This document shows, one piece after another, positions 1 through 64,000 of a DNA stretch of 64,000 nt (the stretch's first letter is position 1; each line of letters begins with the position of its first letter). The notes under the pieces are model-generated. The model saw only the letters and a program-made list of their open reading frames with translations, did no database searches and was not told the DNA's origin. This stretch comes from an uncultured delta proteobacterium. Its GTDB lineage: Bacteria; Desulfobacterota; Desulfobaccia; Desulfobaccales; 0-14-0-80-60-11. A program made the translations under genes and the position numbers. The stretch covers positions 45,948 through 109,947 of the forward strand of contig CAVTZS010000009.1 of assembly GCA_963739295.1 (NCBI GenBank), read 5' to 3'.

Positions 1-86
1 TCATCATCGGCCAGAAAGACAACCGGTCCATCCTGCTGGCCGTGGCCATAGGCAGGAAGTGTAGGCCTGGGGTTTTTAAGCAGTAA
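1..86 (+). CDS. 3' end of an unidentified CDS entering from the left edge (...IIGQKDNRSILLAVAIGRKCRPGVFKQ*)
   Basis: Frame 3 is open from the window edge to TAA at 84-86. Third codon positions are mostly G/C, as in the backbone genes. A competing minus-strand ATG at 91 has weaker GC3. No recognisable motif. Confidence 0.3.
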   Translation, partial: IIGQKDNRSILLAVAIGRKCRPGVFKQ

Positions 87-299
87 ATCCATGTCACCTG
101 ATAAGCGATGGTATGGTATCCTCTAAATCGATGAAAATTGACTTTTCCAAAATATTGCATGTTATTATATTTTCTAGCAAAAAGGTTGCCTTCCAAGAAG
201 AGGGGTGTTTGATGTTTGGTTTAAACTGCTAAAGGAAATTCCAAGCGCCAACTTGGGAAAGCCTCTACAAAGGCTACTGCATAATCTCCGTTTAGATGA

Positions 300-1727
300 G
301 TGAACATGACTGCCCAAAGTTCTTTTCCCATCTATGGGGTAATTCTGGCTGGAGGTTTTGGAACCCGTTTCTGGCCTCTGAGCCGTTCCCAGTACCCTAA
401 ACAGGTCCTGCGACTGATGGGTTCCGAATCCCTGATTCAATCCACCATCGAACGCCTCTTGCCCCGTATTCCCCTGGAGCGCCTGGCGGTGGTGACCAAC
501 GCCTCTCAGGCTGATGTCATTCGCCTGCAACTCCATCGCAAGGGCTGGGAGGATATCCGTCTCTGGCTGGAGCCCGAAGGCCGGAACACCGCCGCGGCGG
601 TGGGCTTGGCTGTGGTCCTCCTGGAACCGGAGGCCGGGGATTGCCTCCTGGGGGTCTTCCCCGCCGACCACTACATCCGGGACCAGGAGAGCCTGCTTAA
701 AGGGCTGGATATTGGGGCGATTTGGGCCCAGAAAGGCTACCTGGTGACCTTCGGGATTCCTCCCACCCGCCCGGAGACGGGCTATGGTTACATTAAACAA
801 GGCTCCCCGCTGGATGAGCAGGGGAGTGCCTACCGCTCCCTAAGATTCATGGAAAAACCCGATTTGGCCAGAGCCCAGGCCTTCCTCCAGGAGGGTGGAT
901 ATTATTGGAATAGCGGTATCTTTATGTTTCGCCGGGAGGTTTTGCTTAAGGCCTTCTCCCGGTATCTGCCGGAGCTCCATCAGGGGCTGGCCCGGCTCCG
1001 GGACGAGGAAAACCGGCTGCCCTTAGCTGAGGTCTATCGGCAGATTCCCAGCATCTCTTTAGATCGCGGCATCATGGAGCGGGCCGATAATGTGGCGGTG
1101 GTGCCGGTGGACATGGGGTGGAACGATGTGGGAACCTGGAGTGCCCTGCAGGATATCTTCCCCAGAGATGAGCGGGGGAATGTCATCTGTGGCCGGGCCC
1201 TGGATTTAGGCAGCCGGGACTGCATCATCTTCACCCAAAATCGCCTGGTGGCCACTATTGGCCTGGATAACACCATAGTGGTGGATACTCCTGATGCCAC
1301 CCTGGTATGTCACCGGGACCGGGTTCAGGAGGTTAAAGATCTGGTGGCGGAGTTGCACCGGCAACAGATGGCGGAGTCAGTGCAGCATACTACCGTGGAG
1401 CGCCCCTGGGGACGTTATACCGTGATGGATGAGGACGATGGTTACAAGGTAAAACAGATCGTGGTGGACCCGGGTCAAAAGCTCAGCTTGCAAATCCATC
1501 AACATCGGGCCGAGCACTGGGTGGTGGTCTCCGGCACGGCCCGGGTGACCATCGGCCAGGAGACCAAGCTGGTTACCAGTAACCAAAGCGTGTATATACC
1601 TTCTAAGACCGCGCATCGGTTGGAAAACCCGGACTCGGAGCCCCTCAGGATCATCGAGATCCAGACCGGAGCTTACCTGGAGGAGGATGATATCTTGCGT
1701 CTGGATGATGACTATTGGCGCAAGTGA
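300..1727 (+). CDS. manC: mannose-1-phosphate guanylyltransferase / mannose-6-phosphate isomerase (bifunctional ManC/CpsB type)
   Basis: 475 aa. N-terminal nucleotidyltransferase motif GVILAGGFGTRFWPLSR. C-terminal cupin region (WGRYTV...HRAEHWVVVSG...ENP). GTG start at 300, alternative ATG at 306. Confidence 0.9.
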   Translation: MNMTAQSSFPIYGVILAGGFGTRFWPLSRSQYPKQVLRLMGSESLIQSTIERLLPRIPLERLAVVTNASQADVIRLQLHRKGWEDIRLWLEPEGRNTAAAVGLAVVLLEPEAGDCLLGVFPADHYIRDQESLLKGLDIGAIWAQKGYLVTFGIPPTRPETGYGYIKQGSPLDEQGSAYRSLRFMEKPDLARAQAFLQEGGYYWNSGIFMFRREVLLKAFSRYLPELHQGLARLRDEENRLPLAEVYRQIPSISLDRGIMERADNVAVVPVDMGWNDVGTWSALQDIFPRDERGNVICGRALDLGSRDCIIFTQNRLVATIGLDNTIVVDTPDATLVCHRDRVQEVKDLVAELHRQQMAESVQHTTVERPWGRYTVMDEDDGYKVKQIVVDPGQKLSLQIHQHRAEHWVVVSGTARVTIGQETKLVTSNQSVYIPSKTAHRLENPDSEPLRIIEIQTGAYLEEDDILRLDDDYWRK

Positions 1728-1782
1728 GTAAGCTTGAGATCTAACTAACATTCATTAAACTCAAATCCTATGGCAAGGATCC

Positions 1783-2772
1783 ATGGTGATGCAAATTAGT
1801 CCAGTTATTTTATCCACTGGCAGTTTTGTGCCAGATACCATAATAACTAATGATGAGCTTAAACAATTTCCATCCGCTTTTCTTCCCATGATTGAGCTGA
1901 AAACCGGGGTTAAGGCCAGAAGATTTGCTGGCAAGAATCAATGCACCTCTGACCTTGCTATTCTGGCTGCCCGGCAATGTCTAAATAACATTAAGTTCGA
2001 CCCTAAAGACCTGGATGCGATAGTTCTGGCTACCTCCTCTCCCGATCGGATACAACCGGCAACTGCGACGAGAGTCCAACATGAGATCGGCGCCACTACG
2101 GCTTTTTGCTTCGACATCAATGCCGTCTGTAGCGGAGGAGTTTTTGCCTTGGCGGTTGCGGAGGCCTTCATCAGATCAAGATATTGTAAAAATGTTTTGG
2201 TAATCGCCTCTGAAATATATTCAATCTATCTAAATCCTTCAGATTTCAGCACTTTCCCATATTTTGGCGATGGTGCTGGGGCAGTCTTAGTTTCTGCCAT
2301 GGCTAATACCAATAAAGGCATAATTCAGAGCATCTTAAAAACTGATGGATCTAAGGCAGATGTTATTCAAATTCCTGCCGGCGGCACGATGCTGCCTTAC
2401 AAACAGTTAACTAATCCTAATGACATATATTTTAAGATGGTAGGAAGGGAAGTCTATGATTTTGCAATTAATAAAGGAGCTGAGATCATTAAAGAAATTA
2501 TTTTGAGATCGCATATTAGGACAGAAGAAATTAAATTTGTCATTTCACACCAAGCAAACATTAACATCATAAAAGAAATAGCATTGAGGACTGAGATTGC
2601 CTTGAGTAAATTTACCATAAATTTGGACAAATATGGGAACACTGCAGCTGCATCCGTATTTATCTCACTGGATGAACTTTTCCAGGCTAACAACGTAAAG
2701 AATGGCGACTTAATTCTAATAGTGACGTTTGGAGGCGGCCTATCTTGGGGAGCAATTTTAATAAGAATGTAA
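1783..2772 (+). CDS. 3-oxoacyl-ACP synthase III (FabH-like ketosynthase)
   Basis: 329 aa. Active-site context AVCSGGVFAL, SHQANINII and YGNTAAASV...GGGLSWG are typical of KAS III. Lies in an AT-rich block. Confidence 0.85.
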   Translation: MVMQISPVILSTGSFVPDTIITNDELKQFPSAFLPMIELKTGVKARRFAGKNQCTSDLAILAARQCLNNIKFDPKDLDAIVLATSSPDRIQPATATRVQHEIGATTAFCFDINAVCSGGVFALAVAEAFIRSRYCKNVLVIASEIYSIYLNPSDFSTFPYFGDGAGAVLVSAMANTNKGIIQSILKTDGSKADVIQIPAGGTMLPYKQLTNPNDIYFKMVGREVYDFAINKGAEIIKEIILRSHIRTEEIKFVISHQANINIIKEIALRTEIALSKFTINLDKYGNTAAASVFISLDELFQANNVKNGDLILIVTFGGGLSWGAILIRM

Positions 2773-2823
2773 TAATAAATATTGGACTGTCATAATCTTT
2801 GAAATAAGGGTTAAAAGAAACTC

Positions 2824-3126
2824 ATGAATAAATATGAAGAAGTTAAATCAGTTGTCTACGGTGCAATTGATGAACTAAATGAACAGTTATTGGAAGAGCA
2901 ACGGATAGAAAAATCCATGGATACCGTTCTCTTAGGAAGGCAGTCGAACCTGGATTCCATGGCTCTGGTTAATCTCATCATTATTGTGGAAGAGAAGATA
3001 GTGAACCAATTTGGGGTGAATTTTACATTGGTGGATGAGCGGGCGATGTCTGAGGAGGAAAGCCCCTTCAAAACTACGAGGACTTTAGTGGATTATATTT
3101 CAAAGATGCTTGAGGAAGTTAAATAA
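2824..3126 (+). CDS. acyl carrier protein
   Basis: 100 aa, acidic. Phosphopantetheine attachment motif LDSMALVNL (DSM). Sits between the KAS III and SDR genes. Confidence 0.8.
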   Translation: MNKYEEVKSVVYGAIDELNEQLLEEQRIEKSMDTVLLGRQSNLDSMALVNLIIIVEEKIVNQFGVNFTLVDERAMSEEESPFKTTRTLVDYISKMLEEVK

Positions 3127-3827
3127 TGGATACAAATAATGTTATGTTAATCACAGGGACAAGCAAGGGTATTGGAAAATACCTTGCCCATTACTACATT
3201 GAGCGTGGGTTTCAGGTAATTGGATGTAGCAGGAGCCTGGCTGATTATAATTTTGAGAATTACAGGCATTTTTGTTTGGATATAACTGATGAGAAAAAAG
3301 TCAAGGAAATGTTTTCTGCAATTTCCAAAGATTATGGTCGATTAGAAGTGCTCATAAATAACGCTGCAATTATGGCCACTAATCATGCACTTCTTACACC
3401 ACTTCTTACAGCCCAGGATATTTTAAATGTTAATGTTGGGGGAACTTTCTTATTATGTCGTGAGGCTGCCAAGATAATGCGAAAGAATAATTTCGGGCGA
3501 ATAATAAATTTCACCTCTATTAGTAGTATCTTAAAAGTCGAAGGGGAAAGCATCTATGCTGCTTCCAAGGCTGCAGTCGTCACCCTATCACAAATATTAG
3601 CAAGGGAGTTGGCAGCATTTAATATTACGGTAAATGTGGTAGGTCCCAATCCCATTCAAACGGATATATTAGCTTCCCTTTCCCAGAATAAAATCCAAGA
3701 GGTTGTTAACCGCCAGGCAATTAAGCGATATGGCGAATTTCGCGACGTTTCAAATGTGATTGATTTCTTCATAAAACCGGAGAGCGATTTTATTACGGGC
3801 CAAGTTATATTTCTAGGAGGAATTTAA
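3126..3827 (+). CDS. SDR-family oxidoreductase (FabG-like ketoreductase)
   Basis: 233 aa. Rossmann motif ITGTSKGIGKYLA, NNAA, catalytic YAASKAAV. The ATG overlaps the ACP stop codon (TAATG). Confidence 0.85.
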   Translation: MDTNNVMLITGTSKGIGKYLAHYYIERGFQVIGCSRSLADYNFENYRHFCLDITDEKKVKEMFSAISKDYGRLEVLINNAAIMATNHALLTPLLTAQDILNVNVGGTFLLCREAAKIMRKNNFGRIINFTSISSILKVEGESIYAASKAAVVTLSQILARELAAFNITVNVVGPNPIQTDILASLSQNKIQEVVNRQAIKRYGEFRDVSNVIDFFIKPESDFITGQVIFLGGI

Positions 3828-3897
3828 ACCATAATTAATATATTTCTATTTAACCACATAATCGTAATGAAATATCACCGAAAATAAATTAATAATA

Positions 3898-4866
3898 ATG
3901 GTAAAAATAATCAGAGTTATCAATCCTGATATCCAGAATTTGCGCGAGGCTTATCACTTTGCCCAACACCATTGGCGCGAGATAAAATCTCTAGATGAAA
4001 AAAGAGGTTTTAATGCTTTGAGTAAGCTTGGCGTTGAATTGATCTTAGCACAAGAAGAGGATATGCTGCAAGGGGTTTGCTTTGTTCTGCCTGATAGATA
4101 TAATAACGAAGGCGTGACAGATAATTTTGCATGGCTCTTTAACTTAGTTGTAACCAAGGAAGCTAAAAATTTGGCAGCATTAATGTTATTTAGGATTATG
4201 AACTGGTATCCAGCCATTATGTGTATCGGTGTAACGGATGGGGCAGCAAAACTTTACAATGCTATGCGTTGGAAAAAATACGAGGGAATATGGAGATGCG
4301 TCCATCCTATAAAATTATCCGCCATGGTAAAGCGATACAAAGAGCGCCTTAAGAATCCTTATAAAATATTAGTGTTAAAAGCTGTTGGTTTGATCTATGA
4401 TACTGTTATGCTATTTTTGGAATCGATCACCTTACTTGCTTCTAATATAAAGATGGCAAAATTTATCAGGAGTTCCGATTTGAATTTACGAAAGCCACCA
4501 TTAAATTATGGTAGCAAGTTAAAAATAATCTCGACCTACAGAGATATTTATGTGTTATTTTGGAGGAATAGAATTATAAAAGTGGTAGACTGGAATGGGA
4601 TTGGACGCGTAGTGCAGGATGATTTTGATGGTTTAATAAAATTTATTGCGCATCTAAAATTATGGCAAAAATTAAGAGAGGAAAATATTATTCTTAGTGA
4701 ATATATAGCAACTTCGAAAAAATCTAAAATAAAGGCTATGCTTTGTGGATATATTCCAATAAAGATGCCGATATATTTTTGGGATAAAAACATTAAACTA
4801 AACAATTTTATTAAAAATATTGAACAATCTAATTTTAATTTTGCATCATGTGATAAAATAATTTAG
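3898..4866 (+). CDS. hypothetical protein; possibly a GNAT/FemAB-like acyltransferase (weak)
   Basis: 322-aa uninterrupted ORF in the AT-rich block, same strand and spacing as its neighbours. No motif I can name. The acyltransferase idea rests on its position between acyl-ACP genes and a deacetylase. Confidence 0.5.
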   Translation: MVKIIRVINPDIQNLREAYHFAQHHWREIKSLDEKRGFNALSKLGVELILAQEEDMLQGVCFVLPDRYNNEGVTDNFAWLFNLVVTKEAKNLAALMLFRIMNWYPAIMCIGVTDGAAKLYNAMRWKKYEGIWRCVHPIKLSAMVKRYKERLKNPYKILVLKAVGLIYDTVMLFLESITLLASNIKMAKFIRSSDLNLRKPPLNYGSKLKIISTYRDIYVLFWRNRIIKVVDWNGIGRVVQDDFDGLIKFIAHLKLWQKLREENIILSEYIATSKKSKIKAMLCGYIPIKMPIYFWDKNIKLNNFIKNIEQSNFNFASCDKII

Positions 4867-4950
4867 TTATATTATAAAGTGCCCACATTAGATAGGCAAA
4901 TTCAGGCCATGATGGAATCTTCTGGATGATCATGCATAATCGGTAATATA

Positions 4951-5856
4951 ATGCCTTTCAAAAGTAATACGGTGAAAAATTTCAAAATAATAAATATTCT
5001 AACTATTGACTTGGAAGACTGGTATCATACATCGCGGTTAGATCCATTTATTGGCCCAAATAAATGGGAGGGAATGGAACCTAGATTGGCCCCCAATGTG
5101 CAACTTCTATTGGAGATATTAGATACTCACAAGACCCGAGGCACTTTTTTTATCCTTGGTTGGGTGGCCGAACGGTACCCTGAATTAGTTAAGGAAATAG
5201 ATGCGTGCGGACATGAGATCGCTAGCCATGGCTATCGCCATCGCCTTATTTATAATCTTTCTCCTGATACCTTTCGGGAGTATGTTTATCGGTCGAAACG
5301 CCACTTAGAAGACTTGATTGGAAAGTCAGTCCAGGGATACCGTGCCACCAGTTTTTCTATAGTCCGCACTACCCTATGGGCCCTGGAGGTGATTAAAGAG
5401 GCTGGATTTGTTTATGATTCCAGCATCTTTCCCATAAGGCATGACATTTATGGCATTGACGGGTTCCCCCGCTTTCCCTTTATTCATCACAATGGCCTAA
5501 TTGAGATTCCGCCCTCAACTTTACGGATATTTGGAAAAAATATTCCCATTGCCGGCGGCGGTTATTTTCGCCTTTACCCTTATTGGGTAACTGAGAAAGG
5601 TGTAAAAAAGATCAATAGCTTTGACCACCCGGCGGTGGTGTATTTGCATCCTTGGGAACTTGATCCGGCTTGTCCCCGAATTAAGAACGCTGACCGGCGG
5701 ACACAATTTTTTCAATATGTAAACTTGAAGAAAGCGAAAAGACGTCTTGAGAGACTGCTTTCGGACTTTAAGTTTGTCCCGGTGGGAGAGTATCTGAAAA
5801 ATCCACAATCAACCTCAAGAATTAAAAACCGGCAGTTAACTCGCGTGGCTAGGTAG
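4951..5856 (+). CDS. polysaccharide deacetylase (NodB-homology domain, exosortase/PEP-CTERM-locus type with DUF3473-like C-terminus)
   Basis: 301 aa. N-terminal ILTIDLEDWYH, then TFFILGWVAERYPELVKEI and GHEIASHGYRH. These match the deacetylase subfamily found in EPS/exosortase loci. Confidence 0.8.
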   Translation: MPFKSNTVKNFKIINILTIDLEDWYHTSRLDPFIGPNKWEGMEPRLAPNVQLLLEILDTHKTRGTFFILGWVAERYPELVKEIDACGHEIASHGYRHRLIYNLSPDTFREYVYRSKRHLEDLIGKSVQGYRATSFSIVRTTLWALEVIKEAGFVYDSSIFPIRHDIYGIDGFPRFPFIHHNGLIEIPPSTLRIFGKNIPIAGGGYFRLYPYWVTEKGVKKINSFDHPAVVYLHPWELDPACPRIKNADRRTQFFQYVNLKKAKRRLERLLSDFKFVPVGEYLKNPQSTSRIKNRQLTRVAR

Positions 5857-5969
5857 GGTACGATTATAAAACTAAATTATTACCCAGGAAAACTCAAAGC
5901 TCTCTATAGGTTATGATGCCCCATTTAAGAATATCTTGAGGTCTTACAACAATCTATGGAGTCCTTCAG

Positions 5970-8178
5970 TTGAAACAAGTTGTCCAGAGCTATAGAGACG
6001 GGAAAATCGCCCTTAACGAGGTGCCGGAACCGGCTTGCAAGCCGGGAGGGATTTTGGTGAGGAATGCAGCTTCCCTGATCAGTGTGGGCACGGAAAAGCT
6101 GATGATCGAAATGGGGAAGAAGAGCCTCCTGGGCAAAGCCAGAGCCCGGCCGGACCTGGTGCGCCAGGCCTGGGCCAAGGCCCAAAAGGAGGGCTTCCTC
6201 AGCGTCTATAAGGAAGCGATGAACCGTCTGGATGAGCCCATTCCCCTGGGGTACAGTGCCGCGGGGGTAGTTCTGGAAGTGGGATCGGGGGTGACGCGTT
6301 TTAAACCCGGCGATCGGGTGGCGGTGGCTGGCGCGGGTTATGCCTCCCACGCCGAGGTGGTGTGGGTGCCGGAAAACCTGGCCGTCACTATCCCTGAAGG
6401 AGTGGATTTTGAGAGCCGCGGCCTTTGTCATGCTGGGGGGCATTGCCCTGCATGGGGTGCGGGAGGCTGGCCTGACCCTGGGTGAAAGGGCGGTAGTCAT
6501 CGGCCTGGGCCTGTTAGGGCTGCTGTGCGTGCAATTCTTGAAGACGCAAGGCTGCAGAGTGATCGGGGTGGATCTCGATCCACAGAAAGGTGAGATAGCC
6601 AGGGAACTGGGAGCTGACCTGGCCCTGGTTCCTGGGAGGGAAAATATCGAAGAAACCGTGGCCAATTTCACCGGCGGACTGGGCGCGGATGCGGTAATCA
6701 TCGCCGCGGCCAGCAAGGACAACCGCCCTATCCTGTTGGCCGAGGCCATAGCCCGGGAGCGGGCCCGGTTGGTGCTGGTGGGGGTGGCGGACTTGAGCCT
6801 CACCCGCCAGGCCTTTTGGACTAAAGAGTTGAGCTTCTCCGTATCCAAGGCGGCCGGGCCGGGCAGCCTAGCCCCCCTCTATGAGGCCAAAGGATTTGAT
6901 TATCCTCTGGCCTATGTGCGCTGGACCGAGCGCCGCAACCTGGAGGCTTTCCTTGACCTAATCGCTCAAGGAAAGGTTCGGGTAGATCGGCTCATCACTC
7001 ATCGGTTCCCCATCCAGGAGGCTCTTAAGGCTTACGACTTAATCCTGGAGAATCGTGAACCTTATATCGGCGTGATCCTTTCCTATCCCAGGCCAGAAGT
7101 TGCCGAGCAGGAACCCCTCCCAGTCAGGAAAGTCTGGTTAGAGCCGGCTTCATCTCTGGATGCAAGCGCCAATCGCCTGGCGGTGGGGCTGATTGGTGGC
7201 GGCATGTTCACCAAGAATATCCTGATGCCGGCCCTGAAAAGGGTAGAGGGAGTGCAATTGGCGGGGGTGGCCACTACCACCGGCGTGACCTCCCAGCATA
7301 TGGCGAAAAAATATGGTTTTGCTTACGCGACCACCGATTATAGGCAACTCCTCAACGATGCCGCCATAGGCAGCGTGATCATCACCACCCGCCATGACCT
7401 GCATGGCCGCATGGTGTTGGCTGTCCTGGAAGCGGGAAAACATATTTTCGTGGAAAAACCCTTATGCCTAACCGAGGCAGAGTTGGCAGAAATAGAGAAG
7501 GCCTTCGATGGGTCCAGACTTTTAATGGTGGGCTTTAACCGTAGGTTTGCCCCCTTAGCCCAGGAAGTCAAGGCCTTCCTGGAAGGCCGCAGTACTCCCC
7601 TGGTCATGACTTACCGGGTGAATGCGGGATATATCCCGGAGGATAGCTGGGTACATGATCTTAAAGTGGGGGGCGGCAGGATACTAGGGGAAGTTTGCCA
7701 TTTTATCGATTTTCTACAATATATGGCTGCCTCCCCGCCTGTCCAGGTCAGCGCCGCGGCCATTACTGGGGCTACGGGGAAATACCGGCCGGATGATAAC
7801 CTTGTCCTGACCTTGACCTTCGAAGATGGTTCAATAGGCAATATTATTTACACGGCCAAGGGATCTAAGGCTTTTTCCCGGGAACGATTTGAGGTGTTCT
7901 GCGAGGATTCGGTGGCAGTCATTGAGGATTTTCGCCGGGTCCAAATCGTTAAAGGAGGTCGGGTACGCAAAATAAGCAAATTTTCCATGGACCTGGGCTA
8001 TCGAGCGGAAATGGAGTTTTTTTTGAGACCAAAGCTGAAAGATGTGGGTGACTATGGGAAGCTATTTAGCAGCTATATAAGCTCTACCCGGACCACCCTG
8101 AGAGCTGATGAGGCCTTGAGGCTAGGGCGACCCTTATCGATAGCGGCAGGCAGCGAAGCCGCTTTAGGGGACCCCTAA
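5970..8178 (+). pseudogene. bi-domain oxidoreductase (Zn-ADH/GroES-like N-terminal domain plus Gfo/Idh/MocA C-terminal domain), interrupted by a +1 frameshift near 6414-6417
   Basis: ORF 5970..6485 carries the ADH N-terminus up to EGVDFE. ORF 6340..8178 continues as AAFVMLGGIALHGVREAGL...VIGLGLLG, then the Gfo/Idh/MocA part (VGLIGGGMFTKN...EKP...GFNRRF). Deleting one base in GAGAGCCGCGGCC restores a single 735-aa reading frame. Confidence 0.8.
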
Positions 8179-8233
8179 TTTAATGAAGATATCCACCTCC
8201 GGAAATCTACCGTTTTAGATATTAATTTTCCAT

Positions 8234-9682
8234 ATGCTTAGCTTGCAAATTTCCAGATGGCCACTGCTATTGCTCTTCGGAGACATCGTGGTGTTTTGTT
8301 TGGCAGTGCCCCTGGGCTTATTCCTGAGTACCCCCGGGGTGTTTTGGGAATTTGTCGGCCAGTATTGGAACATTATCGCGTTAGTGGGGCTGACCTATCT
8401 GCTAGTACTTTATGTTGCCAATCTTTATGACCATTACCAGGACTTTCGCCAGCGGGAAAATATCAGCCGGATCATTCTCTCGGCCCTGCTGGGCACCTTG
8501 CTGGCCTTAATCCTGTTCTGCTATCCCGCCTGGAGATTTATCCCACGCAGTTTTATCGAATGGCAGGCCGTGGCCTTTGTGTGGCTGTTGGTCCTGTGGC
8601 GCTTCTTCTTTTCGGCCATTGCTTTGCCCGTGCGCCTGCAAAGACGGGCCTTGATCATCGGCGCCGGGCAGGCGGGACGCAGTATTTTACAGGCCCTGCG
8701 CCAGCGGCCCAATAGCGGTTTGGTAGTGGCGGGGTTTATCGATGACGACCCTAAAAGAGCGGGCGCCACGATTGATGAAGTGCCCGTGCTGGGGGATTCC
8801 AGCCGGCTGCCGGAATTTATCGTTCAGTACACCATCGGCCTGGTGGTCGTGGCCATCACCCATGAAAAATCTCCCACATTATTAGGCCATCTGACCCGAC
8901 TGTCCTTTAGCGGCTATCAGTTGGTGGACATGCCCAGCCTTTATGAGTCTTTGACCGGGAAGATTCCCACTGATCACATCTCCGACATCTGGCTGTTCCT
9001 CCATAATCTGAATAAGAGTATGTTGTATTATTACCATGTCAAGCGGCTCATGGATCTGGCCTTAGCCGTATTGGGACTGGTGATCACCTGGCCTTTTTGG
9101 ATTTTAATTGGCTTAGCCATCAAGCTGGACAGCCCCGGGCCGGCCTTCTTCCGGCAGGAGCGCCTGGGGCAGGATGGCAAGCCGTTTCAGATCATCAAGT
9201 TCCGGACCATGGTTCAGGATGCTGAAGAAGACGGGCCCCGATTTGCCTCCCTTCATGACCCGCGCATCACCCGGGTGGGCTGGATTCTGCGGAAACTGCG
9301 GGTGGATGAATTGCCCCAGTTATTGAATATCCTTAAAGGGGAGATGAGCTTTATTGGGCCGCGGCCGGAACGCGAAGAGTTTATCCGCCAATTCCAGGAG
9401 CCGGTTCCGGAAATGCGGCCAGGACGCCGGGCCAATGATCCGGTGGGCTTCCAGGTGGTATGTGGTTATAAAGAGCGCGTCCCCCATTACAGTTATCGAC
9501 TGCTGGTGAAGCCCGGCATTACCGGCTGGGCCCAAGTGATGCACAGCTATGCGGCCTCAATGGAGGAAACCAAAGAGAAACTCCAATATGACCTTTATTA
9601 TATTAAGAATATGGGATTTTTGTTGGATCTGGCCATTCTGTTAAAAACGATTCGCATAGTCCTCTTCGGCCGAGGCAGATAA
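8234..9682 (+). CDS. exopolysaccharide priming polyprenyl-phosphate glycosylphosphotransferase (WbaP/EpsB type)
   Basis: 482 aa. N-terminal transmembrane helices, a central Rossmann-like segment (LIIGAGQAGRS), and a C-terminal bacterial sugar transferase domain (KRLMDLALA...LDSPGPAFFRQERLGQDGKPFQIIKFRTM...DELPQLLNILKGEMSFIGPRP). Confidence 0.88.
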   Translation: MLSLQISRWPLLLLFGDIVVFCLAVPLGLFLSTPGVFWEFVGQYWNIIALVGLTYLLVLYVANLYDHYQDFRQRENISRIILSALLGTLLALILFCYPAWRFIPRSFIEWQAVAFVWLLVLWRFFFSAIALPVRLQRRALIIGAGQAGRSILQALRQRPNSGLVVAGFIDDDPKRAGATIDEVPVLGDSSRLPEFIVQYTIGLVVVAITHEKSPTLLGHLTRLSFSGYQLVDMPSLYESLTGKIPTDHISDIWLFLHNLNKSMLYYYHVKRLMDLALAVLGLVITWPFWILIGLAIKLDSPGPAFFRQERLGQDGKPFQIIKFRTMVQDAEEDGPRFASLHDPRITRVGWILRKLRVDELPQLLNILKGEMSFIGPRPEREEFIRQFQEPVPEMRPGRRANDPVGFQVVCGYKERVPHYSYRLLVKPGITGWAQVMHSYAASMEETKEKLQYDLYYIKNMGFLLDLAILLKTIRIVLFGRGR

Positions 9683-9718
9683 TTGTAACTAATTCCTGAC
9701 ATAACTTGGAGGTAAGGG

Positions 9719-10759
9719 ATGGATTATAAAGAGATATACGAAGGCAAGACCATTCTCGTGACCGGCGGGGCCGGGGCCATCGGCAGTAACCTGACCCAAG
9801 CCCTGGGGGCATTGGGGGCCAAGTTAATCATCGTTTTGGATGACCTGTCCTCCGCGGTCAGATGGAATGTGCCAGCGCTTCCTAATGTCTTGTTTGTGGA
9901 AGGCAGCATTCTGGATGAGGTGGAACTTAAACGCGTCTTTTTCGAAGGCCCGGAAATAGTCTTTCATCTGGCCGCCTTATTTGCCAACCAGAATTCCATT
10001 GATCATCCCGAAACCGACCTCATGGTCAATGGCCTGGGCACCTTGAAACTATTGCAATATTCCCTTCTGGCCCGGGTCAAGCGTTTTATTTATGCATCTT
10101 CCGGGTGCTCTATTTATGGCAGCGATGCCCCCTTGCCCTTAACCGAAGAATTCATGTCCTTGCATCTGAGCTCTCCCTACCAGATCACCAAAATGGTGGG
10201 GGAGCTTTATGGCAACTTTTTCCAGCATCACTACGGGCTGCCGGTGGTCAAGGCCAGGTTTTTTAATTCTTACGGTCCAGGAGAAGTTCCGGGTCAGTAT
10301 CGCAATGTAATTCCCAACTTTACCTATTGGGCCATGCAGGGTAGGCCGCTCCCGATCACCGGCACCGGCGAAGAGACCCGGGATTTCACCTACGTGGGAG
10401 ATATAGTCGATGGGCTGCTCCGGGCCGGATATTATGAGGCCGCAGTGGGTCAGGAATTCAATCTGGCCTCGGGGAAAGAGACCCGTATCGTCGATTTGGC
10501 CCAGATGATTAACGCCCAGGTGGGGAATAAGGCAGGAATCACTTTCACCGAGCGGCGTAAATGGGACACCAAACCGCGTCTTTTGGCCTCGGTGGATCGT
10601 GCCCAAAATCTTATCGGCTACCAACCCAAAACTCCTTTTGAGGAGGGTCTAAAAATCACCCTTGCCTGGTTTCGGGAGAATTGGGACCGGATCCAAATGG
10701 CAGCCCGGTTTGGCCCTGGTATTTCCTCTGCAGTGAGGGAGATCGTCACTAAGGAATAA
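9719..10759 (+). CDS. NAD-dependent nucleotide-sugar epimerase/dehydratase
   Basis: 346 aa. ILVTGGAGAIGSNL Rossmann motif, and a catalytic YxxxK in SPYQITKMVGE. Confidence 0.85.
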   Translation: MDYKEIYEGKTILVTGGAGAIGSNLTQALGALGAKLIIVLDDLSSAVRWNVPALPNVLFVEGSILDEVELKRVFFEGPEIVFHLAALFANQNSIDHPETDLMVNGLGTLKLLQYSLLARVKRFIYASSGCSIYGSDAPLPLTEEFMSLHLSSPYQITKMVGELYGNFFQHHYGLPVVKARFFNSYGPGEVPGQYRNVIPNFTYWAMQGRPLPITGTGEETRDFTYVGDIVDGLLRAGYYEAAVGQEFNLASGKETRIVDLAQMINAQVGNKAGITFTERRKWDTKPRLLASVDRAQNLIGYQPKTPFEEGLKITLAWFRENWDRIQMAARFGPGISSAVREIVTKE

Positions 10760-10886
10760 TCTGGAAGCTAAGAAAGATATAGGGTTTATGGACCATCGGG
10801 ATGGGTGGCCGCGGTAGCAAGCTTGGGCCAGGGAAGAAATCCCCTCGCAGCTATTACCCCGGGAATTGCCTTTCCTTAATTTTTGT

Positions 10887-12119
10887 ATGAAAAAAGTCCT
10901 CATCATCTTCGGGACCCGCCCTGAAGCCATCAAAATGGCGCCCGTGGTCCTCCGCTTTAGCGAAGTGGCCGACACCTTTGAGGCAAAGGTGGTGGTTACC
11001 GCCCAACACCGCCAGATGCTGGATCAGGTGCTAGATTTATTTAATATTAAGCCAGATTACGATCTGGACATCATGTCCCCGGACCAGGACCTTTTTGAAG
11101 TCACGGGGCGCGCCCTGACCGGGCTAAAAGAGGTGCTCCTCCAAGAGAAACCGGACTTAGTGCTGGTCCAAGGCGACACCACCACTGTCTTTATGGCGGC
11201 CCTGGCGGCCTTCTATCTTAAAGTACCGGTGGGACATGTAGAAGCCGGGCTGCGCACCCGGGATAAATACCAGCCCTTCCCGGAAGAGCTTAACCGGCAT
11301 CTGACCGCGGTTTTGGCCGATTACCACTTCGCTCCAACTGCCTGGGCCCGGGATAATCTAGTTGCCGAGGGAGTGTCGCTGGGCAACATCTGGGTGACCG
11401 GCAATACGGTGATAGACGCCCTGCAGATTGTGGCGGCCCAGGTCAACAAAGAAAAAGAGCGGTGGGAAGATTATTTTGCCCAACAGTACGGGTTATTCTT
11501 GGAAGATGGCAGACGCCTGATCCTGGTAACCGGCCACCGCCGGGAGAATTTTGGCCCTGGCTTTGAAAGTATCTGCCGGGCTTTGCGGGATATAGTGGAA
11601 CATTACCCCGAAGTCAATCTAGTTTATCCGGTTCACCTCAATCCCAACGTGCAACGCCCGGTTTATGAAATCCTCTCTGGGGGCTATAAGGCTGGAGCAG
11701 GGGGATCGGGAACCAGCATAATGAAGACCGCCCAGGGGGGTTGTTTATCGCTCCTGCCACCTCTGGAATATGCCCCCTTCATATATTTGATGAGCCAATG
11801 CTATCTGGTGTTAACGGATTCCGGAGGTATCCAGGAGGAGGCCCCGGCCCTGGGGAAGCCGGTGTTAGTGATGCGGGAGGTTACTGAGCGTCCAGAAGGT
11901 GTCTGGGCCCAGACGGTGAGGCTGGTGGGCACTGACCGAGAACGGATATTTCAAGAGGTCCGAAAGCTTATGGACAGCCCGGCCAGTTACCAGGCCATGG
12001 CCCAGGCCCGCAACCCCTATGGTGATGGCCAGGCTGCCAGTCGCATCGTGCAAATAATCGCGCAAATATTTGGGGTGCCGGCCCCTTTTAATCCTCCCGC
12101 CTTTTCGCCGCCCTTATAA
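10887..12119 (+). CDS. wecB: UDP-N-acetylglucosamine 2-epimerase (non-hydrolysing)
   Basis: MKKVLIIFGTRPEAIKMAPV..., HVEAGLRT, LTDSGGIQEEAPALGKPVLVMREVTERPE. I chose the ATG at 10887 over the upstream TTG at 10866. About 20 extra residues (GGYKAGAGGSGTSIMKTAQGG) lie before the LTDSGG block. Confidence 0.88.
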   Translation: MKKVLIIFGTRPEAIKMAPVVLRFSEVADTFEAKVVVTAQHRQMLDQVLDLFNIKPDYDLDIMSPDQDLFEVTGRALTGLKEVLLQEKPDLVLVQGDTTTVFMAALAAFYLKVPVGHVEAGLRTRDKYQPFPEELNRHLTAVLADYHFAPTAWARDNLVAEGVSLGNIWVTGNTVIDALQIVAAQVNKEKERWEDYFAQQYGLFLEDGRRLILVTGHRRENFGPGFESICRALRDIVEHYPEVNLVYPVHLNPNVQRPVYEILSGGYKAGAGGSGTSIMKTAQGGCLSLLPPLEYAPFIYLMSQCYLVLTDSGGIQEEAPALGKPVLVMREVTERPEGVWAQTVRLVGTDRERIFQEVRKLMDSPASYQAMAQARNPYGDGQAASRIVQIIAQIFGVPAPFNPPAFSPPL

Positions 12120-12198
12120 TTTCCAAGGCATTCCGAGTAAAAACTCCGCGCCCAGGCCGAGCCTTTATAACCTGGAGCGCGGAGAAAATGATCCCAGG

Positions 12199-14616
12199 CT
12201 AAGGTTTTTTCGTCCCGGGCAAACTCTCCAGCAGTTTCTCGGCTGCGGCTCGCTCCGGGAACCCCGCTTTAAAGGCCAGGGCCTTCTGCAGGGATTCCCG
12301 GGCGGTTTCTGGTTCACCCAATTTGGCCGCACACCAACCCAAATGATAGAGAGATGATGGGTGGTCGGGCAACTTCGCTATCGACTGTTCCAGATAGGTC
12401 TTGGCTTGGGCAAATTTACCTTGCTTGCAAAGGACCCAGCCCATAGTGTCCAGCAAATTGGCATCCTCAGGGAATTCCTCCACCGATTCAGAGATTAGTT
12501 TCTGGGCCTTATCCAGATTTTCTGGGGTGGGAAGGTGGTCGGCCAACAAGTAGGCCAGATTATTGCGAGCTAAATTCGGAAAAAGGCCACGGGATAGCAG
12601 GGTGTTGTAAACGGCCATGGCCTTATCAAATTTTTGCTGTTGCTCGTAGAGCATGGCCAAAATCAAGAAATAAACGGGGGGAGTTTTGGGATCTGCCACC
12701 CGTGCTTCTAGCTGCTGGGTGACCGCATCCCGATCAGGTAACTGTCGATACGCATAGGTCAACAGCCATAGAATAGTTGGGTTGGGATTGAGAGCGATAG
12801 CCCCTTCCAGGGCCGGGATAGCCTCCTGCGGATGCTTTTGAGATAAGAGAAGTTCGCCCAGCAGCAGATGGAGTTGAGGATTCTGGGGATTGTGGGCCAG
12901 GCTCTGGCGCACAACCTCCAGGGCTTTGTCAGGACGCTTTTGCTCCAGGTGTACGGCAACTATCTGTTGGAGGGCAGGCAAAAAGTTGGGCTGCTTGCTC
13001 AGGGCCGTCTCAAAATGCTTGAGAGCCTGGTCCGGCTGCCTTTGTTTCCAGCTTAGAAGTCCCAGTTTGTAGTAACCCAGCGGGTTCTGAGGCTCCAAAG
13101 CGATAATTTTTTGGAACGTGCTCCGGGCCTGGCCATAGTCACCTTTTTGCGCATAGACGTCTCCCAGGGCATTTAGGTTGAGAATATCTTTCTCGTTAAA
13201 CCGGAGATAACCTTTAATGGTCTGGATGGCCCCATCGTAATCTTTAGCCTGGAGATAGAGACCATAAAGGAATTTTCTGGCATCCAGGTAGTCGGCTTTC
13301 AGCTCCAGGGCCTTCTTGGCCTTTTCCTTGGCCAGCTCTGGTTCTTTATTTAGCAGGTGGGCCCGGGCCAGCAGCAGCCAGGTCTCTGCGTTCTGAGGCT
13401 GATCCTGGGTGATAATCCGAAAACTGCTAACCGCCTTCAGACCGTCTTTTTTGGCCAGGGCTATCAGTCCCTGGTTCAGGGTAGCTTGCATATCTTTGGG
13501 ATTGTCCTTGAGAACCTCGTTCACCAGTTTTTCGCTTTCCTCCAGGAGGCCCCGGGATAGGCGAAGGCGGGCCAATTGATTCTTGGCTTGCATTCCCTTA
13601 GGGCCATTGGGGTCCTTGGCAATAATCTCCTGGAGGACCTTCACCCCTTTCCCTTCCCTTCCCGAGCCGAGGTAGAACTCGGCCAGGGCAAAGCGGGCAG
13701 GAAAATTATCCGGATGTTGATTAACAAAATCCTGTAGAGTCTGCTCCGCCTCTTTGGGGCGCCTTAGCCGGGTGAGGAAGCGGGCCAGGTCCACGGCGTG
13801 AGTTTCTTTATCGGGCTCCAAACTCAGGTTGTGGCGCAGGGCCTGCTCCGCCTTGTCCCATTGTTGTGCCAAAATATAATGACGGGGGAGTTCTGCCTGG
13901 AGTCTGGGATTTTTGGGTTCCAGTTCAACCGCCTTAAGCAGAGCGGCCTCGCCCTGGTCAAACTGCTTTTGGTTGTCTGCCAGGTGGGCCTGGGCAATGT
14001 ATAGGTCCAGGGCTTTGGGATTAGCCTTTAGTCCAGCCGCTAAAGTAGCTGCCGCAGCTTCAGGTTGTTTTTGATTGGCCTCGATGCTGGATTGCATTAG
14101 ATAAGCAACGATCTTGCCAGGGTCCAGGCGCCGCACCTCTGCCAGGAGATCTAAGGCCTTCTGAGGCTGTTGCCGGGCCAGGGCTAGGGAGGCCGCCAGG
14201 AGCCAGGCATCGGGATTTTTAGGTTCTTGCTCAAGGGCCAGTTTTACCTTGGCTTCGGCGTCATCCGGTCTTCGAGCCAACAGCAGGATTTGGCCCAGGA
14301 GGATTTGGGCTTCGGTCAAGTCGGGCTTCAGTGTCGCCGCCTGGGTCAGGTTCCCATAGGCATTTCGGGGGTTGTTTAACCTGAGCTCTGCCTTTCCCAG
14401 CCAGAGATACGCCTCGGCCCATTTGGGGTCAATTTGTATGGCATTTCTGAATTCCAACCTGGCCCCAATGAAATCTCCCTTCTGGTACAGATCTTTCCCA
14501 TGCGCGACGAACTTGTCCCGTTTCTCCTCCATGGTGGCACAGCCGAACAGATATATGACCGTTAAAAGTAAGGCCAATCGTAACACAACGTTTCGACGCC
14601 GCAAATTTTCCAGCAT
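12199..14616 (-). CDS. TPR-repeat lipoprotein, PrsT-like (PEP-CTERM/exosortase-system type)
   Basis: 805 aa. Signal peptide with lipobox (LTVIYLFGC), then TPR repeats along the whole length (...AEAYLWLGKAELRLNN..., ...GDYGQARSTFQKIIALEPQNP...). Confidence 0.75.
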   Translation of the reverse strand: MLENLRRRNVVLRLALLLTVIYLFGCATMEEKRDKFVAHGKDLYQKGDFIGARLEFRNAIQIDPKWAEAYLWLGKAELRLNNPRNAYGNLTQAATLKPDLTEAQILLGQILLLARRPDDAEAKVKLALEQEPKNPDAWLLAASLALARQQPQKALDLLAEVRRLDPGKIVAYLMQSSIEANQKQPEAAAATLAAGLKANPKALDLYIAQAHLADNQKQFDQGEAALLKAVELEPKNPRLQAELPRHYILAQQWDKAEQALRHNLSLEPDKETHAVDLARFLTRLRRPKEAEQTLQDFVNQHPDNFPARFALAEFYLGSGREGKGVKVLQEIIAKDPNGPKGMQAKNQLARLRLSRGLLEESEKLVNEVLKDNPKDMQATLNQGLIALAKKDGLKAVSSFRIITQDQPQNAETWLLLARAHLLNKEPELAKEKAKKALELKADYLDARKFLYGLYLQAKDYDGAIQTIKGYLRFNEKDILNLNALGDVYAQKGDYGQARSTFQKIIALEPQNPLGYYKLGLLSWKQRQPDQALKHFETALSKQPNFLPALQQIVAVHLEQKRPDKALEVVRQSLAHNPQNPQLHLLLGELLLSQKHPQEAIPALEGAIALNPNPTILWLLTYAYRQLPDRDAVTQQLEARVADPKTPPVYFLILAMLYEQQQKFDKAMAVYNTLLSRGLFPNLARNNLAYLLADHLPTPENLDKAQKLISESVEEFPEDANLLDTMGWVLCKQGKFAQAKTYLEQSIAKLPDHPSSLYHLGWCAAKLGEPETARESLQKALAFKAGFPERAAAEKLLESLPGTKKP

Positions 14617-14855
14617 AGAAAATCTCCATCCTCCTGCGCTCTGCTTCTCTAAGAAAGAAACTTTTCATTGATATCATTTTCGCCCAGAGATTGCCATTCG
14701 TTTCTTAAGGTTGGCGTAAGCCCGCCAGCTCAGGGTTATATGGGAGTGGGGCTCTATTGACACCGGGATAGGCGACTCTGACCCCGATCATCTGCCACTT
14801 TGGTTTGATGGCGGCGAAGGTGGGCTGGTTATCTCACCAGAAAAATCTGGAAAGC

Positions 14856-15710
14856 TCAGGAAGTGGGTACGTTCCTTTTCCAGCGAGGGGCTGAGACCTT
14901 AACTTCCGGTTTGGCAATCTTCCAGTGCGGCGGGGGAACCTTCCATTTTAGCCCGGAGTCCCTGGGTGGGGGGCTCGAATTCTCACCCGAGGTTAAGAAA
15001 TTACGGGAGGCCAGCTTTAATCCTCTCAGGCTTTGCGGCTCGCCCGAATAATCTCGGATGACCGCGGCTACATAATTCAGCGTTTCGGGAAATGGCGGGC
15101 ACCCTTGATATTTAACCACATTCTCCGGGCCGGCGTTGTACGCGGCCAGGGCCAGGATGATATCCTGGTTAAACTGGCTCAGGCATATCTGGAGGTACTT
15201 AACGCCTCCGGCGATATTTTGTTCCACATCAAAAGGGTCACGCACTCCCAACAGGGCCGCGGTATCAGGCATAAGCTGCATCAGACCCATGGCGCCCTTG
15301 GGGGACACCGCCCCTGGATTGAAGCCCGACTCCTGGCGCATCACCGCCCACACCAGGTTTTCATCCACCCTGTGCAAACGGGCATATTTCCTGATAACCT
15401 GCTCTAATCTCTGAACTCCCGGGGAACTGGCAATCCAGGCCGGCTTCCCGGCAGCCTTGAATGAACGGGATGGGGCCACAGGATTCCACAACCTTGAGAA
15501 ATTTTCAAGGGCGAGTTGGGGGCGGGCTTGAGGGGCGCTTGAGCCGGAGTCTCCTGAAAGGAGTTGAGGCGTAGCATCTTCCTTGAGGCTCGGGGAGCTA
15601 TTGGGAGAGACGCTGGGGGTCAACGTTTGGCGGCCAGGTGGGGCCAGGAGCAGCAAGACCCCCAGGCACCCTAAGCCTAGCCACCTGATCATCCGCCATT
15701 CCTTAACCAT
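14856..15710 (-). CDS. lytic transglycosylase (SLT domain), secreted
   Basis: 284 aa. N-terminal signal sequence and a low-complexity S/P linker. SLT catalytic block VWAVMRQESGFNPGAVSPKGAMGLMQLMPDTA and AYNAGPENV. Confidence 0.85.
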   Translation of the reverse strand: MVKEWRMIRWLGLGCLGVLLLLAPPGRQTLTPSVSPNSSPSLKEDATPQLLSGDSGSSAPQARPQLALENFSRLWNPVAPSRSFKAAGKPAWIASSPGVQRLEQVIRKYARLHRVDENLVWAVMRQESGFNPGAVSPKGAMGLMQLMPDTAALLGVRDPFDVEQNIAGGVKYLQICLSQFNQDIILALAAYNAGPENVVKYQGCPPFPETLNYVAAVIRDYSGEPQSLRGLKLASRNFLTSGENSSPPPRDSGLKWKVPPPHWKIAKPEVKVSAPRWKRNVPTS

Positions 15711-15980
15711 CTACCTTTACTCACTGAGGACACCGGTTGTTGGACCGTGTCAGTAGATCGTTTAGCCCTGGAGGGTGCCCATCAAGGGAGGGTCTCACCT
15801 GAAGAGCCCGCTTTTGGGCAGCTATTTACGCTCCGGGGCCTAGTCCAGGCAGCAGGTTCTTAAACGATAATTACTATTGCCTAATAGTGCAACCGTTTTA
15901 GTGAAAAGGTCCCCTCCAGGAAGGTGGGGGGAGGCTGAGAATGATTATGAGATTTGGGCTAGGAAGCCTCTCAGGTTAAT

Positions 15981-16018
15981 AAAAAAGCCGGGCGTCCGCT
16001 TTCATAGGCAACCCGGCT
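15981..16018 (-). terminator. intrinsic terminator / expression platform of the riboswitch
   Basis: Minus strand reads AGCCGGG-(19 nt)-CCCGGCU followed by UUUUU. The 5' arm (16018-16012) is also the 3' strand of the aptamer's second helix. Confidence 0.6.
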
Positions 16019-16082
16019 ATCTCTCAGATCACTGAGACCCGTAGCTTTCCGTCCCCACCTTGCGATGGGTTTGGCTTTTTCT
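16005..16082 (-). promoter_or_regulatory. c-di-GMP-I (GEMM-I) riboswitch aptamer
   Basis: Minus-strand RNA: AGAAAAAGCCAAACCCAUCGCAAGGUGGGGACGGAAAGCUACGGGUCUCAGUGAUCUGAGAGAUAGCCGGGUUGCCUAUG. It aligns block for block with my recollection of the Vibrio Vc2 aptamer: GCAAACC; a GNRA-capped hairpin (here CCCAUC-GCAA-GGUGGG); GGGACGCAAAGCC; a second hairpin; UAGCGGGGUUACC. Vc2 G21/C46 are swapped to C/G here, which is compensatory. Confidence 0.7.
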
Positions 16083-16090
16083 AATAGATG

Positions 16091-16120
16091 ATAATAGCAT
16101 AATTTAAAGGACATTGTCAA
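16091..16120 (-). promoter_or_regulatory. sigma70-type promoter driving the riboswitch leader
   Basis: Minus strand: TTGACA (16120-16115), 18-nt spacer, TATTAT (16096-16091). The aptamer begins about 8-10 nt downstream. Confidence 0.55.
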
Positions 16121-16319
16121 GTATTTTTGTAATTAAAGAATATCAGAAATCTTGTAGCTCGAAATCAATGGCAAATCAGTCCATGCATGGCTTGCATATC
16201 TGTCCGGAGCGAGTCTTTAATGGCGCCAGGCCTGTTCGGTAAATTTGGGTCTTTTGATTCATTTATGCTAATTAAAATGGAACATCACCCGCTAAAAGTC
16301 CATTCATCCCGGAGAAGCT

Positions 16320-16988
16320 ATGCAAATAACCAGGGAAATATTCCAGGTGGGGGGAGGGCAACTCACGGCCTTGGAGGACGCCGCCATCTATCTGCTCAAT
16401 TTCGACGGCCACGCGGCCCTGGTGGACGCCGGCTGCGGCCACGCCCAGAAAGAACTGCTGGCCAATATCCAGGCCTGTGGGGTCAGGCCGGAGCAGATCG
16501 AGTACCTGCTGCTGACCCACTGCCACTTTGACCACACAGGGGGGGCCAAAGCCCTGAAGGACCTGCTTCGCTGCCAGGTGGTGGCCCATGCGCTGGACGC
16601 GCCCTTCCTGGAGGAGGGCGACAATGCGGTGACTGCCGCCAGGTGGTACGGGGCCGTGCTCCAGCCTTTTCAGGTGGACCTGAAGATATCCGGGGACCGG
16701 GAAGACATCCCTTTAGGAGGCAGGGCCATCCAGGCCATCCACACCCCCGGGCACTCTCCCGGGTCAGTGGTTTATTTGACCGAATCCGAGGGAAGGAAAA
16801 TACTTTTTGCCCAGGATGTCCATGGCCCGCTGCACCCGGACCTCAGGTCCGACGCCGAAGACTACCGGCGCTCCCTGGACCTGCTGCTCTCCCTGGAGGC
16901 AGACATCCTGTGCGAAGGCCATTATGGGGTGTATCAGGGGAAAAAAGAAGTGGCCGGTTTTATCAGGGAGTTTTTGACGGCCTGGTAA
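16320..16988 (+). CDS. MBL-fold metallo-hydrolase
   Basis: 222 aa. The HxHxDH motif is LLLTHCHFDHTGGA. Later conserved His (IHTPGHSPGS) and Asp/His residues are present. Confidence 0.85.
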   Translation: MQITREIFQVGGGQLTALEDAAIYLLNFDGHAALVDAGCGHAQKELLANIQACGVRPEQIEYLLLTHCHFDHTGGAKALKDLLRCQVVAHALDAPFLEEGDNAVTAARWYGAVLQPFQVDLKISGDREDIPLGGRAIQAIHTPGHSPGSVVYLTESEGRKILFAQDVHGPLHPDLRSDAEDYRRSLDLLLSLEADILCEGHYGVYQGKKEVAGFIREFLTAW

Positions 16989-17053
16989 ATAGTTTTGTGT
17001 GGGGGGAGGGCCAGGGACCTGAGGTCCCTGCCCTCTGATCCAAACAACCAAGA

Positions 17054-18664
17054 TCAACCTCTGGCGCTGGAGGGGGCCTGCCGGCGCTGTTCCTTGATCA
17101 TCCGGTCCAGGCCGAACTGTTTGACCCGGTAACCTATTTGCCTCAGGGTCAGGCCCAGTTCCATGGCGGCCTGGGACTGAATCCAGCGGTTGCGCTCCAG
17201 GGCGGCCAAGATCTCCCGTTTTTCCATCTTTTTTAAGCGGGACAGAAACGGATGGTCCTCCATTGCCACCTTTTGGCTGGCAGGAAGAAGATACGGCGGC
17301 AGGTCCGGGAGATCGATTTCCGAGCCTTCCACCACGATACCCAGGCGCTCCACCAGATTCTCCAGTTCTCGTACATTCCCGGGCCAGTCATATTCCCGCA
17401 AGACCTCTAAAGCCTTTTGGTTGACATAAAACCTGCGTCCGTATTCCTTGGAAACCTTATCCAGGAAATGATTGAGGAGCGCCGGCAGGTCTTCCGGGCG
17501 TTCCCTGAGGGGTGGCAAATTTATGGGCAAGACATTAAGCCGGTAGTAGAGATCGCCCCTGAACCGGCCTTCATTTACCGCCTCAGTGAGGTCTTTGCTG
17601 GCTGCCGCGAAGACGCGGACCTCAACCTTCCTGGTCTTGCGGCTACCCAGGCGCTCAAATTCCCGTTCCTGCAAAAATCTCAGGAGCTTGGCCTGGCAGG
17701 TGAGGGAAAGTTCCCCGACTTCCTCCAGGAAAACGCTGCCCCCATCCGCTTCTTCCAGCCGCCCGGGCTTGGCTTTGGTGGCTCCGGTAAAAGCGTCTTT
17801 CTCATACCCGAAAAGTTCTGTTTCCAGCAAGTCATCAGGCCTGGAGGCGCAATTTATTTTCACCAAAGGATATTTGGCCCTGGGGCTTAACTCGTGGATG
17901 ATCCGGGCCACCAGGGTCTTGCCGGTGCCGGATTCACCGGTTAGCAAGACGGGAGCTCTGCTTATGACACCTTTTTTAATCAACTGTTGGACTTCTATGA
18001 GGGCCGGACCTTTGCCGACGATAACCAGATTCTGAGATCTCTCCGAGAGTTCAGTCCGGAGAAAGAGATTCTCCCGCCGCAAATTTTCTTCTCGGGCGAG
18101 CACCTGTAGGTTGAGACTGACAAATTGGGCAATGAGCAGAGCCACTATGCTAAGGAACCTGACATCTTCTGCTAAAGAGATATCTTCGCCCCCAAGGCGA
18201 TCTACACTTAAAACTCCTATGGCCGTGCCCTGAAGGACGATGGGAACCCCGATAAAAGAAATCCGTCCTCTCTCCAGCCGGCGTGATTCGGTCTTATAGC
18301 GAAACAAAGGTTCTTTGCTGATGTCAGAAACTACCAGAGGCTGGGTGGTGTGAAAAATCAGGCTGGTAACCCTTTCATCCAGGAGATAGACCCCCCCAGT
18401 TTTTTCTTGCGGGGTGAGCCCGGAAGAGGCACTGAGGAGCAGGTGGCCGGTTTCGGCATCCTTGAGGGCAATAGTGGCCCGCTTCATGGACAGGGAATCG
18501 GAAAGAATCTCCAGGACCTTCTCCAGGGTCTGCTCCAGGTTAAGGGCCTGGCTAATGATCTGGCTGATCTCGTGCAGGACTTTTAATTCGAGCTCAGTGA
18601 TACCGGCGTCCATACCCTTATTGGGGAGCAAGAAATATGCCTGCTTTTCAGACAAACGGGGCAT
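17054..18664 (-). CDS. sigma54-dependent transcriptional activator with N-terminal GAF domain (NifA-like architecture)
   Basis: 536 aa. GAF-like N-terminus; AAA+ core with GESGTGKTLVARIIHELS, the GAFTGA-type loop (KDAFTGA) and ELFGYEK; C-terminal Fis-type HTH (AAMELGLTLRQIGYRVKQFGL). Confidence 0.9.
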   Translation of the reverse strand: MPRLSEKQAYFLLPNKGMDAGITELELKVLHEISQIISQALNLEQTLEKVLEILSDSLSMKRATIALKDAETGHLLLSASSGLTPQEKTGGVYLLDERVTSLIFHTTQPLVVSDISKEPLFRYKTESRRLERGRISFIGVPIVLQGTAIGVLSVDRLGGEDISLAEDVRFLSIVALLIAQFVSLNLQVLAREENLRRENLFLRTELSERSQNLVIVGKGPALIEVQQLIKKGVISRAPVLLTGESGTGKTLVARIIHELSPRAKYPLVKINCASRPDDLLETELFGYEKDAFTGATKAKPGRLEEADGGSVFLEEVGELSLTCQAKLLRFLQEREFERLGSRKTRKVEVRVFAAASKDLTEAVNEGRFRGDLYYRLNVLPINLPPLRERPEDLPALLNHFLDKVSKEYGRRFYVNQKALEVLREYDWPGNVRELENLVERLGIVVEGSEIDLPDLPPYLLPASQKVAMEDHPFLSRLKKMEKREILAALERNRWIQSQAAMELGLTLRQIGYRVKQFGLDRMIKEQRRQAPSSARG

Positions 18665-18862
18665 CTTGCCGGATTCTGAGAAAACCAGACCAGGCCTGGA
18701 TTTTACAATTGGTTAGATCAAATTTTGAAGTTTTAAAGTAAATTTCCCTCCAGGGGCTGATACATTTTTGTTAGATAATAAATTTAAATCTAGACATTCT
18801 TGTGGATATTTCCCTGTGGGAGGAAGAAGAAAGGGAAGGGACTGGCCAGAAATAGCGGGCGG

Positions 18863-18897
18863 CTTCTCTCCCAACCCTGATGCGGTTGGGAGAGAAG
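18863..18897 (-). other. perfect 14-bp stem hairpin (7-nt loop) between the PhoU-like gene and the sigma54 activator
   Basis: CTTCTCTCCCAACC-ctgatgc-GGTTGGGAGAGAAG. No clear U-tract on the minus strand. Role undetermined (second terminator or leader structure). Confidence 0.4.
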
Positions 18898-18926
18898 TTT
18901 AAAGACAGGCCAGAGAGGATAGGTGT

Positions 18927-18955
18927 AGAAAAATCCCCCGCTTCTGGGGGGATTA
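18927..18955 (-). terminator. intrinsic terminator after the 18988..19626 gene
   Basis: Minus strand: AAUCCCCC-(loop)-GGGGGAUU followed by UUU, about 35 nt after the stop codon. Confidence 0.55.
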
Positions 18956-18987
18956 CCCTGGGTTAGACCATGGTGCGGATGGCCTGC

Positions 18988-19626
18988 TCAAGACTCCGGC
19001 ATCAGGAGTCTGACGATGGCCAGGACATGCCGCCAAATGAGCCGCATGCGGTCGAGCATGGCCAGAAAGATCGGCGAGGCCTGGGGCATGCAGAGCCCTT
19101 CGATCATCCGGGTCTCATGTTCAGTGGCCACATCGAGGCATAACTGGATCAGGACCCGCCCTTCCTCCAATACATATTTCTTCAGGAAATCGTTGTCGGT
19201 TTTAATAATATCCAGAAGGGACCGCAGCATCCCCGTCTGATGATTAAAGAGATAATTGGTCTGAGAAAAAGCCTTATCAGTGAACAGCACCCCGTCCTGG
19301 ATTTTTTTCCGAATAGGTTCGGCCAGACCCGCGATATTTTCGCTCATGATCTCCAAATGGCTGAGGATACTGTGGAGCCGGAGAAGCGCAGTCTTTTCGG
19401 TTTCGGACTTGCCAGGTATAGCGGCCTCCATCTGGCTGGTGGCCTCTTTGATATCTCTATCCACTGCTTCCTTGATTTTCTTGAGTTCCTCCAGGTCAGT
19501 ACGGCTATTGCGGTTAAAGGCATTCCGGGCGGCCCCCACCATGATCCTCAACTCATCGACAATAGGGCCTAAGATTTCCTGGTGCTTTTTGACAATCTCT
19601 TCCACGGGGAGCCTCCTTTGTCTCAT
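18988..19626 (-). CDS. hypothetical helical protein (possibly PhoU-like)
   Basis: 212-aa ORF with coding-like composition and its own terminator. The heptad-rich helical sequence is faintly reminiscent of PhoU-domain proteins. No firm motif. Confidence 0.55.
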   Translation of the reverse strand: MRQRRLPVEEIVKKHQEILGPIVDELRIMVGAARNAFNRNSRTDLEELKKIKEAVDRDIKEATSQMEAAIPGKSETEKTALLRLHSILSHLEIMSENIAGLAEPIRKKIQDGVLFTDKAFSQTNYLFNHQTGMLRSLLDIIKTDNDFLKKYVLEEGRVLIQLCLDVATEHETRMIEGLCMPQASPIFLAMLDRMRLIWRHVLAIVRLLMPES

Positions 19627-20145
19627 GGTCTGGTTTGATTCCTCTTAAGCCTGCTTCTTGGGGGTTGGGGTCAGGGTGCGCTTAGCTCTAACTCCCGCGC
19701 CCTCCTCTTGAAGGGTTGAAATGGTGAAGGGATCAAGGTTTCTTCCCGCTTGACCTCCTCACCCTCTCTGCTAAAAGCCTACTCCAGTTTTTCCACTTTC
19801 AGCAACGGTAATATTTAGCATCTACTTATAATATAGTCATTCAAAAAACAAAAAAAACTAGGTTTTGCAACTAGTAAATGCAGAACGCGGCCCCGCCGGA
19901 TTTAACTTCAGAGGAACAAGTAGGACGGGCTTCCCCGGGCTAAACTCGGGAGAGTGAAAGATGATTTGGGGGATTGGCTGGCCCCTGACGGCTGAAGGAA
20001 AAGGAGGGAGCAAGCTCCCCCCAGACCTGGGTAATAAGCCGGATAATTGCGGTCTTTGACTCCCGGCTTTACCTGTCGAGAATTAAAGGGATAGAGGCAA
20101 GGGGCAGATGCGGTACCCCCTGCCCCCCTCAACCTGGCATCCTCC

Positions 20146-21003
20146 TTAAATTTTCTGGCTCTGGAAACGTTTGGTGCGAGCCGCTTCCTCCTTTGGAGGC
20201 GGAGCCTCACCCACCACGGCCTTCACCTTGGTCAGACGGTCGCCGGTGGGAGGATGGGTCTTGAAGATCCCTCCCGAGGTGCCTTTCTCTTTGGCGAGCA
20301 TCTTGGAAAGCAGCGCGGCCATGGCCCCCGGATCATATCCGGCATTCCTCAGGGTTTGCAGGGCGTCCCGGTCTGCGGCCTCCTCGGCGGTGCGGCTGTA
20401 ACCGTTGACCACGATGGTCTTGAAGACATCGTCGATGGAGCCTTCAAAGAGAGTGACCAGGTTTCCCGCCACCCCGCCGTATTGTTTGGCCGCCTTGGTT
20501 CCCATGGCGGTCACCACCTCGGTCCAGCGGGCCTTGCTGATGGAGTTGATGCCATCCTTGTTGCCCACGTGGGCCACTTCGTGGGCCAGCACGGCGGCCA
20601 GCTCATCTTCGTTGTCGCAGGTCTGGACCAAGGCCCGGGTGACAAAGATGATTCCCCCAGGGCAGGCGAAGGCGTTAATTTCGGTGGTATCCAGCACGGC
20701 AAAGTGGTAGCCCCGGAAGGTTTGGGGACGGGAAGACTTCCGGGCCACGGTCTGGCCCACCTGGTTCACGTACTGGGTGAGCCGGGCGTCCTGGTAGAGG
20801 GGATAAGTGGCGAGAAGGCGGGCCGCCACCGCCCGCCCCACGTAATATTCCTCGGTATCGGTGATGGGCCGGGACGCGTCCACCGCCTTGGAAACCCCTT
20901 TGGCGGCAATGGCCGCCACCGGGAGCACTTCCAGGCCGGTGCAACCCCCAACCCCGGTGAGGACCACAGCCAGCAAGACCAACCCTAGGTTTTGCCGCCT
21001 CAT
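20146..21003 (-). CDS. M48-family zinc metallopeptidase, lipoprotein
   Basis: 285 aa. Lipobox LTGVGGC. HEXXH in LAAVLAHEVAHV, with a downstream E in EEAADRDA and a THPPTGDR tail typical of M48/BepA-like peptidases. Confidence 0.85.
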   Translation of the reverse strand: MRRQNLGLVLLAVVLTGVGGCTGLEVLPVAAIAAKGVSKAVDASRPITDTEEYYVGRAVAARLLATYPLYQDARLTQYVNQVGQTVARKSSRPQTFRGYHFAVLDTTEINAFACPGGIIFVTRALVQTCDNEDELAAVLAHEVAHVGNKDGINSISKARWTEVVTAMGTKAAKQYGGVAGNLVTLFEGSIDDVFKTIVVNGYSRTAEEAADRDALQTLRNAGYDPGAMAALLSKMLAKEKGTSGGIFKTHPPTGDRLTKVKAVVGEAPPPKEEAARTKRFQSQKI

Positions 21004-21506
21004 GGCTTCAGCCCTCCTTCCTTGATGAAAGCTTGCAGCTTGGCGTCATCCACCCTGAGGGCCTCCACCTGGTCCACCTGGGCGAACTTCATTTCCGGGT
21101 GTTTCTGCCGGTAGGCCGACTCTACCTCGGGGGTGAAGCCCTTGCCTGCCAGGGCCACTTCGTCGCTTTTGGTTTCCTTCACCGGGGAGCCGAACAGGAG
21201 CCCCGGCAGGCTGAATTTTGCCGGGGCCTGGGCCTGGGGGAAGGCCTGGCGGTGCAGCCACCCGGATTTGTCCTGGTATTCCACCTTATACCAATCTCCC
21301 GCCTGCCTAAGGACGTTCACCTCGGCTCCCACCGGCACCGGGCTGATGGGGGTGCTGGCGAAATCCGGATCCGGGTATAGCTGCTGATCGGGCTGGGAAA
21401 CCTTCAGGGTCTCCGCCCCAACGGGCGCGGGTCCCAGGAGCAGCGCCAGCAGCCCCAGGGCTACCAGCCATATGGCAGGCCTTTTGAGTAAAACTGGCCG
21501 TCTCAC
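21000..21506 (-). CDS. secreted SH3-domain protein
   Basis: 168 aa. Signal peptide, then a bacterial SH3-like segment (VNVLRQAGDWYKVEYQDKSGWLHRQAF). Its stop overlaps the M48 start (ATGA), so the two form an operon. Confidence 0.65.
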   Translation of the reverse strand: MRRPVLLKRPAIWLVALGLLALLLGPAPVGAETLKVSQPDQQLYPDPDFASTPISPVPVGAEVNVLRQAGDWYKVEYQDKSGWLHRQAFPQAQAPAKFSLPGLLFGSPVKETKSDEVALAGKGFTPEVESAYRQKHPEMKFAQVDQVEALRVDDAKLQAFIKEGGLKP

Positions 21507-21757
21507 TACCGCCTCCTTTGCTATTTTTGTTTAATTTCGGAAAAACCGGAAAATAACTGAAACAGCTTGATTAATACTAACAGAATTTGCCCTGATTAGC
21601 CAAGCAGGTAGAGCGGCAGCCCTGGGGGGATGAGGCAGGCCCCAAGGGCCTGTCTCATCCCGCCAAACCAAATCATAAGGGGTTGGGGGTGGGGTTAGGG
21701 GAGGGGGCAGGGGGCTGCGACCCCTGGCCCCCTCCCCAAATCCTTTCCCTATCCTTA

Positions 21758-23904
21758 TCACTTCGCGTCCGGGCGGAAGACGCTGTCCCAGGCGGCAGGG
21801 GGCGGGGTCTCCTGGAACTCACGGCAACGGGTCAGGAAGGTCCGGGCGGGTCCGTCCTCCGGCTCTTTCTCCAGAATGGCCTCGAAGAGGGCGGCCGCCT
21901 GGGAGAACTGGCCCTGGCGGTAAAGGGAAAGGCCCTGGGCGAAGGTTTCCCTGAGTGCGACCTGTTCCGAGATTAGCTCCCCTTTCAGAGCCAGGACCTG
22001 GAATACCTTAACCGGAGCCTCCCGGCCTTTTACCGCCACCCGGTCCAGCTCGCGAAATTCCACCGCCTCGCCGCACTCGATAACAGTGGCCTCGCTGGCC
22101 AAAACGGAAGTGCCATAGAACTTGTTAAGTCCTTCCAGACGGGAAGCCAGGTTGACCGTGTCCCCGATCACCGTGTAGTCAAAGCGCTTCTGGGAGCCCA
22201 GATTGCCGACGATGGCCTCCCCCGTATGGAGGCCCATGCGAATGGCAAGGGGTGGCAGGTTTTGCCCGGCGAAATACTGGTTCAGGTCCCTCAAGGCCGC
22301 CAGCTGCCGGAGCGCGGCGCCACAGGCCAAGGCCGCCTGATCTTCCTGATCCAGGGGCGCGCCCCAGAAGGCCATGATGGCGTCGCCTTCAAACTTATCC
22401 ACCGTGCCCTCTGCGTCCAGGATGATCTCGGTCATGCGGGAGAGATAATCATTAAGGAGGGCTACCACGGTCTCCGGCGGCAGGCGCTCCGACAGGGTGG
22501 TGAACCCGGCCAGGTCGGAAAAAAACAGGGTGACCCGGCGGCGTTCCCCCCTAACTTCAGCTTTTCCGGGTGTTCCAGGAGGTGGCTGATCACCGTCTCG
22601 GACATGTATTGGGCAAACATGCGGCGGATGTATAGTTTCTGCCGGCCTTCCGTGGCGTAGCTGTAAGCCGCGGCCAGGGCGAAACTCAGGGTCAGGGTGA
22701 TTCCGGGCAGGACCGGATCGGCCCACCAACTGGCCCAGAAGACGAAGACCGCAAGCCCCAGATAAGCTAAAAGCAGAAGGACCAACGACCCCAGGGTGAC
22801 GAACAGGCTGGGGAGAAGAGCACCGCCAGGGTCATCCCCGCGGCCAGGACCACCACCCAGGCCCACCAGGCCCCACCAGGGCACCGGCCTGAGGAAATCC
22901 CCCTGGAGCAGGTTGTCCAGCAGGGTGGCGTGGATTTCCACCCCGGCATAGACCGCGCCCACCGGGGAGGCCTTCAGGTCCATAAGGCCCGGAGCGGTCA
23001 GGCCGATCAGGACCCACTTGCCGGCGAAGGCCTCGGGCGGATAGATGGGGGGAAGACCATGCTGGCAGCGAGCTTCGGACTGGATCACATTGGCCGCGGA
23101 AAAACGCGGGTGGCTGCGAGTGGGGCCGCGAAATTTGAGGAGAAATTGGCCCTGGCGGTCCAGGGGCAGACGCTTTTGTCCCAGCACCAGGGCCCCCACC
23201 TCAAAGCGCAGCGGCCCGGGTTGCTGAAATTGGTGATAAGCCGCGAAGGACAGGATGGGTAACCAGCGGTTTTGGAACGGCAACACCAGAGGCAGACGGC
23301 GATAGATGCCGTCCGGGTCGGGGCCGCACTCCACGTTTCCCAGGGCCTGGGCCGCGCTCAAAAAGGGGGGAATGGGGGTGATCACGGATCGGTACTGGGG
23401 CAGGCCCTGGGGGCTGGGTCCGGGAATGGCCAGGCCCGCCTTCTGAAGCAGGTCAGCTTCTCCGGGGTTGGGGGGCTTTTCTTCCCGGGACAAGAAGAAG
23501 GGCAAAGCCACTTGGCCGCCCCTCTTAAGCGCCTGGGCCAGGCGGCTGTCATCTTCCGGGCCATAGGATGAGGCCTCGGTGTACAGGATGTCGAAGATCA
23601 CGGCCCGGGCGCCGCCCCGGCGGCAGAAGTCGACGATGGGCCCGTAAAGCTGCCGGGGCCAGGGCCAGGTGACCCCCTGGTTTTTGAAGAAATCCAGATC
23701 GGGCTGGTCCACGGTGACCACCACCACCTGGGGGCTGGCCTGGGGCAGGGGCACATGGCGAAAGAGCAGGTCCAGGGTCTTGAGGCGGTAGGGGACAATG
23801 AGACCGGAGACCTCCAGGCCCAAAGCCAGGAGCAGCGCGGCCAAGAGGAGAATCCCTCCGGCATGAAGTTTGCTTTTGGGGGAGTAAATGGGAAAGTTGG
23901 CCAC
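21758..23904 (-). pseudogene. CHASE2 sensor - adenylate/guanylate cyclase (class III), reading frame broken at a G6 run
   Basis: ORF 22462..23904 gives the CHASE2 domain (VVVVTVDQPDLDFF...AVIFDILY), transmembrane helices and ...EHPEKLKLGG. ORF 21758..22729 continues as ERRRVTLFFSDLAGFTTLSE...KFEGDAIMAFWGAP...GDTVNLASRLE plus a TPR-like tail. The frames meet at the C6 run 22546-22551 (G6 on the coding strand). A G7 run would give one 715-aa protein. Confidence 0.8.
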
Positions 23905-24097
23905 TTAATGCATCAGTGCCGCATGGCTCCAGAGAAAAGTGTGGAGGGACCAGGGAGCATCTTCCTTGCCCCTGCCTCCAGGCCCTTCTGCCAAGCCGGG
24001 GAAGTAAGGTGGGACTTATTCAGACCCCAGGCCCGACTTCCCCGGAAAAGTGGTTGGGGGGAAGGGGCTAAAATTTATTATAGCAGACTTAAGAGTC

Positions 24098-24126
24098 TTG
24101 ACAATCGGCCAAAGAATCCTTATCAA
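24098..24126 (+). promoter_or_regulatory. candidate sigma70 promoter for the 24194 membrane-protein pair
   Basis: TTGACA (24098-24103), 17-nt spacer, TATCAA (24121-24126), about 65 nt upstream of the ATG. Confidence 0.35.
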
Positions 24127-24193
24127 AAATTAACAAGAATTTATCTATAAAAAATTTTGTCCAGGCTCACAAAAGGAGAGACGGAGGAGGAAG

Positions 24194-24655
24194 ATGCGAC
24201 CGGAATTAATGGTGTTATTCCACGTGGGTTTCGGGATGTTAGGTATTCTTACGGCTGTCTGGCTGTACGTGGAGGCCTTAAACTTAACTGAAGCCAATCA
24301 AGGCAGAATCAGGGTGGCCAGCCTCCTACTCGCCATATTCATCTGGCTCTCCTACTTAGTTGGCGGATATTATTATGTTAACTACTATGCGCCTTCCAAG
24401 GCGGTGATCCTGGCAGGCCCCTTTCCCTGGGCGCACAACTTTTTCATGGAAACCAAAGAGCATCTTTTCTTCATGCTGCTATTGTTGGCTACCTATGTGC
24501 CCATTGCCGCGTACAACCTAAAATTATTCCCTGAGAAAGGGGCCAGAAACGTGATGCTGGCAGTCGCCGGGATAACCCTGATCCTGGGCCTCATCATGGA
24601 TGGCTCGGGGGCCATGATCATCATGGGAGAAAAATGCGGGCTGATCGGGAGGTGA
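24194..24655 (+). CDS. hypothetical integral membrane protein (about 4 TM helices)
   Basis: 153 aa, strongly hydrophobic segments. An AGGAGG-type RBS lies 6 nt upstream (GGAGGAGGAAG-ATG). Confidence 0.6.
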   Translation: MRPELMVLFHVGFGMLGILTAVWLYVEALNLTEANQGRIRVASLLLAIFIWLSYLVGGYYYVNYYAPSKAVILAGPFPWAHNFFMETKEHLFFMLLLLATYVPIAAYNLKLFPEKGARNVMLAVAGITLILGLIMDGSGAMIIMGEKCGLIGR

Positions 24656-24659
24656 TGAA

Positions 24660-24980
24660 ATGACCAATCAAGTGACCGGAAAATATGCCAGCGGGTTCGG
24701 TTTGGCCCTTATGATTATGCTTGTGTTCAATGGGTTGGTGGTGATCGTCAAGGAGAAGGTCGATCCCCTTATGAAAGCTATGAAAGCGGCCACGGGACAT
24801 CACTGGATTACCCATGGCATCGTCGTTATCGTGCTATTCCTGATTCTGGGCCTAATCTTCTCCGCTCTCCAACCAGCCGAAAAGCCGTGGTTGGATGCGA
24901 AAAAGATCGTCACGGGCACTATTGTCTCAGCCATCATTGGCTATGTTTTAGTTGTCGGTTTTTATCTGTTTTTGGATTGA
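24660..24980 (+). CDS. hypothetical integral membrane protein (about 3 TM helices)
   Basis: 106 aa, hydrophobic. Starts 4 nt after the previous stop, so probably cotranscribed. Confidence 0.55.
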   Translation: MTNQVTGKYASGFGLALMIMLVFNGLVVIVKEKVDPLMKAMKAATGHHWITHGIVVIVLFLILGLIFSALQPAEKPWLDAKKIVTGTIVSAIIGYVLVVGFYLFLD

Positions 24981-25093
24981 GAAAACCATACCAGAAACTT
25001 CCGGGCCCGGCGTTGATTGTCAGGTCAACGCCGTCCCCGGTATGTTGGTGGACCGCTCTGCACCTCGAGGCCCTCGGCCCTGACTCACAGGTG

Positions 25094-25750
25094 TTATTGG
25101 TGGGTAAAAATTCTCCCCCGCTGCAAAAAGAGGGTGTGATCACTTAGCCTTTCCGCCTGGGCCGGATCGTGCGTAATCATAATAATGGTAGTCTTTCGGT
25201 CCCGTTTCATTTTCCGGATTATTTCTTCGATAATTTCGGTATTGGCCGGATCAATGTTGGCGGTGGGTTCATCGAGGAAAATGACCTCGGGATCGATCAC
25301 CATGGCCCGGGCCATCCCCAACCGCTTGGTCTCCCCGCTGGAAAGACTGATAGCCCGTTGCGACATTTTTTGGACTAACCCCACCAGGTCGAGGCTATGG
25401 TTCACCCTTTCTTTTATCTCGGCCTTTCCCACCCCTCTCAGCTTCAAGCCATAAGCCACGTTTTTGAAAACCGTGGTGTTGAAAACCCCGATTCGGGGGA
25501 GTACCAGGGTTATGCGTCGGCGCAGCTTGATGTCATCATGGATTATCTGCCCCCCATCGACATAGGTTACCCTCCCGGTGTCGGGTTTTTCCAGGAGGGC
25601 CAGGATCCTGAAGAGCGTAGACTTACCAGTGCCGTTGGGGCCTAATAACGCATAGGTTTGGCCACTGGCGAAGGAATAGGAGCAATCTTGAAGGACAGGG
25701 TTGCCGTTATAAGTCCTTGAGACCTGGGAGATTTCTAAACTTAATCCCAT
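25094..25750 (-). CDS. tupC: ABC transporter ATP-binding protein (tungstate/molybdate-type, TupC-like)
   Basis: 218 aa. Walker A LLGPNGTGKST, ABC signature LSSGETKRL, Walker B VIFLDEP. Overlaps the permease gene by 10 nt. Confidence 0.8.
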   Translation of the reverse strand: MGLSLEISQVSRTYNGNPVLQDCSYSFASGQTYALLGPNGTGKSTLFRILALLEKPDTGRVTYVDGGQIIHDDIKLRRRITLVLPRIGVFNTTVFKNVAYGLKLRGVGKAEIKERVNHSLDLVGLVQKMSQRAISLSSGETKRLGMARAMVIDPEVIFLDEPTANIDPANTEIIEEIIRKMKRDRKTTIIMITHDPAQAERLSDHTLFLQRGRIFTHQ

Positions 25751-26433
25751 ACAATGATTTCCGAGGCGCCGCCGCCCATCTTCTGCACGAAGCGCAGACC
25801 GATGTTCAACAACAGGGCGATGGCCAGCAGGACTACGCCCAGGACAATGCCCAGTTCGAAGTTGCCTTTATCCGTCTCCAGGGCGATGGTGGTGGTCATC
25901 ACCCGGGTATAGCCGGCGATGTTGCCCCCGACGATGAGAACCGCGCCCACCTCCGCGGTGGCTCGGCCCAAAGCGGCAATCACTCCGGACATGATGCCAA
26001 ACCTGGCCTCGTTAATGACCGTAAGGGCTAGCTGCAAGGGGGTGGCTCCCAGGGTCATGGAGGACTGCCGGATAACCGGGTCCACATTGACAATGGCGGC
26101 ATAGGAGAGGGAGGCCACAATGGGAAAGGCCAGGATGGTTTGAGCCACAATCATGGCCGAAGGGGTATAAAGCAAGGCCAGGAAACCCAAAGCCCCCTGG
26201 CGGGACAGGAGAAGATAGATTATCAGGCCCACCACCACCGGCGGCAGGCCCATGCAGGTGTTCAAGATATTGATTATGGCCCCCCTTAGGGGAAAGCGTT
26301 TCAAACCCAGGAGGGCCGCCACCGGCAGGCCCACGGCGGTGGCGATAATTAACGAGGACCCGGAAACTTTCAGGGACAGCCAGATGATGCCCCAGAGTTC
26401 CCCGAGATCGAGGTTAAGGAAGCTTGCGGCCAT
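25741..26433 (-). CDS. tupB: ABC transporter permease (TupB-like)
   Basis: 230 aa, multi-TM, with a binding-protein-dependent permease fold (EAA-like loop ...SSMTLGATPLQLALTVINEARFG...). Confidence 0.75.
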   Translation of the reverse strand: MAASFLNLDLGELWGIIWLSLKVSGSSLIIATAVGLPVAALLGLKRFPLRGAIINILNTCMGLPPVVVGLIIYLLLSRQGALGFLALLYTPSAMIVAQTILAFPIVASLSYAAIVNVDPVIRQSSMTLGATPLQLALTVINEARFGIMSGVIAALGRATAEVGAVLIVGGNIAGYTRVMTTTIALETDKGNFELGIVLGVVLLAIALLLNIGLRFVQKMGGGASEIIVWD

Positions 26434-26498
26434 TGGTCAAGGTATGCATAAAAAATTGATAATCATCCCTTCCGGTAACCGGCCTGAATACCGCTGGC

Positions 26499-27320
26499 TC
26501 ATTTGGCATTAGGGGTAAAGAGTTGATTGCCGTGTTTATCTTTAAAAGAGGCAATGGCCTGCTGGCCTTCCGGCGAGATGAGCCAGTCCACGAACTGCAT
26601 GGCCTCTTTATATTTTGCCTGGGGGTGCTTTTCGGGGTTCACCGCCATCACTCCGTATTGGTTGAACAGGGTGGGGTCGCCCTCCAGGGCCACGATCATC
26701 TCCAGCCGGTCCTTGTCCTTGGTGGCCAGCCAGGTCCCCCTATCGGTAAGGGTGTAGGCCTGCTTTTCGTTGGCCAGGCGCTGGGTCTTTTCCATGCCCT
26801 GACCCACCTCCAGGTACCACTTCTGCCCCTTGGGATCGATTCCCGCCTTCTTCCAGATGGCCAACTCTTTAGTATGGGTGCCGGATTTATCCCCCCGGGA
26901 GACAAAGGGGAAGCCTTTTTCGGCAATCTTGCGAAAGGCCTCCGCCGCCGACTTCATGCCTTTGATCTTCAAGGGGTCGTTGGCCGGGCCGATAATGACG
27001 AAATCGTTATACATAACGTCGTGGCGATTAACGAAATATCCCTCTTCCACGGCCTTCAGTTCCAGATCCCGGGCATGGACCAGGACGACATCCGCGTCAC
27101 CCCGCTTGCCGATCTCAATGGAGGCTCCGGTGCCCACGGCCACCACATCCACCTTGATCCCGGTCTTTTTCTCAAACATGGGCAAAATATAATCAAATAA
27201 TCCCGAATTCTGGGTGCTGGTGGTGGAGGCACAGCGGAGGCGGGTTTCGGCCGAGCCCGCCACCGGGGCCAACCCCAGGAAGAGAAGGACTAATACCAAG
27301 GATCCTTTAATTAATTTCAT
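26499..27320 (-). CDS. tupA: tungstate-binding periplasmic protein (TupA-like)
   Basis: Start chosen at MKLIKGSLVLVLLFLGLAPVAGSA (signal peptide). STTSTQNSGL, VAVGTG and VSRGDKSGTHTKE blocks are typical of TupA-type oxyanion binding proteins. The longer ORF to 27476 overlaps the upstream regulator. Confidence 0.75.
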   Translation of the reverse strand: MKLIKGSLVLVLLFLGLAPVAGSAETRLRCASTTSTQNSGLFDYILPMFEKKTGIKVDVVAVGTGASIEIGKRGDADVVLVHARDLELKAVEEGYFVNRHDVMYNDFVIIGPANDPLKIKGMKSAAEAFRKIAEKGFPFVSRGDKSGTHTKELAIWKKAGIDPKGQKWYLEVGQGMEKTQRLANEKQAYTLTDRGTWLATKDKDRLEMIVALEGDPTLFNQYGVMAVNPEKHPQAKYKEAMQFVDWLISPEGQQAIASFKDKHGNQLFTPNAK

Positions 27321-27360
27321 TATTATGCTCCTTAATAGCATCAGAACCGGCCAAACCGAT

Positions 27361-27744
27361 TCAGGGGGTCTGGTTTTGCAACCATTCCCGAAAGTCTTCC
27401 ACCAATCGCCAGAAATGGACCACGGCGTCTTCGCCGGCCGGGGTGAGCCAGGCCCGGCCCCCCTGGCGGCCGCCAAAGGTGCGGGCCACCAGGTCCTGTC
27501 CGGCCAGACGGTTCATGCTGGCCACCAGCGACCAGGCGTGGCTGTAGGCCATGTCCATGGAGCGGGCGGCGGCGGCGATGGAGCCCAGGTCCCGGATGCG
27601 CTCCAAGAGCACCACCCGGCCCCAACTCAAGTAAGTCTCCCCCTCCTTCTCCAGCCAGAGGCGCCCTTTGATCGTAAGCCCAGCCGCAGGGGAGCTTTCC
27701 GCCAGGGCCGTGCCCCGCTGATGGTCACGTTTTTTACCCTTCAT
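27361..27744 (-). CDS. ModE-N-terminal-like winged-helix regulator
   Basis: 127 aa. LERIRDLGSIAAAARSMDMAYSHAWSLV...GGRQGGRAWLTPAG matches the ModE/LysR-type HTH module without TOBE domains. First gene of the tup operon. Confidence 0.7.
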   Translation of the reverse strand: MKGKKRDHQRGTALAESSPAAGLTIKGRLWLEKEGETYLSWGRVVLLERIRDLGSIAAAARSMDMAYSHAWSLVASMNRLAGQDLVARTFGGRQGGRAWLTPAGEDAVVHFWRLVEDFREWLQNQTP

Positions 27745-28019
27745 AGCGCTATCCTTTAAAAAGAATAGCCAAATAATTACCTTAAGACAAGCCTTTTTTT
27801 GCCAGGATTTCGAGTCGGCTATGCTGGGATATTAAAGGAGGTTCGATACAAGCGGGGTTCCCGTCCATCTCCCCTGGCATGCTCTTTAATCCCTTTGTTA
27901 CTTGCCCGGGAGGTGGCAGTCCCCAGCTGTCACCCCTGAATCCCCGGGTTTTTCTTCAGATAAGCCCTGAACTTGCCTGGCACCTATGGAAATTTGGGTG
28001 TCCACGAATTATGTTTTGA

Positions 28020-28244
28020 CAGAGTCAAGTTTTAAGGGCATTTGGTTTCCAGTCATGCTCGGTCTTTAGCCTGGGCTTGCTGGCCACGGTGGGCAGTCTC
28101 AGCGTTCTGCTGGCTTCTTTAAGTGTCCTGCCCGCGTTACTTCACCTTCTTAAGAAAAGTTATCCCGGCCCGGAACCGGAGATTCACCCCATTCTCGGGC
28201 TGCGACGCTGGATCTGGCACATGGTGAGAAAGGAGGCCCAATGA
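28020..28244 (+). pseudogene. C-terminal remnant of an MMPL/RND-type membrane transporter
   Basis: A 74-codon open frame without a start: ...FGFQSCSVFSLGLLATVGSLSVLLASLSVLPALLHLLKKSYPG... This looks like the last TM helix of MMPL/HpnN-like exporters. Its stop overlaps the mlaC-like ATG (ATGA). Nothing upstream (27745-28019) encodes the rest of the protein. Confidence 0.4.
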
Positions 28245-28843
28245 AGACTAAGCTCTGGATTTTCTGGATAATTCTTATGGCTCTGGGCTTAGGCCCAGCC
28301 CCGGCCCGGGCCGAGACCCCTACGGATTATGTGCGAGGGATTCTGGATAAAGTGATGGCTATTCAAAACAACCCGGCTCTGGCTGGGGCGGCCCATGAGG
28401 CGGCGCGGGGTAAGCTCATCCATGAGATTATTGAGAAGAACTTCGATTTTCCCTTGATGGCCAAAACTTCCCTGGGGCCAACCTATGACCAAATCAGCTC
28501 CAGCCAGCGCCGGGAGTTCACGGACATCTTCAGCTATCTTTTCCAGGACTCTTACACCCGCCTGGTCCTGAACTTTCTCAAGCAGGAAACCATAAAATAC
28601 CAACAGGAGCGCCAGGAAAATGGAAAGGCCCAGGTGGATACTATCCTCCTGAGAAAAAATGAGTCTATCCCGGTAAATTACCTCATGCACCGTCAGCGGC
28701 AGGGGTGGGTGCTCTTTGATGTCATGGTGGATGGGGTGAGCATTCTGGAAAACTATAAAAACCAGTTCGCCCGGGTCATCCAAACCCAATCCTTCCAGGC
28801 CCTTCTGAACAAGATGCAGACCCAGCAGCGGGCCATAAAGTAG
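28241..28843 (+). CDS. MlaC/Ttg2D-family phospholipid-binding periplasmic protein
   Basis: 200 aa. Signal peptide, then the family pattern ...FDFPLMAKTSLGPTYDQISSSQRREFTDIFSYLFQDSYTRL...W.VFDVMVDGVSILENYKNQF. Confidence 0.8.
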   Translation: MKTKLWIFWIILMALGLGPAPARAETPTDYVRGILDKVMAIQNNPALAGAAHEAARGKLIHEIIEKNFDFPLMAKTSLGPTYDQISSSQRREFTDIFSYLFQDSYTRLVLNFLKQETIKYQQERQENGKAQVDTILLRKNESIPVNYLMHRQRQGWVLFDVMVDGVSILENYKNQFARVIQTQSFQALLNKMQTQQRAIK

Positions 28844-29146
28844 AGAGGGAGACCTGCAAGTCTCAGGCGAGGGTCTCTAGGGGCGGGGGTTAAAACCGCC
28901 CCCATGCCCCCCGGCTCAGCCCTTGATCCAAAACTCACTCAGCCCTTATCCTTGCTGGTTTTCCCCTTTCTGCCGGACCACAGTTTTCGCCTCAAGTTTA
29001 TTGACAAAGAAAAGTCGGGTCTTAATTTTAAGGCAGCCTTTAAGATTTAGAGGAGAAATCAACTAATCGAGATTTGGGGCAAAGCAGTCCCTCTCAAGGG
29101 TCTGGCCCAAGAGGGGGGCCTTAGAAAATTTTAAAGAGGGTCAAAG

Positions 29147-29437
29147 ATGATCGTCTTGGTAACTGAATATGGTTCTGATTATAAGGAGCTTATGGAAGCT
29201 TTACGCGAGGAAAGCGTTTCTTTCCAAGCCACCAGAATGGAGGCCGTCAGGGAACTGGGTAGCGGCTCTTACCAGCTCCTCAAGGTGGAAGCCAACCTGC
29301 CGGAGGTAAAGGTGCCCTCCGCATATACCGGGACTGTCGGGACGGTAGATGCCAGGGCCTGGCGCCTGCCTTCCGGCCGCCTGATCATTACCGATATGGA
29401 AGGGAACCTGGAGCAGATAGCTCCCCCGTTACCCTGA
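29147..29437 (+). CDS. hypothetical protein
   Basis: 96-aa ORF with an upstream GAGGG RBS-like element, followed by a strong hairpin terminator. Confidence 0.45.
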   Translation: MIVLVTEYGSDYKELMEALREESVSFQATRMEAVRELGSGSYQLLKVEANLPEVKVPSAYTGTVGTVDARAWRLPSGRLIITDMEGNLEQIAPPLP

Positions 29438-29460
29438 AAGATGCTCTATGGATTGGCGGG

Positions 29461-29491
29461 TAGGGCCGGGGGTCCAGAAGCCCCGGCCCTA
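29461..29491 (+). terminator. GC-rich hairpin terminator after 29147..29437
   Basis: TAGGGCCGGGG-(9 nt)-CCCCGGCCCTA, an 11-bp perfect stem followed by a T-rich tract (TTCCTCAATTT). Confidence 0.5.
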
Positions 29492-29561
29492 TTCCTCAAT
29501 TTCCCTCCGCTCCTTCCTTTCCCCAAGTCAGCCTGGGGTCCCTTCTTAGACTTTCTATTCC

Positions 29562-29768
29562 TTAATCTTTCAAGCAAGGCGGGACGGTCTGGGTAAGCTT
29601 GTCTGGCCAACTGTAGCCGCAGTAGTAGAAATAAGCAGAGTCACAAAAACAGACGTCCGTTTCCCCGTATAAGAGGTAAATGCAAGCCAGGCAGCAATGA
29701 GGGAGCTCGTCGGCATCGGCAAAGGACAGCGCCAATTGGCCGATGCGAAAGTCTTCCAAGCTAAACAT
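29562..29768 (-). CDS. small cysteine-rich hypothetical protein (68 aa, 8 Cys)
   Basis: ORF starts 46 nt downstream of the DraG-like gene on the same strand. Codon third positions look coding. Sequence includes HCCLACIYLLYGETDVCFCDSAYFYYCGY. No known family recognised. Confidence 0.35.
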   Translation of the reverse strand: MFSLEDFRIGQLALSFADADELPHCCLACIYLLYGETDVCFCDSAYFYYCGYSWPDKLTQTVPPCLKD

Positions 29769-29814
29769 AGCCGCAGAGGTAAATTCTCCTTAAAAACGTC
29801 TGGGAAAGTGGCCC

Positions 29815-30738
29815 TCATCCAAGCAAAGATAAGGCACGACCTTCGATAAGCTCCCGGTTTTCCAGTTTTTCCCGCCAGGCGGCGGGAATAGCGTCAATCC
29901 CCAGATAGGCGCCGGATAGAGCCCCGGCCATGGCCCCCAGGGTGTCTCTATCGCCGCCGCTGAGCACGGCGCAAAAAAGGCAGTCCATGAAGGATTGGGG
30001 ATGCTTGAGGAAAGCATAGATGGCAAAGGGCAGGGACTCATAGATAGTGACCGATCTGCCCAAGGCTTTGGCCGCTTCCAGGCACGGCGCCTGTCTTTCC
30101 AGGAGCGATTGCACCTGGCGCAATTTCCTTTGGATCTCGTAAGTTCGGGAAAACCCGAGAAGTTCCTTTAGAAAGATGTCCCCGGCCAAGGGTTTTGGGG
30201 GGGCCAGTTTCACGCCTTGGGCCACGGCCAAGGCCTGGACTGCGGCCCCATCCTGGGCCAGGGGGTGGGCATGGGTGACCGTCGCGGACGCCGCGGCCTG
30301 GTCGTAAAGATCCGGAGCATCATGAAAGAACAATCCCAGGGGCGCCACTCGCATGGCGGCGCCATTACCGAAAGACCCCTCGCCGCCAAACAGCCGCCGG
30401 GCCGCCTCAGCGTAGGATATTCCCGCATATTCCACCATTTGGAAGATAGTGGGGGGGCCGGCCGCATAACCTCGCCACGGTTCTTGTCGATAATTCCGGT
30501 GAAAGGTGCGGCCCAGGTGCTCCTGGTCCAGGAACCCTTTTTCTGCCAGCGATTCCGCCAGGCCCAGGGCCATGGCGGTGTCGTCAGTGTATCGCAAGGG
30601 CGCGGTCTTCTCGATTATGGATCGCAGCTGGCTCTCTTGGGGATGCTGGAAAGCCAGCTCCCCGATGGCGTCCCCTAAGGCGCTTCCCACCATGCAGCCC
30701 AGATATTTAGCCCTTAAGGAACCTTCCGGTTCGGACAC
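29815..30738 (-). CDS. ADP-ribosylglycohydrolase family protein (DraG-like)
   Basis: 307 aa. GSALGDAIGE and YTDDTAMAL motifs, plus C-terminal GGDRDTLGAMAGALSGAY (metal-binding Asp cluster). Confidence 0.85.
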   Translation of the reverse strand: MSEPEGSLRAKYLGCMVGSALGDAIGELAFQHPQESQLRSIIEKTAPLRYTDDTAMALGLAESLAEKGFLDQEHLGRTFHRNYRQEPWRGYAAGPPTIFQMVEYAGISYAEAARRLFGGEGSFGNGAAMRVAPLGLFFHDAPDLYDQAAASATVTHAHPLAQDGAAVQALAVAQGVKLAPPKPLAGDIFLKELLGFSRTYEIQRKLRQVQSLLERQAPCLEAAKALGRSVTIYESLPFAIYAFLKHPQSFMDCLFCAVLSGGDRDTLGAMAGALSGAYLGIDAIPAAWREKLENRELIEGRALSLLG

Positions 30739-30790
30739 GGCTTTCCCTTTTCCTTAACTGGCTGCTCGCTTAAAGACAGATGATTAGTTC

Positions 30791-31237
30791 TTAAGGTTCT
30801 GGGGGTGGTTCCCCGTGACCTGGCGTCTTCGGGGGGCTCAGCAGTTGGCAGAGCTCCCCGGTGATCAGCCGCTTTAGGTCTTCCCTGGTCTGCCGGTACA
30901 ACTCCAGGCTGCCGCCGTAGGGGTCCAGCACGGGCCGGTGGATTAACACCCCTTTGAAGGCAGGGGGCAGAAAGGGTTCCAAGCGGCGATCCGCCAGGTT
31001 GACAATTACCTGGCATTCTTCTAGATTTATCTCTGCCAGCCCTTTGGAGTAAAGCCCTTCCGTGGCCAGGCCTATCTCCGCCAATACCTGCAAGGTTTCC
31101 CGGGTTACCCAGCCCAGTGGGTTAGTGCCGCCCGAGGCCACCCCCCAAGTATCCCCGAGAAAGTGCCGGGCCAGGGCTTCGGCCATGATACTGCGGCAGG
31201 AATTCCCCAGGCAGATGAAAACCACCCTCTTTTTCAC
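30791..31237 (-). CDS. low-molecular-weight phosphatase family protein (LMW-PTP / ArsC-type)
   Basis: P-loop VVFICLGNSCRSIMAEA (CX5R-S). Start set at the GTG giving MKKRVVFICLGN. The longer ORF to 31687 would overlap the upstream ADH gene. Confidence 0.75.
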   Translation of the reverse strand: MKKRVVFICLGNSCRSIMAEALARHFLGDTWGVASGGTNPLGWVTRETLQVLAEIGLATEGLYSKGLAEINLEECQVIVNLADRRLEPFLPPAFKGVLIHRPVLDPYGGSLELYRQTREDLKRLITGELCQLLSPPKTPGHGEPPPEP

Positions 31238-31311
31238 TTTTTGCCTGTCATCGTCTTGGGGGTCGTGACCCAGCCTAGTACCCCCCCCAACGTGACAAAT
31301 TTCCCAGAGAA

Positions 31312-32334
31312 TCAAGGAAGATCCGGGGTAGCCACGGCCAGCACCGCGGCGCCCTGGAGTTGGCCGCGGCGCAACCTCTCCAGGGCCTCGTTTGCCTGCC
31401 CCAGGGGAAAGACCTGCACCTCGGTTTTCACCGGCACTTGGGGCGCGATCTGGAGAAATTCTTCGCCGTCCTGCCGGGTCAGGTTGGCCACCGAGCGAAT
31501 CACCCGCTCTCCCCAGAGAATGTGGTAGGGGAAGGAGGGAATATCGCTCATATGAATGCCGCCGCAGACCACGGTGCCGCCTTTGGCGGTGGCCTTGAGC
31601 GCCGCTGGCACCAGGGCACCCAACGGGGCAAAGATGATGGCCGCGTCCAGTTCTTCGGGAGGCGCTTGGGTGGAATCCCCCGCCCAAGAGGCCCCCAGCC
31701 GGCGGGCAAAGGCCTGGGCCTCAATATCTCCGGGTTTGGTGAAGGCATAAATCCGCTTACCCTGGTACACCGCAATCTGGGCGGCAATGTGAGCCGCCGC
31801 GCCAAATCCGTAAATCCCCAGCCGTTCCACCCCTTCCCCCGCCAGACGGTAGGAGCGGTAGCCGATCAACCCGGCGCATAATAGGGGAGCGGCTTCCGTG
31901 TCCTGGTACGCCGGGGGCAGATGGAAAATGTAGCGCTGATCCGCCACCGTGTATTCGCTGTAGCCGCCGTCCCGAGTATAACCGGTGAAAAGCGGGTGGT
32001 CGCAAAGATTCTCCTGGCCCTTACGGCAGTAACGGCACTGGCCGCAGGTATAGCCCAGCCACGGCACGCCAACGCGGTCGCCCACGCTGAATTTCTCCAC
32101 TTGCGCCCCGGTCTTAATGATCGTGCCCACTATTTCATGTCCCAGAATCAGGGGCAGTTTGGGATCCGGAAGCTCACCGTCGACAATGTGTAAATCCGTG
32201 CGGCATACCCCGCAGGCCTGAACCCGGATCAGAACCTCCCCCGGGTCTGGTTGCGGCACCGGGACCTCCATGGCTTTAAGCGGGCTTTTCGGTGCGGTAA
32301 ACACCATGGCCCGCATCTCTTCCGGCATTACCAT
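31312..32334 (-). CDS. zinc-dependent alcohol dehydrogenase
   Basis: 340 aa. GVCRTDLH, GHEIVGTIIKTG, structural-zinc CGQCRYCRKGQENLC, and the Rossmann motif GIYGFGAAAH. Confidence 0.88.
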   Translation of the reverse strand: MVMPEEMRAMVFTAPKSPLKAMEVPVPQPDPGEVLIRVQACGVCRTDLHIVDGELPDPKLPLILGHEIVGTIIKTGAQVEKFSVGDRVGVPWLGYTCGQCRYCRKGQENLCDHPLFTGYTRDGGYSEYTVADQRYIFHLPPAYQDTEAAPLLCAGLIGYRSYRLAGEGVERLGIYGFGAAAHIAAQIAVYQGKRIYAFTKPGDIEAQAFARRLGASWAGDSTQAPPEELDAAIIFAPLGALVPAALKATAKGGTVVCGGIHMSDIPSFPYHILWGERVIRSVANLTRQDGEEFLQIAPQVPVKTEVQVFPLGQANEALERLRRGQLQGAAVLAVATPDLP

Positions 32335-32493
32335 CTTAAACGCTCCAGGGATCTTTTCTCGGGGCTATAGGGCTCCAGCCAATAAACTCTAAATAAATTT
32401 AACATATGAAATTCACTCCGTAAATTTGGAAAATTTATTTTTCTTAAGATAGAATGAGTGACTTCCACTCCCCGCTTTTAAACTGGGGGAATC

Positions 32494-32509
32494 TGGTCCC
32501 CATGTTGCT
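32494..32509 (+). promoter_or_regulatory. possible sigma54 (-24/-12) promoter
   Basis: TGGTCC-CCATG-TTGCT with correct GG/GC spacing, about 180 nt upstream of the CoA-transferase start. Weaker match than the two other candidates in this window. Confidence 0.3.
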
Positions 32510-32681
32510 GCCACCCCCTCAACCGGAAAAAAGTTTTATTGCCCTGCCTGGCCTATCTAAGGTAACCTCTTCAACGTCCGGTATTTTCCAAGGTAAATGA
32601 GAGCCAAGGTCCAGACTCCCGATAGGACACCAGCGCATTTCAGATTTCCCTGATCTGGTCGATGATTTTTAAAAAAATTCT

Positions 32682-34004
32682 TTGAAGATGGGGACCTTTC
32701 AGATGTACCGCCAGGAATACGAGAGAAAGCTGACCGCTCCGGAAAAGGCCGTGGCCTGCATCCAAGACTCCGACACCATCGTCCATGGTATGGCCGCGGG
32801 TGAGCCCCCGGCCTTGCTGGGCGCGATCGCTAACCGGGTGAGAGCGGGCCTTCTTACCGATATCAAGGTCTTTTCGCTTCTGCCCATGGAGCACGCGGCC
32901 CAAACCATCCTAGCTCTTGACCTCAGCGACCGCATTCATCCTTATTGCTGGTTCTTAAGCAGTGCCGACCGAGACTTGGTCAAGGGTGGGAAAAATTATT
33001 TCGTGCCCAATGAATTCCACCAGATTCCCAGGTTATGCCGGGATTTCATGAAGATCGACGTCGTGGTCACCACGGTGTCGCCCATGGACCGAGCCGGCTT
33101 TTTCACCTTTGGGGTCGTCAATGATTACATCTCCACGGCGGCCCGGCACTGCAAAAGGCTCCTGGTAGAAGTCAATTCCCACATGCCCCGGGTTTTCGGG
33201 GACTCCCTGTTGCACGTCTCCGAGGTGGACGCCGTCGTGGAACATGAAGCGCCCCTTCTGGAAATCGTCCCAGCGCCACCCAGGCCCGAAGCCGAGACCA
33301 TCGGCCGCCAGATCGCGGCGCTGGTCCCTGACGAGGCCACCCTCCAGCTGGGTATCGGAGCCATACCCAACGCGGTGTGCCGGTATCTGGAAGGCCATCA
33401 GGATTTAGGCATACACACCGAACTCCTGTGTCCCGGCATGGTCCACCTGATCAAAGAGGGGGTGATCACGGGACGTAAGAAGAACCTGCATGCCCGGAAA
33501 CACGTTTTTACCAATGCCATGGGAGACCGGGAGATGTATGAATTCCTGAACGATAACCCCAGCATGGAAAGCTACCCGGTTAGCTATACCAACCTACCCC
33601 AGGTCATCGCCCAAAACGATAAGATGATCTCCATTAACTCCACCCTGGAAGTGGATCTCCTGGGGCAATGTAACTCCGAGTATCTGGGAGGCTTTGAATT
33701 TAGCGGTACCGGCGGCCAGCTGGACTATGTGCGGGGCGCCTTTAATTCCAAAGGGGGCAAGTCCATCATTGCTTTTTACTCTACGGCGCACCATGGCGAG
33801 GTGTCCCGGGTAGTGCCGCGCTTTACCCCCGGCACCGTGGTCACCACGCCCCGGATGGACACCCATTATCTGGCCACCGAGTACGGGGTGGTGAACTTGA
33901 TGGGAAAATCCACCCGGGAAAGAGCCCTGGACATTATCAGCCTGGCCCATCCCCAATTCCGGGAGGATTTGCTGCAAGAGGCCCAGAAAATGCACCTGCT
34001 CTAA
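32682..34004 (+). CDS. acetyl-CoA hydrolase/transferase family protein (4-hydroxybutyrate / butyryl-CoA:acetate CoA-transferase-like)
   Basis: 440 aa. Family blocks ...ATLQLGIGAIPNAV..., HTELL, INSTLEVDLLGQCNSE, GTGGQLDYVRGA. TTG at 32682; ATG alternatives at 32688 and 32703. Confidence 0.85.
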   Translation: MKMGTFQMYRQEYERKLTAPEKAVACIQDSDTIVHGMAAGEPPALLGAIANRVRAGLLTDIKVFSLLPMEHAAQTILALDLSDRIHPYCWFLSSADRDLVKGGKNYFVPNEFHQIPRLCRDFMKIDVVVTTVSPMDRAGFFTFGVVNDYISTAARHCKRLLVEVNSHMPRVFGDSLLHVSEVDAVVEHEAPLLEIVPAPPRPEAETIGRQIAALVPDEATLQLGIGAIPNAVCRYLEGHQDLGIHTELLCPGMVHLIKEGVITGRKKNLHARKHVFTNAMGDREMYEFLNDNPSMESYPVSYTNLPQVIAQNDKMISINSTLEVDLLGQCNSEYLGGFEFSGTGGQLDYVRGAFNSKGGKSIIAFYSTAHHGEVSRVVPRFTPGTVVTTPRMDTHYLATEYGVVNLMGKSTRERALDIISLAHPQFREDLLQEAQKMHLL

Positions 34005-34198
34005 GGCCCGCGGCTGGTGAAGTTTATCGGTTGCCCTGGAGAAATGGCAACTTTCTGATTCCCAGTCCCCACCCCATCCATGGCGGTGGCTATTTTCAGC
34101 CCAACAGTCTCCTTTTCTTTAAGCCGCGGCTGGGGAATCTTTAACGGTAAGAGGTTAGCGGCTGGCCCTAAAAGGATGTTACCCGGATAAAGGCCGAT

Positions 34199-34235
34199 GA
34201 GGGGCGAGCGGTCGGGTCGCCCCTCCATCTTTTTC
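34199..34235 (+). terminator. hairpin terminator between convergent genes
   Basis: GAGGGGCGA-(9 nt)-TCGCCCCTC, a 9-bp perfect stem, then CATCTTTTT. Lies between the CoA-transferase (+) and the low-complexity lipoprotein (-). Confidence 0.5.
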
Positions 34236-34383
34236 AGCCCGGGAAAAAGCATTGCCCCCAAATTTCGGCCTATTCCCCAGCTAACACCGAGGTGAAGGCT
34301 TTGCCACCTGGGTCAAGCTGCGAGGAATCGAATTCTTACCTCTATTTTACCGGGGTCGCCATTATCCCAAAGAAAGCTTGCAC

Positions 34384-35490
34384 CTAAGGTCCCATCACCC
34401 CAGGGCCGGGTCGAGCCTGAGCCCCAGGGCCGGGTCGAGCCTGACCTCCTTGAGCAGGTCCAGGTCGGGCCTGCATCCCCGGACCAGGTCCAGCTCGACC
34501 TTGCATCATTGGCCCAGCTCCAGGTCGAGTCTGCATCCCTGGACCAGGTCCAGGGCGGCCGCCTTGCATCGCCATACCCCCAGGTCGGGCCTGCATCCCC
34601 GGACCAAAGCCAGGCTGGCCCATTCCAGCGCCAGGGCCTTGCCGGGGGCCAGCCATGGGAGACCGGGAGGCATTCCCGGGAGAGCCAGACATCATCGATT
34701 GACCTTGCACGGATGAGCGCTGCGACTGCCCCCCACGTTGCTGACCGAATTGCTGGTCGGTCCCCCCACGCTGTTGGCCGAATTGCTGATTAGCCCCCCC
34801 ACGTTGCTGGCCGAATTGCTGATTAGGTCCGCCGTTTTGTTGGCTGAATGACTTATTAGGTCCGCCGTTTTGCTGGTTGAAGGGCCCGTTTTGTTGATTA
34901 GGTCCACCGTTTTGTTGCCCGAATTGCTGATTGGAGCCGTTTTGTTGATTAGGCCCACCGTTTTGTTGGCTGAATGACTTATTAGGTCCGCCGTTTTGCT
35001 GGTTGAAGGGCCCGTTTTGTTGATTAGGTCCACCGTTTTGTTGCCCGAATTGCTGATTGGAGCCACTTTGCTGATTAGGCCCACCATTTTGTTGACTGAA
35101 CTGCTGGTTGGTCGAAAGTGGGTTGTTAGTTAGCTGGCCCGATTGCTGATTTAATTGCTCCGTCGCAACTGGCAATTGGCTTGCCTGCTCACCAGGTGGG
35201 GGTGGTGGAGGGGGGGTAACCAGAACCACCCCTCCAGAGTTATTTGAGGAGTACCCCCCACCGTACGACGTCTCATAGCCGTAAGGCAGGAAAAAAGGAA
35301 AAGACCCGGAAGACCCGGAAGACCCGGAAGACCCGTTATACCCATAAGATCCGCCGTATCCCGAGCCGTACATGCCACCGTAGCCGCCACCGTTGCCGCC
35401 ACCGTAGCCGGAATACCCGGGATATCCCCCGCATCCTCCCAGGGTCAGAACGACCAGAAGCAGGGGCACCGCCCCACGCATGATAGCCAT
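34384..35490 (-). CDS. secreted low-complexity lipoprotein (G/S/Y-rich, poly-Pro, Q/N-rich repeats, then G/P/M/Q/R-rich tail)
   Basis: 368 aa. Signal peptide with lipobox (LTLGGC). The rest has almost no ordinary sequence: GGYGGMYGSGYGGSYGYNGSSGSSGSSGS..., PPPPPPP, repeated QQNGGPNQQ units, then GPGMQARPG-type repeats. The frame stays open through all DNA repeats. Confidence 0.75.
   Translation of the reverse strand: MAIMRGAVPLLLVVLTLGGCGGYPGYSGYGGGNGGGYGGMYGSGYGGSYGYNGSSGSSGSSGSFPFFLPYGYETSYGGGYSSNNSGGVVLVTPPPPPPPGEQASQLPVATEQLNQQSGQLTNNPLSTNQQFSQQNGGPNQQSGSNQQFGQQNGGPNQQNGPFNQQNGGPNKSFSQQNGGPNQQNGSNQQFGQQNGGPNQQNGPFNQQNGGPNKSFSQQNGGPNQQFGQQRGGANQQFGQQRGGTDQQFGQQRGGQSQRSSVQGQSMMSGSPGNASRSPMAGPRQGPGAGMGQPGFGPGMQARPGGMAMQGGRPGPGPGMQTRPGAGPMMQGRAGPGPGMQARPGPAQGGQARPGPGAQARPGPGVMGP
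34826..35077 (-). repeat. 2 x 126-nt near-identical tandem duplication inside the lipoprotein gene
   Basis: Units 34826-34951 and 34952-35077 differ at only a few positions near their ends. Each encodes a 42-aa unit (FSQQNGGPNQQNGSNQQFGQQNGGPNQQNGPFNQQNGGPNKS). Shorter degenerate repeats flank them. Confidence 0.85.
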
Positions 35491-35960
35491 GATACCTCCC
35501 TTCTCAGGTTAGCCACTCTACAAACTCAGGGCTTAAGTACGCATCCCCCACTAAAGCAAATTAATAATTCCGGATTGGCTGCTGAAGCTTAAATCCCACG
35601 GTGCTTTCCTGTATTTCCCGACCAACCCTGATCACCCCCGGCTTGCGCCTCGGATTGACCTTTCGCCCCCTGGCCAGGCTTCTTAAGCCTTCCGGTTCAA
35701 GAACTATGACTCAAAGGTTTGTTACCCCTCAGTAGATTAGATAAATCCCCAGGGCAAAAGTTAGCCGGCTTCCTTGCCTGGCTAAAAATTTTTAGCGCCA
35801 GTTTTTGTGGGTGAATCGGGGAGGAATTCCTCTTTATTCCTCCTGGCCGTCCCTAGATATTGGCTGGAAGAAGGAAAGAGGGCGCCGTAGCCTGGGGGGG
35901 TCAATACTCCAAGGTGCCACTGCTAGAGGCGACAGGCAGGGAGGGGTTTCTGAGTTTCGA

Positions 35961-37025
35961 TTACTGCCATCTGCCGGGCAAGGGGGTGGCACAGGCCGGG
36001 CAACAACCCCCTTTAAGCTTCATGGCAGTGATGCTGAAGATCTGGCGGGTAATTACCTCCCGGCCACATCCGGGGCAGAAGGTATTTTCTCCAGGATGGC
36101 CCGGCACATTGCCCAGGTAAGGGAAGGGCAGCCCTGCCTCCTGGGCCTTTTTTCTGGCCGCCTCCAGAGTTTTAAGGGGCGTGGCCGGGATCTGATGCCA
36201 TTGGCAGGCGGGATGAAAGCGGGTCAAGTGCCAGGGAGTGTGTGGGCCCAAATCCGTCCCTAGCCAGGAGGCGATCCCCTCCAGGGTGGCGAGATCATCA
36301 TTGAGCCCGGGGATGATATTGGTGACCACCTCCACCCATATCCCCCAACGGCGCCGGGCCCGCACCGCCGCGGCCCGGATGGCCTCGGGCTCAGGCAGAT
36401 GCGCCAGGGCCTCATAGGTCTGAGGGGCATAGCCCTTGATATCCACCCGATAGACATCCAAATGGGGCCCCAAGGCGTCCACCGCATCTAAGGTCAGGGC
36501 CCCATTGGTGACGATATTGGTATATAACCCGGCCTGCCGGGCCAGGGGCGCGGTATCCAGGATGTATTCCAGCCACAGGGCCGGCTCATTGAAGGTCCAG
36601 GAAAGGCCCGCGGCGTGGTGGCGCACCGCCAGGGCCACCAGCTCCTGAGGGCTGACGTACCGGGTGCCGGGCAATTCCTGGTCAATATTAGCATGGGCCA
36701 GTTCCCAGTTTTGACACCCCGGACAGCGAAAATTACAGCCCAAGCTTCCCAAAGAAAGCCAGGTGCTACCCGGAAGGAAATGAAATACCGGCTTTTTCTC
36801 GATGGGATTAAGGGAAATAGAGGCCACCTGGCCGTAAATCAGGCTGACCAGGGTGCCGTCCCGATTTTCCCGGGTATGGCACCACCCCCGGCCCCCGGGC
36901 AGGATGACGCACCGCCGGAGGCAGGTGAGGCAGCGCACCCTACCTTCCGAAAGCCCTTCAACCAGAAGGGCTGGATATCCGCGCGCAGGTCTGGAGGGAT
37001 TGGCGACCATGGCTAGATCTTTCAA
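35961..37025 (-). CDS. radical SAM enzyme, AmmeMemoRadiSam-type / PFL-activase-like
   Basis: 354 aa. N-terminal Cys cluster (CLTCLRRC...C), IEKKPVFHF, radical SAM CX3CX2C in GCNFRCPGCQNWE, and a C-terminal CPGC...CCPAC zinc-ribbon-like end. Confidence 0.75.
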   Translation of the reverse strand: MKDLAMVANPSRPARGYPALLVEGLSEGRVRCLTCLRRCVILPGGRGWCHTRENRDGTLVSLIYGQVASISLNPIEKKPVFHFLPGSTWLSLGSLGCNFRCPGCQNWELAHANIDQELPGTRYVSPQELVALAVRHHAAGLSWTFNEPALWLEYILDTAPLARQAGLYTNIVTNGALTLDAVDALGPHLDVYRVDIKGYAPQTYEALAHLPEPEAIRAAAVRARRRWGIWVEVVTNIIPGLNDDLATLEGIASWLGTDLGPHTPWHLTRFHPACQWHQIPATPLKTLEAARKKAQEAGLPFPYLGNVPGHPGENTFCPGCGREVITRQIFSITAMKLKGGCCPACATPLPGRWQ

Positions 37026-37084
37026 AAAATCAGGCCCTTAATTAAAAATTTTGGTTATATTTTAACATAGGGAGAGAAGTTTGG

Positions 37085-37831
37085 ATGTACCACCCGGTGG
37101 AATTGGCCCGGCACACTGCCGAGATGGTGTGCCGCCAAAAGCAGCGGAAATATTATCGCTTCCGGCCAGCCCGGTTTTATGGCGGCATTGCCACGGCCGA
37201 TTGCCTGGGATGCAACCTGCGCTGCGCCTTCTGTTGGGCTTGGGGCCAGCTCCATCAGGCCCACCGTTTAGGCCGGGCCTATCTGCCCCAGGAAGTAGCC
37301 TGGCGGTTGGGAGAAATCGCCCGGGGAAAGACCTTCTCCCAGGTGCGCCTCAGTGGTAACGAGCCCACCTTGGCCATGGCCCATCTCCTGGAAGTCCTGA
37401 GTCACTTACCCCCAGGGCTGGATTTCATCTTGGAAACCAATGGCATCCTCCTGGGGGCTGAATCCCGGTGGGCCAGGGAATTGGCCGCCTTCCCCCAAGT
37501 TTTTGCCCGGGTCAGCCTCAAAGGTTGCACTCGGGAAGAATTCTCCTGCCTCACGGGGGCGGTGCCAGAGGGGTTTGACCTGCAGCTCCAGGCGCTGGAG
37601 AACCTGCTGGCCGCCGGCGTGGAATGCCACCCCGCGGTCATGGTGAGCTTTTCTCCTCCAGAATCCCGAGAAAGCCTGAGGCGTCGCCTCGCCCTCATTC
37701 ACCCGGCATTTGGCGATTTCGAGGTGGAGGAACTTATCCTCTATCCGGCGGTGGTGCAGCGGTTAAACCGCCAGGGTCTCTCTTACTTTGGCGGTTATCC
37801 TCCTTCGGAACTGCCGCCGGAGCAAATCTGA
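37085..37831 (+). CDS. radical SAM protein (small, unassigned subfamily)
   Basis: 248 aa. CX3CX2C in LGCNLRCAFCWAW, then SGNEPTL and ETNG blocks. Confidence 0.7.
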   Translation: MYHPVELARHTAEMVCRQKQRKYYRFRPARFYGGIATADCLGCNLRCAFCWAWGQLHQAHRLGRAYLPQEVAWRLGEIARGKTFSQVRLSGNEPTLAMAHLLEVLSHLPPGLDFILETNGILLGAESRWARELAAFPQVFARVSLKGCTREEFSCLTGAVPEGFDLQLQALENLLAAGVECHPAVMVSFSPPESRESLRRRLALIHPAFGDFEVEELILYPAVVQRLNRQGLSYFGGYPPSELPPEQI

Positions 37832-37915
37832 GGCCGGCCCGCTAAAAAATAATAAGGGGTTTCTTTATTGGCTTACCCGCGTTGGCCCTGGGAAAGAGAT
37901 TACTAGGAGGCGCTG

Positions 37916-38215
37916 ATGAAGCTGGTAATCAAGGTGATAGAGATCAAAGGCAACTGCCCGGTATATAAAGTGGGCGACCAAATAGTCCTGAGAGATGGCT
38001 ACATTTTGGACCCTGGGGCAACCGACCCGGTATGCATGAATTCCTTGGCTTCTCTAATGCCCTATTATGTCGCCCTGTCCAGAGGCATGAAACCCAAAGA
38101 CCTGGGCCTGGCCCGAGGAGACTCGGAAGAAGCCTACTTGCAGTGCCTGGATCCCTGCGAGATTACCGGCGGGGGTACGGTGCTCCTGGAGGTTAGCCGG
38201 GTAAGCGAAACGTAG
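37916..38215 (+). CDS. small conserved hypothetical protein (resembles the TIGR04076 family)
   Basis: 99 aa. IKGNCPVYKVGD...VCMNSLASLMPYY...CLDPCE pattern. Family name is from memory only. Confidence 0.5.
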   Translation: MKLVIKVIEIKGNCPVYKVGDQIVLRDGYILDPGATDPVCMNSLASLMPYYVALSRGMKPKDLGLARGDSEEAYLQCLDPCEITGGGTVLLEVSRVSET

Positions 38216-38227
38216 CATCGGACTTTC

Positions 38228-38968
38228 ATGGAAATCTCAGAGATAACCGCCAAGACCGCCCTGGTCAGGTCGAGAATCCCAGGAGTGGATTATGTGATCA
38301 ACCCGTATCTGGGTTGCGGCCATGGCTGCCGGTACTGCTATGCGGTTTTCATGCGGAAATACTCTCGCCATCATCCCAGGGCCCCCTGGGGAAGCTTTGT
38401 AGAGGTAAAGATAAATCTCGTCGAGGTCCTGCGTTCCGAACTCCAAAGAAAAAGGGCGCGGGGCCGGGCCTTTCTTTGTAGTGTCTGCGATCCCTATCAG
38501 CCAGTTGAGCTCAGATACCGGTTGACCCGGAGATGCCTGGAAACCTTAAAAGAGTTTGGCTGGGGTATCAATATCCTGACCCGATCTCCTCTGGTCACCC
38601 GGGATCTTGATATTCTGTCGGCTACCCCCCATGTGACCGTGGGGTTTTCCATCCCCACGGACCGGGAGGAGGTGCGGAAGATTCTGGAGCCCAATTCTCC
38701 CCCCATCGGGGCTCGCCTGAGCACTTTAAAAAGATTGCATGAGGCAGGCATCCATACCTGGGTATTCATTGCGCCGATGCTGCCCATGAATCCCCTCAGG
38801 CTGATGGAAGCTATAAAGCCATATATAAATCATTTAATGGTCGATTCCCTGAACTACCGGCACCAAGTCAAAGAGATCTTCCGCCGGAACCAGTGGGATT
38901 ACGCCCTTACTGACCAGTATGCTTCGGAGACGGGCGCTGCCTTGCTCCGCATGTGGGAGGAGAAGTAA
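38228..38968 (+). CDS. radical SAM protein, SplB/DNA-photolyase-like (COG1533 type)
   Basis: 246 aa. INPYLGCGHGCRYCYA motif near the N-terminus, typical of this subgroup. Confidence 0.75.
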   Translation: MEISEITAKTALVRSRIPGVDYVINPYLGCGHGCRYCYAVFMRKYSRHHPRAPWGSFVEVKINLVEVLRSELQRKRARGRAFLCSVCDPYQPVELRYRLTRRCLETLKEFGWGINILTRSPLVTRDLDILSATPHVTVGFSIPTDREEVRKILEPNSPPIGARLSTLKRLHEAGIHTWVFIAPMLPMNPLRLMEAIKPYINHLMVDSLNYRHQVKEIFRRNQWDYALTDQYASETGAALLRMWEEK

Positions 38969-39044
38969 GGTGGCCTCATCTTTGCAAGCTTTGAGATTTA
39001 ATCCTCCGCTACTTCACCTGGTGGTTGTTTGGAGGTAACCTAGC

Positions 39045-39248
39045 ATGACTCTCAGGGGCCGGGAAGGCTTCAGACTAACCGTCACTGATCCGGGCTATCT
39101 GGTGGCCAATGCTACCGATAAGTTAAGTAAGAATAAGACCTGGCTGAGACAGGTCAATGAGTCCTTGGATGAAGAGTTTAAAGGTCTAGCACCCGGATTG
39201 AAAGCCGAGGGGAAGGTGATTTTCGTCAGCTCCGCAGTAAATTTCTAG
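39045..39248 (+). CDS. hypothetical small protein
   Basis: 67-aa ORF in an intergenic gap. No motif. Weak support. Confidence 0.3.
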   Translation: MTLRGREGFRLTVTDPGYLVANATDKLSKNKTWLRQVNESLDEEFKGLAPGLKAEGKVIFVSSAVNF

Positions 39249-39355
39249 CTGTCCTTTCTTCGGCATTTTGTTACAATTTTTGCATGGTGGTTCCTTCATG
39301 CCAGATTCTCTCGAATCGGTAGGATGAACCGCCAGCCGTTCCTTAGAGATACCTT

Positions 39356-40378
39356 ATGAATCTTGCCCGGGAAAATCTGCTCCAAGACCTAGGTCGGCTA
39401 GTCATCTGGTACCCGTTTCGCTGGCTCACCAGATTTTTACCTGTGCCGGCTAACCTGGCCATTTACGAAGCTTTCGGAGACCTGGCTTATCATATTTATT
39501 CACCCAAGCGGGCTTTGATTACCCGGCGTCTGGCCCAAGCATTTCCCCAAATGGGGTCGGCGGCGCAGTCGGCTGAGGTCCGGGCCAGTTTTCGCAACTA
39601 TTTCGTGGATCGCTTTATTATCAACCTGTTACCGAGCCTGGACCGCACTCACATTGATCGCTTGGCCGTTTTGGAAGGGGAGGAGCATCTCCGCCAAGCG
39701 CAAGCCCGGGGCCGCGGGGTAATCTTAATCCATGCCCATTTTGGGATCAGCCAGTTACCCTTGATATACCTGGGTTACAAAGGCTACCCCATGGCCCAAA
39801 TGGGGTTGCGGGTCGATATGGGCACCAGTGTTATCGGCAAGAGAACCCAAAGGTTGCGCATAAAGATCGAAGAGCAGATGCCCGTGACCCATTTTTACGC
39901 GGATAATTATCTCCGCCCGGTTCTTCGCTGGCTGGAGAATGGCAATATCCTCATGACCGCGGGAGATGGGACCGGCGGGGGACGCTACATCGGCAAGTTC
40001 CACCAGGCTTCCCTTCTGGGCCACCCCCTGGACATGCCCCTGGGGCCCTACCGCCTGGCGGCGGCGCAACAATCCCCCATCCTCCCCATAATTGCCCTGC
40101 GCCAGGGCCGGGGATTTTACCGCATAATCATCCATCCGCCGCTGCCCTTGGAACGTAATGCCGAATCTACCCAGAGACGTTTCGTCACGTGGTTTGAACA
40201 TTATCTCACTCTCGCTCCTGGACAATGGCACTTTTGGGATGAATGGGACCTGGAGCACCCGCCAGATTATTCTAGACCACCCCAAGAACAAGGGGAAGAC
40301 AGGCCAGCCAAAGCCCGAATGGTCCCCGAGACCTTACCCCCAATGGAAGATATGCAAAAAATTATCAATGCAGGCTGA
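39356..40378 (+). CDS. LpxL/HtrB-like (lysophospholipid/lipid A) acyltransferase family protein
   Basis: 340 aa. Layout and the GRGVILIHAHFGISQ (HX4-type) block resemble lauroyl acyltransferases. Clear paralog of 50789..51832. Confidence 0.65.
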   Translation: MNLARENLLQDLGRLVIWYPFRWLTRFLPVPANLAIYEAFGDLAYHIYSPKRALITRRLAQAFPQMGSAAQSAEVRASFRNYFVDRFIINLLPSLDRTHIDRLAVLEGEEHLRQAQARGRGVILIHAHFGISQLPLIYLGYKGYPMAQMGLRVDMGTSVIGKRTQRLRIKIEEQMPVTHFYADNYLRPVLRWLENGNILMTAGDGTGGGRYIGKFHQASLLGHPLDMPLGPYRLAAAQQSPILPIIALRQGRGFYRIIIHPPLPLERNAESTQRRFVTWFEHYLTLAPGQWHFWDEWDLEHPPDYSRPPQEQGEDRPAKARMVPETLPPMEDMQKIINAG

Positions 40379-41528
40379 CCCGGCTCTCAATTCACCAAGT
40401 AATTTAAAGAAAATAATCTTTGCCTTATTAGACAGAGGATTTCGCTCTTTCCCTCCGGCCAGATTTTTCCCCTGTCTCTCTCCCCCTACCCACCTTTTTT
40501 TGTTGCGTACCCATGCCATCGGTGATGTCTTGCTCACCACCCCGGTTATCCGGGCCCTAAAGCAGGCCTGGCCCCAAACCCGGCTAACCATGCTGGTGGG
40601 TGAGAAGTCCCGCCCGATCCTGGAAGGCAACCCCTATATTGATAGGCTATTGTCCTTTCCCGAATCCTGGTGGTTTAATCACCAATTTAGCCAGGTCTGG
40701 CGCCTGACCCGGACTCTGCGCCAATATCCCAAGGATGGTCTGATCCTTTTCCACGCCTCCCCCTTATTGCACCTCTGGGGCTTCCTGCTCAAAGCCCCCC
40801 TCCGGGTAGGTTTTGATAACCAGGGATCCGGTTTTTCCTTGACCCACAGAGTACCCCTGAGCACCCAGAGCCAACGTTACCTCGGAGATATAAATCTCGA
40901 TCTGGTCCGGATCTTAGGCCTGCCGGGGGGAAGTCTGGAATTGGACCTATTTATCCAGGGACCGGAGCTTCAGGCGGTAAAGCGATTCCTGCCCCGCCAG
41001 AACAAGCGGCAGTTGCTGGTGGGCATTGCGCCAGGGGGAGGCCAAAATCCCCTGGAACAAATCTCGGTCAAACAATGGCCAATGGACCACTATGTAAAAT
41101 TGCTCTTGGCCTTGTCACGATTATATCCCGTGGATTTCCTATTGCTCGGCGACCAGTATGATACCCAGGTCGATGAAATTGCTGCCCAGGTCTCTCAAGG
41201 AGGGGCCAAAGTAATTAACCTCAAGGGCCAAACTACCCTTCGAGAACTGGCCGCGCTGATTCATCACCTGGATCTCCTGATTACTAATGACTCTTCCCCC
41301 CTCCACATCGCGGTGGCCTTAAAGAAACCGGTCGTGGGACTGTTCGGCCCCACGGCGGCCAGGGCGCTTTTCCCTGGGGGACCTAATCGAGTGGCCCTGC
41401 AGAGCCCAGCCGCATGCAGCCCCTGTTACGCCTTTGGCCGTTTCCCCGGATGTTCCGCCCCTACCTGCATGGCCGCGATTACTGTGGAAAGCGTCACTCA
41501 GGCAGTGGAAGCTATTCTTGGCGAGTAA
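40368..41528 (+). CDS. glycosyltransferase family 9 (heptosyltransferase-like)
   Basis: Start taken at the ATG at 40368 (MQADPALN...), overlapping the previous gene by 11 nt. LLRTHAIGDVLLTTPVIRALKQAWP and LITNDSSPLHIAVAL blocks are typical of GT9. Confidence 0.8.
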   Translation: MQADPALNSPSNLKKIIFALLDRGFRSFPPARFFPCLSPPTHLFLLRTHAIGDVLLTTPVIRALKQAWPQTRLTMLVGEKSRPILEGNPYIDRLLSFPESWWFNHQFSQVWRLTRTLRQYPKDGLILFHASPLLHLWGFLLKAPLRVGFDNQGSGFSLTHRVPLSTQSQRYLGDINLDLVRILGLPGGSLELDLFIQGPELQAVKRFLPRQNKRQLLVGIAPGGGQNPLEQISVKQWPMDHYVKLLLALSRLYPVDFLLLGDQYDTQVDEIAAQVSQGGAKVINLKGQTTLRELAALIHHLDLLITNDSSPLHIAVALKKPVVGLFGPTAARALFPGGPNRVALQSPAACSPCYAFGRFPGCSAPTCMAAITVESVTQAVEAILGE

Positions 41529-42497
41529 GCCAGGCCAACATCTACTCCCCCCGGGACAACTTTATTTTCCTTGACAGAAGGGCTTTTGCTGGATAAATTT
41601 TCTTATCCTTTCGTTTTGATTAAAAGCTCCAGAAGAATTAAGGGAAAAGATAGAGCTGACCACTGCGGTCAAGTAATCCCCTCCGAGAAGGTGTAAAAAA
41701 CAATCCCCTTAGTAAAGGAACCACCTCTCAGGAGATGCATCCTTCCCTCCTTTTTTCAATGCAAAGCTAACCGTCCAGATGGAGAATCCAGTTGCGGCGC
41801 GATATTTCTAAGATAGCCAGTAGAATGTAAGCAGCTGGGAAAGTGCGGCCTTAAGCCCGTGACTTATACGCTACAATGGGGCCCTGAGGCCAACAAGCCG
41901 GCGGCCTTTTATATTATCAAAAACCTGCCCCAAGCCGATAACTAGGTTAAGGACATGAGGCCAGGGGCTCCGTCAAGGAGCCGTCGCTATGACTCGATAA
42001 AATCAGCAATATTTCCCGACCAGAGCCCTGGGTCAGCCAGGCCGTGCTTACTAAGCGGGATTTTCGATTTCCACCAGATTTTTTTTGATAATGGACTGGG
42101 CGACAACTTGAGCAAGATTGGAGTTCCTTTTCCCAGATTTTTTGCGCGCCCCCGGATGCCTTAATTTCTCCTAAAGAGCGGAAAGTTCGATAATTAAACA
42201 TTGAGATGGTATACCAATGACCGTCTGGAAAACTACCTCATGGGTCATAAGGTGCGGATGGCTCGCCCTAGCGTTCGCCATTTTCTCTGCCAGCTCTATG
42301 GGAGACGATGCCCGAGAATTTTGACCTTGGTGCGGGAAGTCCTACAGGAGCGCCATGTTTAGGGCAACGGACTTACCCCTGCCCAGCTTTGTTTAATTTT
42401 TTTGCCAACATGTTCCACTAGTTAAACCTCCACCTCTAAACAAAAGGTTATAAATAGCTAAGTATATAAATTTGCCAGATATTTTATTTCATACATC

Positions 42498-42513
42498 TGG
42501 TATGGCCCTTGCT
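42498..42513 (+). promoter_or_regulatory. candidate sigma54 (-24/-12) promoter of the AOR operon
   Basis: TGGTATG-GCCC-TTGCT. GG and GC are at the consensus spacing (TGGCACG-N4-TTGCW). Lies 265 nt upstream of the AOR ATG. Confidence 0.5.
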
Positions 42514-42778
42514 TCTCTGACTTGTAAGGCCTCGAGCGCTGGGGTCTCTATACCCTCAGCGACTGAACCTGGAATGGTGAGGTCAGGTTTCAGAACCTTC
42601 AACTACTAGAAGAGATTAGTTATACGGGGGAAAAGGAAAAAAGTGGCGCCGTATTGACCTTTTCCCTTGCCGTTTATACTGAAATTTGTTTAAACTTTAT
42701 AAGGGGGAAAGGAAGCATTATTACAGCAGCTTTTTTAGATGTAATTGGTATCTCCCTCCTGGGTGGGGGGGTGAATAA

Positions 42779-44671
42779 ATGTTGGACCGTCAAAAGATCT
42801 GCCATATAGATTTAGCCAAAGAAGAAAGTAAAGAAGAAGATATTACCGATGAATTGCGTTCTCAGTTTCTTGGTGGCAGAGGTATCAATATTTATCTTCT
42901 CTATACTCACACTACCTCTCAAACAAAAGCTCTTGATCCGGACAACCCCCTGATTGTCGGCGCTGGCTTACTTTCCGGTACTCCCGCTCCATGTGCTGCC
43001 CGCTGCTCCATCGCGGGCAAATCACCCGAGACAGGACTGTTGGGAGATTCAAATATCGGGGGGTTCTTTGCCGCCCAATTAAGGAAAACCGGCTATGACC
43101 ACCTATTGATTAAAGGGCAGTCACCCGAACCGATCTACATTTATTTAGAGAGAGGAAAAGTCGAAATCCGAGATGCTTCTCATCTATGGGGCAGAGATAC
43201 CTTAGAGACCATGAACTTCCTTAAGGAGGCGCATGGTAAATCAAGTGAATCCTTAGTGATCGGGCCCGCGGGAGAAAATCTGGTTAGGTTTGCTACAGTG
43301 AGGCATGGGAGGAAGAATACCGCGGGCAGAACCGGTCTCGGGTGTCTCATGGGGTCCAAGAAGGTTAAGGCTATCGTGGTCAAAGGAGACCGACCCCCGC
43401 TCCTGAAGTATCCCAAGGAGATGATCCCCTATTGCCGGGAGCTCACGCAAATCATTAAAGGAACCAGGACCACTGAAGTATTGCATCGCTACGGCACCCC
43501 GGTTCTCTTCGATTTGCATAACTTACGCGGCATTTTGAGAACCTTGAATGGCCAACTCAATCAGTTCCAAGAGGGACGCGGCTTAAGATCATCTCATCTT
43601 AAGACTTACTATACCAGGGCGAGCGGATGTTTTTCTTGTCCCATCAGATGCCAACATGGTTATAAGTTTCAAGATGGAGATAAGAGGGAGTTTGTTGGGG
43701 ACGGTTTGGAATATGGGGTAATTGGCGCCTTGGGACCAATCTGCGGCCTTAATAATTTGGCAAGTATTTTCGAAATTAATGATCTCCTTAATCGTTATGG
43801 GCTCGATGCCAGTTCTACGGGGAATATTATTGCCTGGGTGACGGAACTCTTTCAAAGGAGGATTATTACCGAAAGAGAGACTGGAGGATTATCATTAAAC
43901 TGGGGAGACGAAAAAGTTATTATTGAACTCATTAAACAAATGGTCGAGAGAAGGGGTTTTGGAAATTTACTGGCCCAGGGGGCAAAGGAGGCCTCAGAAA
44001 AATTAGGAGAGGCATCTAAAAAGTATTTAATCTGGTCCAAGTATCTTCCTCAGTCGGATTCGGTGGACTTAAGGGCCTATAGAGGATTCGCTCTGGGAGT
44101 TGCCACCTCTACCCGGGGAGCTGATCATTTGCGGAGTCGTCCTACCCTGGAGGCGCTGAATTTATCAAATGAGGAGTTACTCAAGGTCTACGGTAAGAGC
44201 GTCCCCAATGATCCCACCGCCTATCAAGAAAAGCCTTACATGGTCTGGTGGTCTGAGATTAATTTTGTTCTGGGAGACGCTTTGGGCATATGTCGATTTG
44301 CTCAGAAATTCAATAATATCAATCACCTGGGCATAGAGGAATTTTCCCAGTTAATTTATTACGCTACCGGGTTGTCTTTGTCATCGGAGGATCTTATCAG
44401 GATAGGAGAGAGAATTATAACCCTGGAAAGGATGTTTCTTAAGCGGGAGGGCATCGATCGGAGGAGCGATAGCCTCCCTGATAGATACTTCGATGAGCCT
44501 ATGCCCTCGGGACCGTTCCAGGGGGAGAGACTAGATCGGGATGCCTTTAACCAGATGTTAGATGATTATTATAGAATCCACCACTGGAATTTAGCTACGG
44601 GGAACCCCACGCCAGATGTAGTCAAGAGTTTAGGCTTGGCGGCGGTAGTGAAAGAGGAGGAAATGTGGTAA
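42779..44671 (+). CDS. aldehyde:ferredoxin oxidoreductase family (tungstopterin enzyme)
   Basis: 630 aa. N-terminal FLGGRGINIYLLY...DPDNPLIVGAGLLSGTPAP...SIAGKSPETG...IRDASHLWG. [4Fe-4S] ligands CFSCPIRC plus a later LGICRF. C-terminal DSLPDRYFDEPMPSGP. Confidence 0.9.
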   Translation: MLDRQKICHIDLAKEESKEEDITDELRSQFLGGRGINIYLLYTHTTSQTKALDPDNPLIVGAGLLSGTPAPCAARCSIAGKSPETGLLGDSNIGGFFAAQLRKTGYDHLLIKGQSPEPIYIYLERGKVEIRDASHLWGRDTLETMNFLKEAHGKSSESLVIGPAGENLVRFATVRHGRKNTAGRTGLGCLMGSKKVKAIVVKGDRPPLLKYPKEMIPYCRELTQIIKGTRTTEVLHRYGTPVLFDLHNLRGILRTLNGQLNQFQEGRGLRSSHLKTYYTRASGCFSCPIRCQHGYKFQDGDKREFVGDGLEYGVIGALGPICGLNNLASIFEINDLLNRYGLDASSTGNIIAWVTELFQRRIITERETGGLSLNWGDEKVIIELIKQMVERRGFGNLLAQGAKEASEKLGEASKKYLIWSKYLPQSDSVDLRAYRGFALGVATSTRGADHLRSRPTLEALNLSNEELLKVYGKSVPNDPTAYQEKPYMVWWSEINFVLGDALGICRFAQKFNNINHLGIEEFSQLIYYATGLSLSSEDLIRIGERIITLERMFLKREGIDRRSDSLPDRYFDEPMPSGPFQGERLDRDAFNQMLDDYYRIHHWNLATGNPTPDVVKSLGLAAVVKEEEMW

Positions 44672-46167
44672 CCCTGGTGGAAATGTTAGAAAAAAATGCC
44701 ATGAATATCCCCGATAAGGTGGCCATAATCCATCATGATCTGAGGATAACCTATGGCGAGCTAAATAATCAGGTAAATCGATTGGCCCATGCCTTATTAA
44801 GTCTAGGGCTGAAGAAGGAAGATCGGATCGGTTTAATGTTACCCAGGATACCTGAATTAGTTATTACTTTCCTGGCCGCGGCAAAAGCCCAAGGTATAGT
44901 GGCTCCAATAAATTTTGAATTAAATAGTAGAGAAATCACAGCTCTCTTAGAAAATCTTTCTCCGAGTTTTTTAATTATTCACGAATTTTTTCTTGACCTT
45001 GCGAAGAAGACTCTTCCCCAGAACCTGAAAATACCAGTTATTGTGGTGGGGAATAAATGTGACGATAATTTTTACTGCTGGGATGATATTTTAAAAGATC
45101 GTAATCAACATAACCTTTCTCTGGAAGTTAAAGAAGATGATGTAGTTTATCTTAATTACACTTCTGGAACCTCAGGGGCTCCTAAAGGCGCCATTACCAC
45201 CCATTCTAATATCTTATGGAATACCTTGGCGTCAGTGGAAACCTTGAAGCTTACCCCTGACGACATCCATTTGTGTATGTTTGCCCCCTTTGCGCATCCC
45301 CACGAGCTTTTTGCCAGGCCTCTCTATTTAGGGGGGACCTTCGTTTTGCTGGAAACGATAAGACCAAAGTCCATCGCCAGGAGCATCTCTGAAAATGAAG
45401 TTACCTGTTTAATGGCCATAGCCCCCATACTTATGACCCTCATGGAAATTGCCAGATCAGGCCAATATGACCTAAGTTCTTTAAGGATTCCAGAGAGTGG
45501 CGGAATGCACACCCGGGTAGAACTTATTAAGCAATTTGAGCAGAGATTTGGAGTACCTATTCTGCCGGTCTGGGGCAGCACCGAAACCACGGGTATAGCC
45601 ATTGCCAATTCCCCTGATAAAGGAGTGGTATACGGTTCGGTAGGAAGACCCTGCAAATCTTATGAGGTGAAGATTGTGGGCGAGGACGGGAAAGAATTGC
45701 CTCCTCATAAGACTGGAGATTTGATTTTCAGAGGACCAGGTATAGTTAGCGGATATTATAATAATAGCGGGAATCCGGATTCTTTTAAAAATGGCTGGTA
45801 TTTTAGTGGAGATCTGGCGAAGAAAGATGAGGAAGGCAATTTTTACTTTGTTGAAAGAAAAAGCGGAATGTTGAAGGTGGCGGGCCTCCAGGTTTATCCT
45901 TTGGAAATTGAGTTAACCCTATTGCGCCACCCTGCTATAAAAGAAGCTGCAGTAATTGGTGTCGAAGATAATCTGAGGGGTGAGGTACCTAAAGCCATAG
46001 TTGTCCCAAATAATGAACATAAGCTAAAAGAGAGAGAGATAATCCAGTATTGTCTGGATAATATGGCTCATTATAAAGTACCCCGGGTAATTGAGTTTCG
46101 GGAAGAGTTACCCAAGATAGGAAGCGGGAAAATTAATAAAAAGGCGCTAAAATTGGAGATAACATGA
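44665..46167 (+). CDS. AMP-dependent acyl-CoA/acyl-ACP synthetase (ANL superfamily)
   Basis: 500 aa. AMP-binding motif YTSGTSGAPKGA, WGSTET, GDL...DEEGNFYFVERKS, and a terminal GKINKK. The GTG start overlaps the AOR stop by 7 nt (AGGAGG 8 nt upstream); an alternative ATG lies at 44683. Confidence 0.88.
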   Translation: MVTLVEMLEKNAMNIPDKVAIIHHDLRITYGELNNQVNRLAHALLSLGLKKEDRIGLMLPRIPELVITFLAAAKAQGIVAPINFELNSREITALLENLSPSFLIIHEFFLDLAKKTLPQNLKIPVIVVGNKCDDNFYCWDDILKDRNQHNLSLEVKEDDVVYLNYTSGTSGAPKGAITTHSNILWNTLASVETLKLTPDDIHLCMFAPFAHPHELFARPLYLGGTFVLLETIRPKSIARSISENEVTCLMAIAPILMTLMEIARSGQYDLSSLRIPESGGMHTRVELIKQFEQRFGVPILPVWGSTETTGIAIANSPDKGVVYGSVGRPCKSYEVKIVGEDGKELPPHKTGDLIFRGPGIVSGYYNNSGNPDSFKNGWYFSGDLAKKDEEGNFYFVERKSGMLKVAGLQVYPLEIELTLLRHPAIKEAAVIGVEDNLRGEVPKAIVVPNNEHKLKEREIIQYCLDNMAHYKVPRVIEFREELPKIGSGKINKKALKLEIT

Positions 46168-47333
46168 AGGCTCTAGTAGTTGACTGCGAATGGAAACCTC
46201 GGGAAGGCTACACCTTAACCGAAGAGGAACGCCTTAACAAGAAAGCTTTCTCTGGCAGCCAGGTATGGAGAAATCCGCATTTCGAGATAAAGGAAGTCCC
46301 GACTCCCAATATAAATGACGACGAAGTTCTCATCAGAGTTAAGGCCTGTGGCATTTGCGGTTCCGATAGCCATCTCTATGAAACAGATAAAGAAGGCTAT
46401 ATTATCTTTTCTGGTCTAGTAAAACTACCCTGCATTTTGGGTCATGAGTTCTCTGGAATTGTTGAAGACGTTGGGGAAAAGGTGGCGAATTTAAAGGTTG
46501 GTGATGTAGTAGCGGTGGAAAGTATTCAATGGTGCGGTTTATGTACTTCCTGCCGCAGCGGCGCGCTAAACCAGTGCAGAAATATAGAGCTCATGGGGTT
46601 AAGTTCTAATGGGGCCTTTGCAGACTACATCGCCGTAAAAGAAAAGTACTGCTGGAAACTAAATAGCTTAAGAGAGCGTTACTCCCATGAAGAGATTTTT
46701 GAAATAGGAGCTCTGATAGAGCCTATTGGCTGTGGGTATAATGGCATATTCATAAGTGGTGAGGGCTTCAAGCCTGGCGAGACCATGGTGGTATATGGCC
46801 TGGGTCCCATTGGCCTAGCCTCCATTGCCTTGGCCAAAATTGCCGGAGCCAGCAAGATCATAGCCTTTGACAAACTTGCCCCGCGCTTGGAGTTAGCCAA
46901 AAGTATGGGGGCGGATTTCGTATTTAATATTGAAGGGTTAGTTAGTGAAAACTCTGGGCCTGGTTACAAGGTTCTGGAATTAACCCACGGGGAAGGAGCT
47001 GATATCCAAATAGAGGCAGCAGGTGATGCCCCGTACACCATTCCAGAGATGGAGAAGGCTACTGCCCCTAACGGAAGGATAATTTATCTGGGCCGGGCCC
47101 AAAGGTCTACTCCCATGTTCTTGGATGCCCTGGTTTCCGGCGCCAATAAAATTGTGGGTGCCCGGGGACACTCCGGATATGGGATATTTCCGAATATCAT
47201 CAGGCTTATTGCCTCGGGTAGACTTGAAGTTAGAGAAATGATTACTGCCAGATATCCCTTTGACAACGTCATAGAGGCGATAGAGAGGTCTTCGCAGAGG
47301 ATTGATGGAAAAATTATGATAAAGATGTCTTAA
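46164..47333 (+). CDS. zinc-dependent medium-chain dehydrogenase (sorbitol/threonine-dehydrogenase-like)
   Basis: 389 aa. GICGSDSHLY, GHEFSGIVEDVG, structural-zinc CGLCTSCRSGALNQC, and VVYGLGPIGLA. ATGA overlap with the ligase gene. Confidence 0.85.
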   Translation: MKALVVDCEWKPREGYTLTEEERLNKKAFSGSQVWRNPHFEIKEVPTPNINDDEVLIRVKACGICGSDSHLYETDKEGYIIFSGLVKLPCILGHEFSGIVEDVGEKVANLKVGDVVAVESIQWCGLCTSCRSGALNQCRNIELMGLSSNGAFADYIAVKEKYCWKLNSLRERYSHEEIFEIGALIEPIGCGYNGIFISGEGFKPGETMVVYGLGPIGLASIALAKIAGASKIIAFDKLAPRLELAKSMGADFVFNIEGLVSENSGPGYKVLELTHGEGADIQIEAAGDAPYTIPEMEKATAPNGRIIYLGRAQRSTPMFLDALVSGANKIVGARGHSGYGIFPNIIRLIASGRLEVREMITARYPFDNVIEAIERSSQRIDGKIMIKMS

Positions 47334-47372
47334 GCGAGGAACAAGTAATCCATACTACGCAGATATATTATT

Positions 47373-48842
47373 ATGCATATACTTCTCCTTAATCCGTCAT
47401 TCTTGAGCCAATATGGCAAATTTTCACGGGAACAGAGGAGTCCTGCTATTACCAAAAGTGGGACACTTTATTATCCCATGTGGCTTTCTTATGCCACAGG
47501 CGTTCTGGAAAAAAATGACTTCCACGCCACATTATTTGATTGCCCTGCTGATAATATCCAAACAAGTGATATAAAAGTATTTGTGAAAAACCATAAACCA
47601 CGCTTAGTAGTAATTGATACCAGTACACCCAGTATTTACGACGACCTGCAGATAGGTGAAATCATAAAGTCAATCAATCCAGATACCTTCATAGTACTTG
47701 TGGGTCCGCACGTTTCAGCACTTCCTGAGGATACCTTGAATTGTAGCCTAGACGTAGATGCGGTGGCAATGCATGAATATGAATACACCCTCTTAGATTT
47801 GGCCAATTCCCTCAAAAATAATACGGATTGGCGAAGCATTCCAGGGCTCTGTTATCGGGTCAATGGAAAGATTATAAGAAACCCCAAGAGAGAATTTATC
47901 AAAGATTTGGATTCCATACCTTTTGTGAGCTCCGTTTACAAAAGGCATCTCAATTACAAAAATTATTTCTACGCTCACAGCCGCTACCCCATCTTAACCA
48001 TAATCACCGGTAGGGGGTGCCCTTACCAATGTATCTACTGCGTCTATCCTCAAACTTTTAGTGGCCGAAAAGTACGATACCGAAGTATAGAAAATGTTGT
48101 GGAAGAAATCGAATTTATCTTAAAGGAGTTCCCAGATGTAAAGGAAGTGATGTTTGAGGACGATACCTTGACTCTTAATAAGAAGAGATGTTTTGAATTT
48201 GCTGAGGAAATTCTGAGACGAAACATTAGATTTAACTGGTCTGCCAATTCGAGAGCCGATGTTGATTTGGAAACCCTGAAGATTTTAAAACGGGCTGGAG
48301 CCAGACTCTTATGCGTGGGAATTGAAAGTGGGGATCAGTTGTTACTGGATAAAATGAAAAAGAATCTTAAATTGGAGCAGGTCAGGCAATTTTTTCAAGA
48401 CGCAAAAAAAGCGGGGATTTTGATTCATGGCTGTTTCTTAGTGGGAGTTCCCGGGGAGACGAAGGAAAGCTTGCAAAAAACTCTCTCCCTGGCAAAGGAA
48501 CTAAATCCCGATACCGCCCAATTCTTTCCGATAATGGTTTATCCTGGTACCGAAGCTTACCACTGGGCCCAGGAGCAAAATTATTTAATAACCAATGACT
48601 TTCGCCAGTGGGTTACTGAAGATGGATTGCATAATTGTGTGATAAGCCGGCCAGGCCTTAGTAATAAAGATTTAGTGGAATTTTGTGATAACTCCAGGAG
48701 AGAATTTTACCTGAGACCTTCTTATATCACTAAAAAGATAATGATGAGCCTTACAAGCTATCATGAGTTTAAAAGGCTAGTTAAAGGAGCTCGATCATTG
48801 TCAAAATTTATTCTTAGAGGAACTACTCAAAGGGAAGGTTAG
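47373..48842 (+). CDS. B12-binding-domain radical SAM protein
   Basis: 489 aa. N-terminal cobalamin-binding-like domain (ILLLNP...VVIDTSTPS...VGPHVSALPE). Radical SAM CX3CX2C in GRGCPYQCIYCVYP. Confidence 0.85.
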   Translation: MHILLLNPSFLSQYGKFSREQRSPAITKSGTLYYPMWLSYATGVLEKNDFHATLFDCPADNIQTSDIKVFVKNHKPRLVVIDTSTPSIYDDLQIGEIIKSINPDTFIVLVGPHVSALPEDTLNCSLDVDAVAMHEYEYTLLDLANSLKNNTDWRSIPGLCYRVNGKIIRNPKREFIKDLDSIPFVSSVYKRHLNYKNYFYAHSRYPILTIITGRGCPYQCIYCVYPQTFSGRKVRYRSIENVVEEIEFILKEFPDVKEVMFEDDTLTLNKKRCFEFAEEILRRNIRFNWSANSRADVDLETLKILKRAGARLLCVGIESGDQLLLDKMKKNLKLEQVRQFFQDAKKAGILIHGCFLVGVPGETKESLQKTLSLAKELNPDTAQFFPIMVYPGTEAYHWAQEQNYLITNDFRQWVTEDGLHNCVISRPGLSNKDLVEFCDNSRREFYLRPSYITKKIMMSLTSYHEFKRLVKGARSLSKFILRGTTQREG

Positions 48843-48944
48843 GCACTAATTAACCTTATTTCTGATCTTCTCAATAATCTGAGCAGAGAGGACAGTCACC
48901 GCTTGCCTGACTCCGGGGAGAGCCAGAGCGCATAATTTAGGGTA

Positions 48945-49925
48945 ATGATGATTTCAGTGGTCATACCTGCTCATAATGAGGAAAAAACTATCGGCAATTG
49001 TCTAAAAGGTTTAATAACGCAAACCATTGACAAAGATAAATACGAAATAATTGTGGTAGACGACGGCTCAACAGATAATACATCCAATATCGTAAGTAAT
49101 TTTCGCGGGGTCAGGCTAATCAGGCAAAATAATCAAGGGCCGGCTGCCGCAAGGAATAAAGGAGCCCAAGAAGCAAAGGGAGAAATTATTTTATTTACTG
49201 ATTCAGATTGTGTCCCTTTCGATAATTGGATTGAAGAGATGGTAAGACCTTTTGACCCAAATTCTGAAGTAGTTGGCGTCAAAGGTGCCTACGAGACAAA
49301 CCAGAGAGAATTAATAGCTCGTTTCGTGCAAATCGAATATGAAGATAAATATGATAAATTAAAAAAGCAAACCTACATTGATTTTATCGACACTTACGCA
49401 GCAGGCTTTAGGCGGAATGTTTTTCTTCAAGCCAATGGATTTAATATGGAATTCCCGATAGCCTGTGCTGAAGATGTAGAACTATCTTACCGTTTAGCAA
49501 ACCGCGGCTATAAAATGGTATTTAACCCGAAGGCCAAAGTGAGTCATTTGCACCCAAGATCCCTTATGGATTATGTAAAGAAGAAATATAAATTTGCATA
49601 TTGGCGGATGTTAGCGATAAAGAAACATCCTAATAAGATATTGAACGATACACATACCCCTCAATCGATGAAAATTCAATTATTGTTCATTCCCTTTCTG
49701 GTAGCTTCTTTTGCTTTTCTTTTTCTTTCTCCAATATCTCTAAAAATAATAATTTCCTTATTAGTTTTATTTTATTTAACAACAATCCCTTTTATCATAA
49801 AAGCAGTAAGAAGGGACTTTGCTATAGGGGTCTTATCACCTTTTTATCTTCTCGTAAGGTCCAGCTCCCAATTTTTGGGAGTAACTAAAGGATTGATGGA
49901 CAACTTATTAAAAATTAAGAAATAA
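48945..49925 (+). CDS. family 2 glycosyltransferase with C-terminal TM segments
   Basis: 326 aa. SVVIPAHNEE, VVDDGSTDNT, and FTDSDC (DxD). Confidence 0.85.
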   Translation: MMISVVIPAHNEEKTIGNCLKGLITQTIDKDKYEIIVVDDGSTDNTSNIVSNFRGVRLIRQNNQGPAAARNKGAQEAKGEIILFTDSDCVPFDNWIEEMVRPFDPNSEVVGVKGAYETNQRELIARFVQIEYEDKYDKLKKQTYIDFIDTYAAGFRRNVFLQANGFNMEFPIACAEDVELSYRLANRGYKMVFNPKAKVSHLHPRSLMDYVKKKYKFAYWRMLAIKKHPNKILNDTHTPQSMKIQLLFIPFLVASFAFLFLSPISLKIIISLLVLFYLTTIPFIIKAVRRDFAIGVLSPFYLLVRSSSQFLGVTKGLMDNLLKIKK

Positions 49926-49941
49926 TTCTGACGTAAAATCA

Positions 49942-50538
49942 ATGTTTAAAAGATCGTTGGATATTATTTTAGCTACCTTTGGGCTGATATTTTTTTCACC
50001 CATTTTTATATTATGTAGTATAATAATATACTTTGGATCACCTGGGCCAATATTCTTTAGGCAAGAAAGATTGGGTAAGGATGGTAAGACTTTCAAAATC
50101 ATAAAATTTAGAACAATGGCAAAAAATGCGGAAAAGATTGTGAGGAACGATCCAGAATTGTACAATCTGTATAAAAAACAATACAAAATCCCCGAGGAAC
50201 AAAATTCATTAATGACTCCTTGGGGGAAAATCATGCGTAAAACCAGTATGGATGAACTACCTCAATTGTTTAATATTTTGAAGGGCAATATGAGTATTGT
50301 AGGGCCCCGGCCGATAGTGCCGGAGGAGATTATGGAATACGGAGCACATGGCCAGAAATTCCTTTCCGTAAAACCAGGGTTAACTGGATATTGGCAGGTT
50401 TCCGGAAGAAATCTGGTAGGCTACCCCCAAAGGGTCTTTTTAGATATGTATTACATCGATCATCAGTCCTTCTGGCTTGATCTTCAAATTATCTTGAAGA
50501 CCTTTCCGGTGGTATTAAAAATGAGAGGCACTCATTAG
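49942..50538 (+). CDS. small monotopic sugar phosphotransferase (PglC/WecA-unrelated 'bacterial sugar transferase' family)
   Basis: 198 aa. KRSLDIILATFGLIFFSPIF...GSPGPIFFRQERLGKDGKTFKIIKFRTM...DELPQLFNILKGNMSIVGPRP. Confidence 0.88.
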   Translation: MFKRSLDIILATFGLIFFSPIFILCSIIIYFGSPGPIFFRQERLGKDGKTFKIIKFRTMAKNAEKIVRNDPELYNLYKKQYKIPEEQNSLMTPWGKIMRKTSMDELPQLFNILKGNMSIVGPRPIVPEEIMEYGAHGQKFLSVKPGLTGYWQVSGRNLVGYPQRVFLDMYYIDHQSFWLDLQIILKTFPVVLKMRGTH

Positions 50539-50788
50539 ATACAATTTCGTAAAGAGATTCCAAAGCATCTTTTACGTCATCTATTAAATTTAAAGCTGCC
50601 TGCGCATAAGATAAATTCAGCTAATATTCCGGTTCTGGCATAAATCCAATAAGAACCAGAGGAGATGCCATTTTCGGTGAAGGTTTCGAGTTAGAGAGAA
50701 TTGTCGATTCGGGTTTGAAGGCTGCCGCTACCTCCTATCTGCCAGCACCACGGTCTCCAGTTTTAACTTATCCCGGGAAATGGTTTGA

Positions 50789-51832
50789 ATGGAGATGATA
50801 ACGGACTCCAGGTTGGTTCCCACTGGCTCTTTGGCCCTGGCCCTAGTTGAGTTGGCGCGGGATTGCCGCCGCTGGTGCTATTGGTACCCCTGGCGGCGTT
50901 TGGTTCAGGTTCTGCCTCATCCCACCCGGCTGGCTGTGGCCCGTGTTCTAGGAAGCCTGTTCTATTGGTCCTCCCCTGCCTGGCGAACCATAACTATGTC
51001 CGAGCTGGACGCCAGCTTTCAACATTGCCCCCCACCTCAGGCCTTTTCGCGCCTGAGCCAATGGGGGGCCAGGCAATTCTACCAGTATCAGCTGGAAGTC
51101 TTTGCCTATCCTTGTCTTAAGCCCAGGGAGATGGAAAAATACTTTCCCCTTGAGGGTCAAAAGCACCTGGACCACGCCCAGCGCCAGGGCCGGGGAGTAT
51201 TGATCCTTCTGTCGCATCTGGGGGCCAATCAAATGATTATGCCGGCCCTGGGTTATCGGGGCTACCACCTCCACCAGATTAGCCGGCCGGCCCGGGCCGA
51301 TAACGATGAGTATGCCGGCCGGCGACTATCCCCTTGTTTCTTGAAAATCATCAATCTCCAGCGCTCCTATGAAGAGTCTTTGCCAGCCCAGCATATCGAT
51401 GTCACCCGGGGCCTGCTGCCAGCGTTTCGCAAGCTAAAGGCCAATGGCATGGTGGCCGTGGCTGGAGATGGCCGTTACGGGTCCGACTGGACGCCGCACC
51501 CTTTTTTAGGGCGGCCCGCCACCTTTTCCCCCGGTCCCTGGCTCATCGCCCATCGCACCGGGGCACCGGTGCTGCCCACTTTTGTCTTGCGGCCCATCCG
51601 CGGGAATATTTATCGAGTGATTATTGAACCGCCGTTGCCCTTGCCCTACGGGGCCGCGATTGAGGAATTTCTGGCTGCTGGCCTGGAGGCTTACATTGGC
51701 CGGCTGGAAGAGTATTTCTATCGCTATCCCTGGCAATACGTGCCGTTTCTGTATCTGGCCCGGCGCTACACCCAAGGCCGGGAAAACCAGTTTTTTCTGG
51801 ATTACCCCTCCGGGGAGATGCCTCAGCCCTAG
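50789..51832 (+). CDS. LpxL/HtrB-like acyltransferase family protein (paralog of 39356..40378)
   Basis: 347 aa. Alignable by eye with the 39356 protein (YPWRRLVQVLPHP vs YPFRWLTRFLPVP; GRGVLILLSHLGANQ vs GRGVILIHAHFGISQ). Confidence 0.65.
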   Translation: MEMITDSRLVPTGSLALALVELARDCRRWCYWYPWRRLVQVLPHPTRLAVARVLGSLFYWSSPAWRTITMSELDASFQHCPPPQAFSRLSQWGARQFYQYQLEVFAYPCLKPREMEKYFPLEGQKHLDHAQRQGRGVLILLSHLGANQMIMPALGYRGYHLHQISRPARADNDEYAGRRLSPCFLKIINLQRSYEESLPAQHIDVTRGLLPAFRKLKANGMVAVAGDGRYGSDWTPHPFLGRPATFSPGPWLIAHRTGAPVLPTFVLRPIRGNIYRVIIEPPLPLPYGAAIEEFLAAGLEAYIGRLEEYFYRYPWQYVPFLYLARRYTQGRENQFFLDYPSGEMPQP

Positions 51833-52087
51833 GCTTTCCCTTGAGACTTCCGAATTTTATCCAGTCTTCTTGGATCGGCCCTGTTGGCAAGTAAATTTTT
51901 TTATATAATAATTCTTAAATTGCCCACCCCACCAGGGGGTGATAGGACTGACTTTGGAGAAATCTCCGGTTAAAGGGAATCTGCAGAGAGGAGATCCTAA
52001 ACTTTATTCTTTTTCCTGCTTTTGGCCCTTGGATGGAAGCTTTGAATCAAGACGAAAACTGCTAAAGGAAGCAACTTCGGGAGTCCT

Positions 52088-53662
52088 ATGCGTGTTCTGC
52101 TGATTCGCCCTCCGTATTCCCGCCTCCGGGGAACTGGCCATCCGGCCTATTTCCCTTTGGGCTTGGGTTATCTGGCCGCGGTCTTGGAGGAGGCGGGATT
52201 TGAGGTAAGTATTTATAACATGGAGCTTGAGGCCAGCCCTGGCAGAACCGAGATTATCAACGACGCCGAGGCCACCTTTTATCAGCGCTCTCAGGAACAG
52301 AAACGCTATTATCAGGCCGTGGCCCAAGATGACCTCCCGGTCTGGAAGGAACTGCAAGGAGTCTTAAATAGCTATAAGCCGGATCTGGTAGGGGTTACCC
52401 TGCTGTCCCCGGAAGTAGCCTCGGCCCGCAAGGTCTCTCAAATAGTCAAAGCCTGGCGGCCAAATTGTTGGGTGATCTGGGGGGGTAACCACCCCACCTT
52501 TCTGCCGGTGGAGTGCCTGGCCTATCCCGAGGTCGATATTGTCGGCCGAGGCGAAGGAGAATACACCCTACTGGAGGTGTCCCAGCGCCTGTCGAAGGGC
52601 CAGGGCCTCAGCGGGGTGGAGGGCATATCCTTCAAATCCAATGGGGATGTCTGTCATAACCCTAACCGCGCCCTGATTCAGAATTTAGATGAGATTCCTT
52701 TCCCGGCCAGGCATCGGCTATTATTCTATGACGAGTTTGACCACAAAAATCTAGGTTGTATGATCATCACCCGGGGCTGTCCCTGGCGTTGCGCTTTTTG
52801 CTCCTCCCGCAATTTCTGGGAGAAAAGAGTTCGATTCCGCTCCGCGGACAATGTGGTGGCCGAACTGCGTCAATTTCAGCAGACTTACGGCATCCGCTTC
52901 ATTATGTTCTGGGACGATTCCTTCAGCATCAATCGGGATATTGTCTGGCAGTATTGTCAGGCGATAATCGACAGCGGCATAGAAGTCATGTGGCGCACCG
53001 CCACTCGGGCCGACCTGGTGACCGAAGAACTGCTGCCTTGGATGAAGCGGGCCGGCTGCACCAAATTGGAGATCGGGGTCGAGACCGGCTCCCCCCGCAT
53101 ACAACGTTTGATTCACAAGGATATTGACAATGCCGACGTGGTCCGGGCCTTCAAGTTGCTAAAAAAAGGGGGTATCCCCGCCGGGGCCTTTTTTATGGCT
53201 GGATTTCCGGAGGAGACCATCGATGACTTGCAGCAGACTTTTGAGCTGATGAAATCCATCCCCTGCCTGGAGATCGCCTTCAACATTTTTGATCCCATGC
53301 CCGGCAGTGAACTTCTGGATACCTGTCAGAACTTAGGGCTGGTTTCGCCTCATCCCGATTGGAGCAATTTCTTGTTCTGGCCTGATAGTCACTTTATGAA
53401 ATACGTCAGCCCGGAAGAGTTTAACCGGCAGGCCTATGCCATGGCAGCCTGGATCTTTGCCCATAATAATCGCTGGATCAATCTGTTGCTCAAACAGGGC
53501 TACTTGGCTTGGTTTCTCCTGAGAAACGACCCCCGATTCCTATTTAAAAAGATCCTCCAGCGATTGAAAAAACGCCTCCAGGTACAGTTCTTGAAAAAAA
53601 CTACAGCCACTTGCCCAGCCGAGACCTTTTGCCTGCCCGGCGGGAGCAGGGAAAGAAAATAG
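52088..53662 (+). CDS. B12-binding-domain radical SAM protein
   Basis: 524 aa. MRVLLIRPPY...FPLGLGYLAAVLEEAGFEV and WGGNHPTF. CX3CX2C in TRGCPWRCAFCSS. Confidence 0.85.
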   Translation: MRVLLIRPPYSRLRGTGHPAYFPLGLGYLAAVLEEAGFEVSIYNMELEASPGRTEIINDAEATFYQRSQEQKRYYQAVAQDDLPVWKELQGVLNSYKPDLVGVTLLSPEVASARKVSQIVKAWRPNCWVIWGGNHPTFLPVECLAYPEVDIVGRGEGEYTLLEVSQRLSKGQGLSGVEGISFKSNGDVCHNPNRALIQNLDEIPFPARHRLLFYDEFDHKNLGCMIITRGCPWRCAFCSSRNFWEKRVRFRSADNVVAELRQFQQTYGIRFIMFWDDSFSINRDIVWQYCQAIIDSGIEVMWRTATRADLVTEELLPWMKRAGCTKLEIGVETGSPRIQRLIHKDIDNADVVRAFKLLKKGGIPAGAFFMAGFPEETIDDLQQTFELMKSIPCLEIAFNIFDPMPGSELLDTCQNLGLVSPHPDWSNFLFWPDSHFMKYVSPEEFNRQAYAMAAWIFAHNNRWINLLLKQGYLAWFLLRNDPRFLFKKILQRLKKRLQVQFLKKTTATCPAETFCLPGGSRERK

Positions 53663-53672
53663 ACCTAGAGCA

Positions 53673-54980
53673 ATGAAAGTTCTGCTACTGCAGCCATACC
53701 TAGGCCGGCGGGAGCTTCCCATCTTTCCCTTAGGCCTGGCCTGCCTGGCAACCCATCTGCCGGAGCACGAACTGCAGTCCCTTGATCTGAACGTGACTTC
53801 CCAGCCCCGGGAAGCCCTGTCCCAGGCCCTTAAGACCTTTGGTCCTGAAGTAGTGCTGATCTCCTTGCGCAATGTTGACACCACCTGGTATGGCGACCCC
53901 TTTTATTATTTTCCCACCTTTCAGGATCAGGTTCGCCAGGTCCGGGCCGCGGCTCCGAAGGCGCGGATCATCGTGGGCGGCTCCGGCTTCAGCATCTTTG
54001 CCCGGGAAATCATGATCCGCACCCCGGAGATTGACCTGGGCGTCGTCGGGGAGGCTGAAGAGGTTATCGTCGACCTGCTGACCCAGCCATTAACCCTTCC
54101 CAATGTTCTCTACCGGGAAGAAGCCGCCTTGGGGGGGAGCGCCCGGGCGGGCATTTCCTCTTTGGAGCATTATCTCCCTCCCCGCTATGATCTTTTCCCC
54201 CTGGGACCATATTTAAATAACCCCATAGGGGTGGGAGTGGAGACCAAAAGAGGTTGTCCCTTAACCTGTTCCTATTGTACCTATCCCCATCTAAACGGTC
54301 AGCGCTTCCGTCTCATCCGGCCGTCGGTTATCGTCAGCCTGTTGGGTGAACTTAAGGAGCGGCACGGGGTAACGAGATTTACCTTTACTGATTCCATCTT
54401 TAATATGCCCCGGGCTCATGCGGAAAAGGTGCTCCAACTGCTTATTGCCGCCAAACTGGGGCTTAAGTGGGAGGCCTACTTCCATGAGAGCCATTTTGAC
54501 GCGGACTTCTTAAACTTGAGCCTAGAGGCGGGTTGCGACAAATTCTGGTTTTCCCCGGATGGGCTTACCTCCCATGCTTTGCGGGCCCTGGGAAAAGAGC
54601 AAACTGCCGCGGAAGTCAGGCGGACCTGGCGTTTGGTCACCGCCAGGAAAGAAGTTAGCTCCAATTTCAGTTTCTTTTGGCAATATCCCGGAATGCGTTG
54701 GCGGGACTTTGGGGCCCTGGTGAGCTTTTACCTGTGGCATCGCCTCCACGGCCGCCAGGGCACGGTCATAACTTTTAACAAAATTCGCATCGAACCTGGG
54801 ACTTCCATTAGAGCCCAAGCGGTGGCCGAGGGATTGATCGGGGCTGATGACCCCCTTTTGCCAAGGCAACCCTCTGAGATGCTGGGAATGTTTTATCACC
54901 AGCCGCGGCCTGGATTTATCGATTGGAGTTATGATTTGTTACTGATGTTAAAGCGGTGCCACTTAGCTAACTCTCCATGA
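53673..54980 (+). CDS. B12-binding-domain radical SAM protein
   Basis: 435 aa. MKVLLLQPY...FPLGLACLATHL and VGGSGFSIF. CX3CX2C in KRGCPLTCSYCTYP. Confidence 0.8.
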   Translation: MKVLLLQPYLGRRELPIFPLGLACLATHLPEHELQSLDLNVTSQPREALSQALKTFGPEVVLISLRNVDTTWYGDPFYYFPTFQDQVRQVRAAAPKARIIVGGSGFSIFAREIMIRTPEIDLGVVGEAEEVIVDLLTQPLTLPNVLYREEAALGGSARAGISSLEHYLPPRYDLFPLGPYLNNPIGVGVETKRGCPLTCSYCTYPHLNGQRFRLIRPSVIVSLLGELKERHGVTRFTFTDSIFNMPRAHAEKVLQLLIAAKLGLKWEAYFHESHFDADFLNLSLEAGCDKFWFSPDGLTSHALRALGKEQTAAEVRRTWRLVTARKEVSSNFSFFWQYPGMRWRDFGALVSFYLWHRLHGRQGTVITFNKIRIEPGTSIRAQAVAEGLIGADDPLLPRQPSEMLGMFYHQPRPGFIDWSYDLLLMLKRCHLANSP

Positions 54981-55015
54981 GGCGGCTTTTTTCTTTGTTA
55001 AGGGCCTAAAGGGAC

Positions 55016-56395
55016 ATGGGCATGAAAATCTTGTTAACCGTGCCATTGCCGAGCTTGATCTCGGGGCCCTTTCCGATTCTTCCCGACCTGGGTCTGGGTT
55101 ACCTGGCCACCCACCTGGAAACCCAGGGCCATGATGTGACCATCCATGACTGGAATAGTCTCCTTTCACCCCAGGAGTTTAAATCCTACCTCGGACGACT
55201 GGCACCCATAGTTGTGGGTATTAAGGTTTTTACCTTCAATATTCCTGCGGTTATTGCTACCCTGGAGCTAATTCGCCAAGCCTGCCCCACGGCCCAGATC
55301 GTTCTGGGAGGCCCCCATATTTCTGCGACTGACCCGGAAGAAATCTTCGTTGATTTTCCTCAGGCTTCCTATGCCTTCCGGGGAGAAGCGGAAACTAGCC
55401 TGCCCCGATTGGTGGCTTATCTGGAGGGAAAACCAGAAAACCTCGAGGCCATACCTGGATTAATATGGCAACAAGATGGACAACTAAAGAGCAATCAGAT
55501 CTGCTGGGAAGACCATCTTGACCTATTGGGTCTTCCAGCTTGGCCTAAGATCGATCCACGTCGCTATCGCCCAGATCCCATAATGCCAGGGGTGAGCGGA
55601 CCAAATGCACCCGTCATCATGACCCGGGGCTGCCCGGGCAGTTGTGGCTTTTGTAGTGTTCACCGCATCAGCGGGAAAAAAGTCCGGACCAGATCGCCAG
55701 ACAGGCTATTGGACGAGATCGAATATCTGGTAAAAGAATTCCAAATTCGCCAACTCATGTTTATGGATACTAACTTTCTTTATAACCGTGATCTTGCCGC
55801 CTTGGTGTGCGAAGGACTTATCCGCCGCGGGCTTAACCTCGAGTGGGACTGCGTAAGCGATGTCTCCTGGTATAAATGTGATCCCAGCCTTTATCACCTC
55901 ATGGCGCGGGCTGGCTGCCAAATGATGCAAATTGGCATTGAGTCCGGCTCTGACCGGATACGTCAGTTGATTGGACAGTATGAAACCGTCCAGGAGGTGC
56001 GACGACAAATTGATCATATTAAGCAGGCCGGGATCAAGGTCCGGGGGTGGTTTTTGCTGGGCTTTCCTGAGGAAACCAGGGAAGATATGTGGCAGACCAT
56101 CAGATTGGCCTTCTCTCTGAAGCTCTTTGCCTTCGATATTAATCTTTGTTATCCTTTACCGGGAACTAATATCTATAATTGGCTCAGGGAGCATTATCAG
56201 ATTCCCCGAATAGACTGGGCAACCTTTGATATCCGAACGTCTCCTTACCCTCTCAGTCGCCTTTCTTCCAGCGAGTTGACCCGGTTATGGCGAACGGTGC
56301 AAATGCGAATTTTCTGGAATCCTCGAACCCTGATGCGAAAGGTGGCCTCCCGGATTCGCACTAAACTGCCGGTAGTTAATACTTTAAGGCATTAG
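55016..56395 (+). CDS. B12-binding-domain radical SAM protein
   Basis: 459 aa. LGLGYLATHLETQGHDV and LGGPHISA. CX3CX2C in TRGCPGSCGFCSV. Confidence 0.85.
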   Translation: MGMKILLTVPLPSLISGPFPILPDLGLGYLATHLETQGHDVTIHDWNSLLSPQEFKSYLGRLAPIVVGIKVFTFNIPAVIATLELIRQACPTAQIVLGGPHISATDPEEIFVDFPQASYAFRGEAETSLPRLVAYLEGKPENLEAIPGLIWQQDGQLKSNQICWEDHLDLLGLPAWPKIDPRRYRPDPIMPGVSGPNAPVIMTRGCPGSCGFCSVHRISGKKVRTRSPDRLLDEIEYLVKEFQIRQLMFMDTNFLYNRDLAALVCEGLIRRGLNLEWDCVSDVSWYKCDPSLYHLMARAGCQMMQIGIESGSDRIRQLIGQYETVQEVRRQIDHIKQAGIKVRGWFLLGFPEETREDMWQTIRLAFSLKLFAFDINLCYPLPGTNIYNWLREHYQIPRIDWATFDIRTSPYPLSRLSSSELTRLWRTVQMRIFWNPRTLMRKVASRIRTKLPVVNTLRH

Positions 56396-56506
56396 AGAAC
56401 CAAAGATAGGACAGTTGGTTTCCACAACATTGACAACCTTTGCATCGTATTTATTAAGATCCTTTGGTGTAAAGATCAGTCTTAATTTATGGTCTGGGAG
56501 TTACCG

Positions 56507-57060
56507 ATGAAATTTACCTTTATCTCCCTTGGAATTTCTACTGATGCCATTGGCCGCCGCATTCTCTTGTCATTGCTCAAGCAAAACGGGCATCAGTGCC
56601 ATTTGGTGTTTCTGCCCACCAGAGAAGATATCCAAAGGAGAACCACCCGATCTGGGTATCGCTACAGTGATCGCGTTATCAGCCAACTCACTGAAGTTTG
56701 TAGAGATTCTAACCTGGTAGGCTTATCCTTGATGACCCATCATTATTCGGTGGCGGTGGAACTGACCCGAAAGCTTCAGAAAAGCTTATCTGCTCCGGTC
56801 ATCTAGGGCTGTATTCATCCTACGGTGTGTCCCGAAGATTGCCTGGAAGTTGCCGACATGGTCTGCGTGGGGGAGGGGAGACCTCCATAATCGAATTGGC
56901 TGGGCACCTGCAAAGCTTCCAGGAAGTGCGGCAACAGATTGATAATATGAAACAGGCGGGACTTAAGGTCAGGGGCTGGTTTTTGCTGGGTTTTCCTGAC
57001 GAAACCCGGCAAGATATGCAATAAACTATCGAACTGGCCTTGCTCGGAAGTCATCTTCAT
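56507..57060 (+). pseudogene. decayed B12-binding radical SAM paralog
   Basis: The B12-domain N-terminus (MKFTFISLG...SAPVI) runs into an in-frame TAG where paralogs have Trp (VIW-GG-IH), then GCIHPTVCPEDCLEVADMVCVGEG. The radical SAM core is missing. The frame then shifts into a segment about 80% identical at DNA level to 55990-56100 (QEVRQQIDNMKQAGLKVRGWFLLGFPDETRQDM), followed by further stops. Confidence 0.75.
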
Positions 57061-57127
57061 CTATAATTTCAAAAAATTCTTTGTGCGAATAGTCTTATGG
57101 TCAAATGATCTTAATCGGTATTGAAAA

Positions 57128-58156
57128 TTGATAATGCGAACTATGTTTAAATTCTTCTCATTCTTTTTGTATCTAATTTTAATAATATTTATTTTATTAG
57201 AAATTCTGGTACGATTTTTTGGTTATTCTAAGATGTATCTTTATGACCCTATCTATATGCCTTTCTCCAAAAATAAGGAAATACCTTTCGTTTTAAAACT
57301 AAATCTGAAAGATGCTCGGGCCCAAAGCAATACCCGCATCAATACGGATGAGTTCGGCCTGCGCTGCCTGATTCCCGGCGCTCACTATGAGGCAAAGAGG
57401 CCGGATGAATACCGCATCGCCTTTTTTGGGGATTCTTTCACTTTCGGCCAGGGGGTGGCGAACAATGAAACGTTCCCACAAATTGTGGAAAACGAATTAA
57501 CTACTTTACCATCACGATATACTGTAAAGGTGTTTAATTTCGGGGTCTCCGGTTATAATGTGAAAACCATGACTGATACACTGCGTTACCGGGCTCTCGG
57601 TCTCAAACCTGATTTAGCTATTATGTGCATTATCTATGATGATTTCGATATAAAGAGAACCGGCGTGGTTGATAAATACGGCTATACTGTGAGCCGGTAC
57701 AGCACCAACATTGTCGGGAGCTTCACAAAATCATTCATGCGGAATCTTCATGTAAGCTATGTAATCCGGGATATGTTCTTTAAAATAAGCTCCGCAGCAA
57801 AATCACAGGGGGCGCCTGGTGCTAATTCTGCCGAAGTCCTGCCTACCTCTTATCAATATGTTTTGGATTTCAGGGATTTCGCCCAGGCCCACGGCATAGA
57901 CTATCTCATCGTCACCCTGCCGGCAAAGTCTCCCGAGGATGCGCACATTGTTACGGTCCAGAAACAATTCAATAAAGATAAGATCAAATATTATGATCTC
58001 TTCTTCCTGGCCCAATCCATAAGTCTCGAAGATTTTGGCGTCAGCTCCTCGGATGGGCACCCCTCACCCCTAGTGCAAAAGAAGATAGGGGAGCTATTGA
58101 GTGGGTATATCCTGGAGAATTATCTAAAGGCTCGGAAGGCGGGGGGCCGCCCTTGA
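57128..58156 (+). CDS. SGNH/GDSL-family hydrolase or O-acyl-modifying enzyme, membrane anchored
   Basis: 342 aa. N-terminal TM helix. GDSL block IAFFGDSFTFGQGV, and a later GHPS near the C-terminus (catalytic His context). AT-rich gene. TTG at 57128 or ATG at 57134. Confidence 0.75.
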   Translation: MIMRTMFKFFSFFLYLILIIFILLEILVRFFGYSKMYLYDPIYMPFSKNKEIPFVLKLNLKDARAQSNTRINTDEFGLRCLIPGAHYEAKRPDEYRIAFFGDSFTFGQGVANNETFPQIVENELTTLPSRYTVKVFNFGVSGYNVKTMTDTLRYRALGLKPDLAIMCIIYDDFDIKRTGVVDKYGYTVSRYSTNIVGSFTKSFMRNLHVSYVIRDMFFKISSAAKSQGAPGANSAEVLPTSYQYVLDFRDFAQAHGIDYLIVTLPAKSPEDAHIVTVQKQFNKDKIKYYDLFFLAQSISLEDFGVSSSDGHPSPLVQKKIGELLSGYILENYLKARKAGGRP

Positions 58157-58449
58157 CTGCTGGCTGGAGGGTGGCCAGCACGACCGCGTCGCAGGGAGGC
58201 TACCCGGCCCCTTCCGTGCAAAAGCCCCCAGGCGGTAAAGTTACCTGAGCTTATCCAGCGCTTTCCCGCCCCTGGTGTCAGTCGCCGCGGGGTTTCCTAC
58301 TTGGCTCTCTCTCGCTTTTCTATCCTGCTGCCCAGGTATTTGCCAATATAAATATAGCTGATGAACATGGGATCCCTTATCTAATCTTGACGTTACCCTC
58401 GATAGGTTTAGATGGATCGCAGTTTTGCAATATTCTCAAGGAATTTAAC

Positions 58450-58494
58450 CCAGGATTATGCAGTGCGCCACGATGGCGCACCGCATAATCCTGG
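58450..58494. terminator. 20-bp (one mismatch) inverted repeat between convergent genes
   Basis: CCAGGATTATGC-AGTGCGCCA-cga-TGGCGCACC-GCATAATCCTGG. Lies about 80 nt beyond the stop of the minus-strand repeat protein and about 300 nt after the SGNH gene. Confidence 0.45.
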
Positions 58495-58575
58495 ATCAAA
58501 GGTCTGACCTGACTCCAGATTCTACTCAGGTTGCCCGATTTGGGACAACTGCCCATGAGCTATCGATTAAAAATA

Positions 58576-60849
58576 TTAATAAAAAGACGCTGAGTGATAT
58601 GGGTCAAAATACCCAACAGTCCAGCCATAGATCGCATAGCCCCACTCGTAGCTGAAAGAACGATCGCCCACGTAAATAGAACCAGCTGTTAAAGACCCAT
58701 CACTATTCACTCCTAGCCAACCAAAAGAAGAGTCATAGTACCAGGTAACCCAAGATCTTTTGTCATATGTAGAGGGATAGTAGTATTCCTTATTGGAAAT
58801 ATAGTAATATCCGTTTAAAGCAGCTCCACCCATTGATTGAGGTTGGTTATAGATGTATTCTCCTACATACAATAAATAAGATGGTGCATAGATATAGCCT
58901 CCATAATAATCTCCGCTGCCATCATTATAATAATAATAGAAGTCAAAGCGGCTGTAAGAGTAGATGCGGCTAAATGGGTCAAAGTAGCCCGGTTGGGAAT
59001 CGTAGATAGCAAAGCCAGATTCCTGACCTGTGGAGCGGTCTGCCACATAAATAGAGGTAGCAGTTAAGGAACCGTCACTGTTAACGCCGAGCCAGGATCC
59101 TAATGAGTAGTAATAGTAGGAGGTAATATAACTTTTCTTATCGTAAGAAGAGTCAAATCCATCGGTAATGTTGGTTATATAGTAATATCCGCCCCCAAGA
59201 CTGACCCCACCCATCCCTTCAGGGTCATTATATATAGTTTGCCCCAATGTTAAATATGGCGAGGAAGTCTGAAAATATGTAGGGGCATAGACATGACCTT
59301 TATAGTAATCTCCACTCCCATCATTGAGGTAATAGATGAAATCGTAGCGGCTGTAGCTGCCCACATCGGCTTCATAGTATCCATCCCCGAAATAGAATCC
59401 AGGGACCCCGGATTTGATGATATAGTCGTGCTCGCTGTCCAGGTAGCTGCTGCCCACCGCCGTACCGTTGCTCACCGGGGTGTAAGTATTGCCGCTTTCC
59501 TGGTCATAATAGCTGGTCACATAGACCTGGCCCGCCATGCTGCCATCACTGCCTAAATCTGTGGCCCCGGTAATTTCATAGTATCCGGTCTGCCCGTTCT
59601 CATCTGTGGTAGTCTGCTTGTAACCAACAGCATAATCATGATAACCGGTTGGCGCATAGACATAACCGGTGTAATAATCGCCGTTACCGTTGTTATAAGA
59701 ATAGACAAAGTCATACCGAGTGAACTCGCCAGATTGGGTCGGTGTTGCCTCATAAATTACAAGATTGTCACCTTCATAAGCAAACCAGACAATCTGCCCG
59801 CGGGCGTTGATCATCGGCTCATAGTTGTTATATGAAGTGTTGGTAATCTGGGTAATAGTGCCATCGCTATACGCAAAGATCTGGTCAAACTGGCCGTCTC
59901 CCCCAACCCAGAAAATCTGGCCGTTATCGTTAATCTGCGGACCAAAGTTATCGTAGTTGCTATTGGTGATCTGGCGCACGATGCTATCGTTATATAAATA
60001 AATTTCATCGTTATGTCCGTCGGAACCAAACCAGACGACCTGTCCCCGATCGTTGATACGGGGACCGCCGTTATCAGAACTATTATTGCTAAGCTGGATG
60101 ATGGTTGCGTTTTTATAGAGATAGATTTGAAAATCGTTACCATCAGCTCCGAACCAGACAATCTCCCCATGGTCGTTGATCTGAGGGAAACTATTGTCAT
60201 GCCCGCTATTGGTGATTTGGTTAATGCTGCCCTCATCATACAAATAAACATTCCAATTCTGGCCATCAAGTGCAGTCCAGACAATCTGCCCGTAGTCGTT
60301 ATTATCAGGCCGAAAATTGCTAAAGTTATTCGTGATCTGAGTAATTATCCCATCTGCGTATGAATATATCTCACCGCTGGGACCTCGGGAATACCACACA
60401 ATTTGGCCGGAGTCGTTGATCGCCGGAGTTTCGTCATCAAAAGCGTTATTGGTAATTTGGGTGATGCTTCCGTTATTGTAGAGGTAAATTTGCGAGTGAA
60501 GATTCGCATCTAACCCTTTCCACAAGAATTGACCACGATCATTGATCATGGGATATCCACCGCCAAAAGGATTATCAGTGATTTTGGTGGTCGTCCCCTG
60601 ACTATAAAAATAAATTTGATAATCACCCCCTACCCAGACAATCTGTCCACTGCCGTTGATCTGGGGATGCCCATCATCTAATCCCAGTTTCCCATACCCC
60701 CGCCAGATCTCGGTGATAGTGTAGTCCACTGCGCCAGCTGACGGCACCGCGACGCCTAGAATTACTACAAGAGACCAAAATATAGACCAAATCGATTTAG
60801 TCCCGGTCATCTTGGCAAGCCATGGTTTCAGTCTCATCTCTGTCTCCAC
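58576..60849 (-). CDS. secreted tandem-repeat protein: 8 x ~41-aa 'ITQITN...IND.GQIVW' repeats plus 3 x ~120-aa Tyr/Gly-rich modules
   Basis: 757 aa. N-terminal signal/anchor (IWSIFWSLVVILGVAVPSAGA). Repeats end in INGSGQIVW, INDRGQFLW, INDSGQIVW, NNDYGQIVW, INDHGEIVW, INDRGQVVW, INDNGQIFW and INARGQIVW. The C-terminal half has three modules, each with RYDF.Y..N.G.GDYY.G..YAP. The last two modules also end in WLGVNSDGSLTA.SIYV.DRS. Confidence 0.8.
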   Translation of the reverse strand: METEMRLKPWLAKMTGTKSIWSIFWSLVVILGVAVPSAGAVDYTITEIWRGYGKLGLDDGHPQINGSGQIVWVGGDYQIYFYSQGTTTKITDNPFGGGYPMINDRGQFLWKGLDANLHSQIYLYNNGSITQITNNAFDDETPAINDSGQIVWYSRGPSGEIYSYADGIITQITNNFSNFRPDNNDYGQIVWTALDGQNWNVYLYDEGSINQITNSGHDNSFPQINDHGEIVWFGADGNDFQIYLYKNATIIQLSNNSSDNGGPRINDRGQVVWFGSDGHNDEIYLYNDSIVRQITNSNYDNFGPQINDNGQIFWVGGDGQFDQIFAYSDGTITQITNTSYNNYEPMINARGQIVWFAYEGDNLVIYEATPTQSGEFTRYDFVYSYNNGNGDYYTGYVYAPTGYHDYAVGYKQTTTDENGQTGYYEITGATDLGSDGSMAGQVYVTSYYDQESGNTYTPVSNGTAVGSSYLDSEHDYIIKSGVPGFYFGDGYYEADVGSYSRYDFIYYLNDGSGDYYKGHVYAPTYFQTSSPYLTLGQTIYNDPEGMGGVSLGGGYYYITNITDGFDSSYDKKSYITSYYYYSLGSWLGVNSDGSLTATSIYVADRSTGQESGFAIYDSQPGYFDPFSRIYSYSRFDFYYYYNDGSGDYYGGYIYAPSYLLYVGEYIYNQPQSMGGAALNGYYYISNKEYYYPSTYDKRSWVTWYYDSSFGWLGVNSDGSLTAGSIYVGDRSFSYEWGYAIYGWTVGYFDPYHSASFY

Positions 60850-60887
60850 TCTTGACTGAAATTATGCGTCAGCCTTAGCTGGGGCTG

Positions 60888-60903
60888 TGCAAAATTGGTG
60901 CCT
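60888..60903 (-). promoter_or_regulatory. near-consensus sigma54 (-24/-12) promoter for the repeat protein
   Basis: Minus strand AGGCAC-CAATT-TTGCA (consensus TGGCAC-N5-TTGCA). The -12 element lies about 40 nt upstream of the ATG at 60849. Confidence 0.6.
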
Positions 60904-61289
60904 GGGACCTTTTTATCAGGTTTGAACGCTGAACACCCCTGCCTCAGGGTGACATATGGAGGAATCATTGTTTTTCTACAACCAGTTCGGGGAAGCACTT
61001 TGGGACCCGAAAATCTTTAGAGTCCCAGAAGGTAAGACAGACTTGGGAACCTCTTCTCTTCCTAAAGGAAAATCTTTCCAGAATCCCTCTTTGCTGTCAA
61101 ATCAATTGCGAGCGGTTCATTACGATGGGAGTTGCCCGGCAAGAGGGAACCGTCTGTCGGTTTCCCTTGACGGCAGGGATTCTCTTGCCGTGGCGTGGGG
61201 TGCCCTCAACAGAATCGGGCATTACGAACCATGATAACTGACCGACGAAGGTAACCTGGAGGCCGTCAATTCGGCCTCAGCCCTTTCCT

Positions 61290-62660
61290 TTACATGGCGG
61301 AAGCGGACGACCTCACAGTGATACTCTGGACAATTCTGTCCGCCGCCTCAATGGCGCTTTGCACTGCCCCCGGGGTGGTGACATATAAAAACCGACCCTG
61401 TCTTCCGGCCAGCTGCACTCTCTCAGACTCCACTTCTTTAATAATCGCGTCTACCTTTTCTTCAAAACCCAGGCTATAAATGGGATAGGCGTGGTGCACG
61501 ATCTTGGAATGTCTGAGCATTATCTCCTCAACCTCAAAGAGTTTCAGTTCCTCAGTCAATTGCTTAATAACCAGATCCTCCACATCGTCATGGAGGCGAT
61601 TGACTTTGGGATTAAAGGCGATCTCGATGGTGACCGTATTCAAACCGCTCGGCTGAGCCAAGCTGAGCAGCCTCTTCCATGGGTGATGATTCTCCAGGGA
61701 ATATAAGATAAAAAATTTATGAAAGATAAGTGGACGCTTGACCACCAGAAAAATCAGTTTTAAATCGATATATTCCAGCTGCCGGGCATAGGCGCGAGAC
61801 TTTTCCGAGAGTGGCGGTTTATATGCCGAAACTAATTCCTCTAAAGGAATGGTGGAGATGGCAAAGTCGGTGTGGTACACCGCCGGGCCGGCGGAGCTGT
61901 CATAGTGAATGGCGACACCGCCGGTATCCTCTCGGATCAGCTCCTTGACTTGAGCGCCGTAAACCATCCTGACCCCCTTGGTCTGGCAAAGCTCCGCCAG
62001 TTTCCAGGAAATCTTTCCCACTCCGCCACCGTAGGGATAGACGACCGGATCGCTTTTAACTTTCATCTCTTTTATCTTCCGGGGTGACGCAAAGATGGCC
62101 GACAGCATCCGCCCTGGCCTGGTTATCTCGTGCACATTTCGCAACCGCAACTCACCTAGCCGCGGTGACAGTTTCGTTGGCGGCAGCCCCTGTAATTTGG
62201 TGACATAGGTCTCCAAATGACTCAGTTTCAGCAAGTGAGACGTCAGGCGGTAACGGAGCCAGTCATGCAAATTATCGCCATCCCACCCCAAAGTGCACCT
62301 GATATAAGAATAAAGATAATCAAAGGCGCTCCCCAATAAGGCAAATTTGGATTCCTTCAGTAATAAGCTCTTGGCAAGGGGAAAATCGTAGATCCCACCT
62401 TTTAGCCAAGCTTTTTGGGCGATGTCTTCTGGGGGTCGGAAGAGGTCAGGAAATAATTGGCATAAGTAGTTGGATTGGAGGAAGAAAAACACCCCGTTAT
62501 CCCACCAATAACCATTCTGGTTGGTAGTCTGGAAGAGGCCGCCAGGATAATCCTGCTCTTCCAAGATGACGATTTCCGAGACTCCTGGAAGATTTGCTTC
62601 TTTCAGGCGTAACGCGGCGCTTAAGCCGGTCAGACCTCCGCCGATTATTGCGATCTTCAA
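61290..62660 (-). CDS. FAD/NAD(P)-dependent oxidoreductase (amine-oxidase / phytoene-desaturase / protoporphyrinogen-oxidase-like fold)
   Basis: 456 aa. N-terminal dinucleotide motif KIAIIGGGLTGLSAALRL..E. C-terminal ...LAGRQGRFLYVTTPGAVQSAIEAA, typical of this flavoprotein fold. Confidence 0.75.
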   Translation of the reverse strand: MKIAIIGGGLTGLSAALRLKEANLPGVSEIVILEEQDYPGGLFQTTNQNGYWWDNGVFFFLQSNYLCQLFPDLFRPPEDIAQKAWLKGGIYDFPLAKSLLLKESKFALLGSAFDYLYSYIRCTLGWDGDNLHDWLRYRLTSHLLKLSHLETYVTKLQGLPPTKLSPRLGELRLRNVHEITRPGRMLSAIFASPRKIKEMKVKSDPVVYPYGGGVGKISWKLAELCQTKGVRMVYGAQVKELIREDTGGVAIHYDSSAGPAVYHTDFAISTIPLEELVSAYKPPLSEKSRAYARQLEYIDLKLIFLVVKRPLIFHKFFILYSLENHHPWKRLLSLAQPSGLNTVTIEIAFNPKVNRLHDDVEDLVIKQLTEELKLFEVEEIMLRHSKIVHHAYPIYSLGFEEKVDAIIKEVESERVQLAGRQGRFLYVTTPGAVQSAIEAADRIVQSITVRSSASAM

Positions 62661-62701
62661 AAGCTTTAACCTCCGTTACCTGCAAGGGCTGTCTCAGACC
62701 T

Positions 62702-64000
62702 TTACGCGGCTCTATCTCCCAGGGCTATGGGCCGTCTTTGCCGGAGCAGCAGCCGAACCTTGAGTTGTCGTAATCTGGCAAGTAGTGAGAGCATTACGGG
62801 ACGGTTGAACCATTCCAGCAGTTTGGGATGGGCCAGCAGCCTGAGGAGAGGCAAGGGGCAACGACTGCCAGTCAGATTGAGGAGTAACTTCAAGTAAATG
62901 TTTCCCGCGACGTGGAACTGCTTGCGATATACCTGCCGCCTTTCATCCTCAATTAAGCCTTCTTGGGCCGCCCGGGTGTAGAGGTCGGTACCGGGAATGA
63001 AGACTAGGGAAAATTGCTGCACCTGGTAGGGCGGGGGAATTTGCATCAAGAGTTTCAAGGTATCCTGGATATCTTTCTGATTTTCATAGGGATTATCGAT
63101 GATAATATCGTATTTGGGTGGCTCCAGAGGGGGGATGAAACGGGCCAAAATCTTCCCCGCCTCGATTACCTGAGACGAGGACCCCTCGCGTTGATACAGA
63201 CGGCGGGTGCGGTCACTCCCGGTCTGGATACCGATTTGCAGGCCTCTGAGCCCCACCTTGGTGAGGAGGGTCAGTTTTTTCTCCGTAATGGCCAGGGGGC
63301 TGGCTAAACAGCGAAACGGCAAAGCAATCTCCTGAGCGTATACTTTGGCAAATTTTTCCAGCCAGGGCAGGGGAGCCGAAAAAAAAGAATCGTCAGAAAA
63401 GACGATGACATTGAGAAAGGGAAAGCTGGCCTTTATCTCCTGGAGCTCGGAGATTAAGGTATCAACCTTTAAAAACCGGACATATTTCTGACGCGGGTAA
63501 AGCTGCCGTAAAAAGTTGTTGCAGCAATAGGCGCAATGGTACGGGCAGCCGCGACTGGCCATGGTTTGGTACACGATTTCTCCCCGAGTGGGATTTGACA
63601 ACGGGTTGGAAGCCATCAGGGATTTAAAGGCAGCCATATCCATGGGCCTGAGGGGCGGCTGGGCCAGCGGGGCATAATAATGATCACGCATATCATAATC
63701 CGGTCGCGGGTACTGATCGAGATTCTGCACCAACGGAGCTACGGGATTGTGAACCACCTGGCCGTCTTGCCGGAAGGTGAGGTTGGCAATGTCAGTGGTG
63801 GGTTGCCCGGTTTCCAGGGCCTGGGCGAGCTTCGCCAAGGCCTCTTCACCCTCTCCCCGGCAGACAAAGTCTGCGTGCGTCAGGCACTCCTCCGGGCGAA
63901 TGGTGGCATGGATTCCACCCCAAATAACCGGAATCTCCAGTTGCTGGCGCAGATAATCGCTCAGGTGAGCCACCCTTTCAAAACAGTAGGTCATCAGGGA
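62702..64000 (-). CDS. B12-binding-domain radical SAM protein (N-terminus beyond the window edge)
   Basis: The frame remains open to the right edge. Visible part starts inside the B12 domain (IPVIWGGIHATIRPEECL..ADFVCRGEGE). CX3CX2C in SRGCPYHCAYCCNN. Followed 42 nt later by the FAD oxidoreductase on the same strand. Confidence 0.8.
   Translation of the reverse strand, partial: SLMTYCFERVAHLSDYLRQQLEIPVIWGGIHATIRPEECLTHADFVCRGEGEEALAKLAQALETGQPTTDIANLTFRQDGQVVHNPVAPLVQNLDQYPRPDYDMRDHYYAPLAQPPLRPMDMAAFKSLMASNPLSNPTRGEIVYQTMASRGCPYHCAYCCNNFLRQLYPRQKYVRFLKVDTLISELQEIKASFPFLNVIVFSDDSFFSAPLPWLEKFAKVYAQEIALPFRCLASPLAITEKKLTLLTKVGLRGLQIGIQTGSDRTRRLYQREGSSSQVIEAGKILARFIPPLEPPKYDIIIDNPYENQKDIQDTLKLLMQIPPPYQVQQFSLVFIPGTDLYTRAAQEGLIEDERRQVYRKQFHVAGNIYLKLLLNLTGSRCPLPLLRLLAHPKLLEWFNRPVMLSLLARLRQLKVRLLLRQRRPIALGDRAA

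Follow-up and report, generated by a model that had tools for sequence, protein, structure and literature searches.

Results

Gene content and composition of the locus

Six intact genes, tightly packed and operon-like by their ORF coordinates, lie on the + strand at positions 42779-50538 of the window (the whole 64-kb stretch of DNA analysed); their ORF positions in the sequence-only reading proved exact. They encode, in order, an AOR/WOR-family tungstopterin oxidoreductase (AOR) of 630 aa (42779..44671; Pfam AFOR_N and AFOR_C, E-values 3e-73 and 1e-104), an ANL-superfamily adenylate-forming ligase of 500 aa (44665..46167; AMP-binding and AMP-binding_C), a Zn-dependent medium-chain dehydrogenase (MDR) of 389 aa (46164..47333; ADH_N and ADH_zinc_N), a B12-binding radical SAM enzyme that is an HpnJ paralogue (47373..48842; B12-binding and Radical_SAM), a family-2 glycosyltransferase (GT2; 48945..49925; Glycos_transf_2, E 1e-38) and a small polyprenyl-phosphate phosphoglycosyltransferase (PGT) of 198 aa (49942..50538; Bac_transf, E 2e-64). 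All six Pfam matches are full-length. The AOR and ligase genes overlap by 7 nt (AOR stop codon TAA at 44669-44671, ligase GTG start at 44665), and the ligase and MDR genes overlap via a common ATGA. The GTG start is supported by the N-termini of homologues, which read (M/V)TLVEMLE. The other gaps are 39, 102 and 16 nt long, and no terminator-like sites were found on the + strand in the intergenic gaps of the block.

The GC content over 42-51 kb was 0.35-0.48 compared to about 0.54 in the backbone, and the GC3 of the block genes was 0.33-0.50 compared to 0.61-0.73 in the flanking genes; the transitions, at about 41529 and 50788, are sharp. This contrast bears out the earlier suggestion that the block is compositionally foreign to this genome. 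Repeats flanking the block were looked for and none were found. Its left edge is a gap of 1250 nt (41529..42778, GC 0.46) that contains only short ORFs, none of them convincing, and presumably the promoter of the block. The gap gave zero Rfam matches even at E<=1, and its last ~400 nt align in part with the related locus L001, where the gene neighbourhood is the same as in the window.

Further to the left are + strand genes for an LpxL/PatA-like acyltransferase (39356-40378; Lip_A_acyltrans) and a GT9 heptosyltransferase-family enzyme (ORF 40158-41528, true start probably near 40368; Glyco_transf_9). This region (39356..41528) has a backbone-typical GC3 of 0.62, and both genes also adjoin the block in L001 and L003. 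The backbone partners to the right (50789..56395, + strand) encode, according to Pfam and NCBIfam, a second LpxL-like acyltransferase (50789-51832) and three B12-binding radical SAM enzymes (52088-53662, 53673-54980 and 55016-56395). None of Wza, Wzc, Wzx and Wzy was found within the 64-kb window. A TupABC-like transporter is also present in the window and was counted for the reading preferred below.

Relationships of the encoded proteins

The best solved relative of the AOR is the Pyrococcus furiosus enzyme (PDB 1aor, 336 bits; BamB gave 215 bits), with which it shares the two-domain fold family, the pterin motifs, the [4Fe-4S] cysteines (Cys284/287/291/505) and the equivalents of Thr243 and His448 (Thr240 and His450). 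It differs by three replacements: Gly for Glu313, Val for Tyr427 (together with an insertion of 3 residues) and Arg for Tyr452. Of the four second-shell residues that characterise aldehyde-oxidising AORs, two are thus missing, and since Glu313 and Tyr427 are treated as conserved in those enzymes (PMC12096430, PMC13328260), aldehyde oxidation is not assured. The motifs LPQSDSVD and RGADHLRSRP are subfamily-specific, and no partner-subunit gene adjoins the AOR gene.

The ligase reached none of the NCBIfam model cut-offs (best PRK06187, 394 bits against 476). Its best PDB matches were feruloyl-/fatty-acyl-, anthranilate- and benzoate-CoA ligases. It carries the motifs TSGTSGAPKG, GSTET and SGKI; its A4 region reads PFAHPHE, and the Asp that binds an alpha-amino group is missing. 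A fatty-acid or sugar-acid substrate, as proposed earlier, is possible.

By sequence, the MDR belongs to the polyol/secondary-alcohol (IolM/TDH-like) branch. It scored 537 bits with the NCBIfam model IolM (cut-off 450) and 216 with TDH, and its best solved relative was PDB 3ip1 (283 bits), which we take to be the scyllo-inosose 3-dehydrogenase IolM of Thermotoga maritima; the match to Had was weak (95 bits). The likeness to IolM is that of a secondary-alcohol/cyclitol branch, but no inositol-catabolism genes lie near the window MDR, and the public name "scyllo-inosose 3-dehydrogenase" on related proteins in exopolysaccharide (EPS) loci is probably over-propagated. The Zn ligands Cys62/His94/Glu95/Glu186, four structural Cys and Asp236 were invariant in 20 homologues; Asp236 suggests that the enzyme is probably NAD-dependent. 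From its sequence, a role as an aldehyde reductase is not obvious. More than 120 clusters have 63-70% identity to this MDR. The EPS-linked members form a tight group (63-84% identity) that always has a ligase partner, and the ligase is never adjacent to homologues with at most 51% identity.

The radical SAM enzyme matched the NCBIfam HpnJ model over its full length (420 bits, under the 577 cut-off; next BchE, 181). In the hopanoid side-chain system HpnI (GT2)/HpnK/HpnJ and in that of calditol synthase Cds, a glycosyltransferase attaches a hexosamine to a lipid, and the proposed radical SAM step is a contraction of the sugar ring that yields a cyclitol (PMC13459092). The window pair resembles these systems in that the radical SAM gene adjoins a GT2 gene. 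However, no hopanoid genes were seen, the GT2 has no reported HpnI-model match, and the presence of a PGT implies that, unlike in the hopanoid system, the acceptor is presumably polyprenyl-diphosphate-linked. The PGT consists of the catalytic domain only and matches NCBIfam EPS_sugtrans and WbaP via their C-terminal domain.

Recurrence of the genes in glycan loci

The AOR neighbourhoods were compared in a tblastn matrix of relatives with enough contig. In every case, AORs with at least 51% identity to the window AOR had the ligase and/or the MDR adjacent, inside glycan loci, whereas those with at most 47% identity had neither. In a neighbour-joining tree the glycan-linked AORs formed one clade within a larger uncharacterised subfamily. 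The nearest branches, L016 and L012, adjoin rSAM-GT2 (rSAM, B12 radical SAM) or GT9-GT2 genes. Sister-clade AORs lie in ketosynthase (KS-alpha/KS-beta) operons together with B12 radical SAM enzymes and ligases, and these operons look biosynthetic rather than catabolic.

The triad was conserved in several arrangements. L002 and L058 have the order PGT-Wza-AOR-ligase-MDR-HEAT-Wzc-Wzy; L003/L004 have AOR, a fused ligase-MDR, rSAM, GT2, PGT, LpxL, GT9 and LpxL; L059 and L060 (Schekmanbacteria) keep the triad with glycan genes. L145 contains the same set, divergently arranged, with Wzy, Wzx, LpxL and a sulfotransferase. In place of the usual MDR it has another (30% identity), and an inserted gene for a true DAHP synthase/chorismate mutase separates the MDR and radical SAM genes, which suggests that substrates may differ between variants. 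The ligase and MDR genes overlap by 4 nt in nearly every locus and are fused in one lineage. That the triad order recurs with 4-nt overlaps or in-frame fusion in independent contigs assigned to several phyla is far beyond chance. The conserved coupling and the L003/L004 fusion uphold the proposal that the three genes are one functional unit, and the neighbourhoods across loci confirm that their association with glycan-assembly genes is genuine and repeated, not a coincidence. The converse, that the triad is normally catabolic and adjacent by chance, fails: wherever enough contig was available, glycan loci were found throughout the AOR clade and a catabolic context in none of its loci.

The ligase-MDR pair is the constant core. 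Three EPS loci examined, two from Nitrospirota (one Thermodesulfovibrio) and one from Brocadiales, contain the pair, and no AOR is encoded within 10 kb of it, which makes the AOR look like an add-on. Radical SAM orthologues (46-69% identity) adjoin GT2, PGT or Wza genes in L003, L059, L008, L016 and L145, and the GT2 beside the radical SAM and PGT genes is conserved in L003, L059, L016 and L145. The rSAM-GT2 pair is absent from the sequence seen of L002/L058. This implies that the six genes represent two or three sub-modules and not one indivisible pathway.

In L002, L058, L060, L062-L064 and L145, with or without AOR, the ligase-MDR pair is surrounded by PGT, Wza, Wzc-like kinase, Wzx and Wzy genes, as in Wzx/Wzy-dependent capsule/EPS loci with Wza-Wzc export and PglC-type small PGTs. 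These loci differ from the known ones in having ligase-MDR genes between wza and wzc, accompanied by LpxL-like acyltransferases, several B12 radical SAMs and a PF01663 phosphodiesterase-family protein. LpxL-like and B12 radical SAM genes accompany the pair in L003, L059, L060, L062, L064 and L145. The window version differs again, lying among LPS-type genes.

Discussion

The sequence-only reading proposed that the triad moves a carboxylate from acid through activated acyl and aldehyde to alcohol. AORs use free acids and aldehydes as substrates but do not act on acyl groups once these are activated, and an acyl-CoA/ACP reductase is missing. In addition, the MDR falls in the secondary-alcohol/polyol branch, and the AOR is without the Glu313 and Tyr427 of canonical aldehyde-oxidising enzymes (PMC12096430). 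Moreover, given the three AOR-less loci, the AOR cannot be an obligatory link between ligase and MDR. The ladder is thus not supported.

We consider it about an even chance that the block moves horizontally and serves as a priming-and-tailoring cassette for a lipid-linked glycan of the cell envelope, making and activating an oxo- or hydroxy-acid substituent. Whole or as sub-modules, the cassette recurs in the glycan loci of MAGs that have been assigned to several phyla, among LPS-type genes in this genome and in Wza/Wzc/Wzx/Wzy exopolysaccharide loci in other lineages. Mobility is suggested by the low GC3 with sharp borders and by L003, where the cassette is placed differently relative to LpxL-GT9-LpxL and has native GC. 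The small PGT would load a sugar-1-phosphate onto polyprenyl phosphate and the GT2 would add a second sugar; the HpnJ-like enzyme could use radical chemistry to remodel a sugar, either contracting its ring to give a cyclitol, the reaction proposed for HpnJ/Cds, or adding a methyl group to carbon (C-methylation). The ligase would adenylate a carboxylic acid other than an alpha-amino acid, possibly a hydroxy/oxo-acid, sugar-acid or cyclitol-carboxylate, on which the coupled, probably NAD-dependent polyol-type MDR may interconvert secondary alcohol and ketone. The activated acyl unit could reach the glycan via the ligase itself or via the co-occurring LpxL/PatA-like acyltransferases; no carrier protein or dedicated acyl-unit transferase was identified in any locus. 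The AOR might be an accessory feeder oxidising the corresponding aldehyde to the acid with ferredoxin as acceptor, or might subject the same substrate to a related redox step at low potential.

The closest chemically coherent form of the ladder would let the AOR use reduced ferredoxin to turn one of the carboxylates in a dicarboxylic or oxo-acid into the aldehyde and the MDR reduce this to the alcohol, while the ligase activates the other carboxylate; the hydroxy-acyl group would then be attached to a sugar, as an anaerobe counterpart of tetronate formation in the Vibrio cholerae O1 antigen. All three enzymes would have a role in one pathway, and acid reduction by AOR plus alcohol dehydrogenase is established in acetogens (bioRxiv 10.1101/2024.07.29.605569). 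The Vibrio O-antigen genes VC0248-VC0252, which make and activate a small hydroxy-acid for a sugar and include the ligase-like ATP-binding protein WbeL (PMC3441752), are likewise dedicated acid-tailoring genes inside a glycan locus. The window ligase is distantly similar to 4-hydroxybutyrate-CoA ligase, among many others. Morona et al. reportedly described in 1995 that the Vibrio set works with a carrier protein, a reductase of the LuxC/E type and an iron alcohol dehydrogenase; compared by description, the window differs in having no carrier protein, a polyol-type Zn-MDR and an AOR-family redox partner. Since the MDR branch and its probable NAD specificity fit poorly, the AOR active site is non-canonical and the three AOR-less loci would need another aldehyde source, we regard this route as rather unlikely. 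The class II benzoyl-CoA pathway of obligate anaerobes combines the same three families (CoA ligase, AOR-family BamB and Zn-MDR Had) on one acyl group, which shows that the product of a ligase can serve as substrate for a member of the AOR family. A BamB-like low-potential reaction of the AOR on the CoA-thioester and a Had-like action of the MDR on a hydroxy-acyl-CoA, by which the envelope polymer would receive an acyl group that is alicyclic or reduced in some other way, would agree with the substitutions at Glu313, Tyr427 and Tyr452, the two subfamily motifs, the aromatic-acid CoA ligases as best solved ligase relatives, the ketosynthase operons of the sister AORs and the DAHP synthase of L145. 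However, that synthase occurs in one variant locus only, the AOR is nearer to P. furiosus AOR than to BamB, the MDR is far closer to IolM than to Had, and the window contains no BamC-I-like electron-bifurcating partners, hydratase or ring hydrolase and has a glycan-assembly context. Such chemistry is improbable.

It is quite improbable that the AOR serves mainly as a local source of reduced ferredoxin for the B12 radical SAM enzymes rather than in building the substituent. Radical SAM genes do occur with the AOR in L003, L059, L008, L016, L145 and the window, where four are nearby, and lie directly upstream of sister AORs in L017, L021, L023, L025 and L039, and in L145 a DUF362/4Fe-4S ferredoxin-domain gene is just downstream of the AOR, with a 43-codon ORF between. 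Nevertheless, the AOR is translationally coupled to the ligase and not to a radical SAM gene, the three AOR-less loci are rich in B12 radical SAMs, and an AOR dedicated to delivering reductant would itself have to be supplied with aldehyde by a dedicated route. As for a catabolic alcohol/aldehyde/acid module (e.g., ethanol via acetaldehyde and acetate to acetyl-CoA) placed beside glycan genes by chance, the three families would fit and an island could have landed anywhere, but the association recurs across several glycan-locus architectures in MAGs that were assigned to several phyla, in L002/L058 the Wza and Wzc genes enclose that of the AOR, and the single AOR clade includes no catabolic-context locus; the neighbourhoods have largely refuted this possibility already, and we give it hardly any chance.

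The biosynthetic context of the cassette AOR, in glycan loci, sets it apart from AORs sensu stricto, which belong to aldehyde detoxification or fermentation. In agreement with the earlier statement that no described glycan pathway is known to use an AOR, our literature search found no published AOR in such a pathway and no description of this cassette. The recurrence of the six-gene block in uncultured anaerobes assigned to several phyla points to an undescribed role of the AOR family in building the cell envelope.

Organization and composition of the cassette

The cassette at 42779-50538 consists of six genes on the + strand, which encode an AOR-family tungsten-type oxidoreductase (AOR; 42779-44671), an ANL adenylate-forming ligase (44665-46167), a Zn medium-chain dehydrogenase (MDR; 46164-47333), a B12-binding radical SAM (rSAM) enzyme (47373-48842), a GT2 (48945-49925) and a phosphoglycosyltransferase (PGT) of 198 aa comprising the catalytic domain alone (49942-50538). 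All six ORFs lie exactly where the sequence-only reading had placed them, and each has a full-length family match. The AOR stop codon overlaps the GTG start of the ligase gene by 7 nt, ATGA is common to the ligase end and the MDR start, and the remaining intergenic gaps are 39, 102 and 16 nt. The GTG start is credible, since homologous ligases begin with (M/V)TLVEMLE at the equivalent overlapping codon. There were no + strand terminator-like sites inside the intergenic gaps of the cassette, which together with the overlaps and the short gaps supports a predicted co-transcription of all six genes. No RNA runs containing the cassette sequence were found; DNA matches came from wetland, peat and freshwater-sediment metagenomes.

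The foreign composition previously ascribed to this block was evident from GC3 values of 0.33-0.50, compared with 0.61-0.73 for the flanking genes. Both composition borders are sharp, at a 1250-nt ORF-free gap (41529-42778) and past 50538. The backbone around the block probably stems from an uncultured Thermodesulfobacteriota/Syntrophobacterales-like bacterium, as judged by one marker, a backbone CoA-transferase with named neighbours at 77-80% identity. No direct or inverted repeats were found at the island borders, and the window contains no tRNA. An Rfam search of the 1250-nt gap gave no match at the gathering score or at E ≤ 1, so that we dropped the idea of a known riboswitch or similar RNA element preceding the AOR gene, and an alignment of the upstream regions from five loci revealed no conserved motif beyond the closest relative. 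The GT9 ORF before the gap, listed as 40158-41528, shares 220 nt with the acyltransferase gene that precedes it; its true start is probably the ATG near 40368, because homologues are about 385 aa long.

Two further features were recorded elsewhere in the window. Another glycan cluster (ManC, full-length PGT, epimerase, WecB) contains a second low-GC island (1783-5856; GC3 0.32-0.43), which encodes a KASIII-like ketosynthase, an SDR reductase, a polysaccharide deacetylase with DUF3473 and a 322-aa protein without a family match. Upstream of the gene for an SLT-domain lytic transglycosylase (14856-15710, - strand) there is a c-di-GMP-I-GGC riboswitch aptamer (16003-16084, - strand; 74.7 bits, above the gathering score).

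The ligase-MDR pair as the invariant unit within the sampled envelope-glycan loci

Species-representative genomes were scanned and then searched by tblastn with the window proteins, and AOR homologues with 51-82% identity were followed to their contigs; the neighbourhood sample comprised a few dozen loci. The proposed link of the cassette to glycan-assembly genes recurred across the traced loci. Contig L001 has the same neighbourhood as the window. In L003 and L004 (a Thermodesulfobacteriota MAG and a Logan contig, possibly from the same sample) the AOR gene is followed in turn by a ligase-MDR fusion, rSAM, GT2, small PGT, LpxL-like, GT9 and LpxL-like genes. A different, export-type polysaccharide locus with the order PGT-Wza-AOR-ligase-MDR-HEAT-Wzc-(Phosphodiest)-Wzy-Wzx was found in L002 and L058. 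Locus L059 contains AOR-ligase-MDR-GT2-PGT-rSAM beside Wzy, Wzx, an LpxL-like gene and a kinase, and the Schekmanbacteria locus L060 contains AOR, a nucleotidyltransferase-PGT fusion, Wza, ligase, MDR, Wzc, a B12 rSAM and an LpxL-like gene. The same gene set in a divergent arrangement, together with a sulfotransferase, GT4, Wzy, Wzx and an LpxL-like gene, occurs in L145 and L146 (51% identity). PGT and the Wzx/Wzy-dependent EPS/capsule set (Wza, Wzc, Wzx, Wzy) are present in relatives; no homologues of these four were found in the 64-kb window, in which PGTs alone are present. The window and L003 each combine all sub-modules in one cassette. This cassette has evidently travelled as a whole, since in L003 it is positioned upstream of LpxL-GT9-LpxL at native GC, whereas in the window it lies between GT9 and the second LpxL-like gene at low GC.

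The suggestion that AOR, ligase and MDR form a functional unit was strengthened by their conserved coupling. The 4-nt ligase/MDR overlap was detected in nine of ten independent loci, and in the tenth the two genes are fused in frame (888 aa in L003/L004, with the junction ...KKALGYGGS-MKALV...). For AORs with at least 51% identity, the ligase and/or MDR gene was adjacent wherever the contig sufficed, and at 47% or less tblastn revealed none. At the same time, three long contigs, from Thermodesulfovibrio, a Brocadiales anammox bacterium and a Nitrospirota MAG, carry PGT-Wza-ligase-MDR-Wzc-Wzx-Phosphodiest-LpxL-like-B12 rSAMs and have no AOR gene within 10 kb of the ligase-MDR pair. Moreover, the MDR homologues at 63-70% identity form more than 120 clusters, many more than there are members of the AOR clade, and about 11 of the 120 listed share a contig with a listed AOR homologue (paired by eye, with most contigs too short to judge, so that the number is a rough indication). 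MDR relatives with 51% identity or less have no adjacent ligase. These included the products of a metagenome scan with the MDR alignment, which used generic MDR motifs, returned mostly unrelated dehydrogenases at ≤ 51% identity and served solely as a negative control for MDRs without a ligase. Taken together, the AOR-less loci, the excess of MDR clusters over the AOR clade and the absence of a ligase beside distant MDRs indicate that the ligase-MDR pair is the invariant unit inside envelope-glycan loci and the AOR is an accessory added in one clade.

Two variants of these neighbourhoods deserve a description of their own. L145 is the most divergent form of the cassette, and its ligase and MDR are divergent as well. 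A bifunctional DAHP synthase/chorismate mutase (L145:5801-6874, - strand; 482 bits against a cut-off of 279) lies there between the MDR and the HpnJ-like enzyme, and downstream of the AOR gene a 43-codon ORF is followed by a DUF362/4Fe-4S ferredoxin-domain protein and the sulfotransferase (L145:11981-14064, + strand). We did not adopt the DAHP synthase as a general substrate clue, because only this locus has one and its ligase and MDR are divergent. In two AOR-less Nitrospirota loci, a 700-aa FdhA/PhsA-like molybdopterin oxidoreductase is encoded (L062:3374-5476 and L064:3475-5577) just upstream of a nucleotidyltransferase-PGT fusion. Its FdhA/PhsA-like character led us to dismiss it as an AOR analogue and to take its position as coincidence, which probably reflects shared synteny, as the two loci are close relatives.

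The AOR belongs to a subfamily with a non-canonical active site

The AOR matched AFOR_N (E = 3e-73) and AFOR_C (E = 1e-104) over its full length, as expected of the AOR/WOR family, and scored 336 bits against PDB 1aor; an exact-protein look-up gave no match. The [4Fe-4S] ligands C284, C287, C291 and C505 (288, 291, 295 and 494 in PfAOR) and the pterin-binding GLD and DxxGxC motifs (G341-L-D343 and D500..G503.C505) show no variation across 19 clade members. A three-gene TupABC-like ABC transporter, resembling a tungstate importer, is encoded 15 kb from the AOR gene (25094-27476, - strand), with TupA (256 bits) and TupB (155 bits) both under the NCBIfam cut-offs.

The conserved second-shell set of aldehyde-oxidising members is Thr243, Glu313, Tyr427 and His448, and Glu313 is given the role of proton acceptor in two recent reviews (PMC12096430, PMC13328260). 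The window AOR keeps Thr243 and His448 as T240 and H450 and departs from the set of aldehyde-oxidising AORs sensu stricto at the other two positions. Glu313 is replaced by Gly313 (EYG, versus EYE in 1aor, 9mqx and 9g7j and DYE in WOR5), and Tyr427 by Val429 after a three-residue insertion (LPQSDSVD); in addition, Tyr452 is replaced by Arg (RGADHLRSRP). The substitutions of Glu313 and Tyr427 extend beyond the glycan clade to the entire subfamily, at identities as low as about 40%: across the window AOR and the subfamily members in contigs L001-L041, Glu313 becomes Gly, Thr or Ser and Tyr427 becomes Val or Ala. The invariant motifs specific to the subfamily are CxxCxxxCxH, LPQSD(S/P)VD and RGxDHLRSRP. 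Since Glu311 is retained and might stand in for Glu313, aldehyde oxidation by the window AOR appears possible but not assured.

In an NJ tree computed without bootstrap support, the ligase/MDR-linked AORs form one clade, and the next branches are Desulfovibrionaceae AORs (Wza-rSAM-GT2-AOR) and the AOR of contig L012 (GT9-GT2-AOR-GT2). The sister AOR is present in Desulfovibrio inopinatus. Beyond the glycan clade, the closest AORs (41-47% identity) belong to Dehalococcoidia, Nitrospirota, Syntrophia and lineages related to these. At about 20 loci (L017-L025, L029, L031-L035, L037, L041 and L053; e.g., L020:9992-18208) they are part of a highly conserved operon, (B12 rSAM)-AOR-ketopantoate-reductase-like-200 aa-KS-alpha-KS-beta-cyclase-fold protein-..., with the B12 rSAM gene often directly upstream of the AOR gene. 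KS-alpha and KS-beta are type-II-PKS/FAS-like, the best match of the ketosynthase being the actinorhodin ketosynthase (396 bits), and in L017 two ANL ligase genes precede the operon. This sister operon looks biosynthetic rather than catabolic and is apparently undescribed, which makes us firmer in the view that this AOR branch acts on acyl intermediates in biosynthesis. In its full form the idea stays tentative and, in our estimate, rather unlikely: the window AOR would come from a large uncharacterised biosynthetic branch with a remodelled active site (without Glu313/Tyr427; new Arg, Asp, Ser) and would perform a novel low-potential redox step on acyl or sugar-acid intermediates, not aldehyde detoxification, with one clade feeding envelope glycans and the sister clade ketosynthase-based lipid/polyketide operons.

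Partner enzymes of the cassette

The ligase shows the Pfam domains AMP-binding and AMP-binding_C of the ANL superfamily, and its translation contains the core motifs YTSGTSGAPKG (A3), WGSTET (A5), FSGD (A7) and GSGKI (A10 lysine). It scored below every NCBIfam cut-off (best PRK06187, 394 bits versus 476, all others far under), including those of the named acyl-CoA ligase equivalogs such as FadD, MenE and benzoate-CoA ligase. Among proteins of solved structure, it matched feruloyl-/fatty-acyl-, anthranilate- and benzoate-CoA ligases best. In amino-acid-activating domains an Asp in the A4 region binds the alpha-amino group. The corresponding region of the ligase reads PFAHPHE and lacks this Asp, from which we infer that the substrate is a carboxylic acid; an amino-acid substrate was dropped on this motif. 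No carrier protein was seen in any locus.

The MDR scored 537 bits over the full length of the NCBIfam model for IolM (scyllo-inosose 3-dehydrogenase), above its cut-off of 450; threonine dehydrogenases are much more distant from it than this model or PDB 3ip1. Both sets of zinc ligands, catalytic and structural, are invariant. So is Asp236, located where the second Rossmann strand ends, and this residue suggests NAD as the probable cofactor. Those of its relatives that have been characterised act on secondary alcohols/polyols or cyclitols, so that simple conversion of an aldehyde to an alcohol is not the first role to expect. At ten or more loci the MDR gene had only the ligase and glycan genes as neighbours, and the inositol-catabolic context (IolG, IolN, IolO) was absent. 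The sole IolG-like GFO domain in the window belongs to an unrelated 612-aa fusion (6340-8178, + strand), in which a partial Zn-MDR nucleotide-binding domain is joined to a GFO/IDH/MocA oxidoreductase (IolG-like, 99 bits); its gene is immediately upstream of that for a full-length PGT. The public name 'scyllo-inosose 3-dehydrogenase' is attached to the EPS-linked homologous MDRs P0131, P0145, P0160, P0163, P0224, P0226, P0232 and P0236. It has probably been over-propagated, because the examined MDRs stand beside an ANL ligase in polysaccharide loci without an inositol-catabolic context.

The rSAM enzyme, GT2 and small PGT are a second sub-module. The rSAM enzyme aligned across the whole HpnJ model with 420 bits (cut-off 577; next family 181), and no hopanoid genes were present among the annotated window ORFs, so it has neither the score nor the genomic context of HpnJ. 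The reaction proposed for HpnJ and calditol synthase is the contraction of a lipid-linked hexose, which yields a cyclitol (PMC13459092), and the likeness to HpnJ is a lead to a possible function. Genes for rSAM proteins are unusually dense in the window (35961-38968, 52088-56806 and 62702-63994): besides the cassette's own enzyme there are an AmmeMemoRadiSam enzyme, two small rSAM proteins and four full B12-binding rSAMs, as well as a 105-aa B12-binding fragment (56489-56806). A gene for a phytoene-desaturase-family flavoprotein (61290-62660) adjoins the last of them.

Possible role of the cassette

According to the sequence-only reading, the AOR, ligase and dehydrogenase would move a carboxylate through the acid, activated acyl, aldehyde and alcohol levels. 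This redox ladder could not be upheld. To our knowledge, an AOR does not use activated acyl groups, and an acyl-CoA reductase is absent; furthermore, the MDR is a polyol-type enzyme, the active site of the AOR departs from the canonical one, and the ligase-MDR pair is found without an AOR in the three AOR-less loci examined. We propose instead that the cassette serves to prime and tailor a lipid-linked glycan of the envelope, a model that we consider about evenly balanced between right and wrong. It builds on the observed gene identity, conservation, coupling, fusion, clade structure and block mobility, to which we add substrates and an order of steps that are inferred throughout. The PGT and GT2 would build the lipid-linked start, and the HpnJ-like enzyme would remodel a sugar. 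The ligase-MDR pair would make an activated oxo- or hydroxy-acid substituent, and the AOR would feed this pair by oxidising the corresponding aldehyde. The substituent would then be put on the glycan, possibly by LpxL/PatA-like acyltransferases, which almost always co-occur with the cassette genes.

Among the alternatives, most weight is due to a reductive hydroxy-acyl route comparable to the one that forms tetronate for the V. cholerae O1 antigen (PMC3441752), although it seems unlikely as a replacement for this scheme. Less probable still is a non-aldehyde, BamB-like reaction of the AOR on the thioester of the ligase; the altered AOR active site, the aromatic-type relatives of the ligase and the DAHP synthase inserted in L145 would agree with it, but the overall similarity of the AOR points elsewhere and the partner subunits are absent. 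We give slightly less credence to the idea that the AOR supplies the many B12 radical SAM enzymes with locally reduced ferredoxin. Finally, a catabolic module adjacent to glycan genes by chance is highly improbable and effectively refuted: whether the triad normally occurs in catabolic contexts had been raised as a check, and among AOR homologues at 51-82% identity it did not occur in them.

Significance

A 2026 survey assigned a defined physiological role to 5 of 92 tungsten oxidoreductase clades, mostly aldehyde oxidation in catabolism or detoxification, and the same family classification makes no mention of glycosyl, polysaccharide or ligase and does not describe the cassette (PMC13328260). 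Full-text searches for an AOR with exopolysaccharide, LPS or glycosyltransferase, or for the EPS module, found nothing relevant; AOR-2 of D. alaskensis (PMC5193443) was rejected as a precedent, being an unrelated electron-transfer gene. All part families are known and the surrounding machinery is of the ordinary Wzx/Wzy or LPS type, and the novelty lies in the combination, inside glycan loci, of a dedicated AOR-family clade and the ligase-MDR tailoring pair. The analysis thereby adds a tungsten oxidoreductase clade with a consistent envelope-glycan context, and a sister group in ketosynthase operons, which offers a testable entry point to a biosynthetic function for this family. It also flags a widespread undescribed tailoring pair of an ANL ligase and a polyol-type Zn dehydrogenase, which wza and wzc flank in the EPS loci of Nitrospirota, anammox Planctomycetota, Thermodesulfobacteriota and candidate phyla. 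In these uncultured anaerobes, surface polymers are important to aggregation, granule formation and sediment biogeochemistry. If the AOR branch is indeed biosynthetic, the surface chemistry of many uncultured anaerobes would be tungsten- (or molybdenum-) dependent.
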